A stretch of 63,024 nucleotides of DNA, the filler included, from Nemertoderma westbladi (Eukaryota > Animalia > Xenacoelomorpha), in NCBI GenBank assembly GCA_032718475.1. It is 4 parts of 4 records of this genome, joined end to end, with 100 filler letters (N's around TTAATTAATTAA, not from the genome) between each part and the next. Parts side by side here need not be neighbours in the genome. Positions count along the whole stretch, not along the records: positions 17,437 to 33,992 come from JAUCBJ010001558.1; 3 more parts are not named here. The stretch is one strand, 5' to 3'. Made by a program: the position numbers and the translations under genes. This document shows positions 1 to 63,024 of this stretch, piece by piece. A model generated the notes under the pieces. The model did not search any database. It worked only from the letters and a program-made list of their open reading frames with translations, and had not been told where the DNA came from. How positions within the stretch are numbered: the stretch's first letter is position 1; each line of letters begins with the position of its first letter.

Positions 1-6
1 ATGTTA

Positions 7-65
7 GTACTCTGCGTTGATACCACTGCTTAAAGCAGTGGTATCAACGCAGAGTACTGGGGGGG
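7..65. other. SMART/SMARTer template-switch adapter in inverted tandem (library artefact)
   Basis: 33-57 is AAGCAGTGGTATCAACGCAGAGTAC, 7-31 is its exact reverse complement, and a T plus G7 follows. Confidence 0.95.
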
Positions 66-3032
66 TCTCTGTGATGCTATAACTGCTTTTATTCTTTCGG
101 TTTAAGAAAGAAAAGGATCCAATTTATTTCATTTTCATTTATTATATTATCTTCACGAGGACCGTAACCAAGGCAATATCTAACACATTTCCTCTGCAGT
201 GCTTCCAATTGCTTACGAAGGCGTTGAGTTATGCTGTAAAACCAAGTAGATGCGGCGTAATCGATATGTGGTTATATCAAACGTCTTGTATAGTAGTCTA
301 GTAAACCGCCATATTTATGTAAAAACTTCAATCTATTGTTACATTTCTTTATTACCTTTGTGGCCATCTCGGTCCCACTTAGATGTTGGTCTAGCACGGA
401 GCCAAGGTAAGTGACCGATTTTGCATTTTTTATACGTTGTCCACCACAACGTCACCTTCAAGGCAGAACCCCCTAAGTCGATTTTTGTAGTTCTGAGATA
501 ATCGATAAAAACTGTTTATTTTATACGGAGATGCCTCAGTTTACTTGTTATTGTTTTTTTTGACAACTAAATATATATAGAATTCATATAACTAAACTTT
601 TAACTTGATTTAGAATGCATCAAAGTCTGCCTTGAAATCAATTGGTTACACTCTTACTACACATTGATTATGCGTGGTAGACTTACAACGCAAATACAAA
701 ATTAATGAAAGAATCTCGGCTATTCCGTGAGATTAATGCTATAAATATGTTAAACAATTATTTGCACTTGTTAGCGAGGGCAGTTCAAGTACGTTTTATA
801 ACATAAACAATAATTAGAGGCTAATTCTATTTATTATTAATTAAACTCTGCTCTGGGGATTGTGCCTAACGCTAAGCCGACAGCCTGCAACCACAGCAGA
901 AAAATACAGATATGAAACTGTAGCTTGTGCTCTCGATTCTCGTTTATTGTTTTGGTTAGCATTCCAATGTAACTTGTTTCTTTCCCTCAAGTAATAATTA
1001 ACATTTAAGTAGCATTAACATTGGTTGTAAGCGTACCATCTAAACGTCCAAGTTCAAGTTCTTTCGGTATTTAAATTAAGTAACTGTTGTAAGTAGAAAG
1101 GTAGCCTATGCATTCAAAATACAATTTTATTTGACTGGTATTTTTTCAGCGAGGCTTTGAAAATATTTCCTTGGTTTATCGTTCTACTGCCAATCCATTA
1201 TGGAAGAGATAAGTGGCGCTGTTAAATAAAATATCAAAGTAACGGAATATATACAGGTCTCGTAATGAATGGTAAAGTCACGGCGACTCCAGAAGACTTT
1301 CTCTTTCGATAGATACTACCCGAAAGTAGGGGTGGGCGGTGGGCGCAACTCATATCCAAAGTTTTGCTCCCTGTAATTCTACTGGTTCGCATCTTATCGA
1401 CACCAGGGGAGAAAAGGCTGAATGGATCCTGGCGGGGCTTGAATATACAGCCAATAGATTGCAGGCCCTGCGTTCAACCAACTGAGCTAGACCTATCCCT
1501 CCTTTCATGGTAGAAAATCATTAGGCCTATTACATTAGTACAATTGCAATTTAATAATGTAAGCGCGAGTGAAGCGAAAAAATTTGAAAAAATATTTAAA
1601 AACTTTGCTGTACAGTATAAATATAAAGTTAGATGAGTAATGAGTTGGGATTCACGCAAAGCAAGCAAAAGCAAGTAGCTCGCTTCATAGCCTAACCAAG
1701 CCTTAGTAAACAAGCAAAGCAAAGCCTGTCTACCGCCGTCCCTCTTTACAATTGTTTTTAAGTCTACAGTATTATGGGAGCGCCAACTAAGTGATTGATG
1801 GCTTAACTCACGTAGTACCATTTGTATCAAATATGAACCAAAAACTGTTCAGTTATATAAATATGAAATATACTAAAATAGCAGGTATGGAAACTCTATC
1901 ACCCCTTTATAGAATTTTAGATATTTGCGGACTAACTTTTTCCCCTGAGTTCCACTTGGATCACTTTTGACCCAGAATGGAAAATCATATGAAGCAAGCT
2001 TATATGCACCCAAGCAAATTTCAACTAATCAGAACACTTCTTCCCCAGCTTAGCCATCCATGTGCAGTATGCATATTTACCAATTGGGGTTTCGTTTCAG
2101 CCTATTTTAACATATTAACTTATTTTCGCGAATATTTAATTTCGATATTCACCATTTAAGGTACCTTTTAAAGGAAAGTAGCAGGTTCTAATGGCAGGCT
2201 TTTCTAACCAAAACAATAAACTAAATTTAGAGAACACAGTTAACAGTAACAATTTTCACTTCTAGGCACTATTTTTTCAATATTATTTTAACATTAACAC
2301 TATGAGACTCTTTTTCCGTACAGTATAAATCAAAATTGACAAGGTATCTCCTCCAATGCCGAATATGATGATGGGTCATTTGCCCTAACCTTAGTTACTG
2401 CAACCAACTGATAGTTGATTACAGTACAGTATATAGTAAAATGTGAACGTGTGAAACTCGAAACACCAGAGCCAATCCGAAGGATCATCTCTCTTTAGTG
2501 TTGTCTTGCCTATAAGGCAGAAATCAGGGAGGGCGCCACATTACTGTAACTAACTACTAAGGCTGAACGGTGAACACTCCTTATCTACCCAACCATTTCT
2601 TTACCCCCAACCCCCAGATTCCAGGTTCCCATTATACCATTGTGTTTGCGTAAGCTCTAAACCAAATGCTACTGTAATATCTAAAGTGTCTATAATTTAG
2701 ACATATCAGTTTGAAATTTATACAGCCTTTTTTAATAGCAATAATTTTTATTGTCCGTTTAAATCCTTTTTTTGTCATTTTTTTGATTTTTTATGTCCTC
2801 CAAAAATCTAATGTTAGGTTCCATGTTACCGGTTTCTCTACTGCTGTTCTCTCAGGCTATCAGTACCGGTATTAGTATATATAGCACTATTTTGCTGTAT
2901 TGAATGTTCAGATGTAGGTATAAAGCAGGTATTTCTGTATTTTAGTACCGGCACCGGTACTGCTGTAGCCCTACTGTGTAGCCTACCATTTAAATACGGT
3001 ACTGGTAGGCCTAACGGCTGACCGGTTACTTT

Positions 3033-3733
3033 GGTTTTGAAAATCCCGCCTCTGTAACCTGCTCCTTTCCCCCGCCTCTGTAACCTGCCCCTTTCCCTCA
3101 ATTAGTTAAATGATCGTTTATTGTTTTGGTTATAAAATCCCGCCTCTGTAACCGGCTCCTTTCCCTCAATTAGTTAAGTGATCGTTTATTGTTTTGGTTA
3201 GAAAATCCCGTCTCTGTAACCTGCTCCTTTCCCTGATTTGGTAAAGTGACTGTTTATTGTTTTGGTTAGAAAATCCCGCCTCTGTAACCTGCTCCTTTCC
3301 CTCAATTAGTTAAGTGATCGTTTATTGTTTTGGTTAGGAAATCCCGCCTCTGTAACCTGCTCCCTTTCTCTCAATTGGTAATGTTATCGTTTATTGTTTT
3401 GGTTAGAAAATCCCGTCTCTGTAACCTGCTCCTTTCCCTGATTTGGTAAAGTGACTGTTTATTGTTTTGGTTAGAAAATCCCGCCTCTGTAACCTGCTCC
3501 TTTCTCTCAATTGGTAATGTTATCGTTTATTGTTTTGGTTAAAAAATCCCGTCTCTGTAACCTGCTCCTTTCCCTCAATTAGTTAAATGATCGTTTATTG
3601 TTTTGGTTTAGAAAATCCCGCCTCTGTAACCTGCTCCTTTCCCTGATTTGGTAAAGTGACTGTTTATTGTTTTGGTTAGAAAATCCGGCCTTAACCTGCT
3701 CCTTTCCATCAATTGGTAATTGTTTTTGGCTAT
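3033..3733. repeat. ~68-bp tandem repeat, ~10 copies
   Basis: Unit approx. AAAATCCCGCCTCTGTAACCTGCTCCTTTCCCTCAATTAGTTAAGTGATCGTTTATTGTTTTGGTTAG recurs at 3134, 3202, 3270, 3338, 3407, 3475, 3543, 3612 and 3680. Monomer-like fragments are dispersed elsewhere (~2170 and ~9290 inverted; ~4470, ~5890, ~22950, ~43910). Confidence 0.93.
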
Positions 3734-5397
3734 AAAATGAGTGTTTTGCTACGTCATGTGGTAATCGATTATCTACAACAACCACAAACTATTAAATTTA
3801 GAGTCTTTTACCACAGGCGCATATGGAATTCTATCTCATAGTCTATAAATCATGGAATCATGGAATGTTTTGGCACAGGCATAGTGAAACCAACTGTCCG
3901 ACAGACCAGAAATCAACAGTCTGACAGTTTGAAGAAATACATACATAAAAAGTCATTAAAAGGACAACAAAAGTCATTAAAAGGACAACAAAAGTCATTA
4001 TGCACAATTCGTTAAAAAAGGAGGACAAAAAAGTCAAATAAAAGGACATAAAAAATCACTGCCTTTTTTAATCGGATTTGAACGAGCGCCACCAAACACT
4101 ATTGTGTAAGCAGATCAGGCGCTGTATCCACTCGGACACTGCGAGATCCTAGGGAACCTACTGTAGGCTCAGTCCTACAGTAGGTTCCGTGACGGGGACG
4201 TTGGACCGGTGTCACAGGCGAAAAAGCCACCCCCCCCCACCCCGCGCGGAATGCCCTCCCAGTTTGCTAGACCTAGGCCTACTACAGTATTACTATACTG
4301 TAAGTCTATAGGGAGGGTGAGCATTCAGCTCGGGGGGGGGGGCAATAAAAAAGCAATAAAAACTGCTTTCGACGCAATTAAAAATTCATCCCTCTCCAGG
4401 GGAAATTCGACGCGAATAACAGCTGATTACTCCTAAAAATAAAACTGTAACCTGTTCTATTGTGTTAGTTTTTTGTTTTGGTTACAATAACGTTTCACTG
4501 TAACCTGTTCCTTTCCCTAAATTTAGAATTTTACATTGAGGCGGGATATTAATTCGCCAAAATGGGATTTGCGTCCAGTTTTCCCCCTGTTTCCGCCTAG
4601 GACACCGGACGTGGGACTTTGTTGTCTTTGACAGGACTGAGTTACGAAACCGTTTTCAGGGCGAGGGCATATGGCCATGGAAGTAAATATTTCCTCCCAC
4701 ACATTAACATAAACTGCTGGCTTTGTGTGATAGGCTTATTTTATTATACAGTATTGTTAAAACATTTCTCCTACAGTATTTCTAACATTCGTTTATTGTT
4801 TTGGCCTCACTTGTCTCTGCAACCTGCTCCAATTAAGTACCGTTTTCGTTTTGGCTCTTTTGTTTTGTTGTGTGACTTTTTTCATACGTTTTTTTTCTTT
4901 TTGTTCCTTTATTTTTTTATGATATTGATAGCATTCCATTGCTTTACTCACGCATTTTGGGCCAGTTATCCGACTGGAAAAAACGTCGCAAAACGGCCAA
5001 TCGAAAACGGCTGAACTTTACTTCAGTAAATGCTACAGTATAATTTATCTACAATACAATAACATATATAATGAGCTACAGTATAATTTATCGCCCATGT
5101 GATGAATACTTGAAAACGAAAACTTTGAAATTTTTTTTTAATGAAAACTTTTTATTTTTTCAAATTTCCCCTTTTTAAGTGTTTTATAGCGCTTATTTCT
5201 GTCTTATAACAGTCTGTACAGATAACAGATACTAATTAGTTTATTGTTTTGCTGGTACTGTATTCTTCACATGGGGGTAAACTGCAAAGTGAAATATAAC
5301 GGCAGAAAGTCTGGTATACTTCACATGGGCCTAATTTATGTATAATGGTAGGGATAGTGTGGTACACTGTACAATTCTTCCACCAGGCTTTGATTCC

Positions 5398-5778
5398 TTA
5401 GAATAGTTTTACATTCAACCGACCACTGTTCCGATGATCAACATAGCATTTTACATCAGGCTTGTCATTCAAGTGTTGCATTATCGCGTATTTAATATGT
5501 GCCACACCATCGTCGCTATGTAGACCCTTCCCAACGATAAATGTGGCTGAATTGTTTCCTGCGTTTCTCGCCCTTCTAATCGCGTTATCCACATCGCCTT
5601 TGGCATTATACACACTCATTCCATGTAGATCGATTTCGTCAACTATCAGGCTCTTAGCTCTTATTTGTGTTGAAGGTGCGTCATTAAAATAACAATATAA
5701 TATGAGACAAACGACAACAAAAAAGATAAATAGTATTACCAGTTCGATTTCAGACATTCCAATTACATCAAGTATCAT
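5398..5778 (-). CDS. Small Smr-domain (MutS2-C/N4BP2/Cue2-type) nuclease with N-terminal transmembrane helix
   Basis: Motifs IDLHGM, FIVGKGLHS and NSGRLNV, plus the hydrophobic segment LVILFIFFVVVCLILYCYF. First ATG at 5778 (alternative 5757); the ORF-track start at 5787 is a TTG. Confidence 0.8.
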   Translation of the reverse strand: MILDVIGMSEIELVILFIFFVVVCLILYCYFNDAPSTQIRAKSLIVDEIDLHGMSVYNAKGDVDNAIRRARNAGNNSATFIVGKGLHSDDGVAHIKYAIMQHLNDKPDVKCYVDHRNSGRLNVKLF

Positions 5779-6924
5779 CCAATACAAACAATTTCAGAGT
5801 CAGAGTTGCGTAAAGATCAGCTAGGGGCAGCACTTATTGTAACAGCTGATTAGTACAAACATTTAACTGTTACCAGCGCTTTTCACTTTAGTTTATTGTT
5901 TTGGTTAGAATAACGTACGGTACCACTGCAACCTACTCCTTTCACTTTATTGATAGTTAACATTTCGTCAAGTCCCCCCCCCCCCCCCCCACCATTTTCA
6001 TAATGCCAGGCTCTATTCTAAATACTGTATTATATTTTTGCCATATTATAATTAATGTTCTGGTAATAAAGAACCTTTGAACTTTCAATTTGGTTGTCCG
6101 TTGCTATTACATTTGACAGTACTTTTCCAAACCCAACCAACTGCAGTCAATGATTATGGGTAGGTTGATATATACACTGTATGCAGTCAATGTCCTGGAA
6201 CAAAGATATACAGTACTGTATAGGCGTATATAGTTAATCTTAGAATGTGGTATGAGTAAGTTTGCTGTTTATACAGTACTTATACATTACGGCCGTTGTA
6301 ATTATACTGTGTACAATCAATAATTATGCGAGCATTTCAGTTTTCAATTCAAAATTTACTGAGAAAAGGCTGCCATTTCTACCCAACCATGCGGGCCAAC
6401 TTTGGGTTGGGAGAGCATACGTTGAGTCATACCATTTTACCATATTACTTAATACTGTAATTATCATATCACACCGATATCTTAATACGGTAATGCAGAG
6501 AGTAAAAAAGTTGTCACAATCCATATTCAGGAAGTTACTCCAAAGACATCAATGCCAAATCTCCCCACGTGCCAAACCCCACTTATACTTAAGATTGTAG
6601 GGCCTTATCGCCCCTTGTACCTTTACCGCCCCTCGACCTTATCGCCCTCTGGGAACTTATTATCGCCCCTCAAATGGCCCTTATCACCCCTTGGGTACAT
6701 ATCGCCCCCAGGTCTTTATCGCCCCTCGTACCTTATCGCCACTGTGAGAAATATGAATTTTGAATGGGAGAAACGTTTAGGCCTAGTAAGCCAGGGAATG
6801 CCTGTTCACCGCCATGGATGATCTACAGTATACCTTTCCAATGGTTCCCATTTATCGACAAGTGAAAACCTGGTTAGAGCTAGTCTGTAGCATGTTAAGC
6901 CCCGTCCCAACTACTACGATCGGC

Positions 6925-7380
6925 ATGCTGCATTGCAGCTGCGATATTATTATGCATTGTATAACATACATATTAAGAATGCTGTTCCGGCTTGTCGACA
7001 AAATTGCGCCGCCACAATTCCCTATCACACATGATATTTGCTAGTTTATCCGCATCTTCAAGGCCAGGGTCCTTTAAGATGCTTCTCAAGAAAGTCATGG
7101 GCTGATTCGCTCCATGGGGCCGCCAAAGCACAATATTATGCACTGGCTGGTCCTCACGGCGAAAGCAATGTCCTGCAAAGCGGAGGCGGTTGCGTTCAAG
7201 TGTCAAGCTAGGGGAGACTAATAGAACACATCCAATGTTGTATAGAGTCTGATTGGAGATTTGTTCATTGTATTTGACACAATGAACCCGGCGCAGCATT
7301 CTTGAGAATGTGCCATCCAGAGATTTGGTATCCACTGCAGTTAGAACCCAACATGGACTCCCATATAAGAGTACTGCGGT
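6925..7380 (-). mobile_element. RTE-clade-like LINE 3' fragment
   Basis: LDGTFSRMLRRV...RLRFAGHCFRREDQPVHNIVLW, typical of the post-RT region. A second copy lies at ~50450-50790. Confidence 0.7.
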
Positions 7381-7409
7381 GCTACTATTGCCCCGTGCCC
7401 AAACAGTAC

Positions 7410-7488
7410 TGCGACGTACAGGGATCGAACCTGGGGCCTCCTAAATGAAAGCCCAGATTGTTACTTTCCATTAGATCATGCGGCTGCT
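7410..7488 (-). mobile_element. Possible tRNA-derived SINE head
   Basis: Minus strand has an A-box-like TGATCTAATGG and a B box GGTTCGATCCC, but no intact cloverleaf. Confidence 0.4.
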
Positions 7489-7820
7489 TGTCTTTAGTTT
7501 AGTCTATGAATTGAATATAAAATTTTCTAATTGTAGGCCTCCTCTAAAAGAAACTATTTTAGTATAAATATAACAGTAAACTTTTAACTAAAATGCATGA
7601 TTTAGAGGAAGTATGGTATCCTGTATATAATGACAGGGACGATAAGTTCCTAAAAACTCAGAACAGGGGGCGATGAGTTACCAACAAAATGCAATTTATA
7701 GTGGCGATAAAGTTCCAGGGGCGACAAGGTCATGCTTCGATACTTCAAATGTACCATTTTGGCTTTTACCCCAATGTGAAGAATACCAGGTTCTCACTTT
7801 TCGGTAGAGTATTCACTAGT

Positions 7821-8664
7821 CATAGTCAATTGCGCGCATGTCCGCAATGTTAGGTTTGTAGAGGACTCACACTTAACATAGTCACTAGCGCGCATGTCCG
7901 CTATGTTGGGTTTGTAGTGGACTCACACTTAACATAGTCACTAGCGCGCATGTCCGCAATGTTAGGTTTGTAGAGGACTCACACTTAACATAGTCACTAG
8001 CGCGCATGTCCGCTATGTTGGGTTTGTAGTGGACTCACACTTAACATAGTCACTAGCGCGCATGTCCGCAATGTTGGGTTTGAAGTGGACTCACACTTAA
8101 CATAGTCACTAGCGCGCATGTCCGCAATGTTGGGTTTGAAGTGGACTCACACTTAACATAGTCACTTAGCGCGCATGTCCGCAATGTTGGGTTTGTAGTG
8201 GACTCACACTTAACATATTCACTAGCGCGCATGTCCGCAATGTTGGGTTTGTAGTGGACTCACACTTAACATAGTCACTAGCGCGCATGTTCGCAATGTT
8301 GGGTTTGTAGTGGACTCACACTTAACATATTCACTAGCGCGCATGTCCGCAATGTTGGGTTTGTAGTGGACTCACACTTAACATAGTCACTAGCGCGCAT
8401 GTCCGCAATGTTGGGTTTGTAGTGGACTCACACTTAACATAGTCACTAGCGCGCATGTCCGCAATGTTGGGTTTGTAGTGGAATCACACTTAACATATTC
8501 ACTAGCGCGCATGTCCGCAATGTTGGGTTTGTAGTGGACTCACACTTAACATAGTCACTAGCGCGCATGTCCGCAATGTTGGGTTTGTAGTGGACTCACA
8601 CTTAACATAGTCACTAGCGCGCATGTCCGCAATGTTGGGTTTGTAGTGGACTCACACTTAACAT
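7821..8664. repeat. 56-bp minisatellite, ~15 copies
   Basis: Unit CATAGTCACTAGCGCGCATGTCCGCAATGTTGGGTTTGTAGTGGACTCACACTTAA, near-identical copies with no spacers. Confidence 0.97.
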
Positions 8665-8724
8665 TTTCGAAACAAATTGCAGCATCAGTACGTGATTCAT
8701 TTTTTCAAATACATAATATATCGA

Positions 8725-9085
8725 AGACAAAATGCGGCAGCACTGGCTGGTACTAGGAAGAGAGACCACATTACTTCAGTCCTTAAGACCTACATTGACT
8801 TCCGGTTAATCGACGCATTCAGTTTAAAATAGCTCTCCTAACATACAAATGTATTACCGCTCTTGCACCATCATATTTGGTAGACCTACTGACGCCTTAC
8901 AATCCCCTTCGCCAGCTGCAATCCCGTGATGCGGGACTGTTAGCTGTTCCCCGGTATCGCCTTGCAAACTATGGAAAACGGGCATTCCCCATCGCTGCTC
9001 CTACAATAAAGAACACTCTACCAATCAACCTACTCCAGCATTAAACGCCTTATTAAACGCGGGACTCAAGACTCATATATTTAAA
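8725..9085 (+). mobile_element. L2/CR1-group LINE ORF2 C-terminal fragment (degenerate)
   Basis: Translates, with breaks, to QNAAA..RKRDHITSVL..LPVNRRIQFKIALLTYKC..APSYL..LLAVPR..YGKRAF..AAP..LKTH. Confidence 0.8.
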
Positions 9086-9894
9086 CAGGAATACTATGTC
9101 GTCTAACTCCTAAAGAACGTCTCCTTTTAACTCATTTCCGCTTTTGGCGTTGTCTTTGTTTTTACTTCAGTAAAATTCTAAGTCTAAAGTGTCTTGCCTA
9201 GGGGAGTCAATGGCGCGGATTGACCGCAAACACAAAATAAATTTTAGTGGGTTTTAAAAATTGGTTTAATTTAATTAAAAACATTAAGGGAAAGGATCAG
9301 TTTACAGTGGCGGTGTTTTCTAACCAAAACAATAAACTATACATTATTTCACTTGCGGTTAATTTGCGCTGACGATCAACATTTTCACTTGCGGTCAAAT
9401 TGCGCCACTATCTGGCCTAGGGACACAACAGTATTTGAATTAAGTGGGGTGCAAAATATGCTTTACAATACACTTTCTCATATGGGCGGGCCCTCGTGTT
9501 GCGCTAACCTAAAGCATTGCAATAATATTCTCCAGAATCAGAATTACACCTTTGTCTGATTGATGCCTTACAATTGGGATGATTATAAAACAGAATGCAA
9601 GGTTTCAATTATTACTAAATATGTATTATAAGACAATAAGTGTTAAGTTTAGAATTGTAAATTCGACTAATTTTAAATTGTCCCGAAACGGAAGCGAAAC
9701 AGAGTTGAATTTAAAACGGTTTCCAGATTCGAAATTGCTGATCTGATGGGGGAGGGGTTACAAATTGTAATAATATTATGAATTCACTTTTTTGGAGATT
9801 CAACTATAACATATATAGTAGTGCAATTAAGATTAAAATAAATTATAATTGTAGAAACCAAGATGCAAAGTTTCTCCAATATGAATTCTTTCTG

Positions 9895-12800
9895 TTATTT
9901 CTTTTGTTGACACGCGTAATCCATGAAGGTCGGGTTTTTAGGTCTCTGTCTCTCAGACTGACCTCGGCCACTTCCCTCTGGACGTCGTCTATTTCCATGA
10001 CTATGCACCCGAGATTGCTTAGGACCTTTTGGAACACCCTCTAATTGGCGTCGTACATTGTCTACTTCCATTGTTGGGCATTTCTCAAACCATGATGACC
10101 AAATTGTTGAGGCCATCAATGTTGAAGTATTTCCTATCCCTATAATTGCTCGACGAGCCCTTGTCAATAAAACATTCACTCGAAGTTTATCATCTGTAAA
10201 ACCTAAATTACCATATCTGTTTGCTCTTACTGTTGAAAAAATAATTATTTCATTTTCACGTCCTTGAAATCCATCAATTGAATTGACAGAAATACCTTGC
10301 CAACCATTACCATCCAGTCTACTACGTATGGCTCTAACTTGCCCGATATAAGGACTGAGCACAGAAATATACGACAGTAGCAAATCTTTGTTTTCATTTA
10401 GTAAAACTTCTATAACATCAATGACAATATCAATTTCTATATCATTTCTGAATGACATTCCGGAGTGACGCTCATAGCCATCTTCAACATTTACAAAACA
10501 CATTGGAAGATTAGATTTAGGAAATGGGAATCCAGGGGTAGGTCTTTCTTCCTCTGTAATGGCAGATGTCAACATGCCATTGTAGAAAGTGTTTGATGGA
10601 AATTCTGCAAGAGCTGGATGCATTCGGTGCTGCTCATTAAGAAAATATACATTATAATTGAAGTTATGAAGTTTGTGAAACAAGCTTGATGACAGTTGGG
10701 ATACATTTGGTAATTCTGGCATTTCATCTTCAATGATTTTTGTTACACTACTGGTCATTATCAGAGGTGATAACTGATCAGGATCACCAATTAATACAAC
10801 CTGTTCACAACCATGTACCAATGCCGGCATCAGTAGAGGTTCAGTAACCAACGTAGCTTCATCTATAATTACAAAACTAAAAATAACGGATGACTTTTCA
10901 ACAATTGATTCCCCTATACCGATACATGTGCTACACACAACTTCGGCAGATTTAATGATGGTCTTCGCAATTCTTGTGTTTCGGTGCATTTTTCCATATT
11001 GATCACGCTGTTGGGCATCTTTTCCTTTCCTAGTACATTCCTGCTCCAGCAGGTATTCCAATGAATGCGAATAGACATCATTCGCAATCTGGGCTCTATT
11101 TCCAATGCGCACCACCATAATCTTCATTTGCAATAACCGTCTAACAATGTTATCAATAGCTAAATTCGTTTCAGCAACTACTAATATTTTCTTGTTATTA
11201 TTTGTGGTTGTTAGAATTCTTTGTCTAATAATTTCACAAGCCACATAGGTTTTGCCGGTACCTGGTGGACCATGTATCAGAGTTAAACGATCTCTTAATG
11301 CTGCAGCCATTGCAGCTGACTGTGCTGCATTGAGATTTAATTTATTGATGTCCTTATGATGTTCTCTAACATTCTCCATACCAGTGTTTGTGCATTCTGC
11401 ATCATTACTGCTAGTCTGACGAATTTCAAAAATAGGAAGCACATTACAAACATCACTGGACCCTTTACTATCAGCCAGAAGGATACATGCATTTTTTATT
11501 CTCTCATAAGCAATAGTATTTCCTATTATATCTAATCTCCACAACCATTTCTTACCTTTCTTTAGGCAATTAGTGATAGCAAATGTTTCTGGGGAGTCTA
11601 GCTCAACTGTAATAATTAGTGGAGCTATACAAACTTTTAGTATTCTCCCAATTGTACTATGGCTGACCCAATTTTTGGTACATAATATTTCTTGAATATC
11701 CAATTTCCTGGTAATTAGGACACTTTGACCTAAAGTAAAGTTCCCCAAAGGAGAAGTACCACTGCTGCAATAAAATTCAATTCTAGTTTGTGTTGTAGGT
11801 TCAGGACTTTCATCTTTGCATAACAGTAGATTTGTGATTGTATTTGGGCTATCTGTTTCCTTACTTTCTTTCAAGTACATCCTTTCTTGCAATTCGTTCA
11901 CTTCCAAAACGAAATATATGGATTGCATTAATAGGATATTTATAGAACATTGTGTTTTTGTCATGGCTGATATGAGATCAATATGTGAAGTTTGATCAGT
12001 GGTGTTGGAGAGTGTTCTATACAGGCATTTTACTAACATCAAAGAATTCCTGTTCGTACACATAGCCCAAGTCTTCCAATGTGCAAGTTCTTGGCAGACA
12101 TCATCTTCCTTCCATAGGACTGTTTGAGGGCTGCAATGGAGTTTGCTAAGGAATAGTTCGACTTTGTCATGAAATCCTAGTCGTGACATATACGTTACAA
12201 CTAATACAATGTCTCCCAGCATTGGTTTGTTACATACTAACTCTATGAGAATATCACAAATATCACTAATTTCCACAGAAATTTGAAATATTGCTCTAGG
12301 TAAATGTCCAATATTACTGCAGATGTTTTGAAGTAACTCAAAAATGCACAAAACTGTTATATGTGACATGTTGACATCAAGAGACAACATCTTCCACAGT
12401 GCTTGACGAAATGAAACTACATGACAGTTACAAGCTAATATTTCAAGGTGACTTTCATGAATTTGACTATCTTCACCAATATGGTCTGTGATGTCCAATT
12501 TCGATTTGATTAAAAAGTCTTCTTCATCATCACTAACATCATCTTCTGAGTCTTCTTCAAATTTGACATCTCCATTGTCACAATCATGGGTTAAAACACT
12601 ATTGTCGACATAGCTATCAAAATAAGCAGCTGCAGGTGGGATTGTACTAACAAATATTTCCACAGCATCATAATTCTGTTTGTTCAATATAGGATGTTGT
12701 TTTTCTGTGTGAATGTTCTTGTTGAAACGTATCAAAGAAATGCTTAATTTGCCTGATATCTGTAGATCATCATCATCTTCTTGCACATTTATTGCTTTTG

Positions 12801-15800
12801 GAAATTTCTTTTTAGTTATTTTATTTTTGCTGTTTCCCAAAAGCCATATAAATGTTTGTGTTAGATTACCTTCATATATTTGGAGTAGTTCACTATTTAA
12901 TTTATAGCTATGCCCTTTCCCAACCACACATAAAGAAGTAATATGAAATCTAGGGGACCATAAGTATGCCACACACGAATTGCTTGCCATTTCAAACTCC
13001 CCACACATCAGTTGCTTCTGGAAATGAATAGCCACCTGAACATTATCAGGCATTGAAAGTATTATCAAGCATTGTTCAAATTTTGTTAGTCCTTTTACAA
13101 TGTATTCCCAGTCATAGAGACTTGATGATGCATTAGGACTACTGCAATACCAACACCAAAATAGTGACCATTGTCGAATATGCATATTTGGTATGAATCC
13201 TTCCAGTTTGGCTATGTTGAGGATATCTGATTTATATAAATCATTAAAAACGACATTACGTGGAATTCCAAGATCAAGTGCATGAATCAGTTGTTCTGTA
13301 CTGAATTGATTGAATCGAATATATTTTGAAAACTTTACCAATTTCGGTATAACCTCATCATGGAAAAGTGACTGCAATTGACACCAAATAGCAACAAAGT
13401 TAAATATATAATAATCACTCAAAGTATTATCTCTGGTTGTCAACATATCCCATATAAATTCTTCTGAAATATCACCTAAGTATTCAGTGCCATTTTCTAT
13501 ACCTTCTTGTATGGTTTCATTTTGTATTTCATTTGTGAACTTTAATGCCTCATCTAGCATTAATTTCCATACAGGTACAAAGTTTTTTGATACTGTGGCT
13601 GAAACAGATTTCAGACTATGAGGAATTTCAACACACTCGCCCGTTTTGGCACCATCAATAGCTCTAGAAAACAACTGACCTAGCCTGATGCATTCACTAC
13701 ATCCCACACCTTTCATATCAGCCCATTTTCTATAGAGACTATCAATTAGACCAACAACACTTTGTGTTCTATTCTGCTTAGCAAAGTAATCTATTATCCT
13801 TTCAAATGTGATGTTCCCAGATGGTTTGGATATTGCATCAGGGTAGTCATATGGATCTATTGTATGAGGTGGTATAAGATCTGTATCCCAGCTTACAAAA
13901 TACATATCACCATCCAAATCTGAGCCTGCAATTTCATTCGAATGGGGTCGCTTTCCTGATACAGGAAACACAATGCAATCTACTAAATCATTCTCCATTT
14001 CATAAAAAGATTCATTTTGTGAGTAATCTGTTGAATCTACTGCTCTCAAGACCCGTATGTCACCACGCAAGTAGCATGGGTTCTTACCAACCACAACTTT
14101 GCTTCTGATTGTCACAGGTTTTCCTTTGATGGTTGGACGAAAAAAACATTGACCATATTCCAGAATTCCATATGGGTCACATATTCCATACACATTTCTA
14201 GATTCTTCTATCAACATCCTCAATCTCTTAACTTCACTTGATTTATTATCCCTCCCTTGTATAAGTTTACTTCTTATTTGCTTCAGTTGTCTCTTCAAAT
14301 ATTCAGGCTTATACTGATGAGCATTCATAACTTGAAGTGCCCAATCAAATTTATTTTGCCATAATAGTAATGTAACTGCAGCTTCATTGTCCGTAAACAT
14401 GGCTTTCACTAATGCAAAATATTTCTGTTGTTTTTCTAAAAATATTTCATCAGGTACTCCACATGCGGATAGCAATGATATAAACTGCCAATTCAGATGA
14501 CCATAGGTGTAAGGTTTCGAAAATCCAGCCAAACCCAATATTACTCCTGCAGTTACTTCCTCAGGGACATGAAACTTTTGCATTGATGGTCTTACTACCA
14601 TGCCATCTTGCTCTACTAGTTTGCTATTAAGAGAAACAACTCCTTTGCATCCTTGATATCTGATCTGATATACTGAAGGTAAATAACCATTTAGGAATTG
14701 AATTTCATCAGCGCCATCTGCAGCTTTAAATATATTATTTGCTAAATGTGTCCCTATCAACCCACACCCATCCGTAAAGTTGAATTTTTTGTCGGGTGTT
14801 TCTATGTCATTTTCTGCTTTTACATTATTTGGATTTATAGGGACAGTCATAATAACAGCTGAAAAAAGTAATCCAATACGTGCTATACGCTTAGATACTG
14901 TTTTTATGTTGTTGAAATTCCCAAAAGATTGCAGGACTTCTTCTATTTCTGTAAATGAACCCTGGAACATATAACATTTCCTTGCTTTTAATCCACTACT
15001 ACTACATCCTATAAAGTTGTAACCCTTACCCATTATAATAATTCCATTAATAAGCAATTTATATACAAGGTTCGGTTTTATCTTTGAAGAAAATGCTAAT
15101 AATATCAGCGGAGTTGTCCCAAGAACTTGTATCATTCTATTTGTCTGTGGAAATGGAATGGTAGTCCAGTTTTGATCAATTTCATCATCATGAAATGCAA
15201 TTGTCCTTATTGTAGTATCTGTAGTTTTCTCTTTATGTTTTAACTTCCAATAGGGTAAATGAATCCTACTTGGTGTGATGGTATCATATTCTAAATGGAA
15301 CTTAAGGGAACATTCACCACATAAAGCATTTCGCAGCCATTTTAGCCTTTCATCAATACTACCCTCAGCGAGGGAAAAATATGGAATACCAAGGCCTTGA
15401 AATAATTTTTCAAACAAATGTGTAAATTTCATAACCTCTTCAAAGGAATCATGAACAAGTCGGACATCATCAGCTGGGCCTGTATCTGAAAACCATGGGT
15501 AAACAATAACAACAAGACATTTCCTATAGTGTTCAATACACTTCTTTGTATAGTCAGTTGTTTGGAGAGTCAACTTTTGTTCATATGAGCAGTAATATTC
15601 GGTATATATCAACGGATCAATTCCTCGATCAGATATGAAAGTATCTGGGATGGGTTTGTCACGAAAGTACTTTTCTTGGAATGAACATTGTTGTTTCATA
15701 ATCCTGTGTTGTAATTCTATAAAGTATTTGCAATCAGTTTTGACTGATTTTCTCAGATCTTCACTTGATATACGATCCTTTATCATGATATTCCGAGCTA

Positions 15801-15900
15801 TTTCTGATATAAGTGGTACTTGTAACTGATCTTTAAGTTTCGTGGCTAACGTAGTTTTTCCAGTCCCTCCAGCACCCATTAGAATAATAGGTGGTTTCAT
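9895..15900 (-). CDS. 2001-aa fusion: P-loop kinase (AAA_28/NadR-like) + cellular RNAi-type RNA-dependent RNA polymerase + UPF1-like SF1 RNA helicase
   Basis: Kinase: GAGGTGKTT and ISDRG. RdRP: FTDGCGLI, YQIRYQGCKGV, RPSMQKF, KNPCYLRGDIR, and AGSDLDGDMYFVSWD (DLDGD at 13906-13920). Helicase: HGPPGTGKT (11248-11271), AETNLAIDN, IIDEAT, IGDPDQL, QHRMHP, SPYIGQ, IDGFQGRE, NVLLTRAR. Single uninterrupted ORF. Confidence 0.95.
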   Translation of the reverse strand: MKPPIILMGAGGTGKTTLATKLKDQLQVPLISEIARNIMIKDRISSEDLRKSVKTDCKYFIELQHRIMKQQCSFQEKYFRDKPIPDTFISDRGIDPLIYTEYYCSYEQKLTLQTTDYTKKCIEHYRKCLVVIVYPWFSDTGPADDVRLVHDSFEEVMKFTHLFEKLFQGLGIPYFSLAEGSIDERLKWLRNALCGECSLKFHLEYDTITPSRIHLPYWKLKHKEKTTDTTIRTIAFHDDEIDQNWTTIPFPQTNRMIQVLGTTPLILLAFSSKIKPNLVYKLLINGIIIMGKGYNFIGCSSSGLKARKCYMFQGSFTEIEEVLQSFGNFNNIKTVSKRIARIGLLFSAVIMTVPINPNNVKAENDIETPDKKFNFTDGCGLIGTHLANNIFKAADGADEIQFLNGYLPSVYQIRYQGCKGVVSLNSKLVEQDGMVVRPSMQKFHVPEEVTAGVILGLAGFSKPYTYGHLNWQFISLLSACGVPDEIFLEKQQKYFALVKAMFTDNEAAVTLLLWQNKFDWALQVMNAHQYKPEYLKRQLKQIRSKLIQGRDNKSSEVKRLRMLIEESRNVYGICDPYGILEYGQCFFRPTIKGKPVTIRSKVVVGKNPCYLRGDIRVLRAVDSTDYSQNESFYEMENDLVDCIVFPVSGKRPHSNEIAGSDLDGDMYFVSWDTDLIPPHTIDPYDYPDAISKPSGNITFERIIDYFAKQNRTQSVVGLIDSLYRKWADMKGVGCSECIRLGQLFSRAIDGAKTGECVEIPHSLKSVSATVSKNFVPVWKLMLDEALKFTNEIQNETIQEGIENGTEYLGDISEEFIWDMLTTRDNTLSDYYIFNFVAIWCQLQSLFHDEVIPKLVKFSKYIRFNQFSTEQLIHALDLGIPRNVVFNDLYKSDILNIAKLEGFIPNMHIRQWSLFWCWYCSSPNASSSLYDWEYIVKGLTKFEQCLIILSMPDNVQVAIHFQKQLMCGEFEMASNSCVAYLWSPRFHITSLCVVGKGHSYKLNSELLQIYEGNLTQTFIWLLGNSKNKITKKKFPKAINVQEDDDDLQISGKLSISLIRFNKNIHTEKQHPILNKQNYDAVEIFVSTIPPAAAYFDSYVDNSVLTHDCDNGDVKFEEDSEDDVSDDEEDFLIKSKLDITDHIGEDSQIHESHLEILACNCHVVSFRQALWKMLSLDVNMSHITVLCIFELLQNICSNIGHLPRAIFQISVEISDICDILIELVCNKPMLGDIVLVVTYMSRLGFHDKVELFLSKLHCSPQTVLWKEDDVCQELAHWKTWAMCTNRNSLMLVKCLYRTLSNTTDQTSHIDLISAMTKTQCSINILLMQSIYFVLEVNELQERMYLKESKETDSPNTITNLLLCKDESPEPTTQTRIEFYCSSGTSPLGNFTLGQSVLITRKLDIQEILCTKNWVSHSTIGRILKVCIAPLIITVELDSPETFAITNCLKKGKKWLWRLDIIGNTIAYERIKNACILLADSKGSSDVCNVLPIFEIRQTSSNDAECTNTGMENVREHHKDINKLNLNAAQSAAMAAALRDRLTLIHGPPGTGKTYVACEIIRQRILTTTNNNKKILVVAETNLAIDNIVRRLLQMKIMVVRIGNRAQIANDVYSHSLEYLLEQECTRKGKDAQQRDQYGKMHRNTRIAKTIIKSAEVVCSTCIGIGESIVEKSSVIFSFVIIDEATLVTEPLLMPALVHGCEQVVLIGDPDQLSPLIMTSSVTKIIEDEMPELPNVSQLSSSLFHKLHNFNYNVYFLNEQHRMHPALAEFPSNTFYNGMLTSAITEEERPTPGFPFPKSNLPMCFVNVEDGYERHSGMSFRNDIEIDIVIDVIEVLLNENKDLLLSYISVLSPYIGQVRAIRSRLDGNGWQGISVNSIDGFQGRENEIIIFSTVRANRYGNLGFTDDKLRVNVLLTRARRAIIGIGNTSTLMASTIWSSWFEKCPTMEVDNVRRQLEGVPKGPKQSRVHSHGNRRRPEGSGRGQSERQRPKNPTFMDYACQQKK

Positions 15901-16461
15901 TGTGTTAATAATAGGTCAGACTCAGTTCATCCTTATTCATAATTTTTGCTTATCGTTATAACACCTGCACATGATTGCAGTTGGTCAATTATATTTGTTT
16001 ATGGATTATTATGATAGATCCCAGATGGCAATAAACTTATGTATGACAACAAAACATAAAAGAATAGTATTGTGAACTACACTACCCCATATATTTGGGT
16101 GCATGTAAAGAGCGGACTGCGGACTACGGACTGCGGATTGTCAATTAAAAGCCCAAATATGCGCGGTCAATTTGAATTTATAGCATTATAATGTAAGCAT
16201 CCGCTCTTTGTTGTCTGGACAAACGGCGGAATGAAGCCAGAAAATTGTAACCTGATTGGCTCAATCATTTACATAGGCCCAAAGGGAACTTTCCTGAATC
16301 CTCTTATTGGCTTAAATGTTTTCATTGTGACACATAGAGATGGAAACACAAACCATATTCCAACATTACTACAGTTGTACAGTATAATTAATTATACTGT
16401 AAGTAATTAAGTAGGCCTACCGGTGCGGTATCAATTAAGCTATGCCGTCAGCAGGGATCTA

Positions 16462-16862
16462 GGACACTTCCCCCCGGACACTTCCCCGCCCAAGTAGGAC
16501 ACTTCCCCCCCCGGACACTTGCCCCCCGGACACTCCCCCCCCACCAATTAAAGTGTTAAAATTAATCTGGGTACATCAAAGCAATAAACAAAAGTTAAAG
16601 ATGGTTACAGGACAAGTTTGTATCTAGACAAGTTTTTTCAAAATTATAAAAGAAACATTTTTATAGTCAAATTTTAGTTTGTTTTTCTTTTAATTGGGGG
16701 CTGCCGCCCCCAAACCCCCGCTTCTTTTGTTGGGGCTGCCGCCCCCAAACCCCCGCTTCTTTTCTTGGGGGCTGCCGCCCCCAAACCCCTGCTTCTTTTC
16801 TTGGGGGCTGCCGCCCCCAAACCCCCGCTTATTTTCTTGGGGGTTATCGCCCCCAGACCCCG
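16462..16862. repeat. GC-rich short tandem repeats
   Basis: GGACACTTCCCC x5 at 16462-16540, and a ~33-bp unit GGGGGCTGCCGCCCCCAAACCCCCGCTTCTTTT x5 at 16695-16862. Probably transposon subterminal repeats. Confidence 0.8.
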
Positions 16863-17336
16863 GAATTTCCCTGTGTGCCCGTGGTGAAAGACTTTGAGAC
16901 CGTTTTGAAATAATCATTTCATGTTTGTATCATCAGATAATAAATTGACTAAGCCTAAAGTAGGAGCTGTATTGAATGTTAACCAAATTAATATATAAAT
17001 TACTACAATATTATATAATTCAACAGAATTCTATTAAAAATATTGCAAGTAACCAGGAAATTTAATATGTAGTGTGTATAATATCTATATATATATACTG
17101 TAGTATGTATAGTAATATGTATGTATATCAATATGTAATGCTGAACACAGAATACAGGTCGATGCATGTCGATTTTACCCTGGAGAGGTCTAATTTTGAT
17201 TGCAACAATAATATTCATCCCCATCTGCTACAATTTGAAAAAGACTACATAATAATACCTATAATTAAAACAATTAATTATTATAATTCTATAGTTAATA
17301 AAAACAGTATATCATTCGGGGGATGGAATTTATAGG

Positions 17337-17436
17337 NNNNNNNNNNNNNNNNNNNNNNNNNNNNNNNNNNNNNNNNNNNNTTAATTAATTAANNNNNNNN
17401 NNNNNNNNNNNNNNNNNNNNNNNNNNNNNNNNNNNN
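17337..17436. other. Artificial contig linker
   Basis: N44-TTAATTAATTAA-N44, giving stops in all six frames. Confidence 0.98.
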
Positions 17437-17535
17437 TCAATGTCACTTCTTTCTATCATACATGGCGCTGCGAGTATTAAAGAACCAGTGAGATAACCCA
17501 TCTACTTATACACTGTAGGTCACTTAACCATTAAA

Positions 17536-20500
17536 ATGGGAGATAAAACCTAATTGTCAACAGACCAATTACAGGCCATCATTAACGCTGCTGTCTCTGC
17601 AGCCGTTTCTCAGATGGCAAATGTACCGTCAAATTCAGCTCAGAATGAAACAATACGGGGACTACAGATCCCTATTCTTGATTTGGGCATCGATAAATCT
17701 CCAAAAAGTTTTTCTGACTGGAAACTGACTTGGGAAGACTATGCCAATCTCTCCGGTTTGACCACTTTCCCAGAATCAAAACAAATGCGCGTCCTTCGAC
17801 TGGCTCTATCCGCTGAAACCAGGGATATTCTAAACGCATTTGATTTACCTGAAACCAGCACAGTTCCAAATGCCATTGCTCGTTTGGAGACTTATGTAAA
17901 TGGTGCAGTCAATATAACAATGGAACGACGAACATTTCGCCTAAGACACCAGGAGGAGGGCGAATCCATAGAGGACTGCTATCTTGCTCTGAGAAACCTA
18001 GCTCGTTCATGCAAATTCAATGACCCGGAAATCGATCAGTATAACCAAGCACTAAAAGACCAACTAGTTGAAGCTCTCACTAATGAAGAGGACAAACAAA
18101 AGGTCTTGAAATTACGGGATGCCCCTTTGAATACCATAATTGATGAGTTAAGAGCTGAAGAATCTGCATCAGCCAGTGCTGCTGCTATTGTTAAAAAGGA
18201 ACCCGCCGTCAATGCTGCTAAGTCTTCCACCTACAAAGGAAACAAATGGAAAAATAAGGCAACTCAAAATGATGATACAACATCACACAATCAACAGAGT
18301 AAAAGGTTGTGTAAATGGTGTGGTGGAACCTGTTCATCAAAGGATGTTTGTCGTGCTAAAGATAAGATATGTGGCTTCTGCGACATAAAGGGCCATCTAT
18401 CATCTGTCTGTAGAAAAAAGAAATACTCAGGATCTCCAGAAACCCACGATATCTTGACTGTCACTATCATGCGATCAGAAGCATCTCAGAGCCCATCTGT
18501 CAAAAGCTCCCCTACAACTATCATTGGTGTACAACATCATGATTTTAAAACATCAATTCCCATGCTTCCTGACTCTGGAGCTGACCTATGTGCAGTAGGA
18601 CCAAAATTTATCAAACTTCTAGACATTGATATTGACAATCTCGCCCCTTCACCTTATATAACCACAGTCGCGGATGGTTCTAAAATGTACCCATTAGGCA
18701 AGGTGCGAAATGTCACACTAACAAAAAATAATCAGAAAGTGGAAACAGACATTCACGTTTTCCCACGCGTCTCAACTCCACTTCTGTCATGGACAGTAGC
18801 AAAGAAATTCAAGATAATTTCACCAACATTTCCAGAGCCATGGGTAACTGAAACCTGTTCAAAAAATAGTCCACCATTAAGCAATAAATCTCAAACAGCA
18901 TCAAATACAAACCAATCAAGAACTTATGCAGAAGTTGTTTGTCAACAACCTCTTACAAACACTTTTCAAACCAAAAACGCTGCCACTAATAAAGAGAATA
19001 CCAATAAAAGGGATGAGGACAAAATTAATATTTTAAAGGAGTTTAAAGATGTATTCTCCGATGAAATAAAAGTAATGCCAGGTGAACAATATCACATCGA
19101 CTTAAAACCAAACGCCAAGCCGTTTTCCATTAGTGCACCAAGGACAGTTCCATTAGCATATCGTGATAGACTCACAGCTGAATTAGAACTGCTCACATCT
19201 AAGGGAATAATAGAAAGAGTTAGTCATCCAACCGACTGGGTGGCTCCGATTGTTGTTGCTCCAAAAAAAGGCTCTGATAATATACGAATGTGTGTTGATC
19301 TCAGTCAACTAAATCGCCACGTACGCCGTGAACGTTATTGGACACATTCGCCAATGGAGGCTGTAGCAGGAATCCCAACCACTTCCCAGTGGTACACTGT
19401 GATTGACGCTGTTAAGGGCTATCACCAATGTCCACTTGATGATGAGTGAAAAGATCTTACAACTTTCCTCACACCGAATGGGAGATACCGCTTTCTCAGA
19501 GCACCATTTGGAGTTAGTTCAATCAGTGAACACTATAACCGAAGAATGGATGAAGCTTTGGAAGGAATTCAATTCGTGAGAAAAATTGTAGATGATGTAT
19601 TGATATTTGGAGCAACCTACGACGAATTAATTAGCCGAACACATGCTGTACTACAAAGATGCCGTGAACGGGGTATCACTCTTTGTCAGAAAAAGCTTCA
19701 ATTTGCTCAACAAGAAGTATGTTTTGCTGGCTATGTAATTTCAGGAGGCTCATACCACACAAATCCAGATATCACAACAGCAATAAAATCATACCCAACA
19801 CCGACAAACAGAACACACATTCGCTCTTTCTTTGGACTTGTAAATCAGGTCTCACCCAAGACATCTGCTATTGAACCTCTTCACCATTTACGTGAACTCC
19901 TCTCTACAAAGAAAGACTTCATATGGGATGCAACACATGACAAAGCTTTTGCACAAGCCAAAGAAATACTCTCAGAGGCAATATCATTAGGATTCTTCTC
20001 AGCAAACCATGACACCCAATTGATAACAGATGCCTCTAGAATAGGTCTTGGCTATATCCTCCAACAACGTCCTCAAGGAGAGACTGGTGAGTGGACAACT
20101 ATACAAGTTGGATCTCGTTTCCTAACAGACACTGAAACAAGATATGCAGTAATAGAACTTGAACTACTTGGCATTGCATGGGCTTGTAAGAAATTGGATA
20201 AATTTGTACAAGGATTAGATTTCACTATTCTTACAGATCATAAGCCTATTGTGCCAATCTTAAACAGTCACCGTTTAGACGAAATAGAGAACCCACGCCT
20301 CCAACGTCTTCGTCAACATCTTATGCCTTATGCTATTACAGCAACATGGATAAAGGGATCTACCAATATTGCAGCAGATGCACTATCACGAAATCCTGTC
20401 AATGGCGATAATGAAACAGTAGATATGGCCGATATTGAACCAATTGATGTGTCTACAAGGATATACGACTCAAATAAATCGCCTTCTATACATGAAATCA

Positions 20501-21275
20501 AACTATTTTCATCCGGCACAAGAGATGAGGATCTGCGAGTTGCTGAGCTGAGAAAATATGCCATTGAGGATGGTGAATACAACCACCTTCGTGAAATAAT
20601 CTCCAAAAGTGGTTTTCCAAATACTCCTTCTGAACTGCCAGAGAATATTAGGAAATATTGGAGTGTCCATTCCGATCTTACTGTTGAAGATGGTCTTATC
20701 CTACTAGGCTGTCGTCTACTAGTCCCAGCCGCTCTTCGTGCAACAGTCTTATCACGGCTCCATGAAGCACATCAAGGTATCACCCGTACAACAGAGAGAG
20801 CACAATTCAGGATCGCCTACCAGCTCACCGTTCTTCCTTCGACCCAAAGTGGATAAAACAACATCGTACAATTGATGAACGAACAACAAATACACAGGTG
20901 AAGGCTAAAGCATACTTCGACATACATACACGGCCCAATGACTCATTCAAAATAGGGGCAAATGTTTTAATATGGAATATGATAACCCGTCGGTGGAACT
21001 TATCTGGTAGCGTTATAGAGGTAATAAACCCACGTAAATACGTTGTTCGAACTACCAGCGGGCGTATTCTAACACGCAATAGAAAACATCTACATCGCCA
21101 ACAAATACTACCTGCTGCCATTCCGGTGAACGTCAAACCGCACGTAGATCACTCGGAAAACCCACAACCAATGAACACTATGGGAAAACCAATACATTCT
21201 ACAACATGTCCACCTCCGCGTAGAAGTTCTAGGCAAGTTCGAAGACCAATACGCTTAATAGAGGAGATGGAATAA
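17536..21275 (+). pseudogene. Disrupted gag-pol: gag, zinc knuckles, protease, RT, RNase H, integrase remnants
   Basis: CGFCDIKGHLSSVC knuckle, DSGA protease, IVDD RT, ITDAS RNase H, HEAHQG integrase start. In-frame TAA at 17551 and TGA at 19447. The integrase DDE core is missing after ~20806. Confidence 0.88.
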
Positions 21276-21339
21276 AAACTGTTTTCATTCTAAACCTGAA
21301 TCAATAACTGAACAATACACCGATTCAGGCTGGGGGAGG

Positions 21340-21538
21340 TGTAGGATAGTGATCACTATCAGTATCAACTGTATGTACATATAAATGTAAACCTATATAA
21401 GTAACAAGGGAGATTATTATTCTAGAACTGAGATGAAAGAACATAGCTACACTATACGAATATCTTGTATTCTAATATTTATATAATTAAAGTAATACAT
21501 GAAGATATACTCAATGTCACTTCTTTCATTATCATACA
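21340..21538 (+). repeat. 3' LTR (199 bp)
   Basis: Starts TGTAGG directly after the PPT and ends ATCATACA like the 5' LTR remnant. Confidence 0.85.
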
Positions 21539-22099
21539 ATGTCAACGTCTACGAGTCTGCATGTGTAGAACTATAGCAGCCAAGTCTGTCTTCAGGAAAT
21601 GTTTCACTTTCACATTTGCAACCTACAGTATTGCGACCAAGGACAAACTTGTCAGATATGTGCTAGAATATATCCTGTGTCTTTGTGGGGTCGGTAATCG
21701 CCACTAATCGGTATGCAGTTCTAGTTCCAGTTCTTCCCGCTAAAGGGCGAAATGTATGAAAGTGAAAACATTCTCCCATTTCCGTCATTTTTAATTAAAA
21801 TTAAAATTAATTTCAATCTTGGCATTGTTTGTACTATTGTATATACTAAAGCTTATCTTAATTTCGTTTTGTTATAAGCATAATCATAATATATAAATTT
21901 GTATCGCGCCCTTTACATAGTGGTCAAAGGCGCACGTTACACATAATCTTAAAATTAATAAAAACCAATCACTGTATGAACTGAATTAAAAGAGTTAAAA
22001 ACATAATTAAAAACACAACTGAAGACATGAGTTCACTTGAGAAACGTGAGATTATAATTCATGTTAAAAAAATTTAATTATAATCATTGGAATTCCATT

Positions 22100-22530
22100 T
22101 TGAATAAATGAGTCTTTAATAGTTTCTTAAATATTTCTATCGAGGGAGATCGGCGAATGTTGATGGGAAGTGAGTTCCAAATTGTTGGTGCAGCTACCGC
22201 GAAAGAACGTTTACCATAGCTTGCAAGATTGAATTTAGGAACGCTAAGAAGGGTCAGTTCAGCGGAACGTAGTTCACGTTAGGCCGATGATGTGAATACA
22301 TTTATAGGTCATTAGCGCAATCTTGAAATCGATCCGGCGTAGAATAGGTAGCCAATGCAATGTAGCTCTTTCAACACCGGTGTAATGTGGTCTCTTTTGC
22401 GTGTTCCTGTTAGCAGGCGTGCGGCAGAATTCTGGACATACTGCAACTTTTTAACTACCTTCCAAGGAAGACCATAATATAACGCGTTGTTGTAATCTAG
22501 TTTGCTAGAGATCAGTTCGTGGATTAAAAC
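22100..22530 (-). mobile_element. L2-group LINE 3' fragment
   Basis: Minus strand reads LRSAELTLLSVPKFNLASYGKRSFAVAAPTIWNSLPINIR..FKKLLKTHLF, with QNSAARLLTG upstream. Confidence 0.8.
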
Positions 22531-22790
22531 TTATTATCCGTTCAAGCTGCAACTTGGTAGATATACGTAATAGACCATCCCTAGGATGAGTCTTTGTGGG
22601 GACGCTAATCGTTAGTTCTCCAGTCTACCGCTAGTGGGCTGTCAATATACAGATGGACTGGAAAGTCTAACCGAATTTAATCCACCCTTTACCGTTAAAG
22701 TGCTTAAACTCCTATGCTACGGCCAATGGAAGCTAATGTATCATACTTATATTTAAAAAAGGAATATCACACTAGTATTATTAGGTAACT

Positions 22791-23084
22791 CACTAAGTCA
22801 CCCTTGTGAAGAATACCATAATTTCACTTTTCGGTCGACTTTTTATTGGAATTTTATATAAAGATTTGTCATTTTTTTTAATTTATCTTTATTAAGTGTT
22901 TTATAGCGCTTTATTTCTGTCTTATAACCTGTACATATACTAATTTGTTTATTGTTTTGGTTAGATTCAGCCCTTCTGTAACCTGTGTTTTTGGTGAAAA
23001 CCTAGTATTCTTCACATGGGGGTAACTGCAAAGTGAAAATAACAGCAGAAAGTCTGATATTCTTCACATGGGCCCACTAAGTCA
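22791..23084. mobile_element. Non-autonomous TIR element (MITE, possibly Merlin-like) with target-site duplication
   Basis: Ends CCCTTGTGAAGAATA and TATTCTTCACATGGGCC, flanked by direct repeat CACTAAGTCA (22791-22800 and 23075-23084). A related copy lies at ~5093-5331. Confidence 0.65.
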
Positions 23085-23378
23085 CATCTTGTGTAGTTGT
23101 TAAATCCGTTGCCTTCAATTCACATGTATCCGGGAGGTCGTGGGTCCTGGACTACTGGGGCGCTTTTCATCCTTAAACGGTAGCTCAATGAGTAAACCAG
23201 TTTGCCATGGGAGTATAGTTCCGGGTGGACCACACTGGAAATAAGTTATCAGACTTTGTGCGTAATAATACCTGGCACAACGGCCGAAGAAAACTTTACT
23301 TCACTATAATAGCAGTATTATATGATAGATAAATATATCAATTTTTGAATAAAGTGATAGCGATTGCGGGTTCCTGGT

Positions 23379-23450
23379 GGTTCTATGGTGTAATGGCTAG
23401 CACTCAGGACTCTGAATCCTGCAATCCGAGTTCGAATCTCGGTAGAACCT
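23379..23450 (+). tRNA. tRNA-Gln(CTG), eukaryotic type
   Basis: Acceptor stem GGTTCTA/TAGAACC, anticodon arm CAGGA-CTCTGAA-TCCTG, T arm CCGAG-TTCGAAT-CTCGG, no encoded CCA, T5 Pol III terminator at 23456-23460. Confidence 0.95.
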
Positions 23451-24605
23451 GTTGCTTTTTGCAATGTTCTCAATTTCTGGTGGCCTCCAGTGTTGTATTA
23501 TTCATCCCCAAGCAACTTTTTCTTTATAATAATAGATATCATATTTTACGCGATGGAGCGCTATTTTTTCATCATAACTTTTATGTAATTACAATCACGC
23601 AGCTAAGCCTGTAATCTGGTCTACTAAGTGTATAATAGCTCACAGCATGAGCCCTTTTGCTACCCCACCCCCACCTGCCCGGTACTCACACAATACATTA
23701 GGCTACACTAGCAATACTAGGTTACCAGTTCGATCCCACCTGGACGTCATTGCCGACTTTGCAAAGCTGTGCCCATCAAAAGTTATAATAATACATTATG
23801 TCATGTTTAAATTTTATAATAAATAAAAATATGCTACTATGGAAAATGTTCTACACCACAGTTTAAGTCAGATATGCAGTAGACATTTAAGATTATGTAG
23901 CCTATACCACGGTCTTGGACCTGAGTATATCGTCTATCCGCTTATCCCGTATCTTCATCTGTTGGTGCTGGGTGAAGTCTCATCTCACTGCTTACTGTAT
24001 ACAGGTAAACAGTTAAATAATCTATTCGGCTTCTAGACAGCCGATAACTTATAACCCTTCGGATGAATTCATTAATTTTAACCAACCAACCACCCCATTC
24101 TTCCTCCAAAAAATTATAATGTTTAGCGGAAAAAAAATATACGTTATAATGGTTTTAACAGTTACAGTATATGATTTATGATTTTTAAAAGATATTGATG
24201 ATAAGTGCGGATTATATAATTCCTTGCTTTTTGATTTCTATGCATGCTAATTGATGTGCAGTGCATGATATACATACAATTACTATGCGTTACTGTAGTA
24301 GTTACCTTATTATTGAGTGTATATTGTAGGGTCCATATACCCTCACCCTTTTCAAATATATGCCTTCCTTACAAGGCACTTTCACCCGTTAAACAGTTGT
24401 TTTATATTTGCAAAGGATAGAAGGATAGCACGACTGTATCATAAATGGGTGTTTAAAGTTTAAGAAACAATTCAAACCTTCCCGCTATTTTAGATAATAC
24501 CAATTTTCTATGTTCGTCAATAACTTTGTCAAAAATGAATGAAATTCAGCGAGATTTTTCATGCTTGCTAAACAGATAACTAGTAAAACAACTTTCAAGC
24601 AATTT

Positions 24606-25757
24606 TGTTTGCGCTTTTAAGACCTTTGACAGTTTAACCTGCCAAATTAGGATGTCTTTTGGATGATATATATTCTTTAGCTTATGACGAGTATTTGATA
24701 CACTACATTAGCCGAAGCCAGCCTATGCGCAATCATTCACCCGTTGGATATACCCGGGAGACTGAGTTCGGAGCTTAATGATTGATGGTGTAAGCCTACC
24801 GTATTATTCGACTGATCGTAATATATAATCTCTGACAAATATTATTCACTTTCGGGAAATATTAACAGTTCCTTTAGGACGTGGCGCTCTAAATATGTAA
24901 ACAGAGTTATGACTTAAACTAGTCACAACGAAAAGGCTATAGGTTAACGTATATGGCGCATTCTTTAGGAGATGCTTTGTTATCAGTTACAATCATACAC
25001 AATGCTGCACAATACTGCACACTAATCTGCCGACCTTCACTAAATTTAGTCACGTATAAAGAGAGCAACAGACAATTTATGTTGGGCATATGAAATAGCA
25101 TTAGATTCACTTCAAACCACTCAACATAGGTCGCAATCGTTTATCTGTAACCGGTCTCTCTAACCTTTAGTATATCAAGAAGGTGGGGTGTCTGACTATT
25201 GATCAGTATTCCGATATAATAATTCATCAACAAATATAACGAATAACCAACAGCAAAGCAGTAATGCAAGATATGAATTGCATAGATATGTATGATAAGT
25301 AAGTAGGGTTTGATTTTGTATGATTAGTTAAGATAACAGATATACGTTCTATAATTAAGCCTACTAATGTAAAGCTAAAGAATGCTGATATACGGAGGTG
25401 CCAAAGGCCGATGTTCTTAGGCTCTGGGCAAAAAACATAACACTGAACTACTGAGTTCTGTACACACCTCCAACACAGAGACAAAAAACGCTCTGATTGG
25501 TCAACCGAACAACGAGAGAACAAAGAAACAAAGAAACGTCGACGTGGCAATATCAGCTGTTAGCCGTCGTCATGGTAGCGACACTGTTTTCAAGAGTATC
25601 CAGCTTATCGCGTCACGAGATTGCGGATTATGTCCTCTAAAGTACAAATACAGTGCAAATACAGAAGAAATGACTTTTATGTCCTCTAAAACACCAGTAC
25701 AGCAAGGACACGGCCTTTTTATGCCTGGCAAACCAACTACAGAGTACTTCGGGAACA
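24606..25757 (-). repeat. LTR copy R1 of a putative BEL/Pao-type family (3' LTR of an internally deleted element)
   Basis: 24606-25633 is near-identical to 29739-30766. Similarity to R3 continues to ~25750. Boundary TGTTTGCGC reads ..GCGCAAACA on the element strand. Confidence 0.75.
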
Positions 25758-27556
25758 GGCCTAATTATTTCAGGCTCATCTACTATAGTAGGGAGTCTCT
25801 CTATTGTAATTATTTGGTCTGTGGGTTCTGTACTACCTAAGTTGGTGTTATTTAGTTGCCTTCTAACAGCTGGAGGCAAATCAGGCAATTTCTGACGTTG
25901 GAATGTTCTTTTACGTCTGCTTAAGTGAGATCTACTTCCTTTGCCTTCAGTATCGGTGGTATCGCCTTCCTCAGATGATGTATATCCCTGTCTTTTGGGA
26001 GTAGATCGATTCATCATCTGCATATTACTAGCTGTTAACTGTTTATTTATGCAGTCTTGATTCTCCTGAATATTTTCCAATTCTAATTGGGCGATCTCTT
26101 CAGCCGCTCGCCGTTCTGCTTCTGCCGCTGCCATTTCCGCTTTTCTTTCCATTTCAGCTGCTTTTCTTTTCGCTTCTGCTGCTGCCACCTTTCTTTCCGC
26201 TTCGGCCGCCTTTCTTTCGGCTTCTACTGCTGCAGCTGCCGCCTTTCTTTCGGCTTCTACTGCTGCAGCTGCCGCTTTTGCCTCTGCCGCTGCCGCTTTT
26301 GCCTCTGCCGCTGCCTCTGCCGCTTCTCTATCCACTTCTGCCGCTTTTCGTTCCGCTTCTGCCGCTGCTACTGCTGCTTTCTTTCTGTCTTCTATGCGTT
26401 TTTTCTTCACCCTTTCTTCTTGGTCTCTAGCGATGCGGAGTTGTTCATCGAATTTAGCTTGGTTCGCCGCTAACCTATCCACGTCTATGGCGTCAAGCAC
26501 ACGCTGTGCTCCTTCACTATTAGGGTTAAGTCCGTCCAACCTTCTCCTCAACTCTTCATCACCTACGAAACGCTGATAGTCTGACAGATAGATGTCAATG
26601 GCATCCCTCTTATGCGGTTTCTTTGCCGTCGCTTCACTTTCCACTTGGGAAAAAGTAGCGTCTGTTGATTCTCCATGGGTTGAGCGCTCCTCCAGCTGAG
26701 CTTTCCACTGAGCTGTTCCTTGAACCTGGCGACTCACCCGTTGAAACCAAGTCTTTACGGCAACTTGCAACGACGTGTCTTGTCTTCTTTTAGAAGCCTC
26801 CTCAAAGGCTGATAAGATTAGCCTGATTCGTAGAATTCTTTCTCTAACTTGATAAAGCAGTTGTCCCTGCTCTTGAGGTCCTTGGGGTTGTTGAAACAGT
26901 TGTTTTTCTACTCGCTCCATAGAGCTGAAGAATCCCTGTGCGTATCCGGCTGCTGACCTCTTCCACACAGCTGGATCGATGGTTTCCTTGGCTACTCCCA
27001 TCCGGTGTATGTCTTCCCAGGCAGCTTCTGATAAATCAAACGGGAGTCCGGGTCCGGGGAAGTTCCATTGCGACTCGACCATAGACTTCAGTTCTTCCCT
27101 TGTGTATCCCTCATAACTATCTTTAGTTGAGCGCTTACTTCTCGCCCAATCGATCTGGTGTTCTTCCACCGCGATCAATAACCTAGTGAGTACGGCTGCA
27201 GGAAGGATGAGAAGGGGATCCGAATAAACCGCATCCGTCATCCTTGCTCCGCGCTCGGGTGTCAGTTCTACAGTATCTTCACTACTGGAGCTGTCGGGCC
27301 GCTGAGAAATAAGTTCTTGGATCACGGGTTGTTGCTGTTCCGCTGCTTCTTGGTCCCGCTTGACCTGGGCTCGAGTGCCTATGATAGACCTACGATGTTG
27401 GACCAGCCTAGGTTCTGTTATTACTACTGGAGGGATGACCTTCCTCACAGTGGGAGGTGAACTGAACTTAGGTGTAGACGGTTCTACACCTTTATCTGAG
27501 TCGCAGATAGTTACATCTAATAAACTGTCTGACAGGTTCTGCTTAGTATCAGACAT
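25637..27556 (-). CDS. 639-aa Ala/Glu/Lys coiled-coil protein, probably a truncated gag N-terminus running into the LTR
   Basis: Long ORF lying between two near-identical LTRs, with AEAERKAA repeats. The last ~40 codons lie inside R1. No recognisable domain. Confidence 0.55.
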   Translation of the reverse strand: MSDTKQNLSDSLLDVTICDSDKGVEPSTPKFSSPPTVRKVIPPVVITEPRLVQHRRSIIGTRAQVKRDQEAAEQQQPVIQELISQRPDSSSSEDTVELTPERGARMTDAVYSDPLLILPAAVLTRLLIAVEEHQIDWARSKRSTKDSYEGYTREELKSMVESQWNFPGPGLPFDLSEAAWEDIHRMGVAKETIDPAVWKRSAAGYAQGFFSSMERVEKQLFQQPQGPQEQGQLLYQVRERILRIRLILSAFEEASKRRQDTSLQVAVKTWFQRVSRQVQGTAQWKAQLEERSTHGESTDATFSQVESEATAKKPHKRDAIDIYLSDYQRFVGDEELRRRLDGLNPNSEGAQRVLDAIDVDRLAANQAKFDEQLRIARDQEERVKKKRIEDRKKAAVAAAEAERKAAEVDREAAEAAAEAKAAAAEAKAAAAAVEAERKAAAAAVEAERKAAEAERKVAAAEAKRKAAEMERKAEMAAAEAERRAAEEIAQLELENIQENQDCINKQLTASNMQMMNRSTPKRQGYTSSEEGDTTDTEGKGSRSHLSRRKRTFQRQKLPDLPPAVRRQLNNTNLGSTEPTDQIITIERLPTIVDEPEIIRPVPEVLCSWFARHKKAVSLLYWCFRGHKSHFFCICTVFVL

Positions 27557-28869
27557 GTTTGTTTACCCAGTTGAATGCCTACTGCTATATTACAGTCTAA
27601 GCAAGTCCAGTAATTCAGTAATAACTGCTAGCCTAGTAATTAATTACCGATACTGCTACTCAGTGTAGCGTGCTATATATAATATTAGAATACCGGTATG
27701 CTTATGGTATATATAAGTATTATTACAGACTAGGTTTTTCACAGAAACCGGTATATAATTTTAGCACAAATATATATAAATATATAATAGGCCTATCGTG
27801 GATACCGGTATGCAGTTTACACTTATAGTATATATAAGTATAATTATTAACTAGAATTAATTACAGAATACCGGTATGATTTCAACCTAAAATTTATAGA
27901 AATAAATATAATAAGCCTATTGTAAATACCAGTATGTCAATTATTTTAGAATAATTGAATTTCTGAATTTTAAGGGTTACTTGGTTACTTTGACTTACTT
28001 TATTACCGTTATTTAAGCAGTAGTCCAACTGATATTGAGACCTAATTGTTGTATGGCAGGCCTACTATTTATAAATCGTTTGAGTTGATTTATAATATAT
28101 ATATACCCGTTTAATGGGTTTTTGTCAATGTTGAAATAAATGTTATTATTTCTGGGGGAGTCACTACACATAAGCTGTGCGCTCTCAGTGGAGTGCTACT
28201 TGTTAGACACTAAAACAAATAATTCTAATTTACCTAAGTTACTTAATACTACAAATTACGTACAATTCGGGTTGAGATTACAATCTCTAAATAAACACAA
28301 AAATTTAATTACAAATACAAATTTTTAGGGTAATTTTACAAGAAGTCTACTAACCAGCCTAACAAAGGGTTAGAAATCTGGTTATTACAACGGACAGGGT
28401 ACTAAGGTATTTGAAAATAATAAGTAGTAGTAAATACACTGCGTTGTCCAGATAGGAAAATACCACCGCCTGACGACCTATAGCCGTATCGCTATAGGTA
28501 CTACGTTATGTATCACGGAGTGTTCCTACCTAGAAGTTAATAGAGCTAACGTACGTGCCTATCAACCACTTTACAACACAAATATAATGCCTACACTAAT
28601 TACTTTCGGAAAGTACTGTACACTAAACCCTAAATTAGGTACAAGTACTTGTATAACAAATAATTAGTAGTTAAAAATACTTGAACAGCTAAAAGAACCA
28701 CGGCATCTGCTGGAGTGACCGGTGCACAAAATCACCAGTCTTTACCTACGCCGAGCAGCCCTGATGTAGTACCGGGGTTAGTTTAACTATAACGGTATGT
28801 ATAACAAACACAATTACTGTAGGAACAAACTTGGGGAATGAATGTTGCGAATAATCGCATAAACTCTGA

Positions 28870-29443
28870 ATAATAAATATTACGCTACGCGTACAAACTA
28901 CTCAAACAAAATGCAGACAAAATACTGACAGACTACTATCAAGCCTAAACAAACTACGGTATATGCAGACTCCGAAATGATTAAGTAGTATGCGTTCTAA
29001 CCCAGTAGTACGACTTATTCTTTAGATGGGGGTTTACCTTACAGCGATGGCTGCCCCTACTTCCTAACCGTTCTTTATCGGACAGATGCTTTGCACACAC
29101 CGAAATTTCCTCAAACCCAACAACAGCCAGACAACTATCCAGCCTACAAATTATCTAAATAAAATTATACGCTACCCGTACAGACTACACAAACAAAGTA
29201 CAGACCAAACGCTGGCGGACTCCTATCAGGCCTAAATAAACCACAGGACATGCAGACTCCAAAATGGTTAAGTAGTATGCGTTCTAACCCAGTAGTACGA
29301 CTTATTCTTTAGATGGGGGTTTACCTTACAGCGATGGCTGCCCCTACTTCCTAACCGTTCTTTATCGGACATACACTCTACATGCACTGCAATCCGTTCA
29401 GACCTAATCAACAGCTAGCCAACAGTCAAGCCTACAAATTATC
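28870..29443. repeat. 287-bp tandem duplication in the element leader
   Basis: 28981-29084 is identical to 29268-29371, while the flanks of the two units are more diverged. Confidence 0.9.
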
Positions 29444-29738
29444 TGTACAATCTGAGCAGGCTTACACGCCTTCTGCTCAATACTGGCCTACAAATAAATA
29501 AAACTTGACAGAAACAAGTAAAATCTCAATAAAAAACCAGGGCGGCCGTCCCTGATTAATTATTAAGGCCTACCGGTATATAATTATCAAAATCGAACAA
29601 TACTGATGTACCTGTACCGTAAGTACCGGTTCGGGCAGTTGGGCCTACAGGCCTACAGCAATACAGGTTACCGTTCAACCGGTACCGGTACTTTAGACTT
29701 GATTGCTTACACCGCAATCCAGAAGCAATATCTGTTAT

Positions 29739-30766
29739 TGTTTGCGCTTTTAAGACCTTTGACAGTTTAACCTGCCAAATTAGGATGTCTTTTGGATGAT
29801 ATATATTCTTTAGCTTATGACGAGTATTTGATACACTACATTAGCCGAAGCCAGCCTATGCGCAATCATTCACCCGTTGGATATACCCGGGAGACTGAGT
29901 TCAGAGCTTAATGATTGATGGTGTAAGCCTACCGTATTATTCGACTGATCGTAATATATAATCTCTGACAAATATTATTCACTTTCGGGAAATATTAACA
30001 GTTCCTTTAGGACGTGGCGCTCTAAATATGTAAACAGAGTTATGACTTAAACTAGTCACAACGAAAAGGCTATAGGTTAACGTATATGGCGCATTCTTTA
30101 GGAGATGCTTTGTTATCAGTTACAATCATACACAATGCTGCACAATACTGCACACTAATCTGCCGACCTTCACTAAATTTAGTCACGTATAAAGAGAGCA
30201 ACAGACAATTTATGTTGGGCATATGAAATAGCATTAGATTCACTTCAAACCACTCAACATAGGTCGCAATCGTTTATCTGTAACCGGTCTCTCTAACCTT
30301 TAGTATATCAAGAAGGTGGGGTGTCTGACTATTGATCAGTATTCCGATATAATAATTCATCAACAAATATAACGAATAACCAACAGCAAAGCAGTAATGC
30401 AAGATATGAATTGCATAGATATGTATGATAAGTAAGTAGGGTTTGATTTTGTATGATTAGTTAAGATAACAGATATACGTTCTATAATTAAGCCTACTAA
30501 TGTAAAGCTAAAGAATGCTGATATACGGAGGTGCCAAAGGCCGATGTTCTTAGGCTCTGGGCAAAAAACATAACACTGAACTACTGAGTTCTGTACACAC
30601 CTCCAACACAGAGACAAAAAACGCTCTGATTGGTCAACCGAACAACGAGAGAACAAAGAAACAAAGAAATGTCGACGTGGCAATATCAGCTGTTAGCCGT
30701 CGTCATGGTAGCGACACTGTTTTCAAGAGTATCCAGCTTATCGCGTCACGAGATTGCGGATTATGT
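29739..30766 (-). repeat. LTR copy R2 (5' LTR, interrupted by R3)
   Basis: 1028-bp near-perfect match to 24606-25633 that stops where R3 begins. Confidence 0.8.
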
Positions 30767-31997
30767 TCGCGCTTTCAGACCTTTGGCAGTTTAACCCACC
30801 AAATTAAGATGTCTTCTAGATATTAAATCGGTTTTTAGTCTATGACAAGTATTTGATTCACTACACTAGTCGAAACCAATCCGTGCGCGACCATTCACCC
30901 GCTGGAGATTCCCGGGAGATTGGGTTCGACGGTTTAATTTTGTTGCTATGTAAGCCTAATGTATTATTCGACTGACAGTATTATATAATCTCTGACAATA
31001 TTATTCACCTTCGGGAATATTAACAGTTCCTTTAGGACGTGGCGCTTTATCTATATAAACAGAGTTATGACTTAAACTACTCACAACGATATGGCTTAAT
31101 TATAATTCACATATATGGCGCATTCTTTAGGAATGCTTCTTTAACAGACTCACTCATACACAATGCTGCACAATACTGCACACTAATCTGCCAATCTTCA
31201 CTGATTTTAGTTACATATAAAAGGAACACAGACTGAATCATGTAGGGTCTATCAAATAACATTAGATTCACTTCAAACCACTTTAACATAAGTCACAATC
31301 GTTTATCTGTAACCCTTCTCTCTTACCTTCGGTATATCAAGAATATTGGGTTTCGGGGTTATTTATCGTTATTCCAAATATAATAATTCATCAACCATGT
31401 TATGAAGAACTGACAGTAAATAGCAGTATAAAACAACAATGAAAACACTGATAGTTATGAGTTTACAATGTTTCAGCAGTCAGTATGTATGATCAGTCAT
31501 CAGTAGTCGTTATGTAGGTTAAAGGATATATGCCCTTTATAATTAAACCTACTAGTGTAAAACTAAAAAACAGTAAAGCACAAAATACTTCCAAGCCGTT
31601 CTTTCTTTGGCTTAGGACTGAATGTAAACACTGCACATAGGCATTGCGTCATTTCTCGGAAATTTTCTGTACAAGGAGCCACAAAAACGCTCTCATTGGC
31701 TGACTGAACTGAGAGACGCCGTAGAACAAAGGAAATCAACACGTATGAATGTCAGCTGTTAACCGTAGTCATAGTAACTACTTTTCAAGAGTAGCTATCA
31801 CCCCTTTGCGTCACGAATTGCCATAGAATCATAAAATATGCCTTTCACAGTACACATACGGAGGAAATAGGTCTTAGATCCTCTAAAAACACCGATACAG
31901 CAATAATACGGTCTCTTACACTTATTAAATCAACTACAGAGTATTTTAATGTAAAAGATAATAAAAATAACGGGGCAATTCAGCAAAGGCTTTTACA
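30764..31997 (-). repeat. LTR copy R3 (diverged subfamily; 3' LTR of a second element)
   Basis: Diverged homologue of R1/R2. On the minus strand it starts TGTAAAAG after the purine tract GGGAGCGG (31998-32005) and ends GCGCGAACA. Confidence 0.7.
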
Positions 31998-32075
31998 CCG
32001 CTCCCAGAAAATGGGATTTTCAGTCTATAAAATATAAAAATCACAGTTTCTAAAACATAAAGATACTCTAAACAG

Positions 32076-33851
32076 TTAGTCTTTCTTGCGCGGACGGCGT
32101 TTACGCAGTTTCTTAAGATTAACAAGAGTCTTTTTCTCTTTGGGGCGAGCCACTTTACGAGGAGGGCTGTAGCTCCTAGGCGAAGGGTGCAATATAATTG
32201 CATCAGAAGGTGCAGGGTTACGATCGGTATACCCGCCGGTCGAGGTACCTGGTTGAGTAATATCAATCTCAGGGGAGTGAGGTCTAACGGCCTTTAGAGC
32301 GCGTCTCAAGACAGCAGCTCCTACGGGTCCTTGACGGATCGTCTGGACACTAGCGGTGGGTGGACCGTGAGTGGTGAGGAACTTTCTCGGTTTAATGGTT
32401 CTCTCCAGCTCGCGTTCTCGGGTTCGGTATTCATATGGGCGCCGAGATACTTCCTGGAGTTCAGGATGCGAGTTCACGAAAATGTCGCCATACTCAGGGT
32501 CCGTACGGATAAAATTGATCAGGTGATATGTGGTTATATCATTAGGGTTAACGTTTCTAAGGTATTTCCTGACAAACTTGGTGGAAATACACTCACCAAC
32601 ACGCTTCATTAACTCGTAACTTGGTACGCGTGTTTTCTGTTCAATCGACGCGAATAGATAAGGATGGAACGCGTAAACTCCCTCGTAAGCTCGTCCAGGG
32701 TAATAGCGATCTCTGGATTCGCAATGTAAATCTGCGTTCGCTTCCCAAGCTCGGATGTATCGCAGGGTGATCATCTCGTCTACGCTCTCTAAATCGCGAT
32801 TAAAGGGACAATTGTAACTTTCGTGTCCTTTAAGTTGGCAGTAGTGACATTGAGTCATAAATTGTGGGCAGACGGCAAATATATGAGAGTTATTAAGCCG
32901 GCAATAAGCACAATATATTTCCATCATCGGTTGTTCGAGGAAATAGGAACAAGGTACGCTCGAGTCTAGAGGAGTGAAGTGGTCTCTCGATGCGCATAAT
33001 CGACAACGTTTTCGGGAAACGTAGTTGGCGTGTCGATAATCGTACGCTGTGAGACGCTGTGGACCTTGATACCACTCTATGACATAATCATTGTCACTGC
33101 TCCGAGAAGCCGTAGGTTGAATCGCTTCGGATTCCAAGCATACTGGTTCATCCTCCAGCTGCATAGACGAAGTGGGTGCGTCGGTTTCCGTAAGTGGACC
33201 CACTGTCTGTATTTCCACGACAGAATAACCTGTAGGTATTCGGGGTCTTTGTATAACGGATGAATGTGAGTTCTGTATACAAACGTCTTGAAACACGGCA
33301 AATCCAGCGCTACTCAGTTTCTCCGCAGCTGAGTCTCTAAGACTGAGCTTGGTCAGCGCGCGATCTTTGAACTGACTATCGACGTTACGGAACGGAGTCA
33401 GAAAGCGCCGGAAACATTCGAAACGTATGAACTTATTGTGTTCGTCTAACTTGGCGAGTTTAGTTCCAAGTATTAACGGGTGAGCGCGTATGGTACGACT
33501 GCACACATCGGCTAGCCAACCGGCAAGTGCTGCGTTTTCAAAGATCGTGTATATAGCTAAGGAAGGGCGAAGTGGAACACTCATAAAGCTATATACGGCA
33601 CCAAGCGCAGTTAATGGTCCATCAAAATATAAACGGGAGTAATGATCTCCATATACTTGCTGGTAATTTATAGGATTTCCAACTTTGAAATTCCAACCAT
33701 ATTCTTGAAAGGCAAGATGTCCGATGGATGTCCGTTGTACTTTAGTAATGCCGCTGGGTGTATTGGCATACATAGTGCGAAAGAAACCTCGGCCTTCGGC
33801 CCAAGGAGCAATCAGCTGAGTATCAACGAAAGGGTATGGAATGTTCTCCAT
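32076..33851 (-). CDS. 591-aa protein of unknown family with multiple Cys/His zinc fingers and a basic C-terminus
   Basis: CRLCASRDH, CAYCRLNNSHIFAVC and CHYCQLKGHESYNC (CCHC knuckle), ending KKLRKRRPRKKD. Homologous to 53693-55279. Confidence 0.8.
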   Translation of the reverse strand: MENIPYPFVDTQLIAPWAEGRGFFRTMYANTPSGITKVQRTSIGHLAFQEYGWNFKVGNPINYQQVYGDHYSRLYFDGPLTALGAVYSFMSVPLRPSLAIYTIFENAALAGWLADVCSRTIRAHPLILGTKLAKLDEHNKFIRFECFRRFLTPFRNVDSQFKDRALTKLSLRDSAAEKLSSAGFAVFQDVCIQNSHSSVIQRPRIPTGYSVVEIQTVGPLTETDAPTSSMQLEDEPVCLESEAIQPTASRSSDNDYVIEWYQGPQRLTAYDYRHANYVSRKRCRLCASRDHFTPLDSSVPCSYFLEQPMMEIYCAYCRLNNSHIFAVCPQFMTQCHYCQLKGHESYNCPFNRDLESVDEMITLRYIRAWEANADLHCESRDRYYPGRAYEGVYAFHPYLFASIEQKTRVPSYELMKRVGECISTKFVRKYLRNVNPNDITTYHLINFIRTDPEYGDIFVNSHPELQEVSRRPYEYRTRERELERTIKPRKFLTTHGPPTASVQTIRQGPVGAAVLRRALKAVRPHSPEIDITQPGTSTGGYTDRNPAPSDAIILHPSPRSYSPPRKVARPKEKKTLVNLKKLRKRRPRKKD

Positions 33852-33992
33852 ATTCCTGTTGTATGCCCAATATGTTTTCCGACAGTGACATTGATGGTAG
33901 TGGTAGAGAGCAGGGGGAGACCTAGGTCGTATTCAGAAGTATTCCGAAATACGATCTCAGTAGGAGGATTGTTACATTCGAGGACTATCTCC

Positions 33993-34092
33993 NNNNNNNN
34001 NNNNNNNNNNNNNNNNNNNNNNNNNNNNNNNNNNNNTTAATTAATTAANNNNNNNNNNNNNNNNNNNNNNNNNNNNNNNNNNNNNNNNNNNN
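33993..34092. other. Artificial contig linker
   Basis: N44-TTAATTAATTAA-N44. Confidence 0.98.
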
Positions 34093-34239
34093 CACCGAAT
34101 CTTAACATACTCACTTAATTTAACTGCATTAATCATATTGTTTGTACTGTTATTTTACTGTCAGTTATTAATTGTACCTATTTGTTGATGGAAATATTGC
34201 TCTTTGGATAATACGGATAAATCACCCAAAATTCCCAAT

Positions 34240-34829
34240 TTTCTTGATACACTACAGGTTAGAGAGACCGGCTATACATAACAATTGCGATTTATATTAA
34301 TGTGGTGTGTATTAAATCTAATGTTATTTAGCAGACCCTACATGAGTCAATTACTGCTCTCTTTATGTGTGATCAAATATACTGACTGTCGGCAGAATAG
34401 TGTGTATGATCGTGATTGGTAACAAAGTATTTCCTAAAGAATACGCTTTATACTTTAATCATAAGCGGTATCGTTGCGTTTTAGTATAAGTCTTAGTTCT
34501 GTTTAAATAGATAGAGCGCCACGTCCTAAAGGAACTGTTAATATTTCCCGAAAGCCAATAATATCTGTCAGAGATTAATTATTAACGATCTATCGAATAA
34601 TACAGTAAGTTTACGCTGCAACCTTACACTGCAATAATAAAATTTAAGCATCCGAATTCAGCCTCCCGGGTGTAGATCCATCGGGTGAATGATCGCGCAT
34701 GGGCTGACTTCGGCTAATGTTTTGTGTATTAGCATAAATTGTTGTCGTATGCTAAAGGTGTTTTAATTAACTAAAAGACATATAAATTTTGGCAGGTTAA
34801 ACTGCTAAAGGTCTTCAAAAGCGCGAACA
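34240..34829 (+). repeat. LTR copy R4 (third variant, opposite orientation)
   Basis: Reverse-complement homologue of R1-R3, including AGAGCGCCACGTCCTAAAGGAACTGTTAATATT. Ends GCGCGAACA at 34829. Confidence 0.8.
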
Positions 34830-35207
34830 ACATGTAGTGCAAATATGATAACGAAAAGTCACCACAAAATCAAATTGAGTTTAGCACAAATTTGATAATA
34901 AAAAATCATCACTAAATCAACCTGATTGTTAGATATTATGGGTTTTCTGGGACGCTGATCACGAATATGACACTCAAAAATATCGCATTACCCAGCCAAA
35001 TTCTATTTTTGACGTTTAAAATTTTTTGATTCTTGTATTTTTCGTCCCTCCTGAAAAGCACCAAAAATGATAGTTGCGTTACCACGAATGATTTTTAACG
35101 AGTTGTATCGTGATTAGCGACGTTGAAAACCAGTATAGTTTCAGAAATACCAAACCAAAGGCAAAATTTAACAGTTTATAATTTTGTGCAATTTGTAATT
35201 TTTATTG

Positions 35208-38023
35208 TGTGGAGGTCCGGTGGAACCGACGACGGAGTCAGTCCGTGGCGTGACGTCGGTACCGGAGCGAACCGTCCGACCGTATCCCAGAGTTGAGGGA
35301 GGATCGTGGACGGCGAGTGCTGGGCGCCCGTAGCCGGCGGAAGGAACTCGCCCGGGATGGTGAGGGGGGCACCGTAGACCAGCTCGGCGGAGGAGGTCCC
35401 CAAGTCGTCCTTGGGAGCGGTCCGGATTCCGAGGAGAACCCACAGCAACTCGTCGACCCAATCGGGGCCGGTGAGCGAGGCCCGCAGGGCGGACTTTAGG
35501 TGGCGGTGGAAACGTTCCACCAGTCCGTTTGCCTGCGGGTGGTAGGCCATGGTGCGGTGCAGTTGGGTGCCCAGCAGCTGGTTGACGGCGGATCAGAGCT
35601 GGGAGGTAAACTGCGAACCGCGGTCGGAGGAGAGATCCGCGGGGATGCCGAACCGAGATATCCAGTTGGAGATGAGAGCCCGGGCGCAACTCTCGGTGGA
35701 GGTCTCGGTGAGGGGCATGGCCTCTGGCCACCGAGTGAACTGGTCTACCATCGTCAGCAGGTGAGTGAACCCGCGCGATGGTGGTAGAGGGCCGACCAGA
35801 TCCACGTGGATGTGGTCAAACCGGCGGTGGGGGGTGGCGAAGGTGCCGAGGGGCGCGCGGACGTGGCGTTGCACCTTGGAAGACTGGCAAGGGATGCAGG
35901 TCTTCGCCCATTCGCCCACCTCTTTGCGGAGGCCGTGCCACACGAACCTGTCAGCGACGAGTTTCTTGGTGGTACGAGCGCCGGGGTGAGACAGGCCGTG
36001 TAGGGCGTCGAAGATGCGCCGTCGCCAGGCGACGGGGACGACGGGGCGCGGGTGTCCGAGAGAAACGTCGCAAAGTAGAGTGGCGTTGGCGGGGGCGAGC
36101 GGGACGTCTTCCAGTTGGGGGCCGGACACGGCGGAGCGGTAGGTTGGCAGCTCGGGGTCGGCGAGTTGGGCAGCCGCCATAGCCGTTTAGTCGAGGGCAC
36201 GGAGGAGGGTTCGAACCGCGCTGACGGTTGTCCTGGAGAGCGCATCCGCCACACAGTTGTCTTTGCCGGCGATGTGTTCGATCGCCGTGGTGAACTCGGA
36301 AATGTAGGCGATGTGCCGTTGTTGCCGATTCGACCACGGGTCGCTGATCTTGGTGAATGCGAACGTCAGGGGTTTGTGGTCTGTGTAGGCGGTGAATACG
36401 CGGCCCTCCAGGTAGTACCGGAAGTGGCGAACAGCGAGGTACAGCGTGAGGAGTTCCCGGTCGAACGCGCTGTACTTCACCTCTGGGGGGTCGAAGTTGG
36501 CGGCTGAAGAACGCCAGGGGGCGCCACGAGTCGCCGACGAGCTGTTCTAGAATGGCGCCCACCGCCGTGCCGGATGCGTCCACGGTGAGCGCCGTCGGTG
36601 CATTGGCGTTGGGGTGGGCAAGCATCGTGGCGTTGGCGAGGGCTTCCTTGGTGTTCCGGAATGCTGCCGCCATGTCGGGGGTCCAGTCGAGGGACTTGGG
36701 TTTACCGGCAAGGGCCGCGTAGAGGGGCCGCATGATGGCAGCGGCCGCGGGGACGAACCGATGATAGAAGTTCACCATCCTCACGAACTCCTGCAGGCCC
36801 TTGACGGTGGTCGGCTGGGTGAACTCCCGGATGGCGGCGACCTTGTCGGGGAGCGGGACGGCGCCGTGGGCCGAGATTCGGTGGCCGAGGAAGTCGATGG
36901 TCGACTGACCGAACTCGCACTTGGCGAGGTTGATCACGAGGCTGTGTTCTTGGAGGCGCGTGAAGAGCTGACGGAGGTGGTCACGGTGTTCCTTGGGGGA
37001 CCGACTCGCGACGAGGACGTCGTCTAGGTAGACGAAGAGGAAGTCGAGTCCCTGGCACACCGTGTCCATCAGTCTCCGGAAGGCCTGGGCCGCGTTCTTC
37101 AGCCCGAATGGCATTCGAAGGAATTCAAACAGGCCGAACGGGGTTATAACCGCGGTCTTGGCGATGTCGGCCTCGGTTACGGGGATCTGGTGGTAGCCGC
37201 GCACCAGATCGATCTTAGAAAAGATCTTCGCCCCAGCCAGTCTGGAGGAGAAGTCCTGGATATGGGGGATGGGGTATCGGTCCGGAGTCGTGGCGTCGTT
37301 GAGGCGTCGGTAGTCGCCACACGGCCGCCATCCACCCGAGGGTTTAGGGGCCATGTGGAGGGGTGACGCCCAGGGACTGTTGGACCGGCGGATGATCCTC
37401 ATCTCCTCCATCTTCCGGAACTCGTCCCGCGCGATCTCGAGTTTGTCTGGAGGCAGACGACGGGTGTGGGAGTAGACCGGGGGTCCCTCGGTGGGGATGT
37501 AATGTTCGACCCCGTGTTTCGTGGTTGGGTTGGAGAACCGAGGGATCGTAATATCGGGGAACTCGGCGAGGAGCCGAGCGAACTCGTCGTCCGAGGCGGT
37601 GACAGAACCGAGGTGGGGGGCGTGGCCCATAGTCCGCCCGCACGGGATCGAGGTCAACGTCTCGGCGTCGACCAGACGGCGGCCTCTCAGGTCGACCAAT
37701 ATGTTGTTCGCTCGGAGGAAGTCGGCTCCGAGGAGAGGCTGGGCGACGTTGGCCGCGATAAACTTCCACTGGAACTGGCGGGAGTGGAAGTCGAGTTTGA
37801 CGGAGCGGTCGCTGTACGTTCGAATGTACGTTTTGTTGGCGGCGAGGAGGGGGGGCCCGCTCTGTCCCGAACGTTCCTCGCGAGTCGTCATGGGAATAAC
37901 GCTTACCTCCGCCCCGGTGTCGACCAAGAAGCGTTGCCTGGAAACGCGGTCCCAGGCAAACAGCAGCAGGTTGGTGTGGCCGGCCGTTGTAGCTGCTACA
38001 AACGGCCGGCCGGGGCGTTTCCC
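35208..38023 (-). pseudogene. pol: Pol (PR-RT-RH-IN), disrupted
   Basis: LVDTGA, YLDD, VDASG, HGLSHPG, HVDLVGPLP, SDRGSQF and YHPQANGLVERFHR. Frameshift at the G-run near 36485; stops at 36187 and 35593. Confidence 0.9.
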
Positions 38024-38700
38024 TGGTAACTGCAGGGCGGGCGGCACTTCCTGGCTGTGGGGCCGAACGTCTGGTGATAATAGCACCAGTCTGGGTTCGA
38101 GTTCGGGGCACGCGGGGCGGGAGTCGACGCCGACGATGAGTTCTTGCTGGTTCGCTGCGGCGGGACCGGCGTCGGTTTCCCTACGGCATGGGCCGCGAGT
38201 GAGGTCTGCCAGGAGGCCTCCCACAGCGCGTCGGCCCGGTCCGCAACCCTGTTGAGGTCGCGGAAGTCCTCCTCCGCGAGTTGGAGGCGGATTGCGGCGG
38301 GCATCTGCCGGAGGAAGGCCTCCTCAAAGAGGAGTCCCGCATTGTCGTCGCCGAGGAGCGCCTGCATTTCTCCGAGGAGTTGCGAGGGGCGCCGGTCACC
38401 GAGGCCATCTAGGTCCCAGAGTCGGGCTGCGCGCTCGCGTCGGGAGAGCCCGAAGGCTTTGAGAAGTTGGCCCTTGAGTTTGAGGTACTTCTCAGTAGCG
38501 GGAGGGTTCCGGATGAGTTTTAGGAGGCGAGCGGCTGTCTCCTGGTCGAGGGCCCCCACCACATAATAATATTTTGTAGCGTCCTCGGTGATGCTGCGAA
38601 TGTGGAACTGTGCCTCCGTCTGGGCGAACCACACCTCGGGTTGGGTGGTCCAGAACGGAGGCAGTTTAATAGAAACGGCGTTGGCGGTCGCTTCGCCCAT
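37996..38700 (-). CDS. gag: Gag (CsRn1-type)
   Basis: [42 protein letters not shown] and the CHCC motif. ATG at 38700, downstream of the PBS. Confidence 0.85.
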
Positions 38701-39150
38701 TGTCGTCAACACAGTTTCGGTGGCTGTTCCAGTTCGATTGCAGGATCGTGTTGCGAGTCGCGGTCTCAAGAGTTCGTCTTGAGACACTGGGTCACCAATG
38801 TAGTGATGGGTTCTAGCCACGAAATGAAAACTTATCAAAACTCAAGTTCGAGTCTTTGCTGAAGGCATACTGCAGTACAGTCGTACAATTCTGTAGGTCG
38901 GCCTAATAACAGAATACGTTATTCTCTAGGGTTGCTAGGTAACCGTAATAACAAAGTTTTGAGACTGTATATTGTATGTGGGGCTGCCACATTTTATAAT
39001 ATTATATTTCAAAAAATTTGCAATATGTAATTATGATGTTAAAGTTATTCATCAACGCAGTCATATTAGAAATCAATAATAATACAATAACATAACATAA
39101 CAATAACAATAACAATATTATAACATTAATAATAATCAATACCGGAATAC

Positions 39151-40164
39151 TTAATTATCATAAACGAACTCCAAACCAGTTCCTTCTAAGTGGTGTTTCT
39201 CCCACTGATCCATTATCGCTAGCTGTTCTTCACTAAAGTGATTCTTCCAATCTCTGACCCCACCTTTCCTTATAAACTTTCCATGAATAATATTACTCTT
39301 ATTAACAGCATTATTCTCTCTCATGTTTTTAAATGATAAATGATCTTCTAATTTAGCTATTTGCTCTTCAGCCAGGGATTTCCCTAGAAAATCAGCTGTT
39401 TTTTTAATGACCCCCGCCAGGTCTTACTTCATATCCTCAAACCTTAGGAACAACACATTTTCCCTGCCTCTAATTTTCCAGTATCCAAGGTAATGCTGCA
39501 AAGCTGGGGTATATAAGCCAGAAACATCATTGACGAAGGCGTTGAAATACACATCCCATGGTCCTGTGTATCCCATTATTTGCCAATGGTAAAACAGTGA
39601 CACACATGCGTCTCTGGGATTACGTATAATGTGAATGATTTTCGGCTGCTTTTCTCCAATCTCGTATGGGAGCATATCAATTGACAAATGTGTTTTAATA
39701 ATTCTAGGTGAAGATTTTGATTCAGCTAATTCTAAGGATGTGTTATATACTCTTGTATCGCTATCTTCGTGCAGGCAGCTATTAATATACATTTTATACT
39801 TTTCCTCACTAATTGCTTTGGAGCCCTCCAAAAACGGGACCCTTCTCTCTAAGTCAATCTTTTTGGCAAGTTCGGTATTAACGTCATTCATAATACACCA
39901 AACCATATCTTTTGTCCATGTTGTACCACATTTGGGAAAAGTACAAATCCAGACATCATCAAGTCGCACAGGAAATTCAAATATTTTCTTTTGATATTCT
40001 GTTGTGTATATTCTGGCAAGAACTTGTCCACTTGGTTGGAATTTAACTAACCCTGGAAAGGCAGTAGTACCTGTACCGGTAAAATTATTTGTAAATTATT
40101 TTATAAGATTTTCTTCAATTTCTTCTGTCCAGACCTCACTTTTGCGAGTTGAGAAAGAAGCCAT
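39151..40164 (-). pseudogene. Intronless cytosolic sulfotransferase (SULT) pseudogene
   Basis: TFPKCGTTW (5'-PSB), IIKTHL, RNPRDACVS (3'-PB) and FIRKGGVRDWKNHF in one frame from ATG 40164 to TAA 39151. In-frame TAA at 40096-40098 and 39424-39426. Confidence 0.85.
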
Positions 40165-40789
40165 GTACAAAATTGTTATTGATTAAATATAATTTTATAT
40201 ATCATATAATTAGCCTATTTTTAATAGAATCCAATTACGAACTAATAATACAGTTTTTTTCCTTTTCCCTTCAGTTATTTTTCGGTACAGAAAATAATTT
40301 ATTTATTTATTTATTTTAATCAGCCATTGTATTAATTAGTTGATTCCCTGCAAGGCATAAAGTAAAAAAGAAATAAAAAAAAATAATAATATGTAAAATC
40401 ATCCACACAGAGAAAAACTGCATCATAATATATTCCTTTGTCCAGAAATGTACTTTACTTTACATGCATACAGTATGGGGAGTACATACAGTAGATTATA
40501 AATAAGCAATAATATAAAACAATATAATAATTTTTAAGCGTTAATTATTAATAATAAATAATATAATATATGATAATAATAATAATAATTATTTTATAAA
40601 GTAATACCATAATTATCAATATAATAAAAATAATACTAAAATTTGCACTGTACACAATTGACTATTAATTACAGTTGGATGTTTTATTTTTTATATTTTT
40701 ATTTTAATATGTTTAGAATTTAATAGTCAGTATTGGGTGGCTATTTGGCTATTGGGTGGTCTTGGCCGCGTAGCCCCGCACCTTCCCCG

Positions 40790-41190
40790 AAACCATAAGA
40801 CACGCCAGCTGCGTCCAAATCCACGGAGGCACAAAGAACTGTACCGGAGGAGGGCGAATTGAAGTCGAACAACCCCCCGGCACACATGCGAGACCCCTCA
40901 CGCATTCCCTCGCGCTTAGCAACGAGGGTCTCCGCGATGTTGGTGATGAGTATCTGTGCCTCTCGGCACCAGACCCCATCCGTTACGTACCAGCAAGTGG
41001 GGTGAACGCCATCCTCCGTTCCTCGTTGATGGCGCGGTAGTGGCGCTGTTTATTGCGACACGGTGCTCCTCTGGGATGGAGTCAATCGAGCGGTTTGAAT
41101 GGGCGTAGGAGGTGGAGTCAGCGTTTACGAACGCAATGTAAAACGACGCCACCGTTTGTAGAGCCCAGACCCAGCGCGCAACCATATCGG
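40790..41190 (-). mobile_element. CRE-clade-like non-LTR retrotransposon, C-terminal restriction-like endonuclease fragment
   Basis: GC-rich island. Across frameshifts it reads DMVARWVW..VNADSTSY..AINEERRMAFTPL..TDGVWCREA..IAETL..RLQFALLRYSSLCLRG. Flanks are TAA/ATT-rich. Confidence 0.6.
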
Positions 41191-41480
41191 CACTATCATA
41201 ATTAAATTATTACTTATTAAGTTTATATTATATTATATATATTTCACTATTATACAGTCCTACTGTATATAATGTTGAGTTCAGTAGTGATACAGTGATA
41301 CAGTACAATAGGCCCTTACGCAATATTATATATTAATAATAGTAGTAAATACTACAACAAATAGTTCATCAACTTCGTTGTCTAGGGAACCTTTTTAAAA
41401 CAAATGTAGATGGAGCCATTGTTTGATGAGATAATGTACCTGCAATCAAAGGCAAATTATAATTATATTTGGCATGCATT

Positions 41481-41850
41481 TATATTTGGAACAGTCGCAT
41501 GGTGTGTAGTTACATTTGGAACAGTCGCATGGTGTGTAGTTACATTTGGAACAGTCGCATGGTGTGTAGTTACATTTGGAACAGTCGCATGGTGTGTAGT
41601 TACATTTGGAACAGTCGCATGGTGTGTAGTTACATTTGGAACAGTCGCATGGTGTGTAGTTACATTTGGAACAGTCGCATGGTGTGTAGTTACATTTGGA
41701 ACAGTCGCATGGTGTGTAGTTACATTTGGAACAGTCGCATGGTGTGTAGTTACATTTGGAACAGTCGCATGGTGTGTAGTTACATTTTGAACAGTCGCAT
41801 GGTGTGTAGTTACATTTTGAACAGTCGCATGGTGTGTAGTTACATTTGAA
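41481..41850. repeat. 30-bp minisatellite, ~12 copies
   Basis: Unit TACATTTGGAACAGTCGCATGGTGTGTAGT. Confidence 0.97.
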
Positions 41851-42712
41851 TACCACCTGATGTATTGGGGTCTATTTTGTTTGTAGAATATGTTCTATTG
41901 AATGGTTTAATCATTTTCTTTCGCTCATTAAATCATATAATGTTTAGTTCACCACCAACAAGAATCCTCCACCATCGATCTAGTCCATCTTAATACTGCC
42001 CCATCTAGGGATCGAAGCAGGGCCTTCGGATTGGAAGCTCAGGAATGTAACCGCTGTTGTTAGGACTAGATTTGGTACTGAGTGTTTCGGGTAGGGCTGG
42101 TTAGTGGTTACAGGGTTTATATTAATGTAGACCTAGTAATATACACGCATTGCATAAATATACAAGCATTGTATATCATTCACAGTATATATAATCTTTA
42201 TGCTTACAGTACAATAGGCCATGCAAACACCATCTCAGAACTACTTTTTGCTAACTAGTTAGCAAACAGACTTAATTCTTGTTAGATAGAACTTAATCCT
42301 CCCACATCGATCTCTTTTCCCTTTCCAGCATTTCTCCTATCCAATGCATCTGCAGTATGGCGCCAAGGTATCTGCTGCTCAACTCCCACTTGTAGTTGAA
42401 CTCAATGCGCGTAGGCTATATAGCAGTAATGTTTTAACATCATACATGCTATATAATATTCTGAATATTTGTCCTTGCATTTAATAGGACATTTTTAATT
42501 TTAATTTGAATTAATTTAACATTTATTAATTAATTAAATTCTGTAAGAAAAATTGTATTCAATTCTAGGCCAGCAGTACATGCAATACTACAATTCGGTA
42601 TGATTATTATCAGTAATAACTATTTACATACTTGTGATGATCCGAGTGCTTTATTACACGAACGAACGTTAGTGAGTGAGGGAAAATAAAGTCACGAGGA
42701 TCAGAACACTGC

Positions 42713-42871
42713 AATAACTATTTACATACTTGTGTGTAAAGTCGCACTTTACAGTGTGATGATCCGAGTGGCTTTGTTACACGAACGAACGTTAGTGAGT
42801 GAGTGAAAATAAAGCCACGAGGATCAGAAAACTGTGAAGTACTTTGCAACAAGAATATATGTAGTTTTATT
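42713..42871. mobile_element. ~160-bp palindromic MITE-like element (copy at 47067-47231; partial copy at 42615-42712)
   Basis: Ends AATAACTATTTACATACTT and AAG(T/A)AT(G/A)TATGTAGTTTTATT. Inner inverted repeat TGATCCGAGTGGCTTT / AAAGCCACGAGGATCA. Confidence 0.65.
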
Positions 42872-43256
42872 CCATAATTGTAACATTACGAAATGATTGT
42901 ATATATATATATAGATATAATGTATCAAATACGCCTTTCTTATATATGATATTGGTTCAGATCGCAGTTAACAATGCGCAATAAATATAAAAAATGACGA
43001 ATAAACAAATTATGATTAAAAATGAATTTTCTAAAAAGGGATTAGTAGGAAATGCACCATAAATGAAAAAATTGTGAAGCTAATAATATAATACTGTAAA
43101 ACCAATAAATTTTATTTAAAAATAGAACATTATTTTAACTCCTTCCATAGAAATGGCGTTAAACAATCAACTACATTATTTTCACTCCCTTTGACAATGT
43201 TTTCACTGCAAATTTAGCTATTGAATTCATAGAATGTGATTTGTAATTACAATGGA

Positions 43257-46200
43257 GTGGAGCCCCAGTGGGGGAAGGAACGGCTGATGAAACGAACATA
43301 TGTGTGACCAGTAAACATCCACTGGGAAGCAGCACCGAAAACTTGCGCCAATCACGTTTCTGCATTGAAGTATTGGTATGGCTGTATGTTATGACGGATT
43401 GTTGAATGTCTAGGTACGCCCTACAAGTAATAATGACAGGGTTTTAATGTGGTTCATGTTAAGGTTAGGATAAAGGTTCGTATTATGCGGTCAGACAATT
43501 TTAATGATAGGGGTTTTCTCAACAATTTACATTTATTATATTTGCCGGCTTCTCTGTTTATTGCATTTCTACTAAGTATATTCTGGCACACGAACAACAA
43601 GAAACTTGTCTCAATTTGTAATATTTACGAACATGTATGAAACGCCAATTTTGTTATAAAATATTCACATGCGCCAGAAGCTAAATATGTTAACAATTTG
43701 CCAATGTGGTTACTACAAGTCGACATATCGTCAGGGTATATGTAAAACGGTCTCAATACGCCCAGAGTAATGTTATGATTCAGTTTTGCAGATAGGGGGG
43801 GGAACTGGACGCAATAAAATTTCATCCCTCTCCAGGGGAAATTCGACGCAAATAACAGCTAATTTACTCTCCAAAAGAAAACTGTAAGCTTTTCTATTTT
43901 GTTTAGTTTATTGTTTTGGTTAAAATAACGTTTCACTGTAACCTGCTCCTTTCCCTAAATTGAGAATTTAACATTGAGGCGGGATATTAATTCGCCAAGG
44001 CGGGTTTTGCTTCCATTTCCCCCCCCCCCCCCCCCCTTTTTCGTTATCGCTGTTATGGTTTCATGTAAGGGTTCTGTTTCAAGATACAATTATGATTCGG
44101 GTAGTGCTTTAGATCTCTCAAGGTCACAGTGAGGTAAAAATGATACCGATATGGTTTTATCCATGATTTAGTTATGGTCCATGTTATGGTTCAGATTAAC
44201 CCTTTGCGTACCAATACTTAAAAAAGGCGGCACACTTCCTCAATTTTCATTCTAAATAATTCAGGACCATGCTCCTAAAGGCGGCAGTGTGCGCCTTTAT
44301 ATAATTATAACTTCACCCCCGGGCGGCAGGGTGCCGCCTTTATTTAAATGCTCTTATAACTTTCTTATAACTATTGAGGAAGAAAAATGGAGTTCATATT
44401 CGTGATGGGCGGCAGGAAAAACTGGTCTAGAAAAGTTAATTTAATTTTGCTTGAAGGGATTCCTATTGGTTTGAGGGTAATATATTACATTACATAATTT
44501 ATGCAATTTAATTTCAATTTAACCCATAATATTCTTACAATTGATTAAGGCGGCATTGTGCCGCCCATGGGGTTCAAATGAAGGATTTAAAAATTCAGAA
44601 AATGGTTAAAGGCGATAGTTACATATTTTTCGTTGAGTCGGAGAATTGTCTCGCTCTCGTTAAAGTTGTACGTGAGTTTAATTTCGTTTAATATTAAATT
44701 GTAATGTACATAGTTAAATCTTTATCGTTGAGTCGTACTATTCTCACGTTCTCGGTAAAGTTGTACGTAGTGTAATTACGTTTTATATTGGTTTTAGGTT
44801 AGCATAGTGTAATATTGTATTTGTAACCAAGTAACATAAAGGACCCCCTTGGAAATAAGCAGCAAAGCTTTAGGGGTAAACCTATAGGCTACAGTATGTT
44901 GGACAATACCTATATGCATTATTTGGTGCATCTGTTATTGATTTTTACATGTATAAATAAATCTATCCATTTGTCTTATTCATTTGTTTTATATGGGACG
45001 CCAATTTAGATGTAAAAGGTTTACAATGTGCCAACTATAAATATGTGAACAATTTGCTAATTTCGTGAATAAAAGACTACATAACGCCAGTATGTATGTA
45101 AAATAGTTCTATTTCGCCAAAAGTGACGATAGACAATATGATCTTATTGTGTGGTTCTGCTTAGGTTCTGGATACGACATGGTTCATTGTGTGTCTTTGA
45201 GGGATGATTCTGTTTTGCGTTATAAAGTAAAGTAAAGTAACGTAAAAGTAAATTTTCTATGTGAGGATCGAACCCACGACCTACGGGAGATGTGAATTCA
45301 ATGCAACCACTACACCAAGGTGGAACCTAATCTGGTTGAGTATTTTAGTCAGCACAGACTCGTCTTCATTACAACTATCATTGCACTCGTTCAATAAGCC
45401 TGCGTTCACCAAAATAAATGGGCTGGTCCAGACCGACCCCAATAAGCTAAACTTGGTGAATGCAATCACTGATCAACTGACGGCAGCCATCTGATCGGTA
45501 GGTTTCTCCTCACGATTGAAGACATTCTCAAGAGGCAGGCCAAGAGATGACATTAAGAGTGGAGCCCCAAAAGGGATGGAACGGCTGATGAAACGAACAT
45601 ATGTGTGAACAGTAAACATCCACTGGGAAGCAGCACCGAAAACTTGCGCCAATCACGTTTCAGCATTCAAGTATTGGTATGGGTGTATGGTATGACGGAC
45701 TGTTCAATGTCTAGGTACGCCCTACAAGTAATAATGACAAGGTTTTAATGTGGTTCATGTTAAGGTTAGGATAAAGGTTCGTATTATGCGGTCAGACAAT
45801 TTTAATGATAGGGGTTTTTATTATATTTATTATATTTTCCGGCTTCTCTGTTTATTGCATTTCTACTAAGTATATTCTGGCACACAAACAACAAAAAACT
45901 TGTCTCAATTTGTAATATTTACGAACATGTAATGAAACGCCAATTTTGTTATAAAATGTTCGGCATGCGCCAGATGCTAAATATGTAAACAATTTGCCCA
46001 TGAGGTTATTAAAGTCTACATATCGCCAGGTTATACAGTATGTAAAATGGTTTCAATACCCCCAGAGTAAGGGTATGGTTCAGTTTTGCGTTATCGTTGT
46101 TATGGTTTCATGTAAGGGTTCTTTTTCAAGATATGATTATGATTCGGGTAAGTTTTTAGATCTCTCAAGATCACAGTGCAGGTAATGATACCGGTATGGT

Positions 46201-47950
46201 TTTGTTATGGTCCATGTTATGGTTCAGATTAAGGTTTGGGTATTGGTTCAGATTATGTAAATGATGTGGCGTTCTAAACAAATTACTGTACGCTGGGCAT
46301 TCCTAAATATTACCCGCAGAATTCTGCTCAGTGAATTTTTTGGTTTCTGACATAAAAAATACTGCTACTACTACTACAAGGTCGAGCGAACTCGGACAGT
46401 GGAAATGAGATCCTTCCAGGCTTCCGAATTCTCCATAGTTGTCGCAATTTAGTTTCTCCCAAGTTTAGTATCCCTTTCAAGTTGATCTACTGTATATATG
46501 TTATGGCCGGTCGTCCACGACTACGCTTTCCATGAGTTGGTTGCCAGAGAAGTAAAACTGGTATGACCTCTTTGTCTTGGGGAAATGGTTCCGCTTTGCA
46601 TGATACGAAAAGATGTGTGACCAGTAAACATCCACTGGGAAGCAGCACCGAAAACTTGCGCCAATCACGTTTCTGCATTGGAGCATTGGTATGGCTGTAT
46701 GGTATGACGGACTGTTGAATGTCTAGGTACGCCCTACTCGTAATAATGACAAGGTTTTAATGTGGTTCATGTTAAGGTTAGGATAAAGGTTTGTGTTATG
46801 CGGTCAGACAATTTTAATGATGGGGGTTTTCTCAACAATTTACATGGGACAAGGACATTCATTTGCCGGCTTCTCTGTTCATTGCATTTCTACTAAGTAT
46901 ATTCTGGCACACAAACAACAAAAAACTTGTCTAAATTTGTAATATTTACGAACATGTAATGAAACACCAATTTTGTTATAAAATGTTCGGCATCCGCCAG
47001 ATGCTAAATATGTAAACAATTTGCCAATGTGGCTATTAAAAGTTTACATATCGCCAGGGTATATGTAATAACTATTTACATACTTACCAACGTGTGTAGA
47101 GTAGCAATTTACAGTGTAATGATCCGAGTGGCTTTGTTACACGAACGAAAGTTAGTGAGTGACTGGAAATAAAGCCACGAGGATCAGAACACTGTAAAGT
47201 ACTTTGCAACAAGTATGTATGTAGTTTTATTCCAAAATTTTAACATTACGAAATGATTGTACACATACATTATAAGTGATAGAAACTGCACAAATTATAT
47301 TAGTTGCTGTATAAAAAAATGTAAAAATGACATAAATTATGTTATAAATAAGTTAGCTTATATTTATTGCGGCGTTTGGAGCCATGTTAATAATAATATA
47401 GCTAGGCCCTACTGGTTATTAATAGATATACCCCGCCTACCGGTAGGTAATGCAGTAGGCCTATCTGGCTGTCAGGCAAATTTCCACCTATTGTTTACGT
47501 GGTATCCAATGACGGCGTTAAGTAATGTCCCCTTAGTGGACATTACTTAACGCAGTCATTTAATTTCAATTTAACCAATAATTTTGTTACAGAAAATTAA
47601 GGCGGCAGTGTGCTGCCCATGGGGTTCAAATGAAAGATTTAAAAATTCCGAAAATGGTTAAAGGCGATAGCTACTTGATTATAATAGCATGCGACTGTAA
47701 ACTGCTCATTTCCCTTAATTTACAATTTAACCCGGAGGAACCTCGAGCTCCGGCTCCGGATGAAATTTTAGTTCTGTCGCATCCCTAGTGTTTGGTATGA
47801 CGGACTGTTTAATGTCTAGGTACGCCCTAGAAGTAATAATGACAATCCTTTGATGTGGTTCATGTTAAGGTTAGGTTAAAGGTTCGTGTTATGTGGTGAG
47901 ATACTTTTAATGATGGGGTTTTTTTCAATTGTAATGACCGGTTTTTTTTT
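43257..47950. repeat. Clustered copies of a ~0.5-0.8-kb repeat (43257-44195, 45558-46350, 46600-47066, 47785-47930) with nested insertions
   Basis: Shared blocks CAGTAAACATCCACTGGGAAGCAGCACCGAAAACTTGCGCCAATCACG and TCTAGGTACGCCCTA..GTTAAGGTTAGG. Confidence 0.8.
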
Positions 47951-48017
47951 ATTTAAATGAAAGGGGTTTATTTATATGACATATATATATAAAATTACAC
48001 CTGACTTCCCCTAAATG

Positions 48018-48565
48018 TATAACTGTGGTACCAGCCTTTAGATTGGGAGGCTAGAATCAAATATACATTGGACAAGAAGATACTTTTTCAATCTATACAT
48101 TTCAAAACATATTTCAATATACAATTTCTAAAATCTAAATATAGCACAACAAATTAAAAAAATACGAATTTACCGACAGACCGAGTCCTATGAGTGAACT
48201 ATTAGGCACGCTATTTTGGTCCCTCTATGGTGTATAACTGTGGTGCCAGCCTTTAGATTGGGAGGCTAGAATCAAATACACATTGGACAAGAAGATACTT
48301 TTTCAATCTATACATTTCAAAACATATTTCAATATACAATTTCTAAAATCTAAATATAGCACAACAAATTAAAAAAATACGAATTTACCGACAGACCGAG
48401 TCCTATGAGTGAACTATTAGGCACGCTATTTTGGTCCCTCTATGGTGTATAACTGTGGTGCCAGCCTTTAGATTGGGAGGCTAGAATCAAATACACATTG
48501 GACAAGAAGATACTTTTTCAATCTATACATTTCAAAACATATCCAATTTCTAAAATCTAAATATA
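48018..48565. repeat. 215-bp tandem repeat, ~2.5 copies
   Basis: TATAACTGTGGT recurs at 48018, 48233 and 48448. Confidence 0.92.
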
Positions 48566-48746
48566 TTGCATATATACTGCTGTGGTGCCAGGCTTTATAT
48601 TGCGAGAATAAAATCCCATAGTGCCATAGACGAAAATTCCACCTCTAAATAAAACACAACGAACGCTAACACAACGAACTATAACACAATGAACGATTTA
48701 TTTATTTGGTACTGAGTTAGATACTTACTAGTTAGTTGCTTATTAG

Positions 48747-49436
48747 TTAGTTACTGAGTTCTGAAGCTGATGTCTTAGCCGCCTGAATTAGAGCAAATGC
48801 TGTAGAAGCCTCTTGAGGTTTTATGATGGTGTCATATACGTTGCGTTGGGTCTTGAGGGACTGCGCCATTAATTTGGCGACCCGATTTTGGTCACTCTCT
48901 GACCCCGCCAGATCCTGATTAAGGAAACTAACTGTATGGCGTACAGCTGTGGTACCGGCCTTTGAAGTAGATTGTGGTAGTATTATACTCCATATACGCT
49001 GCAACTGATAAGATATACTGGTATACCTTCTCCCACCTGAAGTTATGAATATGAGGTTTTGCGCACTTTGGTCACAACAAGGAGAATATATGTTGCGCCC
49101 GTACTTTAGCCAAATTCCTAGAAGATCATACGTCTCAGGTAATAGTACGAATATTTGCGACCCGTAAGTTTTTGCAGTTTTATGATTTTCGACTTTTATG
49201 GTCCACGAACCTTTACTAAAGTTTGCACTACTATAGTTATCATCTGTCATATTCAGAAGCGGAGAAGATCGTGATGCATTACTATATGCAATTAGAGACA
49301 TTAAATAAGATTGCATCTGCCATAATGGCACATTGATTTCATTGAGCCTAGGTAACGACTTAATAGCATCTCGAATCGTGCCGGAAATAGAAGATGTCTC
49401 GAACGTGGATAATTCTGTAGGCGTAGGCATAGGCAT
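48747..49436 (-). CDS. Tyrosine recombinase-like catalytic domain (Crypton-type/eukaryotic YR), probably partial
   Basis: NASRSSPLLNM (Arg), VENHKTAKTYG (Lys), TTAVRH (second Arg), and LMAQSLKTQRNVYD (Tyr; Q where His is usual). Confidence 0.65.
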   Translation of the reverse strand: MPMPTPTELSTFETSSISGTIRDAIKSLPRLNEINVPLWQMQSYLMSLIAYSNASRSSPLLNMTDDNYSSANFSKGSWTIKVENHKTAKTYGSQIFVLLPETYDLLGIWLKYGRNIYSPCCDQSAQNLIFITSGGRRYTSISYQLQRIWSIILPQSTSKAGTTAVRHTVSFLNQDLAGSESDQNRVAKLMAQSLKTQRNVYDTIIKPQEASTAFALIQAAKTSASELSN

Positions 49437-50449
49437 CGTATCCGCCTTTTCTTGTAGGCCTACTGCCCATAAATTGTTGGCTTTCTACACTGCTACAAGT
49501 GTTTCTTCACTCCGGGAGATGCATTCTTTGACAAATGGAGAAAATAATACAGTAATAATAGTAGAGTGGTCTAGTAGAGTGGTACCGGTAGTCTACCTAC
49601 ACTCACTGGTCATTTCAGCACAGACAACTGACTACTGACAGCAGACCGGTATATACAGTAGAACTACAGCCCGACAGAGCTACAGCCAGTGTACGTGTAC
49701 CTACAGTAAAAGAGTACTACCAGAAGTGGGTACCAAGATACCGGTACTGCAGTACTGTAGTGTGGCTGTAACAGCTGTACAGCCCGGTCTTTTGTCTGAC
49801 AGTCCTGCGGTCTGCAGCACCCAGGTGCAAGCACTGCTCCACTGAGTCTGGAGTACAGGAGTAGGCCCCCTAGGTCAGTACGAACCGTACAGCCGTACTT
49901 AGGTCCTATGCTGCTATGCGAACATAATAATGAATAATATTGTAAATAGGTTAATTCAGTAATTAGAATTTAGATTCCGCTTTTTTAAATGCCTTTGATT
50001 GTCAATTCATGAATTTTATAGCTTTAATTAATAATATTCTGTCCATTTTAATTAATTGTTTATTGGTTTTATTCTGATGACAAAGACAAACAAACATTAA
50101 ACATGGCTCAATTATTCTGTAGAGGTAAAATCCATATTAAAATTAGATAAATGTATGCAACCAATTCAACCATTTCTCACATATACAGTACTTTTTCGAT
50201 ATAATATATTTTTGTTACGGTTACAGAGTGTAATAATGTATATACTTATTATTGAAATTTAGTAATTCGGCAGTGATCCCAACATTTACCTATTTTTAAT
50301 CTCCCTTTTAAATACTTACCCACTTTTAATCTGTCAAATTTACCTATTTTAATACGGAATTTACCCTTTTCCAATTATTTTTATTTCTAAACTTGCAATA
50401 AAACGTAATTTATAGTTGTTCAAGTGCTAGTACCAATCCAATTTGGCAC

Positions 50450-50790
50450 TGGCCTTGGGCCAGACACTATATAACATTGGAGGTGTCTCATTGGTTCCCC
50501 CAAGCTTGACACTAGAACAAAATCGCCTCCGCTTTGCAGGACATTGCTTTCGCCGTGAGGACCAGCCAGTGCATAATCTTGTACTTTGGCAGCGTCATGG
50601 AGTGAATAAGCATGGTGGACAGCCCATGACTTTCTTGAGACGCATCTTAAAGGACACTGGCCTTGAAGATGCGGATGATCTAGCAAATGACATGGGTGAT
50701 AGGGAGTTGTGGCGGTGCAATTTTGTTGATAAGCCGGCACAGCATTCTTAGAAATGCAGCTGCAATGCAGCATGCCGATCCTAGTAGTAC
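50450..50790 (+). mobile_element. RTE-clade-like LINE 3' fragment (second copy)
   Basis: RLRFAGHCFRREDQPVHNLVLW; nucleotide match to 6925-7250. Confidence 0.7.
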
Positions 50791-51561
50791 CAATCCAATC
50801 AAGGAGGGTAGCTTAGGGGACTCACGTATAGGGAATTAACATATTACGTATTGCTCAGACTCAGAAAGGGGTGGGGGGGGGGGGGGGGTCGGGAATAAAG
50901 TTGTCACGTTGAAATTTCGGAAATGAAGTTGCAGGACGCCATAATTCTCTAAACTTTTTTCTCAACTAGACACAACGTATACAGTATTTCATAATAATTT
51001 ACTGAGTTGTTGCTGAGATATTGACATTGAGCCAGACCGACAGTCGATGGGCGGACATGCACAACACCGATTTGACTCTGTATCAAACTGTAAGCTAAGG
51101 AAATTTTTCTATACAAAATGATATACAGTATCTTCCCATATTCTCAACCGGGTGGGTTAGGCCTCGTTTCGCTCGTCCTGAAGGCCCCACACAAATTCGA
51201 CTTGTAAAGTTTCTAAACTTTTGCCAAACTACTTGTGTACCAAATTTGGTTAGATTTCATCGAAGATTACCTTGGGGGGGGGGGGGGGGGGAATTATATA
51301 TCACATATGACAAAACAATATCTATGCAAACGATATGGTTTACTAAGAGTTTGTGGTGTGGGTTATACTGTAGATGTGTTACCTGCTGCTGGTCACCCAT
51401 GAGTTTAAATCGTAACGGTTAGTCTGTTCAGTGCATTTGTAAGCACATTAGGTTTATTCTGGCACACACACAACACAAAAATTATCTTACTTAATTTTAT
51501 TTACGAACGTGAGGTTAAACGCCAATTTAGTTATAAAATGTATGGCATGCGCCAATATTAA

Positions 51562-52467
51562 CCCTATTTGACCGGGATGGGGGGTGGGGGTGTTTTATAA
51601 ATTTTTAGTAATTCATCTGTATCTTTGAAACAGATATGTTGTGAACACCGAGATTTAATGATTTTTCCTAAATTTTTATGGGCTATCCAACAGTGCAAAC
51701 GGCAATTCAATAGGCAATTCAATATGGGCTGTAGTCTCATTTTGCAACCCATCTCCAGTATTTTTCGTGCTGAAATTTTCAAAACATTGTACGTTACGCT
51801 TCAATAAACTAAGTTTCGGTATATATAAGTTTTTTCGGAGTTGATCAAACTAAGTTTCGGTATATAGAGGTTTTTTCGGATGGTGATCACGATTATGACA
51901 CAAAAATATTAAATGTTTTATTGACGTATTTTTGCACATGTGTGCCACAGTGGAACGATATAGTGCCACCATGAAAATGGTGGCACTATATCGTAAACGA
52001 TTTTTAACAGGTTGAATCGTAATCAGCGCCCTCAAAAACCCATATACCTTCAGAATTATCCAACCAAATTCAACATTTGTCAGTTTAAAATTGTGTACTA
52101 CTTGTATTTTGCGTCCTGCCAGAACAGCACTAAAAAAATATGGTTGCACCACCATAAATTATTTTTTAACAAATTGTATCGTGATCAGCGATCTCAAAAA
52201 CCCATAACACACCGGAAATTTTTCAAAATTTTCAATTTTCTGAAAACATTTTTAATTAACGTAAAGTGACATCCACTTCACATTCAAACGTTCACTTCAA
52301 GGTCCCAAAATTGTTACCATTCGATTCTCCATTATATTAAATATGTACAATACATACATTTTCCAAAAATTGTATAATTTTTCAGCCTTATAAAAAAAAC
52401 TAAAAATTTATAAAATGACCCGCCCCCGGGGCAAATAACGTTGTCGAAAAACATGGACCAGGTAGGG
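51562..52467. mobile_element. piggyBac-like non-autonomous element
   Basis: TTAA-CCCTA...TAGGG-TTAA. It splits a copy of the 43-47 kb repeat (CATGCGCCA..|..AATATGT). Confidence 0.75.
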
Positions 52468-52887
52468 TTAAATATGTCAAACATTTTGCTAATGTGGATA
52501 ACAAAAGTCTACATGTCGCCAGGCAGGGGTATAACTTTCTTTATGTAAGTTGGACGAAAATTTATTAATTCTCAAATCTAGTGGAATTTATTGAAATAAA
52601 CCTGCTCTAAATGACCCAAAGAACAAGCATATGGAGTGCTTGATGTGCTCACCACCTGACTTCCCCTACATGTAGCTGACTATAACTATTTGACCTTCCA
52701 TTGTTTGATTGTCATGTTTCTTAAACCATAATCGGTAATTCCCCCCCCCCCCCCCCCCCACCCCTCAAGAAATAGCAAAATAAAAGTTTCAAAATATAAA
52801 CACAATAAAATGTAATAAAATATGATGTCGAATAGCACAAAAAATTCTAAAAATGATGAATATAATAACAATTTCAAAACATCTAAT

Positions 52888-53335
52888 AATTTCTAAAATC
52901 TAAATATAGCACAACAAATTAAAAAAATACGAATTTACTGAGTCCTATGAGTGAACTATTAGGCACGCTATTTTGGTCCCTCTATGGTGTATAACTGTGG
53001 TGCCAGCCTTTAGATTGGGAGGCTAGGATCAAATACACATTGGACAAGAAGATACTTTTTCAATCTATACATTTCAAAACATATTTCAATAACAATTTCT
53101 AAAATCTAAATATAGCACAACAAATTAAAAAAATACGAATTTACTGAGTCCTATGAGTGAACTATTAGGCACGCTATTTTGGTCCCTCTATGGTGTATAA
53201 CTGTGGTGCCAGCCTTTAGATTGGGAGGCTAGAATCAAATATACATTGGACAAGAAGATACTTTTTCAATCTAAACATTTCGAAACATATTTCAATATAC
53301 AATTTCTAAAATCTAAATATAGCACAACAAATTAA
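52888..53335. repeat. 206-bp tandem repeat, variant of the 48-kb unit
   Basis: Same unit with a short deletion; TATAACTGTGG recurs at 52990 and 53196. Confidence 0.9.
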
Positions 53336-53592
53336 TTAAAATTCATGTTGGGGAATGTGGCGAGTAAAAATATTAAACGATAAAACAAAGGAAGGACTGT
53401 CAGCCACAGGTATGAAAAAATAGGTAATTAGGCCTAGCAGACGTTTATTCTTTATTATTTTACTGTATATGTGCGTTGTAGTTGTTGTGTACGGTGTATG
53501 CGTTTATATTATACTGTATGTGCTTTGTATATGTGTAATGTTTAGTGTTTATACCTTATTATTATACTGTATATATGCGTTGCAGTTGTCGT

Positions 53593-53692
53593 NNNNNNNN
53601 NNNNNNNNNNNNNNNNNNNNNNNNNNNNNNNNNNNNTTAATTAATTAANNNNNNNNNNNNNNNNNNNNNNNNNNNNNNNNNNNNNNNNNNNN
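53593..53692. other. Artificial contig linker
   Basis: N44-TTAATTAATTAA-N44. Confidence 0.98.
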
Positions 53693-55279
53693 TATAATAT
53701 AATAATCTTATTGTCAGGGTGAACATGTAGGAAGTAGTCCCTAACAACTTTGAAACCGCTATCCAACGGCAATATATCTGGTACCTCCAAAAGTTCGTCG
53801 TATTGAGGCATAGCTATCCTTCCTTCGACATGATGAGAGCGTTTACGGCCCAAAATCCCAAATGCGCTCTCATGGGGAAACGGCATCGCTGCGTCGACAC
53901 ATGTTCATCTGCTGGATTCTCCCAATGGTCGAATAACTGTCGAATAATTTTAACTGACATATGCTCATAGGGAACGTCCCTAAGTTGGCATTCAGATGCC
54001 CTATGACCTTTAATATTACAATATGTGCAGTGCATTGAGCCACGAAACGCCAGAAGGTGTAGAAAGTGTGTGAACGTTGATCCCCATACCAGTTGTATAC
54101 TAAATCTGGTAGAGATATATGTTTCGCTCCACATTTCTTTGCGTGATGGCCAGTAGCCCAAATAGCCAAATAGACCAAATAGCAGCATCTGCCACAAATG
54201 GTATTGGCAGGATACCAAACTTGCTCATAGATGAGATCTCCGATAGGGCGAGCTCTACCCTCCACGTGATAATTCCCATCATCCGGGTCAGTCAGTACGT
54301 TCGTCTCCGTGGGTTGTACACAAACCATGGCGTCGCTTTTCTCTAATTCGCGTATCTCGGTTCGCATCTTCCTCTTAAGATTCTCCTCTATCTCTATGAG
54401 TTGCCGCAACGGCTCGTCTATTATCACAGACTCGGTCGGATCCTCATCAACATGATGGGTGGTAGGCGCGCGCGCCTTCCAGGATCCTTCCGGGCCTTTG
54501 AACTCTGCGTGACGTTCCCCGTCGTAGGGTACTAACGTCAACATCAATGGTCTGCCGACTAGGCTTCCCACGTGAGTGAGATAAACGTCCCTAAAAACGC
54601 TAAGTCCTGCTCGCGTGAAAACTTCGCAATTTGCATCCGTGTTATAAAAGGGTTAGAGAAATCGGCGGAATACATCTGTATGTGTCCTTCCTCTATCGTA
54701 AATTGTATGTCCTTCGCAGAGACATAACGGATGTCACTTTAGAGTCCTAGACACTACACCGGTGATGAAGCACACATTTACCGAAGATTCAATCGCCAAA
54801 TAGTATTGCAAGATTATTCGTGGAGGTGAGGTAATCGCCCAATACACGCATCCTCGCCACTTCAGTTGTGGCTCAAACTCGTTTACGCCAGGGGTATCTC
54901 CCTCACCGTATACATCCGTGTATTTGCTCCTCTTACTCTCTTTATAATCCCAACTAAACATGAGATATGAGATATAACCCTTTCCAGTTTTTAGCGTGTT
55001 ATACTCCCTGAAATATCCTTGCTCGATAGCCCAAAGCAACAATGGTCTAGTATCCACGTAAGGCGTAGGCAATCGATCCTCCTCCTTGGGCATTCCTGCA
55101 AAATTGCTAATAAGGTCCTCCCATACACCGGATCCGATCTTGACGATACTCTTATTAAGTACAATGTCATGTACGGCCTTTGGCAACATCTTAGCTTCTA
55201 TGCTACAAGCCAGGTCCATGGATTTAATTATCCGTTTTATCATAGCGTGTCTTTTCATCGTTCCTTCCGGCATCGGCAT
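53693..55279 (-). pseudogene. Disrupted homologue of the 591-aa zinc-knuckle protein
   Basis: PTPYVDTRPLLLWAIEQGYFR vs PYPFVDTQLIAPWAEGRGFFR; FRRFL*PFYNTD vs FRRFLTPFRNVD; AGLSVFRDV vs AGFAVFQDV; CTYCNIKGHRASEC vs CHYCQLKGHESYNC; VRDYFLHVHP vs VRKYLRNVNP. Contains stops and frameshifts. Confidence 0.8.
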
Positions 55280-55381
55280 CTTTCTGTCGCTCCTCTGTCA
55301 GCTGAAGACGTGTATGTAGCACTCCATCAGGTGCTCGAATCTGTATGGTACGATTTTCTGAACTACACAACAGCGCCGCCT

Positions 55382-56053
55382 CTAACACATCACCAAACGT
55401 AACCGATGGGAGGAAATCCAGGTTCGAAATGATCTCCGGGATTCAACTATGGGAATCTCGTAAGTTGTCTCCTCTTGGGTTGGTATACTAATAGGAAAGC
55501 TGGTTGTTCTGGCGACCGGTACTACCACTTTGGTAGGATGGGGCTGAGGTTCTCGCGTCATCTCAACATGAGGTATCTGTAGTCTCTGCGACAAACGCTG
55601 AGCAAAGGTGATACTATTGAAGAGTTCGGGTATCATCTCCTTAGGTTCGGTTTGATCGTAGGATATCCAATAAAATGGTAGGCTCACGAGCCTTCTGCCG
55701 AACTCCTCGATCTCGCCTTTCTCATATGCTTTGTACGCCCTATAGAGGCTCAAAGCTTCCCGTTTCTCTTGTGTCGACTTATTAGACTCGTCTACTATCA
55801 TACTATAGATGTCTGGTTCGACTAATTTGGGTTCATAAATGACAATTTCGCCCGCGTTCGGTCCACTCATCTTAAACAAGTGGTACGGATTCGTCAAATG
55901 GTATCCGCCTTCTTGGTAACGCAGACTTTGGTGGTATAAACATCGTGCTAGTATCGGCTTGGGGTTCTCTGAGTTCAAGTATATAGGAATCGCATTGTTT
56001 TGCTCACGCATACATCCTCCACATTTATAGAACAGTTTATAAATGGAGAACAC
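55382..56053 (-). CDS. Hypothetical accessory ORF (up to 223 aa; start uncertain)
   Basis: Open, complex-composition ORF tightly packed between same-strand neighbours, with a CGGC..CLYH motif. Confidence 0.5.
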   Translation of the reverse strand: MFSIYKLFYKCGGCMREQNNAIPIYLNSENPKPILARCLYHQSLRYQEGGYHLTNPYHLFKMSGPNAGEIVIYEPKLVEPDIYSMIVDESNKSTQEKREALSLYRAYKAYEKGEIEEFGRRLVSLPFYWISYDQTEPKEMIPELFNSITFAQRLSQRLQIPHVEMTREPQPHPTKVVVPVARTTSFPISIPTQEETTYEIPIVESRRSFRTWISSHRLRLVMC

Positions 56054-56065
56054 ATCCTTGGTCTC

Positions 56066-56390
56066 TTAATCCGCTCCTCGAGCGCGTCTATAAAGATGCA
56101 TTCCATCGAATTCGTCCCTAGCTGCAGGCAAGGGTTCACTCGCCGTCAAATATTGAAGCATGTGATATAATCGGCGTATCTTCGTGTCTGGATCCTCGCA
56201 AATGTCGCTAGCGTCGCATAACACATCGTAGGGGTACAACGCATTGAACACCGCACGTAACTCCTCCGCTCTTTTGTTATAAGCGTCCAACCACTGTCTC
56301 GTAACATTCGGGTCCGCCTTGGATTTAGCGAGCTTGGCCGTACTCATAGCCATACTCTCCACTCCAAACACGTTAAAATTTTGGCTCCAT
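56066..56390 (-). CDS. Hypothetical accessory ORF (~100 aa; possible 5' frameshift)
   Basis: ORF 56066-56371. The ATG at 56390 is one base out of frame, and a TATATAAG box lies ~60 nt upstream (56446-56453). Confidence 0.4.
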
Positions 56391-57179
56391 ATCGATTAAA
56401 CGGCGCCTGGTGCTCCTGCTCCTGCGTAAATCCCTGACGTAACTCCTTATATATCTTCTCCGCCATCATATACACGTATATATGGTTACGTATAGTTACG
56501 TTCTACTAGATGAAGCACAAATAGAGGTTAGATGTGAGGAGATTTGGAGTTTTGTCGGCTTTTGGCTCAACTTTGCTCTAAAACCCCTACCCATTTGCCT
56601 AAGACTTTGGGTTTTGAATGATTTCGCACTGGCTCCTAATCCAAAACAAAATGTGCCGATAAAAAACGAATTCCGGATAAACTAGCCGCGAGTCTAAAAT
56701 ACTCACCTTTTAATCCCAAACTACTTCCCAAAGAAAATAGTGCAGTCGAGAATTAATTCGGTCTAAAATAATAGTAGACACGACTACGTAGAACAAGGCC
56801 GATTTTCTTTTCCAAAAAAATTTATCGGTAGGCTCGCAAGCCTTCCATCCGCTCTTGTCCTCCCCAATTTTAATTTTTATCTAGCTGTATCCTAGAATCC
56901 ATATCCACTGGAGAATCGTTTTTCCTAAATTTAAATCCAAATGAATGGATTATGGATTTGTCTAATAATTTTGAAAATTGTCTCACTTGTGGGTTCCAAG
57001 TGGAATTCCATTCCTACTGTACACACAATCCCGCTCCTATGTGATACATAAGGGTACTACCCTCTATGTTCACATATAAAGATAATGGAATTCCACTGCT
57101 GCCTTTATCTACAGTGAAGAGGAATACAAATGTACATACAGTAATACAAAATACCAAAAATCGCTAAAATACAGTAAGG

Positions 57180-59062
57180 TTATGTGGCGACCATCAAGGG
57201 TCCCACATCTCTATTTACTGAGATTGGGTGGAGATTTGTAGTCCCTGTCTCGTTTCTAGTCTCCTCAAGGAGCACGAGACGTTGTACAGGCCTATCTATG
57301 GTACAACCGCAATAGTCCGTACAGTAACTGTCCTTACTACACCTGATGTCGGGTGCGTGGTCAAAATGACTCCAGTCAGCCAAAAGATCAAAGAAAAATC
57401 TCAAACATCGGGTATTAAGATACCAAGAGGTTCGAGTCGAAATAGAGGGCAAATAGTGCTTCTGCCATATTTCCCAGAATTTGTTAGCTAACAATTGAGT
57501 GATTTTCCAAGCTTTGTTGCCATATCCGTCACTATCGACAGGTACCGAAGTGGGCAACAATGTCGTCGGCGCGTGCATAAACAGGTCCGCTGGTGTCACG
57601 GCAAACTGTGAGTCATTGTTGTCTGGGATCAAAGCGATTGGTCGAGTGTTTAACACTGATTCGAATTCTATTAACAACGTCGTCAGTTGGTCGTCTGATA
57701 AGATGCGTTGTGTCGGTATTACTTTCACCATAGCCGTCTTAATTGACCCAATCAGTCTTTCCCAAATGCCGCCTCTCCACGGACTGTCAGAAGTGTTAAA
57801 GCTTCAGACATTATGGTGAGGACGTAGTTCATCGGAAATCTGGTTTTGGTCCAACCTCTTTAAGGCTCTAGTGATTTCATTCCATGCACCTACAAAGTTA
57901 GTCCCTTGGTCGCAATAAATGGATTTGACCAATCCATGTCTAGCAATAAATCGCCGTAAAGCTAGGATAAAGGCGTTGGTAGTTAAATCTGTCATATGCT
58001 CTATATGGATAGCTCTGCTGGCCATGCAAGTGTTTCAGTGTTTCATCAATCCCCAGTGTTTTACCTGTACCCTTACCCCCTCAAATACTTAACTTAACCC
58101 CTCGAGATTATGGGTCCAAAACAGTCTATCCCTGTCTCAGTGAAAGGGGGTCTAAAGGCCTGTAACCTTGCTAATGGTAGTTCACTCATCTCTTGGTGTC
58201 CTATCCTCGCATGCACCTTCTTACAAATAATACAGTTTCATGTTAACGAACTCAATGCCTTGCTAGGCCTAATCAGTACAAACCTCAAGCGTAAGTGTGA
58301 TAGACAGTGATGCCTACCTACGTGTTTGAGTCGTACATGTGCGTCCAGTATCATAATGCGCTGTAATTCATGGTGTTGCGGTATGATGATAGGATACCTA
58401 AAATCTAGTGCGAAGTCAATGTTTTGGAGTCTGGACTCTTTGTCTATGACAAAGTAAGCCCTTATAAATTATCGGACTCCAACTCAAGATCGGTGAAGAC
58501 TTGATCTGTTTACCCTGATTGATAGCTGTGAATTCTCGTGAGAAATATCGCAATTGATAATGTCTGATAATATCAACTTCACAAAGACCAACTTCATCCA
58601 AGGTAAGTCTTCTAGGAAAGTTGCGTTTGCCTCTGGCATATTGTCTCAAACATTTGAGCCATGCTAACTTGCGGCACGCGTCAGTCCATGATGTAGTTAG
58701 GTTAACTATCCTGTCAACGTAAGTGTTGGTGACGTCATCAGGAAACATTTGAGCCATGCTAACATGCGGCACGCGTCAGTCCATGATCTAGTTAGGTTAA
58801 CTATCCTGTCAACGTAAGTGTTGGTGACGTCATCAGGTAAGGTATAGTCAAAGTGTGCGTACTTGTTCGGACTTGGTAGGCCCACAGGCCTTCCGGTGAG
58901 TGTCTCCTTTTGTACAATAGGTTTGTCTGAGTCCTCAAGTATTTCAATCTCCACGGTCTTACTTTTACCATCCGCACTCAGTGAATTGACTGGCAGTAAC
59001 GGTTTCAATTCTACGGTATCGGTGTGTTCCTGTGGGCTTGTAAGCCTCCTAACCTTAGTCAC
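57180..59062 (-). pseudogene. BEL/Pao retrotransposon pol 3' part (integrase and C-terminal domain), decayed and 5'-truncated
   Basis: CMASRAIHIE..LTTNAFILALRRFIAR..YCDQGTNFVGA, ESVLNTRPI, KFWEIWQKHYL and RPVQRLVLLE. Frameshifts, including a 95-bp tandem duplication at 58648-58837. Confidence 0.9.
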
Positions 59063-61779
59063 GCGTTTACCTGTAGACTGTACTTGGGTTTGGGTGGGGG
59101 TAGTGTTTGATTATAATAAACAGCATGATCAATTCTCAAGTTTATATATTATTATACGTCCATATTATATTATACTTTATCAACACATTGACTGAGACGA
59201 TATTATTTTAACCTACTCTCCTCCTGATCTCCGCAGCATTTAGAATTCCCTGGCAAAACTCTTCTTCGCAATCTCCTCAATTTATTGGCACATACATATC
59301 GCTCTTCGATTGTCTCCCATGGGCGAACTATACGAACTGTACGCGCGTGACGGCGTTTATTGAGTGGGGTTTTTTTGGTTGGTTGAATGGATGAAGACAA
59401 AACTCTCATGTTCTTGGCAGACTCTACTCCGTCCTTGATCCGCTCACATCACAGTAGGCCAAGCCTATCTTTATTTGATTTGTTATTTACTTTAGGCCTA
59501 TTAAATTTTTATTTATATGTTGAAGCTTTATATTTACTTTGTATTTACTTGTGTATTATTGACCGGACCCTTATTACCTCAGCTTTTTGTGACCGGACCC
59601 ATAATCTTGTAACATGCCTTAACTTTCGTTTAATGTTTTGGTTCCCACCAACGCCAACACATGAACATGCCTCTGGAACCTGGTCCTTTACTAATCTGCT
59701 GCCTGCTCCTTTCTGCCTTTAATTAAATGGCAATGGGTCTGGTCAACGGGTCCTGTCAATTGAGCAAAGGGTCCGTTCAGTAGATTTTGCCCAGTTAGGC
59801 CTACTGTATTACAGAGTTAAGGTTAACGGCCATCATTCATGCCTAGAAACCTGCCCTGCTAACCAGACACGCTACACGCTATTATACCAAACGTTTGTTT
59901 ATATGCTTGAATCATGTTGACATGTTTTTTTTCTAAACTTGTTTTAATCAACATGTTATTTTAACATCTAAATAACATAATATCCAATCATGTTATAATC
60001 AAACATTTGTTGATCACGTTTTTATGATACCTAAATGTAACATGTTTTATCATGTAATTATTTAACATTTGTTTTACACGTTATTGTGTAACATAAATCA
60101 TACATGTTTATTCCAGCTGTTTGTTAAATGCTACTTTGTCGTGTTGAACAAACGTCCTGTACATCATTGCTGCATTGCCAATATGTTTTAAGGCTGTTTG
60201 AATAAACCGCCTAAAATTTACCGCCAAATTCGTTTATAGGCCTATAAATCATGCAGCAGTGCATGCAGTACTGCAGTACATCAGTCAGTCAGTAGACACT
60301 CCACTGCCTGCCCCAGCTTACCAGCACCCACTCAGCCACATTCTGAGAGCTTGACAGTAGTGCTGCAGGTAGGCAGTGTGTAGGCCAGCTGTTTACTGGT
60401 TTAAGTGCTGCAATAGGGTTGACCATACTGCCATATGTTTGTTTACTGCCGTATGCCTATATTAACTGTTTTAAGTTATTTTTAATTAAGCTTCATACTG
60501 CCTGACTGCTGGACTGTCATATAAACTGATAAATCTTTTTATATTATACATTATATGTTATATAGGCCTACATAACATATATAATACATAATACTGTAAT
60601 ATATGTCATATACATTATATATTATTTATGTACATTATATAGGCCTAGGCCTAGCAGCCTAGCCTAATTGTATTGTAATACCAGAATACAGTAATATGTC
60701 TGTATGTAATGCAGTCAGGCAGTGCAGTGCCAGTAATTCGATGACGACGATAGTTTAGATTGGGCTCTGTCTTCCTGGCGCTGGTTGGTCGAAACAACAG
60801 GCAAGCCTGCAAGCGGCAAAGGCTGCACTGGCAGACTGGCTGACTGGAAAAATATTATGGCCTCCTCGAAATGCCGGCCTACTACCGGTACAGCGGTACG
60901 TTGGAAAGAATTTTCGAATCCAGATCTTCTGTCAACTGTCAAGTTGGCCCACATTTAATGCGAAGGTTCTTCACTTAACAGGTTTGTATTGAACTTGAAT
61001 AGGCTTCTTACACATCGTTATTTCAGTGATTCAAGTGATTAAAATCCTAATCCTGTAATCTATTTGGATCAAATAGAGGGAAAAAGCGCCGGCGGTCGGA
61101 AGTAAATTACACATGCGGTCCCAGGCAGCCAGCTAAAGATACGCATCAGATTCTGGCGATGAGGTTATTATTTTACTTACTACTAGGCCTTGCTGTTAGG
61201 TTAGGCCCACTTGGTACTTTGGGCCGTTTATAAATCGTCAGATCGTGCATATGCTTAAACTGTAATTTAAAATAAAACATGCCTTACTCTGGCTATCTAT
61301 GGTAGGTAAGTAAATGTTTGCTTTATTTTTTACTCATTTCCTCTTTATAAACCAGTCCCCAGTGCAGTGGTAATGTGAAACAGTCTGTGATGGGTTGTGG
61401 TGACTTGTGCACGTTGATCTAATTGCTCCAATGCTATATGTATATATATTATTATCATTTTAGGTGGAATATATGAGCGACAATGAATCCAATCATGTTT
61501 CCAATACGATACTCACACTGATTACCCAGACAACTAACAATACGTTGATCATTGATACTCAGAGGTGAGTTGTGATACCGCCTCTCCCTCTATCTACAAC
61601 CTAACCCTATTCTAAGACAACACTAAACTCTAGACTTACCTAACCAAACCCTTTCACCAAGCTACCACTATATATCCCATGGCGATATTTTCTCGAAATA
61701 TTTTCCAGTCTCGATGTTTTATATATCGAGACGCTTTTTTATACTTTTGGAAGCAGAGGCAGAAGTTGGGCGAGACAGA

Positions 61780-63024
61780 AGTCACAGCCACTCAAAGCTA
61801 TCTCACAGGCGCTCAATGCCATGTCACAGCCACTCAACGCTATGTCACAGGCGCTCAATGCAATGTCACAACCACTCAATGCTATGTCAAAGCCGCTCAA
61901 TGCTATGTCACAGCCGCTCAATGATATGTCACAGCCGCTCAATGCTTTGTCACAGCCACTCAAAGCTATGTCACAGCCACTCAACGCTATGTCACAGCCA
62001 ATCAACGCTATGTCACAGCCACTCAATGCTATGCCACAGCCACCCAACGCTATGTCCCAGCCGCTCAATGCTATGTCACAGCCGCTCAATGCGTCACAGC
62101 CGCTCAATGCTTTGTCACAGCCACTCAAAGCTATGTCACAGCCACTCAACGCTATGTCACAGTTACTCAACGCTATGTCACAGCCACTCAACGCTATGTC
62201 ACAGCCAATCAACGCTAGCCACCCAACGCTATGTCACAGCCAATCAACGCTATGTCACAGCCACTCAATGATATGTCACAGCCGCTCAATGCTTTGTCAC
62301 AGCCACTCAAAGCTATGTCACAGCCAAGCCACTCAACGCTATGTCACAGCCAATCAACGCTATGTCACAGCCACTCAATGCTATGCCACAGCCACCCAAC
62401 GCTATGTCACAGCCGCTCAATGCTATGTCACAGCCACTCAACGCTATGTCACAGCCAATCAACGCTAGCCACCCAACGCTATGTCACAGCCAATCAACGC
62501 TATGTCACAGCCACTCAATGATATGTCACAGCCGCTCAATGCTTTGTCACAGCCACTCAAAGCTATGTCACAGCCACTCAAAGCTATGTCACAGCCACTC
62601 AACGCTATGTCACAGCCAATCAACGCTATGTCACAGCCACTCAATGCTATGCCACAGGCACAGCCACCCAACGCTATGTCACAGCCGCTCAATGCTATGT
62701 CACAGCCGCTCAATGCGTCACAGCCGCTCAATGCTTTGTCACAGCCACTCAACGCTATGTCACAGTTACTCAACGCTATATCACAGCCACTCAACGCTAT
62801 GTCACAGCCAATCAACGCTAGCCACCCAACGCTATGTCACAGCCAATCAACGCTATGCCACAGCCACTCAATGCTATGCCACAGCCACCCAACGCTATGT
62901 CACAGTCACCCAACGCTGGCCACCCATCGCTGGCCACCCAACGCTGTGTCACAGTCACCCAACGCTGGCCACCCATCGCTGGCCACCCATCGCTGGCCAC
63001 CCAACGCTATGTCACAGCGACAGC
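61780..63024. repeat. 21-bp minisatellite, >50 copies
   Basis: Unit GCTATGTCACAGCCACTCAA(C/T) with variants, running to the end of the window. Confidence 0.97.

Follow-up and report, generated by a model that had tools for sequence, protein, structure and literature searches.

In the window, the whole 63,024-nt stretch of DNA analysed here, an intact single-exon open reading frame (ORF) on the minus strand encodes a protein of 2001 residues, which we call P0001 (Table 1). The sequence-only reading had described an intact frame of this length amid repeats, and both observations are borne out here, with the strand now added: the plus-strand frame across the same interval is riddled with stops, and 2001 stop-free codons would arise by chance at this base composition with a probability of about 1e-69. 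The ORF lies within a single 6,783-bp contig of run X1, which covers 9343-16125 with zero differences, and runs X2 and X3 from a second sample likewise give a single contig over it, with 2 differences (X3 contig 6,779 bp). Read depth in the run contigs is flat over the ORF, and high-copy repeats flank it on both sides. Because one contig spans the ORF in three runs from two samples, we reject chimerism or misassembly, including the chimeric junction inside the frame that the sequence-only reading had named as fatal to its proposal; the window may itself derive from these runs, which therefore exclude an assembly join but do not sample independent populations. Aligned with 120 homologues, P0001 shows no insertion above 13 aa, and none of the conserved blocks longer than 3 aa is missing from it; it therefore represents one complete coding exon. 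Of 269 columns highly conserved in the family it keeps 251. No second copy of the gene was found within the window. We also rejected cargo of a mobile element, as no terminal repeats close around the ORF.

Table 1 Features of the P0001 locus, in window coordinates
Feature	Residues	Window position	Strand	Basis
Intact single-exon ORF, P0001	2001 aa	9895..15900	-	
NadR/Ttd14-type (AAA_28) P-loop kinase domain, predicted fold	1-195	15316..15900	-	Pfam, fold, motifs
Cellular two-barrel RdRP core	~230-775	13576..15213	-	Pfam, fold, conserved columns
Small helical bundle, possibly BACK-like	~810-895	13216..13473	-	Helices in both models
TLDc-fold domain, predicted	882-1086	12643..13257	-	Structural matches
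Acidic linker between the two halves	~1095-1125	12526..12618	-	Sequence; pLDDT <50
Helices, followed by a UPF1-like helicase stalk and beta-barrel	~1125-1480	11461..12528	-	Model
SF1 UPF1-like helicase core	1522-1935	10096..11337	-	Pfam, fold, motifs
Short basic unconserved tail	1941-2001	9898..10080	-	Sequence

The three domains proposed by the sequence-only reading, kinase, RNA-dependent RNA polymerase (RdRP) and helicase, are real, motif-intact and naturally fused. Their motifs lie where that reading had placed them (GAGGTGKTT at aa 9, inside its kinase span of aa ~1-195, DLDGD at aa 661-665 or window 13906-13920, GPPGTGKT at aa 1544 and DEAT at aa 1680), and the Pfam families that it expected, AAA_28, RdRP, AAA_11 and AAA_12, are all matched. 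Its count of three falls short of the four to five domains present in total, as it had overlooked a conserved middle region with a predicted TLDc-fold domain. The RdRP Pfam family (PF05183) matches aa 279-764 (E 9e-106; 355 bits, cut-off 23.8), and the core keeps 121 of 128 highly conserved columns. The polymerase model superposes on Neurospora QDE-1 (Z 33.5, rmsd 4.0, 541 residues aligned, 17% identity in the structural alignment) and on maize RDR2 (Z 32.8, rmsd 2.8, 548 aligned, 30% identity in the structural alignment). By motif, domain and modelled fold P0001 is a cellular RdRP predicted to synthesize RNA; it has the two-barrel core and DLDGD in common with these PF05183 enzymes and differs from both by its kinase N terminus. 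The RDR2 match continues to model residue 925. The QDE-1 match ends at QDE-1 residue 1185, short of the C-terminal head (1196-1372), the segment supplying most of the QDE-1 dimer contact; P0001 is modelled with a helical bundle and TLDc domain there, possibly in place of the head.

At the helicase end, the further motifs GDPDQL, QHRM, DGFQGRE and NVLLTRAR accompany Pfam matches to AAA_11 from aa 1522 and to AAA_12 over aa 1736-1925 (E 4e-50). The modelled fold resembles IGHMBP2 (Z 35.8), Upf1 (Z 34.9) and SETX (Z 33.8), and structural matches to these proteins and to ZNFX1 start at aa ~1260-1310. On its motifs, its AAA_11 and AAA_12 matches and its modelled stalk and barrel, the helicase is of the UPF1-like SF1 type, with Upf1/NAM7 the closest among solved structures and a score of 190 bits (E 2.5e-55) against Upf1 versus 116 bits (E 5.7e-33) against ZNFX1. 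ZNFX1 carries a C-terminal zinc-finger array; behind the helicase core of P0001 comes only a basic tail of 61 aa, and an array of that type is absent. A complex prediction for the RdRP and helicase cores, run without alignments, scored 0.00, which speaks neither for nor against their contact.

A kinase fold, whose absence from the N terminus would have counted against the sequence-only reading, is predicted for aa 1-195, where ISDRG (aa 89) and DDxR complete the motifs and AAA_28 matches aa 5-185 (E 2e-19; 70.8 bits, cut-off 27). The closest fold match of the model is the kinase domain of NadR (Z 17.9, rmsd 2.5, 173 aligned; a further match, Z 16.9), and NadR is also its best sequence match among solved structures (E 1.6e-6), although identity to NadR and AAA_28 matches is only 13-19%. 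P0001 differs from NadR in having no adenylyltransferase domain and in falling far under the NCBIfam NadR cut-off (24 bits against 341), a model that also spans the transferase domain and so excludes a whole NadR but not the activity. The best matches, NadR, deoxynucleoside and thymidylate kinases, are small-molecule nucleoside or nucleotide kinases, which lends no support to the RNA-end kinase suggested earlier; the 50 fold matches listed include no PNK/Clp1-type polynucleotide kinase, although an unlisted family may match as well. Stand-alone AAA_28 look-alikes exist in ascomycetes, molluscs and phages (Atlas); a word-seeded, insensitive search with aa 1-200 for a stand-alone form returned 208 candidates, none at E<=0.001.

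Between polymerase and helicase, the helical bundle is possibly BACK-like: the lead is the first Atlas match for a homologue (BACK/TLDc, 0.75), and Pfam gave no BACK match in the middle-region sequences searched. A TLDc domain is predicted to follow the polymerase from model matches to NCOA7B (rmsd 3.1, 156 aligned, Z 13.4) and the zebrafish OXR2 TLDc domain (rmsd 3.0, 155 aligned, Z 13.4), and five TLDc proteins in all match aa ~880-1095 at Z 11.0-13.4. The Foldseek E value is 1.6e-4 and that of a profile match to 4acj is 0.12; Pfam TLD gave weak, sub-cut-off matches in 5 of 19 fragments and in homologue P0106. A word-seeded, insensitive search with aa 810-1480 for a stand-alone middle region yielded 6601 candidates, none at E<=0.001.

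P0001 belongs to a large family, the named representatives of which come from sponges, cnidarians, bivalves, a copepod, diatoms, green algae and a diplonemid. All 120 homologues listed retain DxDGD as well as the middle region, all 118 with coverage there retain the helicase Walker A, and DEA is kept in 114 of 116. The kinase region is present in 80 of the 120 (both motifs in 58 of these) and its presence or absence changes at least eight times on a 114-row tree, identifying the kinase as an optional module repeatedly absent from relatives, although these absences may include gene-calling artefacts. Pairwise identities in the RdRP and helicase regions are strongly correlated across 114 proteins (Spearman 0.89; 0 of 200 permutations as high), and separate trees of the two domains both give a 16-row group with all named sponge rows, a 13-row group of cnidarians and bivalves and a 3-row copepod group. 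Recovery of the same groups from each domain shows that polymerase and helicase have been inherited jointly, and the fusion is therefore old and transmitted as a unit. Neither tree gives P0001 a supported sister, and diatom sequences sit among animal ones with weak support in the RdRP tree. That tree is weakly rooted, because two long branches meet and the outgroup consists of three metagenome RdRPs, of which one has 5 stops within the part analysed. Among 20 middle-region matches looked up there was no fungal name, 13 being nameless and 3 labelled only 'hypothetical protein'.

A metagenome scan recovered 6 loci, all distant RdRPs, none matching the kinase, middle or helicase regions, and BFVD yielded only remote phage polymerases and AAA_28 proteins. 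Viral and prokaryotic origins were rejected, as no relative was confirmed among 600 pattern matches in viral contigs or among 20 in GTDB genomes, the latter searched with single-sequence patterns of low sensitivity. Run X4, from a third sample, gives a contig with 22 differences and one gap; of the 13 best-supported differences listed within the ORF, 11 change an amino acid and 2 are synonymous (neutral expectation, 21% synonymous), and two fall at conserved columns. This small, partial sample gives no sign of purifying selection. Most of the N-terminal half is uncovered in X4, although absence from contigs is no sign of loss.

The sequence-only reading, while allowing for RdRP-helicase fusions in databases, had named no characterised three-domain version; rarity is not borne out, as the family is widespread across eukaryotes, and its core of RdRP and UPF1-like helicase is already in the literature and partly characterised. 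In Fusarium graminearum, Fgrdrp5 (FGSG_09076) combines an RdRP with DEXDc (1277-1478) and AAA_12 (1475-1677) domains (PMC11237814, PMC4515635), a helicase placement close to the median of 1288-1676 in 26 kinase-less family members; the two are likened by layout and spacing alone, and the available portions of these sources report no fused kinase or TLDc, unlike P0001. Branchiostoma lanceolatum BL02069, compared through its published description only, is an animal RdRP with an intact active site that likewise carries AAA_12; no other partner, kinase or TLDc included, is noted beside the polymerase, and no function was found (PMC6396948). Dictyostelium, oomycetes, Hydra and Nematostella also join a helicase to an RdRP in one chain (PMC4791657), but there the helicase is an N-terminal, Dicer-like DEAD-box enzyme, and the C-terminal SF1 helicase of the P0001 family marks a separate fusion. 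We found no description of a fused kinase or TLDc in the literature searched, although older comparisons of RNAi evolution and RdRPs may contain the architecture; relative to that literature, what appears to be new is the pair of predicted folds, kinase and TLDc, alongside the RdRP-helicase core.

The role of RdRPs in animals beyond nematodes is an open question, as these genes are kept in many lineages and secondary siRNAs have not been found where sought. A role for P0001 in silencing or antiviral defence is plausible. Our preferred account, to which we give slightly less than even confidence as a whole, is that the P0001 gene, an intact one of the host, belongs to an old eukaryotic fusion family of patchy retention and that its product acts as a self-contained surveillance polymerase making double-stranded RNA (dsRNA) for Dicer-cut siRNAs. 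The UPF1-like helicase would hold a selected single-stranded RNA, whether viral, repeat-derived or an aberrant mRNA, and clear it for the tethered RdRP, whose long dsRNA copy Dicer would cut into siRNAs. The NadR-like kinase would probably play an accessory part, phosphorylating or sensing a nucleoside or nucleotide beside the polymerase, and the predicted TLDc domain a likely docking surface, possibly for membranes bearing the V-ATPase, which Oxr1 and Ncoa7 are described as binding in the available part of PMC8294626. RNA substrate, order of steps and hand-off to Dicer are modelled on Fgrdrp5, deletion of which reduces antisense exonic small RNAs of a Dicer-dependent pathway from 27.3% to 18.9% and 21-25-nt 5'-U reads by about 32%, according to the accessible text of PMC11237814; this is a modest change in siRNAs, part of which the authors suspect to be indirect.

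The same components could act independently of RNAi, with P0001 using aberrant or viral templates to produce long dsRNA or 5'-triphosphate RNA that would alert RIG-I-like, OAS or cGAS-like sensors instead of feeding Dicer, a reading that we consider rather unlikely. Diatoms, green algae and diplonemids, all represented in the family, are not known to have animal interferon-type signalling, and the sole knockout of a similar fusion, that of Fgrdrp5, points to siRNAs (PMC11237814, as far as its available text goes). For such an alarm speaks the lack of a siRNA-like population in Branchiostoma despite its intact RdRP and AAA_12 gene (PMC6396948), together with the lack of secondary siRNAs in Nematostella by three assays, as stated in the accessible part of PMC12768352. 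Both negatives, like the X4 differences, also count against our preferred account. Nematostella RdRP1-3, which may or may not belong to the P0001 family, are induced by poly(I:C) together with RLRs, OAS1, IRFs and viperin (PMC8476169, available portion), an induction that would fit the preferred account too. Among TLDc proteins are IFI44 and an isoform of NCOA7 that interferon induces and that restricts viruses taken up by endocytosis (PMC8294626, same portion), and the surplus of amino-acid-changing differences in X4 would be in keeping with an immune gene under rapid evolution. Absence of secondary siRNAs in these two non-nematode animals also tells against the sequence-only reading's own proposal of a small-RNA amplification machine and covalent RDRC-like complex with an added nucleotide or RNA-end kinase, taken here as an RDRC or EGO-1/ZNFX-1 equivalent that Argonaute would recruit to make secondary 5'-triphosphate siRNAs and whose kinase would process RNA ends. 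RdRPs do partner a UPF1-like helicase in S. pombe (Rdp1-Hrr1-Cid12) and C. elegans (EGO-1/ZNFX-1), ZNFX1 being the Hrr1 orthologue (PMC9276528, in its accessible text), and all catalytic motifs of P0001 are intact. Those partners are separate proteins with a helicase of the ZNFX1 branch, whereas P0001 is a fusion that scores higher against Upf1, has only its short tail and adds a kinase, of small-molecule type by its best matches, and a TLDc domain; no Cid12-like nucleotidyltransferase appears among the 25 of 39 Pfam matches listed or the fold matches listed. Weakened by the Upf1-nearer helicase and the missing secondary siRNAs, the covalent RDRC is improbable.

The resemblance of the helicase to Upf1/NAM7 would suit a part in RNA metabolism outside silencing, such as NMD- or rRNA-linked turnover, in which the helicase would dominate and RdRP synthesis would mark RNAs for decay. 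Genes for ribosome biogenesis change when Fgrdrp5 is deleted, and the authors infer links to NAM7 and NMD, but the link given in the available text of PMC11237814 is a STRING prediction only; for animal RdRPs, Pinzon et al. propose roles outside RNAi (PMC6396948). Patchy retention across eukaryotes seems to fit a conflict-related gene better than a housekeeping one, and we regard such a role as quite improbable. An intronless ORF amid repeats, with no supported sister, diatoms among its animal relatives and an X4 allele that is mostly amino-acid-changing and has a gap, might instead be a horizontally acquired or decaying passenger without current function. This we think very improbable given the 2001 intact codons, catalytic motifs and conserved columns that P0001 keeps, and the searches of viral contigs and GTDB genomes, of low sensitivity in the latter, gave no viral or prokaryotic relative, nor were terminal repeats present. 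Identity of at most 51% to any relative in the tree, moreover, implies long maintenance.

Combining these elements, P0001 could conceivably be an ancient pan-eukaryotic defence enzyme, docked through TLDc on V-ATPase-bearing endolysosomes at the site of viral entry, that unwinds foreign RNA and copies it into a dsRNA alarm as its kinase activates an NAD precursor or unusual ribonucleoside, coupling nucleotide metabolism to RNA sensing; we rate this as a long shot. If true, it would explain why non-nematode animals without secondary siRNAs retain RdRPs. A nucleoside kinase tied to an RdRP would be an unrecognized component of RNA silencing or antiviral defence. The analysis defines a coherent RdRP family, extending from several animal phyla to algae and protists, with a UPF1-like helicase and a predicted TLDc as fixed partner domains and often a nucleoside-kinase-like domain. 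Each domain offers a separable catalytic or docking site, making its contribution testable by point mutants in one single-exon gene.

The 2,001-codon frame encodes a real and conserved kinase–RdRP–helicase gene. A frame of this length has a chance probability of about 1e-69, which excludes a random origin, and the motifs named by the sequence-only reading all lie where it had placed them. The stretch was found in four public DNA runs, all from one organism; in three of these (two samples, which may be the source of the window itself) a single contig of about 6.78 kb covers positions 9343–16125 with 0–2 differences and even depth, and the frame therefore contains no chimeric join of the kind that reading had considered. 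High-copy repeats occur on both flanks of this contig. Relative to the family, the window protein carries only insertions of at most 13 aa and lacks no block longer than 3 aa, so the ORF constitutes one complete coding exon, and it retains 251 of 269 highly conserved family columns.

Features of the gene, its product and the surrounding window
Feature	Position	Strand	Evidence or description
ORF, 2001 codons	9895..15900	minus	window sequence
AAA_28	aa 5-185		Pfam E 2e-19
RdRP	aa 279-764		Pfam E 9e-106
TLDc fold (predicted)	aa 882-1086		Z 13.4 to NCOA7B and OXR2; weak Pfam support
AAA_11	from aa 1522		Pfam
AAA_12	aa 1736-1925		Pfam
Tandem array	7702-8786		56-bp unit; ~1.1 kb downstream of ORF stop
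Gypsy-like remnant	17554-21275	plus	gag/protease-like ORF, one stop, then RT-RNase H
Long ORF	25637-27562	minus	639 aa; no Pfam match
Long ORF	32076-33932	minus	591 aa; no Pfam match; Cys/His knuckle-like motifs
Second Gypsy-like element	35593-38841	minus	GC-rich (63%); DUF7041 gag, RT/RNase H, integrase-like frame
Partial cytosolic sulfotransferase gene	39424-40095	minus	Pfam E 1e-41
Three adjoining ORFs	53870-56065	minus	187-260 aa; no Pfam match

AlphaFold models of aa 1–1120 (pLDDT 83.9, pTM 0.80) and aa 791–1955 (pLDDT 83.0, pTM 0.72) suggest two folded halves connected by an acidic linker. The N terminus is predicted to adopt a kinase fold, with the NadR kinase domain as its closest match (Z 17.9, 16.9) followed by deoxyadenosine and thymidylate kinases; sequence profiles agree, and stand-alone look-alikes of this AAA_28 kinase occur in ascomycetes, molluscs and phages. 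The polymerase core model matches QDE-1 (Z 33.5) and RDR2 (Z 32.8), but the QDE-1 match stops at residue 1185, ahead of the head segment that provides most of the QDE-1 dimer contact (PMC1750930). In place of this segment the window protein is predicted to carry a small helical bundle, possibly BACK-like as a lead, and a TLDc fold. The C-terminal half is a UPF1-like helicase, its stalk and barrel seen in the model, and in sequence it scores higher against Upf1 (190 bits) than against Sen1 (141), IGHMBP2 (121) or ZNFX1 (116). Kinase, RdRP and helicase thus stand as originally read, whereas the three-domain description omitted the helical bundle and TLDc part.

A whole-length search identified 475 homologues at E<=1e-10. 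Among the best 120 of these 475, DxDGD and the middle region are kept in all 120, the helicase Walker A in 118 of 118 proteins covering the site and DEA in 114 of 116; 80 proteins have the kinase region (58 with both kinase motifs) and 32 lack it. Kinase presence or absence changed at least eight times on a 114-row tree, and some absences may be gene-calling artefacts. Members include sponges (Ephydatia, Dysidea, Oopsacas, Geodia), cnidarians (Actinostola, Dendronephthya), bivalves (Mytilus, Mercenaria, Mya, Dreissena), the copepod Neocalanus, the diatom Amphora and the diplonemid Rhynchopus. A search with just the middle region (aa 791–1500) against 1.84 billion cluster representatives gave 56 matches, of which 39 reached E<=1e-10, and added Volvox africanus and Chlamydomonas schloesseri proteins with both RdRP and helicase domains and a protein of the diatom Attheya with RdRP as the sole domain at the threshold used; none of the three matched the kinase at E<1e-5. 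RdRP and helicase identities correlate across the family (Spearman 0.89), and separate trees of the two domains share their main groups. The window protein groups with no supported sister, and its identity to the rows of the RdRP tree does not exceed 51%; searches of viral contigs and GTDB genomes found no viral or prokaryotic relatives. Five homologues (P0003, P0012, P0014, P0016 and P0022) have extra precomputed Pfam matches to PF00642, PF18345 or PF18044, which we take to be CCCH-type zinc fingers, and one of them shares a cluster with a Geodia protein. The annotation of the C. schloesseri member P0217 (2908 aa) includes a cytochrome P450 stretch at the N terminus, possibly a gene-model fusion.

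The RdRP–SF1-helicase core is already known. Fusarium Fgrdrp5 combines RdRP with C-terminal helicase and AAA domains (PMC4515635), which together lie at 1277–1677 (PMC11237814); in domain position this matches the helicase of 26 kinase-less family members (median 1288–1676), and Fgrdrp5 therefore probably belongs to the same family. Branchiostoma BL02069 is likewise reported as RdRP+AAA_12 (PMC6396948), whereas the fusions of Dictyostelium, oomycetes and cnidarians are described with an N-terminal DEAD-box helicase, a different design (PMC4791657). Excerpts of PMC4182546, PMC4870495 and PMC13650160 do not describe the kinase–RdRP–TLDc–helicase architecture, and the literature searched gave no account of the fused kinase or of the TLDc; the fused NadR-like kinase, TLDc module and family breadth thus appear undescribed there.

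UPF1-like helicases travel 5′ to 3′, opposite to the polymerase's reading of its template. We tentatively favour a mechanism, drawn by analogy, in which a selected single-stranded RNA would be bound and cleared by the helicase and copied by the tethered RdRP into long dsRNA for Dicer. Since the two motors run in opposite directions, the helicase could serve either to place the polymerase at the 3′ end or to peel away the product strand. The kinase is predicted to be accessory, most likely acting on a small nucleoside or nucleotide, and TLDc is likely a docking part of the enzyme. The passage to Dicer is modelled on Fgrdrp5 deletion, in which Dicer-dependent exonic siRNAs fall modestly and the discharge of ascospores is impaired (PMC11237814).

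A dsRNA alarm independent of RNAi is a rather unlikely alternative: TLDc proteins bind V-ATPase and include the interferon-linked IFI44 and NCOA7 (PMC8294626), and poly(I:C) induces three Nematostella RdRPs (PMC8476169), which may or may not belong to this family. The sequence-only proposal of an RDRC making secondary siRNAs seems improbable; the ZNFX-1 orthologue is Hrr1 (PMC9276528), and no secondary siRNAs were detected in Nematostella (PMC12768352) and no siRNA-like population in Branchiostoma (PMC6396948). RNA turnover linked to NMD or rRNA, to which the Upf1-like helicase score is relevant, is slightly more improbable still, and we give least credence to a decaying passenger, a reading to be set beside the conserved columns of the window copy and an allele from a third sample. 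That allele also weighs against the favoured mechanism: its contig (window 9866–13299) has 22 differing sites and one gap over 3.4 kb; the 13 listed differences inside the ORF include 11 nonsynonymous ones, two of which affect conserved columns, and no purifying selection is visible in this small partial sample, a pattern that fits either decay of the allele or fast immune-type evolution.

Elsewhere in the window, the first Gypsy-like remnant starts about 1.6 kb upstream of the ORF start in window numbering, across the gap at 17337–17436. The two long ORFs are possibly gag-like remnants, and the three adjoining ORFs possibly a single broken gene of unknown type. Besides the kinase–RdRP–helicase gene, only the sulfotransferase fragment could be recognised clearly as a host gene in the window.

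Follow-up and report, generated by a model that had tools for sequence, protein, structure and literature searches.

A conserved RNA fold at the 3' end of an LTR retroelement family of Nemertoderma westbladi and its probable role in self-primed reverse transcription

Repeat family and composition of the locus

The window, that is, the whole analyzed stretch of Nemertoderma westbladi DNA (63,024 nucleotides, assembly GCA_032718475.1), consists of four assembly pieces joined by N linkers (N runs with the TTAATTAATTAA linker at 17337, 33993 and 53593), and the pieces need not be neighbours in the genome. It contains one repeat family in four copies, three of which (R1, R2 and R3) lie on the minus strand of one piece and the fourth (R4) on another. 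Below, coordinates within the copies and the elements they belong to refer to the minus strand, unless marked (+).

R1 (24606..25746, ending in ACA) is the 3' LTR and R2 (29739..30766, its 5' side cut by the end of R3) is the 5' LTR of the first element; they are 99.8% identical over 1029 nt at a spacing of 5133, and the interval between them is occupied by a 2.2-kb leader and an orphan open reading frame (ORF) of 641 codons. Near-identical long direct repeats enclosing a coding region, by which LTR retrotransposons are recognized, are found here. R3 (30764..31997, TGT...ACA) is a diverged LTR, the 3' LTR of the second element, with identity of about 81% across the 3' 670 nt. R4 (34093..34829 (+)) is also diverged (70-74%), and its 5' part is lost at an assembly gap. 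The ACA terminus is present in 4/4 copies, and the only intact start, TGT at 31997, is that of R3. It directly follows an 8-nt candidate polypurine tract (31998..32005, GGGAGCGG), itself preceded by a T-rich run. No purine tract is seen ahead of R1, and its homology to R3 stops at 25746, so the 5' end of R1 looks clipped. The left flanks, where target-site duplications would lie, are lost to the nested copy and assembly gaps. The end of R3 and the cut start of R2 share ACA at 30764-30766, a joint that an insertion of one copy into the other, joining by microhomology or a tandem product may explain equally well.

A CCAAT box (25500), common to R1 and R3, is U3-like, and the motif scan of the LTR copies revealed no AATAAA or ATTAAA common to the copies and none in R1. 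From this anatomy, we read the family as an LTR retroelement with an LTR of about 1.2 kb, represented by two partial or non-autonomous copies, the structure described below being U5-like. Six of the seven listed sequencing runs contain the stretch or part of it, none of them listed as RNA. In one of them (run X1), 7403 contigs map onto 1151 bases of R1, and hence the family comprises many variant copies. Exact-motif scans of metagenome, viral and prokaryote collections gave 0 matches; the two matches of a second-motif scan had no flanking similarity and were rejected as chance.

Among other features of the window there are an uninterrupted ORF of 2006 codons (9895-15915, minus strand) with matches to kinase-like AAA_28, eukaryotic RdRP (E 9e-106) and an Upf1-like helicase, and two unrelated broken Gypsy-type elements (17554-21350 (+) and 35168-38841, minus strand) with protease, RT and RNase H matches, the former with a clear purine tract before TG at ~21340. 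Fragments at 53870-57803 (minus strand) weakly match DUF7386 and DUF5641, and we take them to be a likely decayed BEL/Pao element. Given the known distributions, the RdRP-helicase gene, the Gypsy elements and this fragment agree with a non-vertebrate animal as host. A tRNA-Gln gene (23379-23450), a sulfotransferase fragment (39424-40095) and a 21-nt minisatellite (61700-63020) were also observed.

Open reading frames and leader

The ORF of the first element (25637..27562, 641 codons, 639 from ATG) encodes a coiled coil and runs about 100 nt into R1. The ORF upstream of R3 (32076..33932, 618 codons, 592 from ATG) carries zinc-knuckle-like motifs, and the two are unrelated to each other. Neither of them has a Pfam, PDB or homolog match beyond zinc knuckles, and gag-pol domains are thus not recognized. 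Searches with the 618-codon ORF gave one zinc-knuckle protein (E 7.6e-4), and its top Atlas score is 0.86, to CCHC-type clusters, which is under the lead threshold; nothing was retrieved from Atlas for the 641-codon ORF. Single-sequence AlphaFold models have mean pLDDT of 34.0 and 48.7. No pol gene is linked to the LTR family within the window. These copies of the element would be non-autonomous or partial.

The 2182-nt leader (27557..29738) is depleted of ATG, with 6 occurrences vs 34.9 expected (0/1000 simulations) and 30 on the other strand. This indirectly points to a selected sense mRNA. The leader also contains a 290-nt tandem duplication (85%) at 28865-29444.

Each LTR has one splice-donor-like AG/GTWAG in a homologous place (25164, 30297, 31326 and 34258 (+)), and an acceptor-like site is found at 24893-24889, where the invariant core (see below) begins. 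The 271 nt from donor to acceptor contain 5 ATG vs 2 in the next 288 nt. An intron or a subgenomic donor within the LTR is possible.

Conserved fold at the LTR's 3' end

A conserved RNA fold occupies the LTR's 3' end. The first-pass annotation had described a covarying, strand-specific, pseudoknotted structure from the comparison of R1, R3 and R4, and its motifs are indeed found where it placed them, including 34693-34698 with 34821-34826 in R4. The 38 named pairs are kept in 114/114 cells of the three copies, and in 106/114 on the opposite strand, in agreement with the claimed strand specificity. Ten of the 38 pairs vary, five of them by two-sided changes between some two copies and five by one-sided changes of the G-U type. 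When the same number of random substitutions was placed in paired columns, all pairs were kept 0, 102 and 2 times per 200000, in a test of a structure that had been picked after the sequences were seen.

The outer stem (24712..24771) consists of 12 pairs, 4 of them with two-sided changes, and encloses the inner hairpin (24758-24740). Its upper part, with 3 two-sided changes, is the top one of 187 shared helices of at least 5 bp in a blind scan; none of 40 column shuffles went beyond 2. For the three-copy scan overall, 22 helices have a two-sided change, within the range of the shuffles (mean 14.5, max 29). The inner hairpin keeps all 6 pairs but is invariant across copies; similarly, the 4 pairs of the AGAC/GUCU closure are kept and never vary. 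In the terminal hairpin (24620..24657 with the closure, in a U5-IR-like position) 4 of the 8 pairs vary, all by one-sided changes. The strand 24727..24735 pairs with 24614-24606, including the terminal CA. All 8 pairs of this putative pseudoknot are kept, but the compensation claimed for it comes down to one swapped pair of the eight.

There are only three independent copies (R1, R3 and R4), R2 being nearly the same as R1, and the single change of R2 in the structured region retains a G-U pair. The shuffle control of covariation gave 5/500 for percent paired and 32/500 for two-sided pairs, non-significant according to the note of the tool, and single-sequence folding is unremarkable (z -0.20, -1.30, -1.32). 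Contigs of four runs, which may include the window's own copies, show 17 variant places over 29739-29904, 3/76 in paired vs 14/90 in unpaired positions (p 0.019). All three variant paired positions are pair-keeping, one of them by way of loose ends. Nested folding takes either the long-range pair or the outer stem, and the former may be a true pseudoknot or a conformation alternative to the outer stem.

Further upstream lies a near-invariant 70-nt core with a C-GAAA-G loop (24823..24893), too invariant for covariation. A helix UAACUCUG/CAGAGAUUA with a bulged A (24909-24902 with 24834-24826) could enclose it; the two changes of R4 in this helix are G-U compatible, and it is absent from whole-length folding.

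Primer site and its complement

No TGG tRNA site follows the ACA of R2. The primer-site position, directly 3' of the 5' LTR (29728..29738), is ATAACAGATAT, and its exact 11-nt complement, the candidate self-primer, is found inside the LTR at 30466..30476 (25343-25333 in R1), some 730 nt before the LTR end. Of 3987 internal 11-mers only one has an exact complement in the LTR, namely that at offset 0. Among simulated LTRs, 12/5000 match any 11-mer starting 0-3 nt past the LTR end. The predicted energy of the primer duplex is only -10.5 kcal/mol. The window holds one 5' LTR, hence a single primer/site pairing was compared.

R3 differs from R2 at the homologous primer position and contains no 9-nt complement of the R2 site, contiguous or spliced, so if the R3 family uses the site of R2, R3 lacks the primer. 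In one contig of run X5, whose RNA nature is only a guess, an R3/R4-type end is followed by the first 7 letters of the R2 site; no listed contig piece spans the LTR end with 31 letters per side. A primer built by splicing was considered and rejected, as the complement is contiguous in R1 and no GT..AG joint gives at least 9 nt in R1, R3 or R4.

Flanking duplexes and long-range helices

In Tf1, according to PMC7175516, the RNA's initial 11 bases pair with the primer site, and base 11 is the last one before the RNase H cut; bioRxiv 10.1101/2022.12.06.519325 adds that priming requires three duplexes, of which two join LTR sequence to sequence next to the site. In the present family, the pseudoknot strand is predicted to correspond to the duplex before the primer site in this pretzel layout. 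The predicted downstream duplex is formed by an LTR strand, X1 (29913..29928), with the segment after the primer site (29705..29719) by 9+5 bp, the latter having an alternative local hairpin (29729-29702).

Unconstrained folding of 29945-29690 (256 nt) yields the X1 duplex at 0.99-1.0 and the pseudoknot strand at 0.73-1.0. The X1 strand is also the best partner of a 30-nt post-site probe in R1, where 0/60 control probes do equally well, and likewise in R4, a diverged copy (3/60 controls, 3/2000 shuffles). In R3 the best partner is not X1, 12/60 controls are as good, and X1 gives 54/2000 shuffles. R4 carries a tandem X1 pair (34600-34640 (+)), both members being complementary to the post-site sequence of R2. 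The purine tract and LTR start of R3 (32008-31990) resemble the post-site sequence of R2 (29724-29705), and since both segments hold GCGGTGTAA, the RNA's 3' end could be a further partner of X1.

Two more helices connect the surroundings of the 11-mer with the LTR end. The 5' strand of helix D4 (25372..25383) pairs with 24683-24672 by 12 bp, 11 of which are kept in R3, with 3 two-sided changes; that of D5 (25363..25372) pairs with 24712-24703, where 10/10 pairs are kept in R3, one by a two-sided change. Counted from the 11-mer, the 5' strands begin 20-50 nt upstream, and the strands they pair with are found 70-100 nt before the LTR end. A blind scan of the whole R1 and R3 LTRs yielded 37 helices of at least 9 bp, 11 of them kept in R3; D4 is the top one, and D5, which adjoins it, is among the next-ranked. 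D4 is the only helix with 3 two-sided changes (1 observed vs 0.12 per shuffle), and the antisense control also gave one such helix, probably D4 itself. A change at 24673 is common in the contigs of four runs; the letter at 25382 in a loose end, not linked to it, would restore the D4 pair. A GU-rich 13-bp helix (25736/24634) was discarded as likely chance.

Whole folding of the 896-nt RNA forms D4 (0.9) and the terminal hairpin; the primer/site pairing (0), X1 (0.06), the pseudoknot strand (0.07) and the outer stem (0) hardly appear in this nested folding, which cannot represent crossing helices. By copy, D4 is formed in R1 and R2 and D5 in R3, and the terminal hairpin is common to the three. 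The binding of the 5' piece surpasses that of shuffles weakly in R2 (16/300) and not at all in R3 (132/300).

Proposed self-priming and alternative explanations

The explanation we favour, and consider moderately probable, is that, once transcribed from the 5' LTR, the fold serves as an extended, Tf1-pretzel-like scaffold on which reverse transcription is self-primed, with no tRNA involved. Among the functions listed in the first-pass annotation, priming is directly supported by the 11-nt complement and the flanking duplexes, while the catalytic and IRES-like ones gained nothing. The structure it proposed is extended here by the primer site with the 25 nt past it, as well as by helices situated some 700 nt upstream.

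Transcription would start in U3, between the CCAAT box and 25385, and a 5' piece no shorter than 50 nt would dock on U5 via D4 and D5. The pseudoknot, formed by the end of the LTR, and X1, bound to the 25 nt past the site, would clamp the primer site on both sides, as the outer duplexes do in the pretzel of Tf1. The 11-mer would anneal to the site and then be cleaved at its 3' side; as in Tf1, this cut would probably fall to an RNase H domain, here that of the reverse transcriptase of an unseen partner, and minus-strand synthesis would begin at the terminal CA. If D4 and D5 form in the 5' LTR transcript, the start of this RNA should fall upstream of 25385, and the primer would be supplied by the 3' end of a piece of 50-110 nt attached through three helices. 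Two TCAGT sites (25454 and 25446) are located upstream of 25385. In R3, TATAAA (31541) precedes the primer position by about 10 nt and would put the transcription start downstream of that position, which speaks against self-priming. Alternatively, D4 and D5 may form at the 3' end of a transcript running almost to the LTR end.

The 70-nt invariant core has no place in the priming model, and this is one of the points in favour of a packaging, dimerization or protein-binding signal of the U5/leader type, with priming achieved otherwise and the 11-nt complement being incidental or structural. Moreover, the 10-mer 24799-24790 is self-complementary with G-U pairs in R1 and R4, and stems joining an LTR to the sequence beside it are general in LTR elements (PMC3601003). 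As such a signal leaves unexplained both the exact complement at offset 0 (12/5000) and the absence of a tRNA site, we regard it as unlikely instead of priming; a packaging role in addition to priming is possible. According to another explanation, the terminal ACA is where the RNA stops, and its fold marks the 3' end for recognition by a template-jumping reverse transcriptase producing head-to-tail pseudo-LTR units, which are traits of Penelope-like or telomeric-type arrays. It would account for R3 abutting R2 head to tail with the 3-nt ACA overlap, for the lack of a common poly(A) signal (none in R1) and of a purine tract at R1, and for the inclusion of the last two bases in the pseudoknot. 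It is nevertheless rather improbable, given that X1 requires sequence 3' of the 5' repeat and its complement is kept in diverged copies, that R3 has TG...CA ends and a purine tract, that R1 and R3 share the U3-like CCAAT box, and that a hammerhead core is not conserved.

The near-invariance of the core would also suit a ribozyme cutting the element RNA, e.g. freeing the primer. Its loop is of the GNRA type, and its GCCACGU run fits the HDV L3 pattern. The Rfam search proposed in the first-pass annotation matched only the tRNA-Gln gene (23379-23450), with nothing else to E 10 across 23000-36000; no conserved CUGANGA is present; a strict HDV-like descriptor had 0 matches in the four copies on both strands, and the relaxed one matched a single site, in R1 only and outside the structure. 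In Tf1, furthermore, the cut is made by RNase H (PMC7175516). All this makes a ribozyme very unlikely. Resemblances to group I and group II introns (an R-like run at 24836 and a bulged hairpin similar to intron domain D5) were also rejected, having neither matching partner elements nor an Rfam match. Least of all do we expect an IRES-like translation element: although a pseudoknotted multi-domain RNA does lie upstream of an ORF, the ORF starts 2.2 kb downstream, the purging of ATG from the leader (6 vs 34.9) fits scanning, and no IRES family was matched in Rfam. Returning to self-priming, its strongest form, in which the LTR would be a built-in tRNA substitute (a 50-110 nt 5' RNA domain that three helices would dock on U5 across 700 nt) and the core a new protein-free ribozyme cutting the primer, also seems to us very improbable.

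Comparison with known systems

Self-priming has been demonstrated in Tf1, and descriptions of it exist for elements of fungi, vertebrates and plants. The literature search, which took in PMC4600332, PMC6934838, PMC2864245 and PMC5443660 and had most subscription and primary Tf1 papers outside its coverage, retrieved neither an invertebrate self-priming element nor an internal anchored primer; for marine invertebrates, it likewise gave no non-autonomous LTR element with an RNA structure. If the self-priming explanation is true, the RNA of an element is able to imitate the way a tRNA primer docks by several parts, and in LTR elements labelled 'no primer site' the primer may be hidden within the LTR, hundreds of bases from its end. 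The coordinates given here may serve start-site, cleavage-site and probing work in an animal family that is high-copy and recently active.

The absence of a tRNA site is shared with Tf1/Tf2, Tj1 and Tosmo1-3, chromoviruses of the Tf1/sushi group of Ty3/gypsy. As in this group, an 11-nt complement connects LTR sequence with the position right after the terminal CA, and two more duplexes join site-adjacent and LTR sequence, although these are weaker in R3 and in whole-length folding. Unlike in Tf1, the complement is set back some 730 nt from the LTR end and is preceded by two covarying anchor helices, D4 and D5, so that the primer is unlikely to be the first 11 nt of the RNA. The family also differs from the Tf1/sushi group in the inserted extra domains (the outer stem and the invariant core) and in having no pol, chromodomain or recognizable gag. 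The host is a non-vertebrate animal, the group being described from fungi, vertebrates and non-seed plants (bioRxiv 10.1101/2022.12.06.519325). The start of R3 (TGTAAAA) and the copy ends (GCRAACA) do not resemble the Sushi att motifs TGTYANR and CNTNACA (Table 3 of PMC3601003). Because of this and of the ORFs without homologs, the superfamily is left unnamed.

Self-priming is predicted by complementarity outside the Tf1 clade proper as well, in the TAR lineage of plant Ty1/copia (Houba, Osr-1) and in the Tcn1 clade (PMC6317226). TAR elements are from plants and have a known pol, and no comparable extended scaffold is described for them in the passages compared. Retrozymes and Penelope-like elements with hammerhead pseudo-LTRs are likewise described as non-autonomous retroelements whose terminal repeat contains a structured RNA that is conserved. 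Unlike them, the family described here has no hammerhead core or Rfam ribozyme, and it has a repeat of about 1.2 kb and long ORFs. Retroviruses prime with tRNA, for which the present element has no site. As in the retroviral U5-IR and U5-leader (PMC3601003; reportedly also Lin and Levin 1998), a hairpin is found here at the LTR end, and a predicted LTR/leader duplex lies beside the primer site.

Membership in the Tf1/sushi group is thus not claimed. By analogy, the likeness to it most likely consists in the working mode of the pretzel, and the difference from Tf1, judged from the sequence, is most likely an internal, separately anchored primer.

Follow-up and report, generated by a model that had tools for sequence, protein, structure and literature searches.

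A decayed BEL/Pao retrotransposon of Nemertoderma westbladi with a most likely single, non-envelope ORF behind its integrase

Introduction

Descriptions of BEL/Pao elements usually list gag and pol and, beyond these, no more than one env-like gene; a 3-kb ORF3 that is not env departs from this picture. What, then, is the coding DNA that lies behind a BEL-type integrase in the genome of Nemertoderma westbladi (GCA_032718475.1)? The window analyzed here is a stretch of 63,024 nucleotides joined from parts of four records, in which positions from 53,693 on belong to JAUCBJ010002046.1 (contig 4). An initial annotation had proposed a large BEL/Pao lineage with a conserved cassette of nucleic-acid-binding proteins. 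The non-env coding DNA, the zinc knuckles and the presence in two distant families stand, whereas the multi-ORF cassette does not; the data support a BEL/Pao lineage whose coding DNA behind the integrase and ahead of the 3' LTR is not env, contains zinc knuckles and is conserved in two or more distant families. As for the contig 4 copy, it is probably a dead, 5'-truncated member of a multi-copy BEL/Pao retrotransposon. A spacer of 710 nt separates its integrase from a most likely single non-envelope ORF3 of ~1,100 codons, whose message is likely spliced and whose predicted product is an accessory protein that binds and possibly trims RNA.

A decayed pol gene in contig 4

57180..59100, minus strand: 3' part of BEL/Pao pol, decayed, with linker, HHCC zinc finger, DD(49)E integrase core and DUF5641-like C-terminus (profile and motif reading)
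58648..58840, minus strand: tandem duplication of ~95 bp within pol, copies 97% identical

The BEL integrase reported on the minus strand of contig 4 is borne out by its DD(49)E core, its HHCC finger, which reads H-x4-H-x29-C-x2-C, and its DUF5641-like C-terminus. DUF5641 is a C-terminal region tied to BEL-type integrases, and both Pfam matches of the decayed pol, Integrase_H2C2 (E 6e-4) and DUF5641 (E 1e-4), fall just under the cut-off. In BEL/Pao elements pol is ordered PR-RT-RH-IN with the integrase last, and in contig 4 the integrase is likewise the end of pol. The integrase spacing is 49 residues, against 35 in the gypsy control of contig 3; an expanded DD(45-53)E spacing is a BEL/Pao trait, and Sinbad and Saci-1 share DD(49)E (available text of PMC554778).

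The remnant is interrupted by stops, frame changes and the ~95-bp tandem duplication. Upstream of the integrase, contig 4 holds no RT, RNase H, protease, 5' LTR or gag (the gene whose triple Cys-His box is a BEL/Pao trait), and a Pfam search of three frames of 58899-61600 gave no match; contig depth falls from ~20,000 to 350 between 58972 and 59237 (run X1).

ORF3 and its homologue in contig 2

53693..56469, minus strand: ORF3, 925 codons or more and continuing past the contig end; most probably a single long ORF, now broken
32076..33932, minus strand: contig 2 homologue (element A), 618 aa from the C-terminal part of ORF3 without a break, truncated where the contig ends
53988..54029, minus strand: zinc knuckle in ORF3, CX2CX4HX4C, with a sub-threshold Pfam match (zf-CCHC, E 0.005)

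ORF3 of contig 4, which by comparison with contig 2 would reach ~1,100 codons, is 27% identical to the contig 2 ORF over 211 columns (E 9e-16) and 33% identical in the knuckle region (E 1e-4), whereas a comparison of the two contigs at the DNA level gave no match. This protein homology without DNA homology points to long selection on the ORF3 protein, which, being kept across two families, would be a costly cargo that must pay its way. The contig 2 element belongs to another family, whose pol is absent from the window. No single contig of the window holds pol, ORF3 and LTR together, and the model joins two contigs and two families (27-33% protein identity); the caveat of the initial annotation that it was stitched from two contigs thus still applies, the two being different families.

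The knuckle of contig 4 aligns with that of its homologue (E 9e-9) and is CCHC in both copies. The contig 2 ORF contains two Cys/His knuckles and a basic tail with 13 K/R in its last 25 aa; the knuckles would bind RNA and the tail would serve as a nuclear signal. The ORF3 protein is without a relative in any database searched. Word-index searches returned no homologue, either for ORF3 with its stops read through or, among longer proteins only, for the contig 2 ORF and the N-terminal segment. Searched with phmmer against 1.84 billion proteins, the contig 2 ORF gave one match (E 7.5e-4), which covers the knuckles only and is an unrelated knuckle protein, and its best Atlas score was 0.77, to an unnamed entry. 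Searches of ORF3 against PDB sequences, PHROG and NCBIfam were blank, tblastn against phages reached E 4 at best, no related loci were found in viral and metagenome contigs, and a 24-base word of the LTR had 0 matches in viral and metagenome collections.

Candidate domains of ORF3

54780..55440, minus strand: central segment, candidate RNase D-like DEDDy 3'-5' exonuclease domain (hhalign; first-motif region broken in the contig 4 copy)
55730..56110, minus strand: N-terminal beta-rich segment with ADP-ribosyltransferase-like motif order (Atlas 0.77)

An RNase D-like DEDDy fold of the central segment is about as plausible as its absence. Aligned by hhalign to purpose-built RNase D profiles, the segment runs in register over 41-44 columns and the second motif (E 0.02, with a probability of only 2%), and 1 of 100 and 1-3 of 60 shuffles scored as well. 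The two ORF3 copies rank 4 and 5 among 94 natural pieces, below three unrelated ones, and in both the best local match falls on one and the same stretch of RNase D. The Exo II aspartate of DEDDy aligns in ORF3, and a Y-x3-E is seen by eye in both copies, where Exo III of DEDDy has Y-x3-D. Exo I D-x-E is not clear in the broken region of the contig 4 copy, and the contig 2 copy is missing this region; the piece expected to hold the first motif gave no hhalign signal (5-7 of 60 shuffles as good), and against a WRN-like profile there was none either, 63 of 100 shuffles scoring as well. Two purpose-built exonuclease HMMs did not place ORF3 among their 12 best of 1260 tiles, the segment has no match in Pfam (DNA_pol_A_exo1 included), NCBIfam, PHROG or PDB, and an AlphaFold model from a two-row alignment was poor (pLDDT 31).

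These blank library searches, a profile signal at the 2-5% level only and the lack of a clear D-x-E in the contig 4 copy would fit a different reading of the same long BEL ORF3, whose central domain would be no exonuclease, or a dead one, in a protein of a new family that purely binds RNA or acts as a scaffold (e.g., to suppress silencing or as an adaptor in RNA transport). We regard this as rather unlikely, given that both copies choose the same RNase D stretch and that rotifer elements offer a precedent (available text of PMC5408684).

An ADP-ribosyltransferase (ART)-like N-terminal domain is a doubtful lead only. The Atlas feature score of this segment to PARP clusters was 0.77 (86 of 256 features), below the lead limit of 0.9. 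We assigned it by eye what we take to be the H/R-Y/S-E motif order of ART, and the strand order of a poor single-sequence model (pLDDT 44) is compatible with ART; Pfam, PDB and fold searches gave no ART support; with Foldseek and VIA on this poor model, neither ART nor any other family stood out among the rows listed (best Z 4.4).

If the central domain were active, the DEDDy exonuclease would shorten the element's own RNA, its primer or host small RNAs from the 3' end, which would aid element copying or blunt silencing. A role of ORF3 in RNA-end processing or anti-silencing is put forward only tentatively. Improbable, though most far-reaching, is the idea that a spliced 1,100-aa multi-enzyme counter-defence protein (ADP-ribosyltransferase-like, RNase D-like exonuclease and RNA-binding zinc knuckles) replaced env in a BEL/Pao lineage, trimming small RNAs and modifying host factors or nucleic acids to escape silencing.

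Linkage of ORF3 to the BEL element

56470..57179, minus strand: non-coding spacer, 710 nt, 37% GC, from the pol stop to the first ATG
30764..31938, minus strand: LTR A, 1175 bp, TG...CA, inserted into LTR B1; 3' LTR of element A

ORF3 very likely belongs to the BEL element. The ~0.8 kb of non-coding DNA noted behind the integrase measures 710 nt, and an LTR within 56400-57180, which the initial annotation had named as evidence against its model, was not found, the window's LTR family having no match in contig 4 better than E 2.6. Contigs from other copies, which differ by 6-13% from the contig 4 copy, span both ends of the spacer: record 30 of run X4 (56953-57290) the junction with the pol end, and record 29 of the same run (56149-56530) that with the ORF start. 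Both junctions being bridged in other copies, the linkage of pol and ORF is not a one-off; the middle of the spacer is bridged by no single record among those listed.

In contig 2, LTR A starts 137 nt past the ORF3 stop. Of the reported succession of homologue, purine tract and LTR (R3), the homologue and the LTR thus hold, while the purine tract at the LTR edge was rejected: the 30 nt before LTR A contain 10 purines with a longest run of 4, and the runs of 12-13 are internal to the ORF (32141) and to the LTR (31324). BEL/Pao LTRs are 0.2-1.2 kb long with TG...CA ends. Both LTR A (1175 bp) and the LTR of the sister element B (1136 bp, TG...CA) agree with this; both lie in contig 2 and not in the contig 4 family, whose LTR lies beyond the contig end. 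The primer-binding site of Belpaoviridae is 18 nt long, for tRNA-Arg or tRNA-Gly, and none was evident by eye after LTR B1. A polypurine tract, ~10 nt long, ahead of the 3' LTR is a Belpaoviridae trait (PMC8742986); its absence, which concerns the contig 2 family only, weakens the label of a typical belpaovirid for that LTR family and not the integrase call.

It could be argued that ORF3 comes from a different element lying beside a BEL remnant, e.g., as the gag-like ORF1 of the LTR family, with the spacer as leader or LTR. CCHC knuckles are typical of gag, and the window holds no pol for the contig 2 LTR family. In two of the four runs (X1 and X3, not X2 or X4) depth peaks in the spacer bins; depth is no copy number, and a repeat, an LTR for instance, could equally give rise to such a peak. 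However, the contig 2 ORF leads directly to an LTR and not to pol, and element B carries behind its 5' LTR a quite different first ORF (641 aa, cut by its LTR, without Pfam match). With both spacer junctions bridged in other copies, no AATAAA poly(A) word and no second spacer copy in the window, this origin of ORF3 is very improbable.

A probable single broken gene and its predicted expression signals

56506..56531, minus strand: predicted 3' splice site, made up of a branch-point word, a tract of 19 nt that is 79% pyrimidine, and YAG; the spacer has no second site of this kind

The initial annotation had listed three closely packed ORFs (~100 aa, ~220 aa and a zinc-knuckle protein), a model from which 187-aa and 260-aa pieces are missing. 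Five pieces share one frame (56395-56066, 56065-55382, 55297-54734, 54733-54653 and 54652-53870). Three stops (56066-68, 54734-36 and 54653-55) interrupt ORF3, as do frame changes close to 56380 and to 55440, between ~55310 and ~55230, between ~54200 and ~54030 and probably close to 53820. Two of the stops fall inside blocks conserved with the contig 2 ORF, which is stop-free across both, and other copies, in all four public runs from three studies, differ at stop 56066-68 in 99-100% of depth and at stop 54734-36 in 98-100%; in the same runs, a length difference occurs at 55440-41 and contigs end loose at 56379-82. Among the differences private to the contig 4 copy, 14 of 38 lie at third codon positions (p 0.38; two of 40 rows, at breaks, were left out). 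This lack of third-position bias does not point to selection, in keeping with a copy that decayed once inserted. The pieces behind the integrase are, with high confidence, one ORF, and decay in one copy made a single gene resemble a cassette.

A true cassette of at least three small accessory ORFs with its own TATA promoter is scarcely credible. Stops do separate the pieces in the contig 4 copy, a TATAWAW word exists, and one stop (54653-55) and one frame change (near 55300) are absent from the 40 of 161 substitution rows listed and so not seen as private to this copy. Nevertheless, the common frame, the unbroken homologue and the two stops and two frame changes not shared by other copies largely refute the cassette. 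Its promoter fares no better: the TATA-like box had been placed in the spacer, but the sole TATAWAW (56453) lies 16 nt downstream of the first ATG (56469), being probably part of the first codons of ORF3, and such a word occurs in 922 of 2000 spacer shuffles.

The predicted splice acceptor, 37 nt upstream of this ATG, is a better expression signal than the TATA word. A comparable acceptor arose in 16 of 2000 dinucleotide shuffles within the last 100 nt and in 94 of 2000 anywhere, with a pattern that was written after the site had been seen. Its position near the ORF3 start suggests an env-like spliced mRNA: a splice that joins the 5' leader to this acceptor (56506), in the manner of env mRNAs, would yield an ORF3 message, of which the spacer is likely the end of the intron, and it seems probable from these signals that ORF3 is translated in this way. 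The ORF3s of rotifer LTR elements are described as expressed from spliced messages (available text of PMC5408684).

Position behind pol, the predicted acceptor and the env-like genes known in BEL/Pao (available text of PMC8742986 and PMC13524379) would suit a divergent envelope or cell-to-cell transfer protein, an identity that has next to no likelihood, since the highest mean Kyte-Doolittle hydropathy over 19 residues is 1.35 across eight ORF3 pieces, none of them with a hydrophobic segment, and 1.19 in the contig 2 ORF with its complete C-terminus, the charged N-terminal 41-codon piece has no signal peptide by eye, and knuckles and basic tail point to nucleic acid binding. The absence of a signal peptide or TM segment recorded initially is thus confirmed.

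Comparison with known systems

Env-bearing BEL/Pao elements, namely Tas, Cer7, roo and mosquito elements with a chuvirus-like glycoprotein (available text of PMC554778, PMC13524379 and PMC8742986), resemble the present one in having a BEL-type integrase and then a third gene before the 3' LTR, and differ from it in that its ORF3 is without signal peptide, membrane anchor or glycoprotein match. A closer parallel is found in Juno and Vesta, gypsy-type LTR retrotransposons of bdelloid rotifers with an RNase D-like DEDDy ORF3, for which a role in RNA 3'-end processing or silencing was proposed and a Cys/His motif noted (available text of PMC5408684). There too a non-env ORF3 without membrane segment and, in our case, with a candidate RNase D-like domain lies behind pol. 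In contrast, the present element is BEL/Pao, and its ORF3 is a multi-domain protein of ~1,100 aa with CCHC knuckles, basic tail, an extra N-terminal domain and a weakly supported exonuclease.

The precedent for a DEDDy ORF3 is in rotifer gypsy elements. For BEL/Pao, the literature searched mentions neither a DEDDy nor an ART ORF3, with Repbase, subscription journals and the sequence supplements of PMC3118150 and PMC5408684, where such elements could be recorded, outside its scope; the main texts of PMC3118150, PMC13524379 and PMC12440569 do not contain the word 'exonuclease'. If the exonuclease call is true, the DEDDy ORF3s, unexplained in rotifers, would extend to one more superfamily of LTR elements, and a system with many copies and recent activity would be at hand for asking whether ORF3 serves RNA-end processing or escape from piRNA silencing.

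MUT-7/Nibbler, EXD1 and Maelstrom trim or bind small-RNA ends. These host DEDDy proteins of small-RNA pathways (available text of PMC5408684) are a possible model for the activity of ORF3, with which they share no sequence match in Pfam or PDB searches. Terminon (Athena) is likewise a retroelement with DEDDy-like accessory genes but is Penelope-like, without LTR or integrase and with many separate ORFs (available text of PMC6431247). In the ICTV profile the gene set is limited to gag, pol and env, and the length given is 4.2-10 kb. With an LTR of 1.2 kb, a leader of 2 kb and an ORF3 of 3.3 kb, a full element would likely be longer than that.

ORF3 Is Most Likely One Long, Broken Reading Frame

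The initial annotation placed a cassette of three closely packed ORFs behind the BEL integrase of contig 4. This cassette is most likely an artefact of decay, and what it conceals is a real, long orphan ORF3. Its pieces (56395-56066, 56065-55382, 55297-54734, 54733-54653 and 54652-53870, minus strand) lie in the same frame, and a stop-free 618-aa ORF in contig 2, from a different family (element A), aligns with them over 211 columns (27% identity, E 9e-16), spanning two of the ORF3 stops, both of which fall within conserved blocks of the alignment. The contig 2 ORF aligns again at the knuckle region of the contig 4 ORF3, in another frame. Other copies of the family also differ at two stops. 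These copies are represented by contigs of four public DNA runs (X1 to X4, from three studies, one run possibly being the source of the window), which were aligned to 54600-56560 and in which differences were kept only if carried by at least 70%. The other copies differ from the contig 4 copy at stops 56066-68 and 54734-36 in all four runs, and length differences occur at 55440-41 in four runs and at 55365-67 in one. No difference at the stop 54653-55 or at the change of frame close to 55300 was found among the 40 of 161 substitutions listed. The contigs of other copies have loose ends at 56379-82; here a frame of 41 codons, opened by an ATG (56469), overlaps the next piece.

From 56469 to the contig end ORF3 spans 925 codons, and the contig 2 homologue extends about 200 residues beyond the last aligned position, so the full ORF3 is likely near 1,100 aa long. 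No match between the two families was found at the DNA level, and the likeness of their ORF3s is therefore kept at the protein level. One contig each in X3 and X4 skips 259 bp of ORF3 (55935-56195), an internal N-terminal deletion in some family members.

The BEL/Pao pol Remnant

The BEL locus is a minus-strand feature at the left end of contig 4. In six-frame translation its integrase motifs run from about 58470 to 57180, interrupted by a tandem duplication of about 95 bp as well as by stops and changes of frame. The zinc finger has the form H-x4-H-x29-C-x2-C, and 49 residues separate the second D (57911) from the E (57761) of the core; by identical count, the gypsy integrase of contig 3 has 35. 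This spacing confirms the earlier assignment to BEL, being inside the DD(45-53)E hallmark of BEL/Pao elements, among which Sinbad and Saci-1 have DD(49)E (PMC554778, partial text). BEL/Pao elements are described as animal-only (PMC8742986). Pfam matches to the contig 4 pol are all weak and under the cut-off (DUF5641, E 1e-4; rve, E 4e-4; Integrase_H2C2, E 6e-4).

Other elements of the window and the N spacers between its four contigs
17337-17436, 33993-34092, 53593-53692: N spacers
17554-21275, plus: gypsy-type element, decayed gag-pol with RT and RNase H
24606-30763, minus: element B, with LTR B1, leader, first ORF and LTR B2
35176-38841, minus: gypsy-type element, 63% GC, with DUF7041 gag, RT, RNase H and DD(35)E integrase

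Upstream of about 59100 there are no Pfam matches in three frames and contig depth in X1 drops from about 20,000 to 350, which is why we regard the contig 4 copy as 5'-truncated and dead. Of 1961 places compared in the same run, 120 differ between it and most other copies; 63 of these are transitions of the two classes by which the contig 4 copy ends up with A or T. Former CpG context holds 14 of the 36 listed A/T-leaving transitions versus a background of 23% (p 0.02), and the listed differences have no third-position bias (14/38), a pattern consistent with neutral decay once the copy had inserted. A separate abundant repeat lies a little upstream of the truncation point, at 59501-59764, where depth is very high in each of the four runs.

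Linkage of pol, ORF3 and LTR

The order pol-ORF3-LTR is still one that we infer, because its pieces come from two families in two contigs. In contig 4, high depth extends without a break across 53693-58972, and both the end of pol (56953-57290) and the beginning of the ORF (56149-56530) are spanned by contigs from divergent copies. Against linkage, however, the middle of the spacer between pol and ORF3, at 56470-57179, is bridged by none of the records listed, and spacer bins are deepest in two of the four runs with integrase bins close behind, depth here being no measure of copy number. The window holds no second copy of the spacer, and contig 4 has no match to the contig 2 LTR family (best E 2.6). 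In contig 2 the ORF3 homologue is indeed followed by an LTR, its stop lying 137 nt before the 1175-bp TG...CA LTR of element A (LTR A), which is inserted into the 5' LTR of the sister element B. The purine tract reported between them is absent, with 10 purines in 30 nt at the LTR A edge, a position at which the ICTV profile names a polypurine tract as typical (PMC8742986).

Domains of the ORF3 Protein

As first annotated, the ORF3 products have no membrane segment. A CX2CX4HX4C knuckle is common to the contig 4 and contig 2 copies; in the contig 2 ORF it is preceded by a second Cys/His motif, and 13 of that ORF's final 25 residues are K/R. Protein, Atlas, viral/metagenome contig, phage, PHROG and NCBIfam searches returned no relatives.

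Judged by eye, the middle of ORF3, at 55440-54780, resembles an RNase D/WRN exonuclease. With profiles built from 30 bacterial PF01612 domains, HMMER left it outside the best 12 of 1260 tiles. In hhalign the two-copy alignment matched the second exonuclease motif in register over 44 columns (E 0.02; equalled by 1 of 100 shuffles), and single pieces aligned at the same stretch in both copies (equalled by 2-3 of 60 shuffles for contig 4 and 1-2 of 60 for contig 2). An 8-sequence WRN-like profile gave no signal (63 of 100 shuffles equal), the piece expected to carry the first exonuclease motif gave no sensible alignment, and among 94 natural pieces the two from ORF3 ranked 4 and 5, below three unrelated ones. 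Taken from sequence comparison, a DEDDy fold for the central domain is about an even call. For the N-terminal segment, at 56110-55730, an ART-like domain is unlikely: Atlas returned PARP clusters at 0.77, a score often reached by shuffled proteins, and a poor structure model has a strand order compatible with ART and retrieved no ART among the fold-search matches listed.

Rotifer gypsy elements and Terminons are known to carry RNase D-like ORF3s of the non-env kind (PMC5408684; PMC5718144; PMC6431247, partial texts), and a DnaQ-like domain is named as a known accessory domain (PMC6338049, partial text). For BEL/Pao elements only env-like third genes are named (PMC8742986), likewise in the partial texts of PMC3118150, PMC13524379 and PMC554778, while those of PMC12451622 and PMC12440569 hold nothing further on the matter. 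Our literature search, with Repbase, subscription journals and supplements outside its scope, found no report of a non-env RNase D-like ORF3 in BEL/Pao. Unlike the rotifer cases, the candidate of this kind described here probably belongs to a BEL/Pao element.

Expression and Possible Function

The TATA-like word of the initial annotation (56453) lies downstream of the first ATG and occurs by chance in 922 of 2000 shuffles, and was dismissed. In the spacer a branch point-pyrimidine tract-YAG site occurs just once; it ends at 56506, and the ATG follows 37 nt later. Such a site was present in the last 100 nt of 16 of 2000 shuffles and anywhere in 94, the pattern having been defined after the site was seen. 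Expression of ORF3 in LTR elements typically relies on spliced messages (PMC5408684, partial text), and the ORF3 mRNA is predicted to be spliced at 56506. Most likely, the full element would produce genomic RNA and a spliced RNA skipping gag-pol, the latter encoding a large soluble protein whose knuckles would bind RNA, whose basic tail may carry it into the nucleus and which would trim RNA at the 3' end. Processing of the element's RNA at its 3' end, or involvement in silencing, has been proposed for the DEDDy ORF3s of rotifers, the activity being unproven (PMC5408684, partial text).

Other Elements and Repeats

Element B is young, internally deleted and pol-less. Its LTR B1 (30763-29739), which lost its first ~110 bp to the insertion of element A, is 99.8% identical to LTR B2 (25741-24606) over 1029 bp. 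The 2.2-kb leader, with a 292 bp tandem duplication (28865-29444, 85% identical), precedes a 641-aa coiled-coil-rich first ORF (27562-25640) that has no Pfam match and is directly cut by LTR B2. LTR A (30764-31938), nested in LTR B1, is 81% identical to B, and contig 3 opens with a third family member (34093-34833, plus strand; 70-74%). All these LTRs share an identical block of about 30 bp that may act as a promoter signal or belong to the R region. A host-type cytosolic sulfotransferase (39151-40095, minus; Sulfotransfer_1, E 1e-41 and 8e-21) with no evident intron and an in-frame stop at 39424-26 is possibly a processed pseudogene. A 21-bp minisatellite with several open frames fills 61627-63024, and tandem arrays of 68, 56, 30 and 206-215 bp occur elsewhere in the window.
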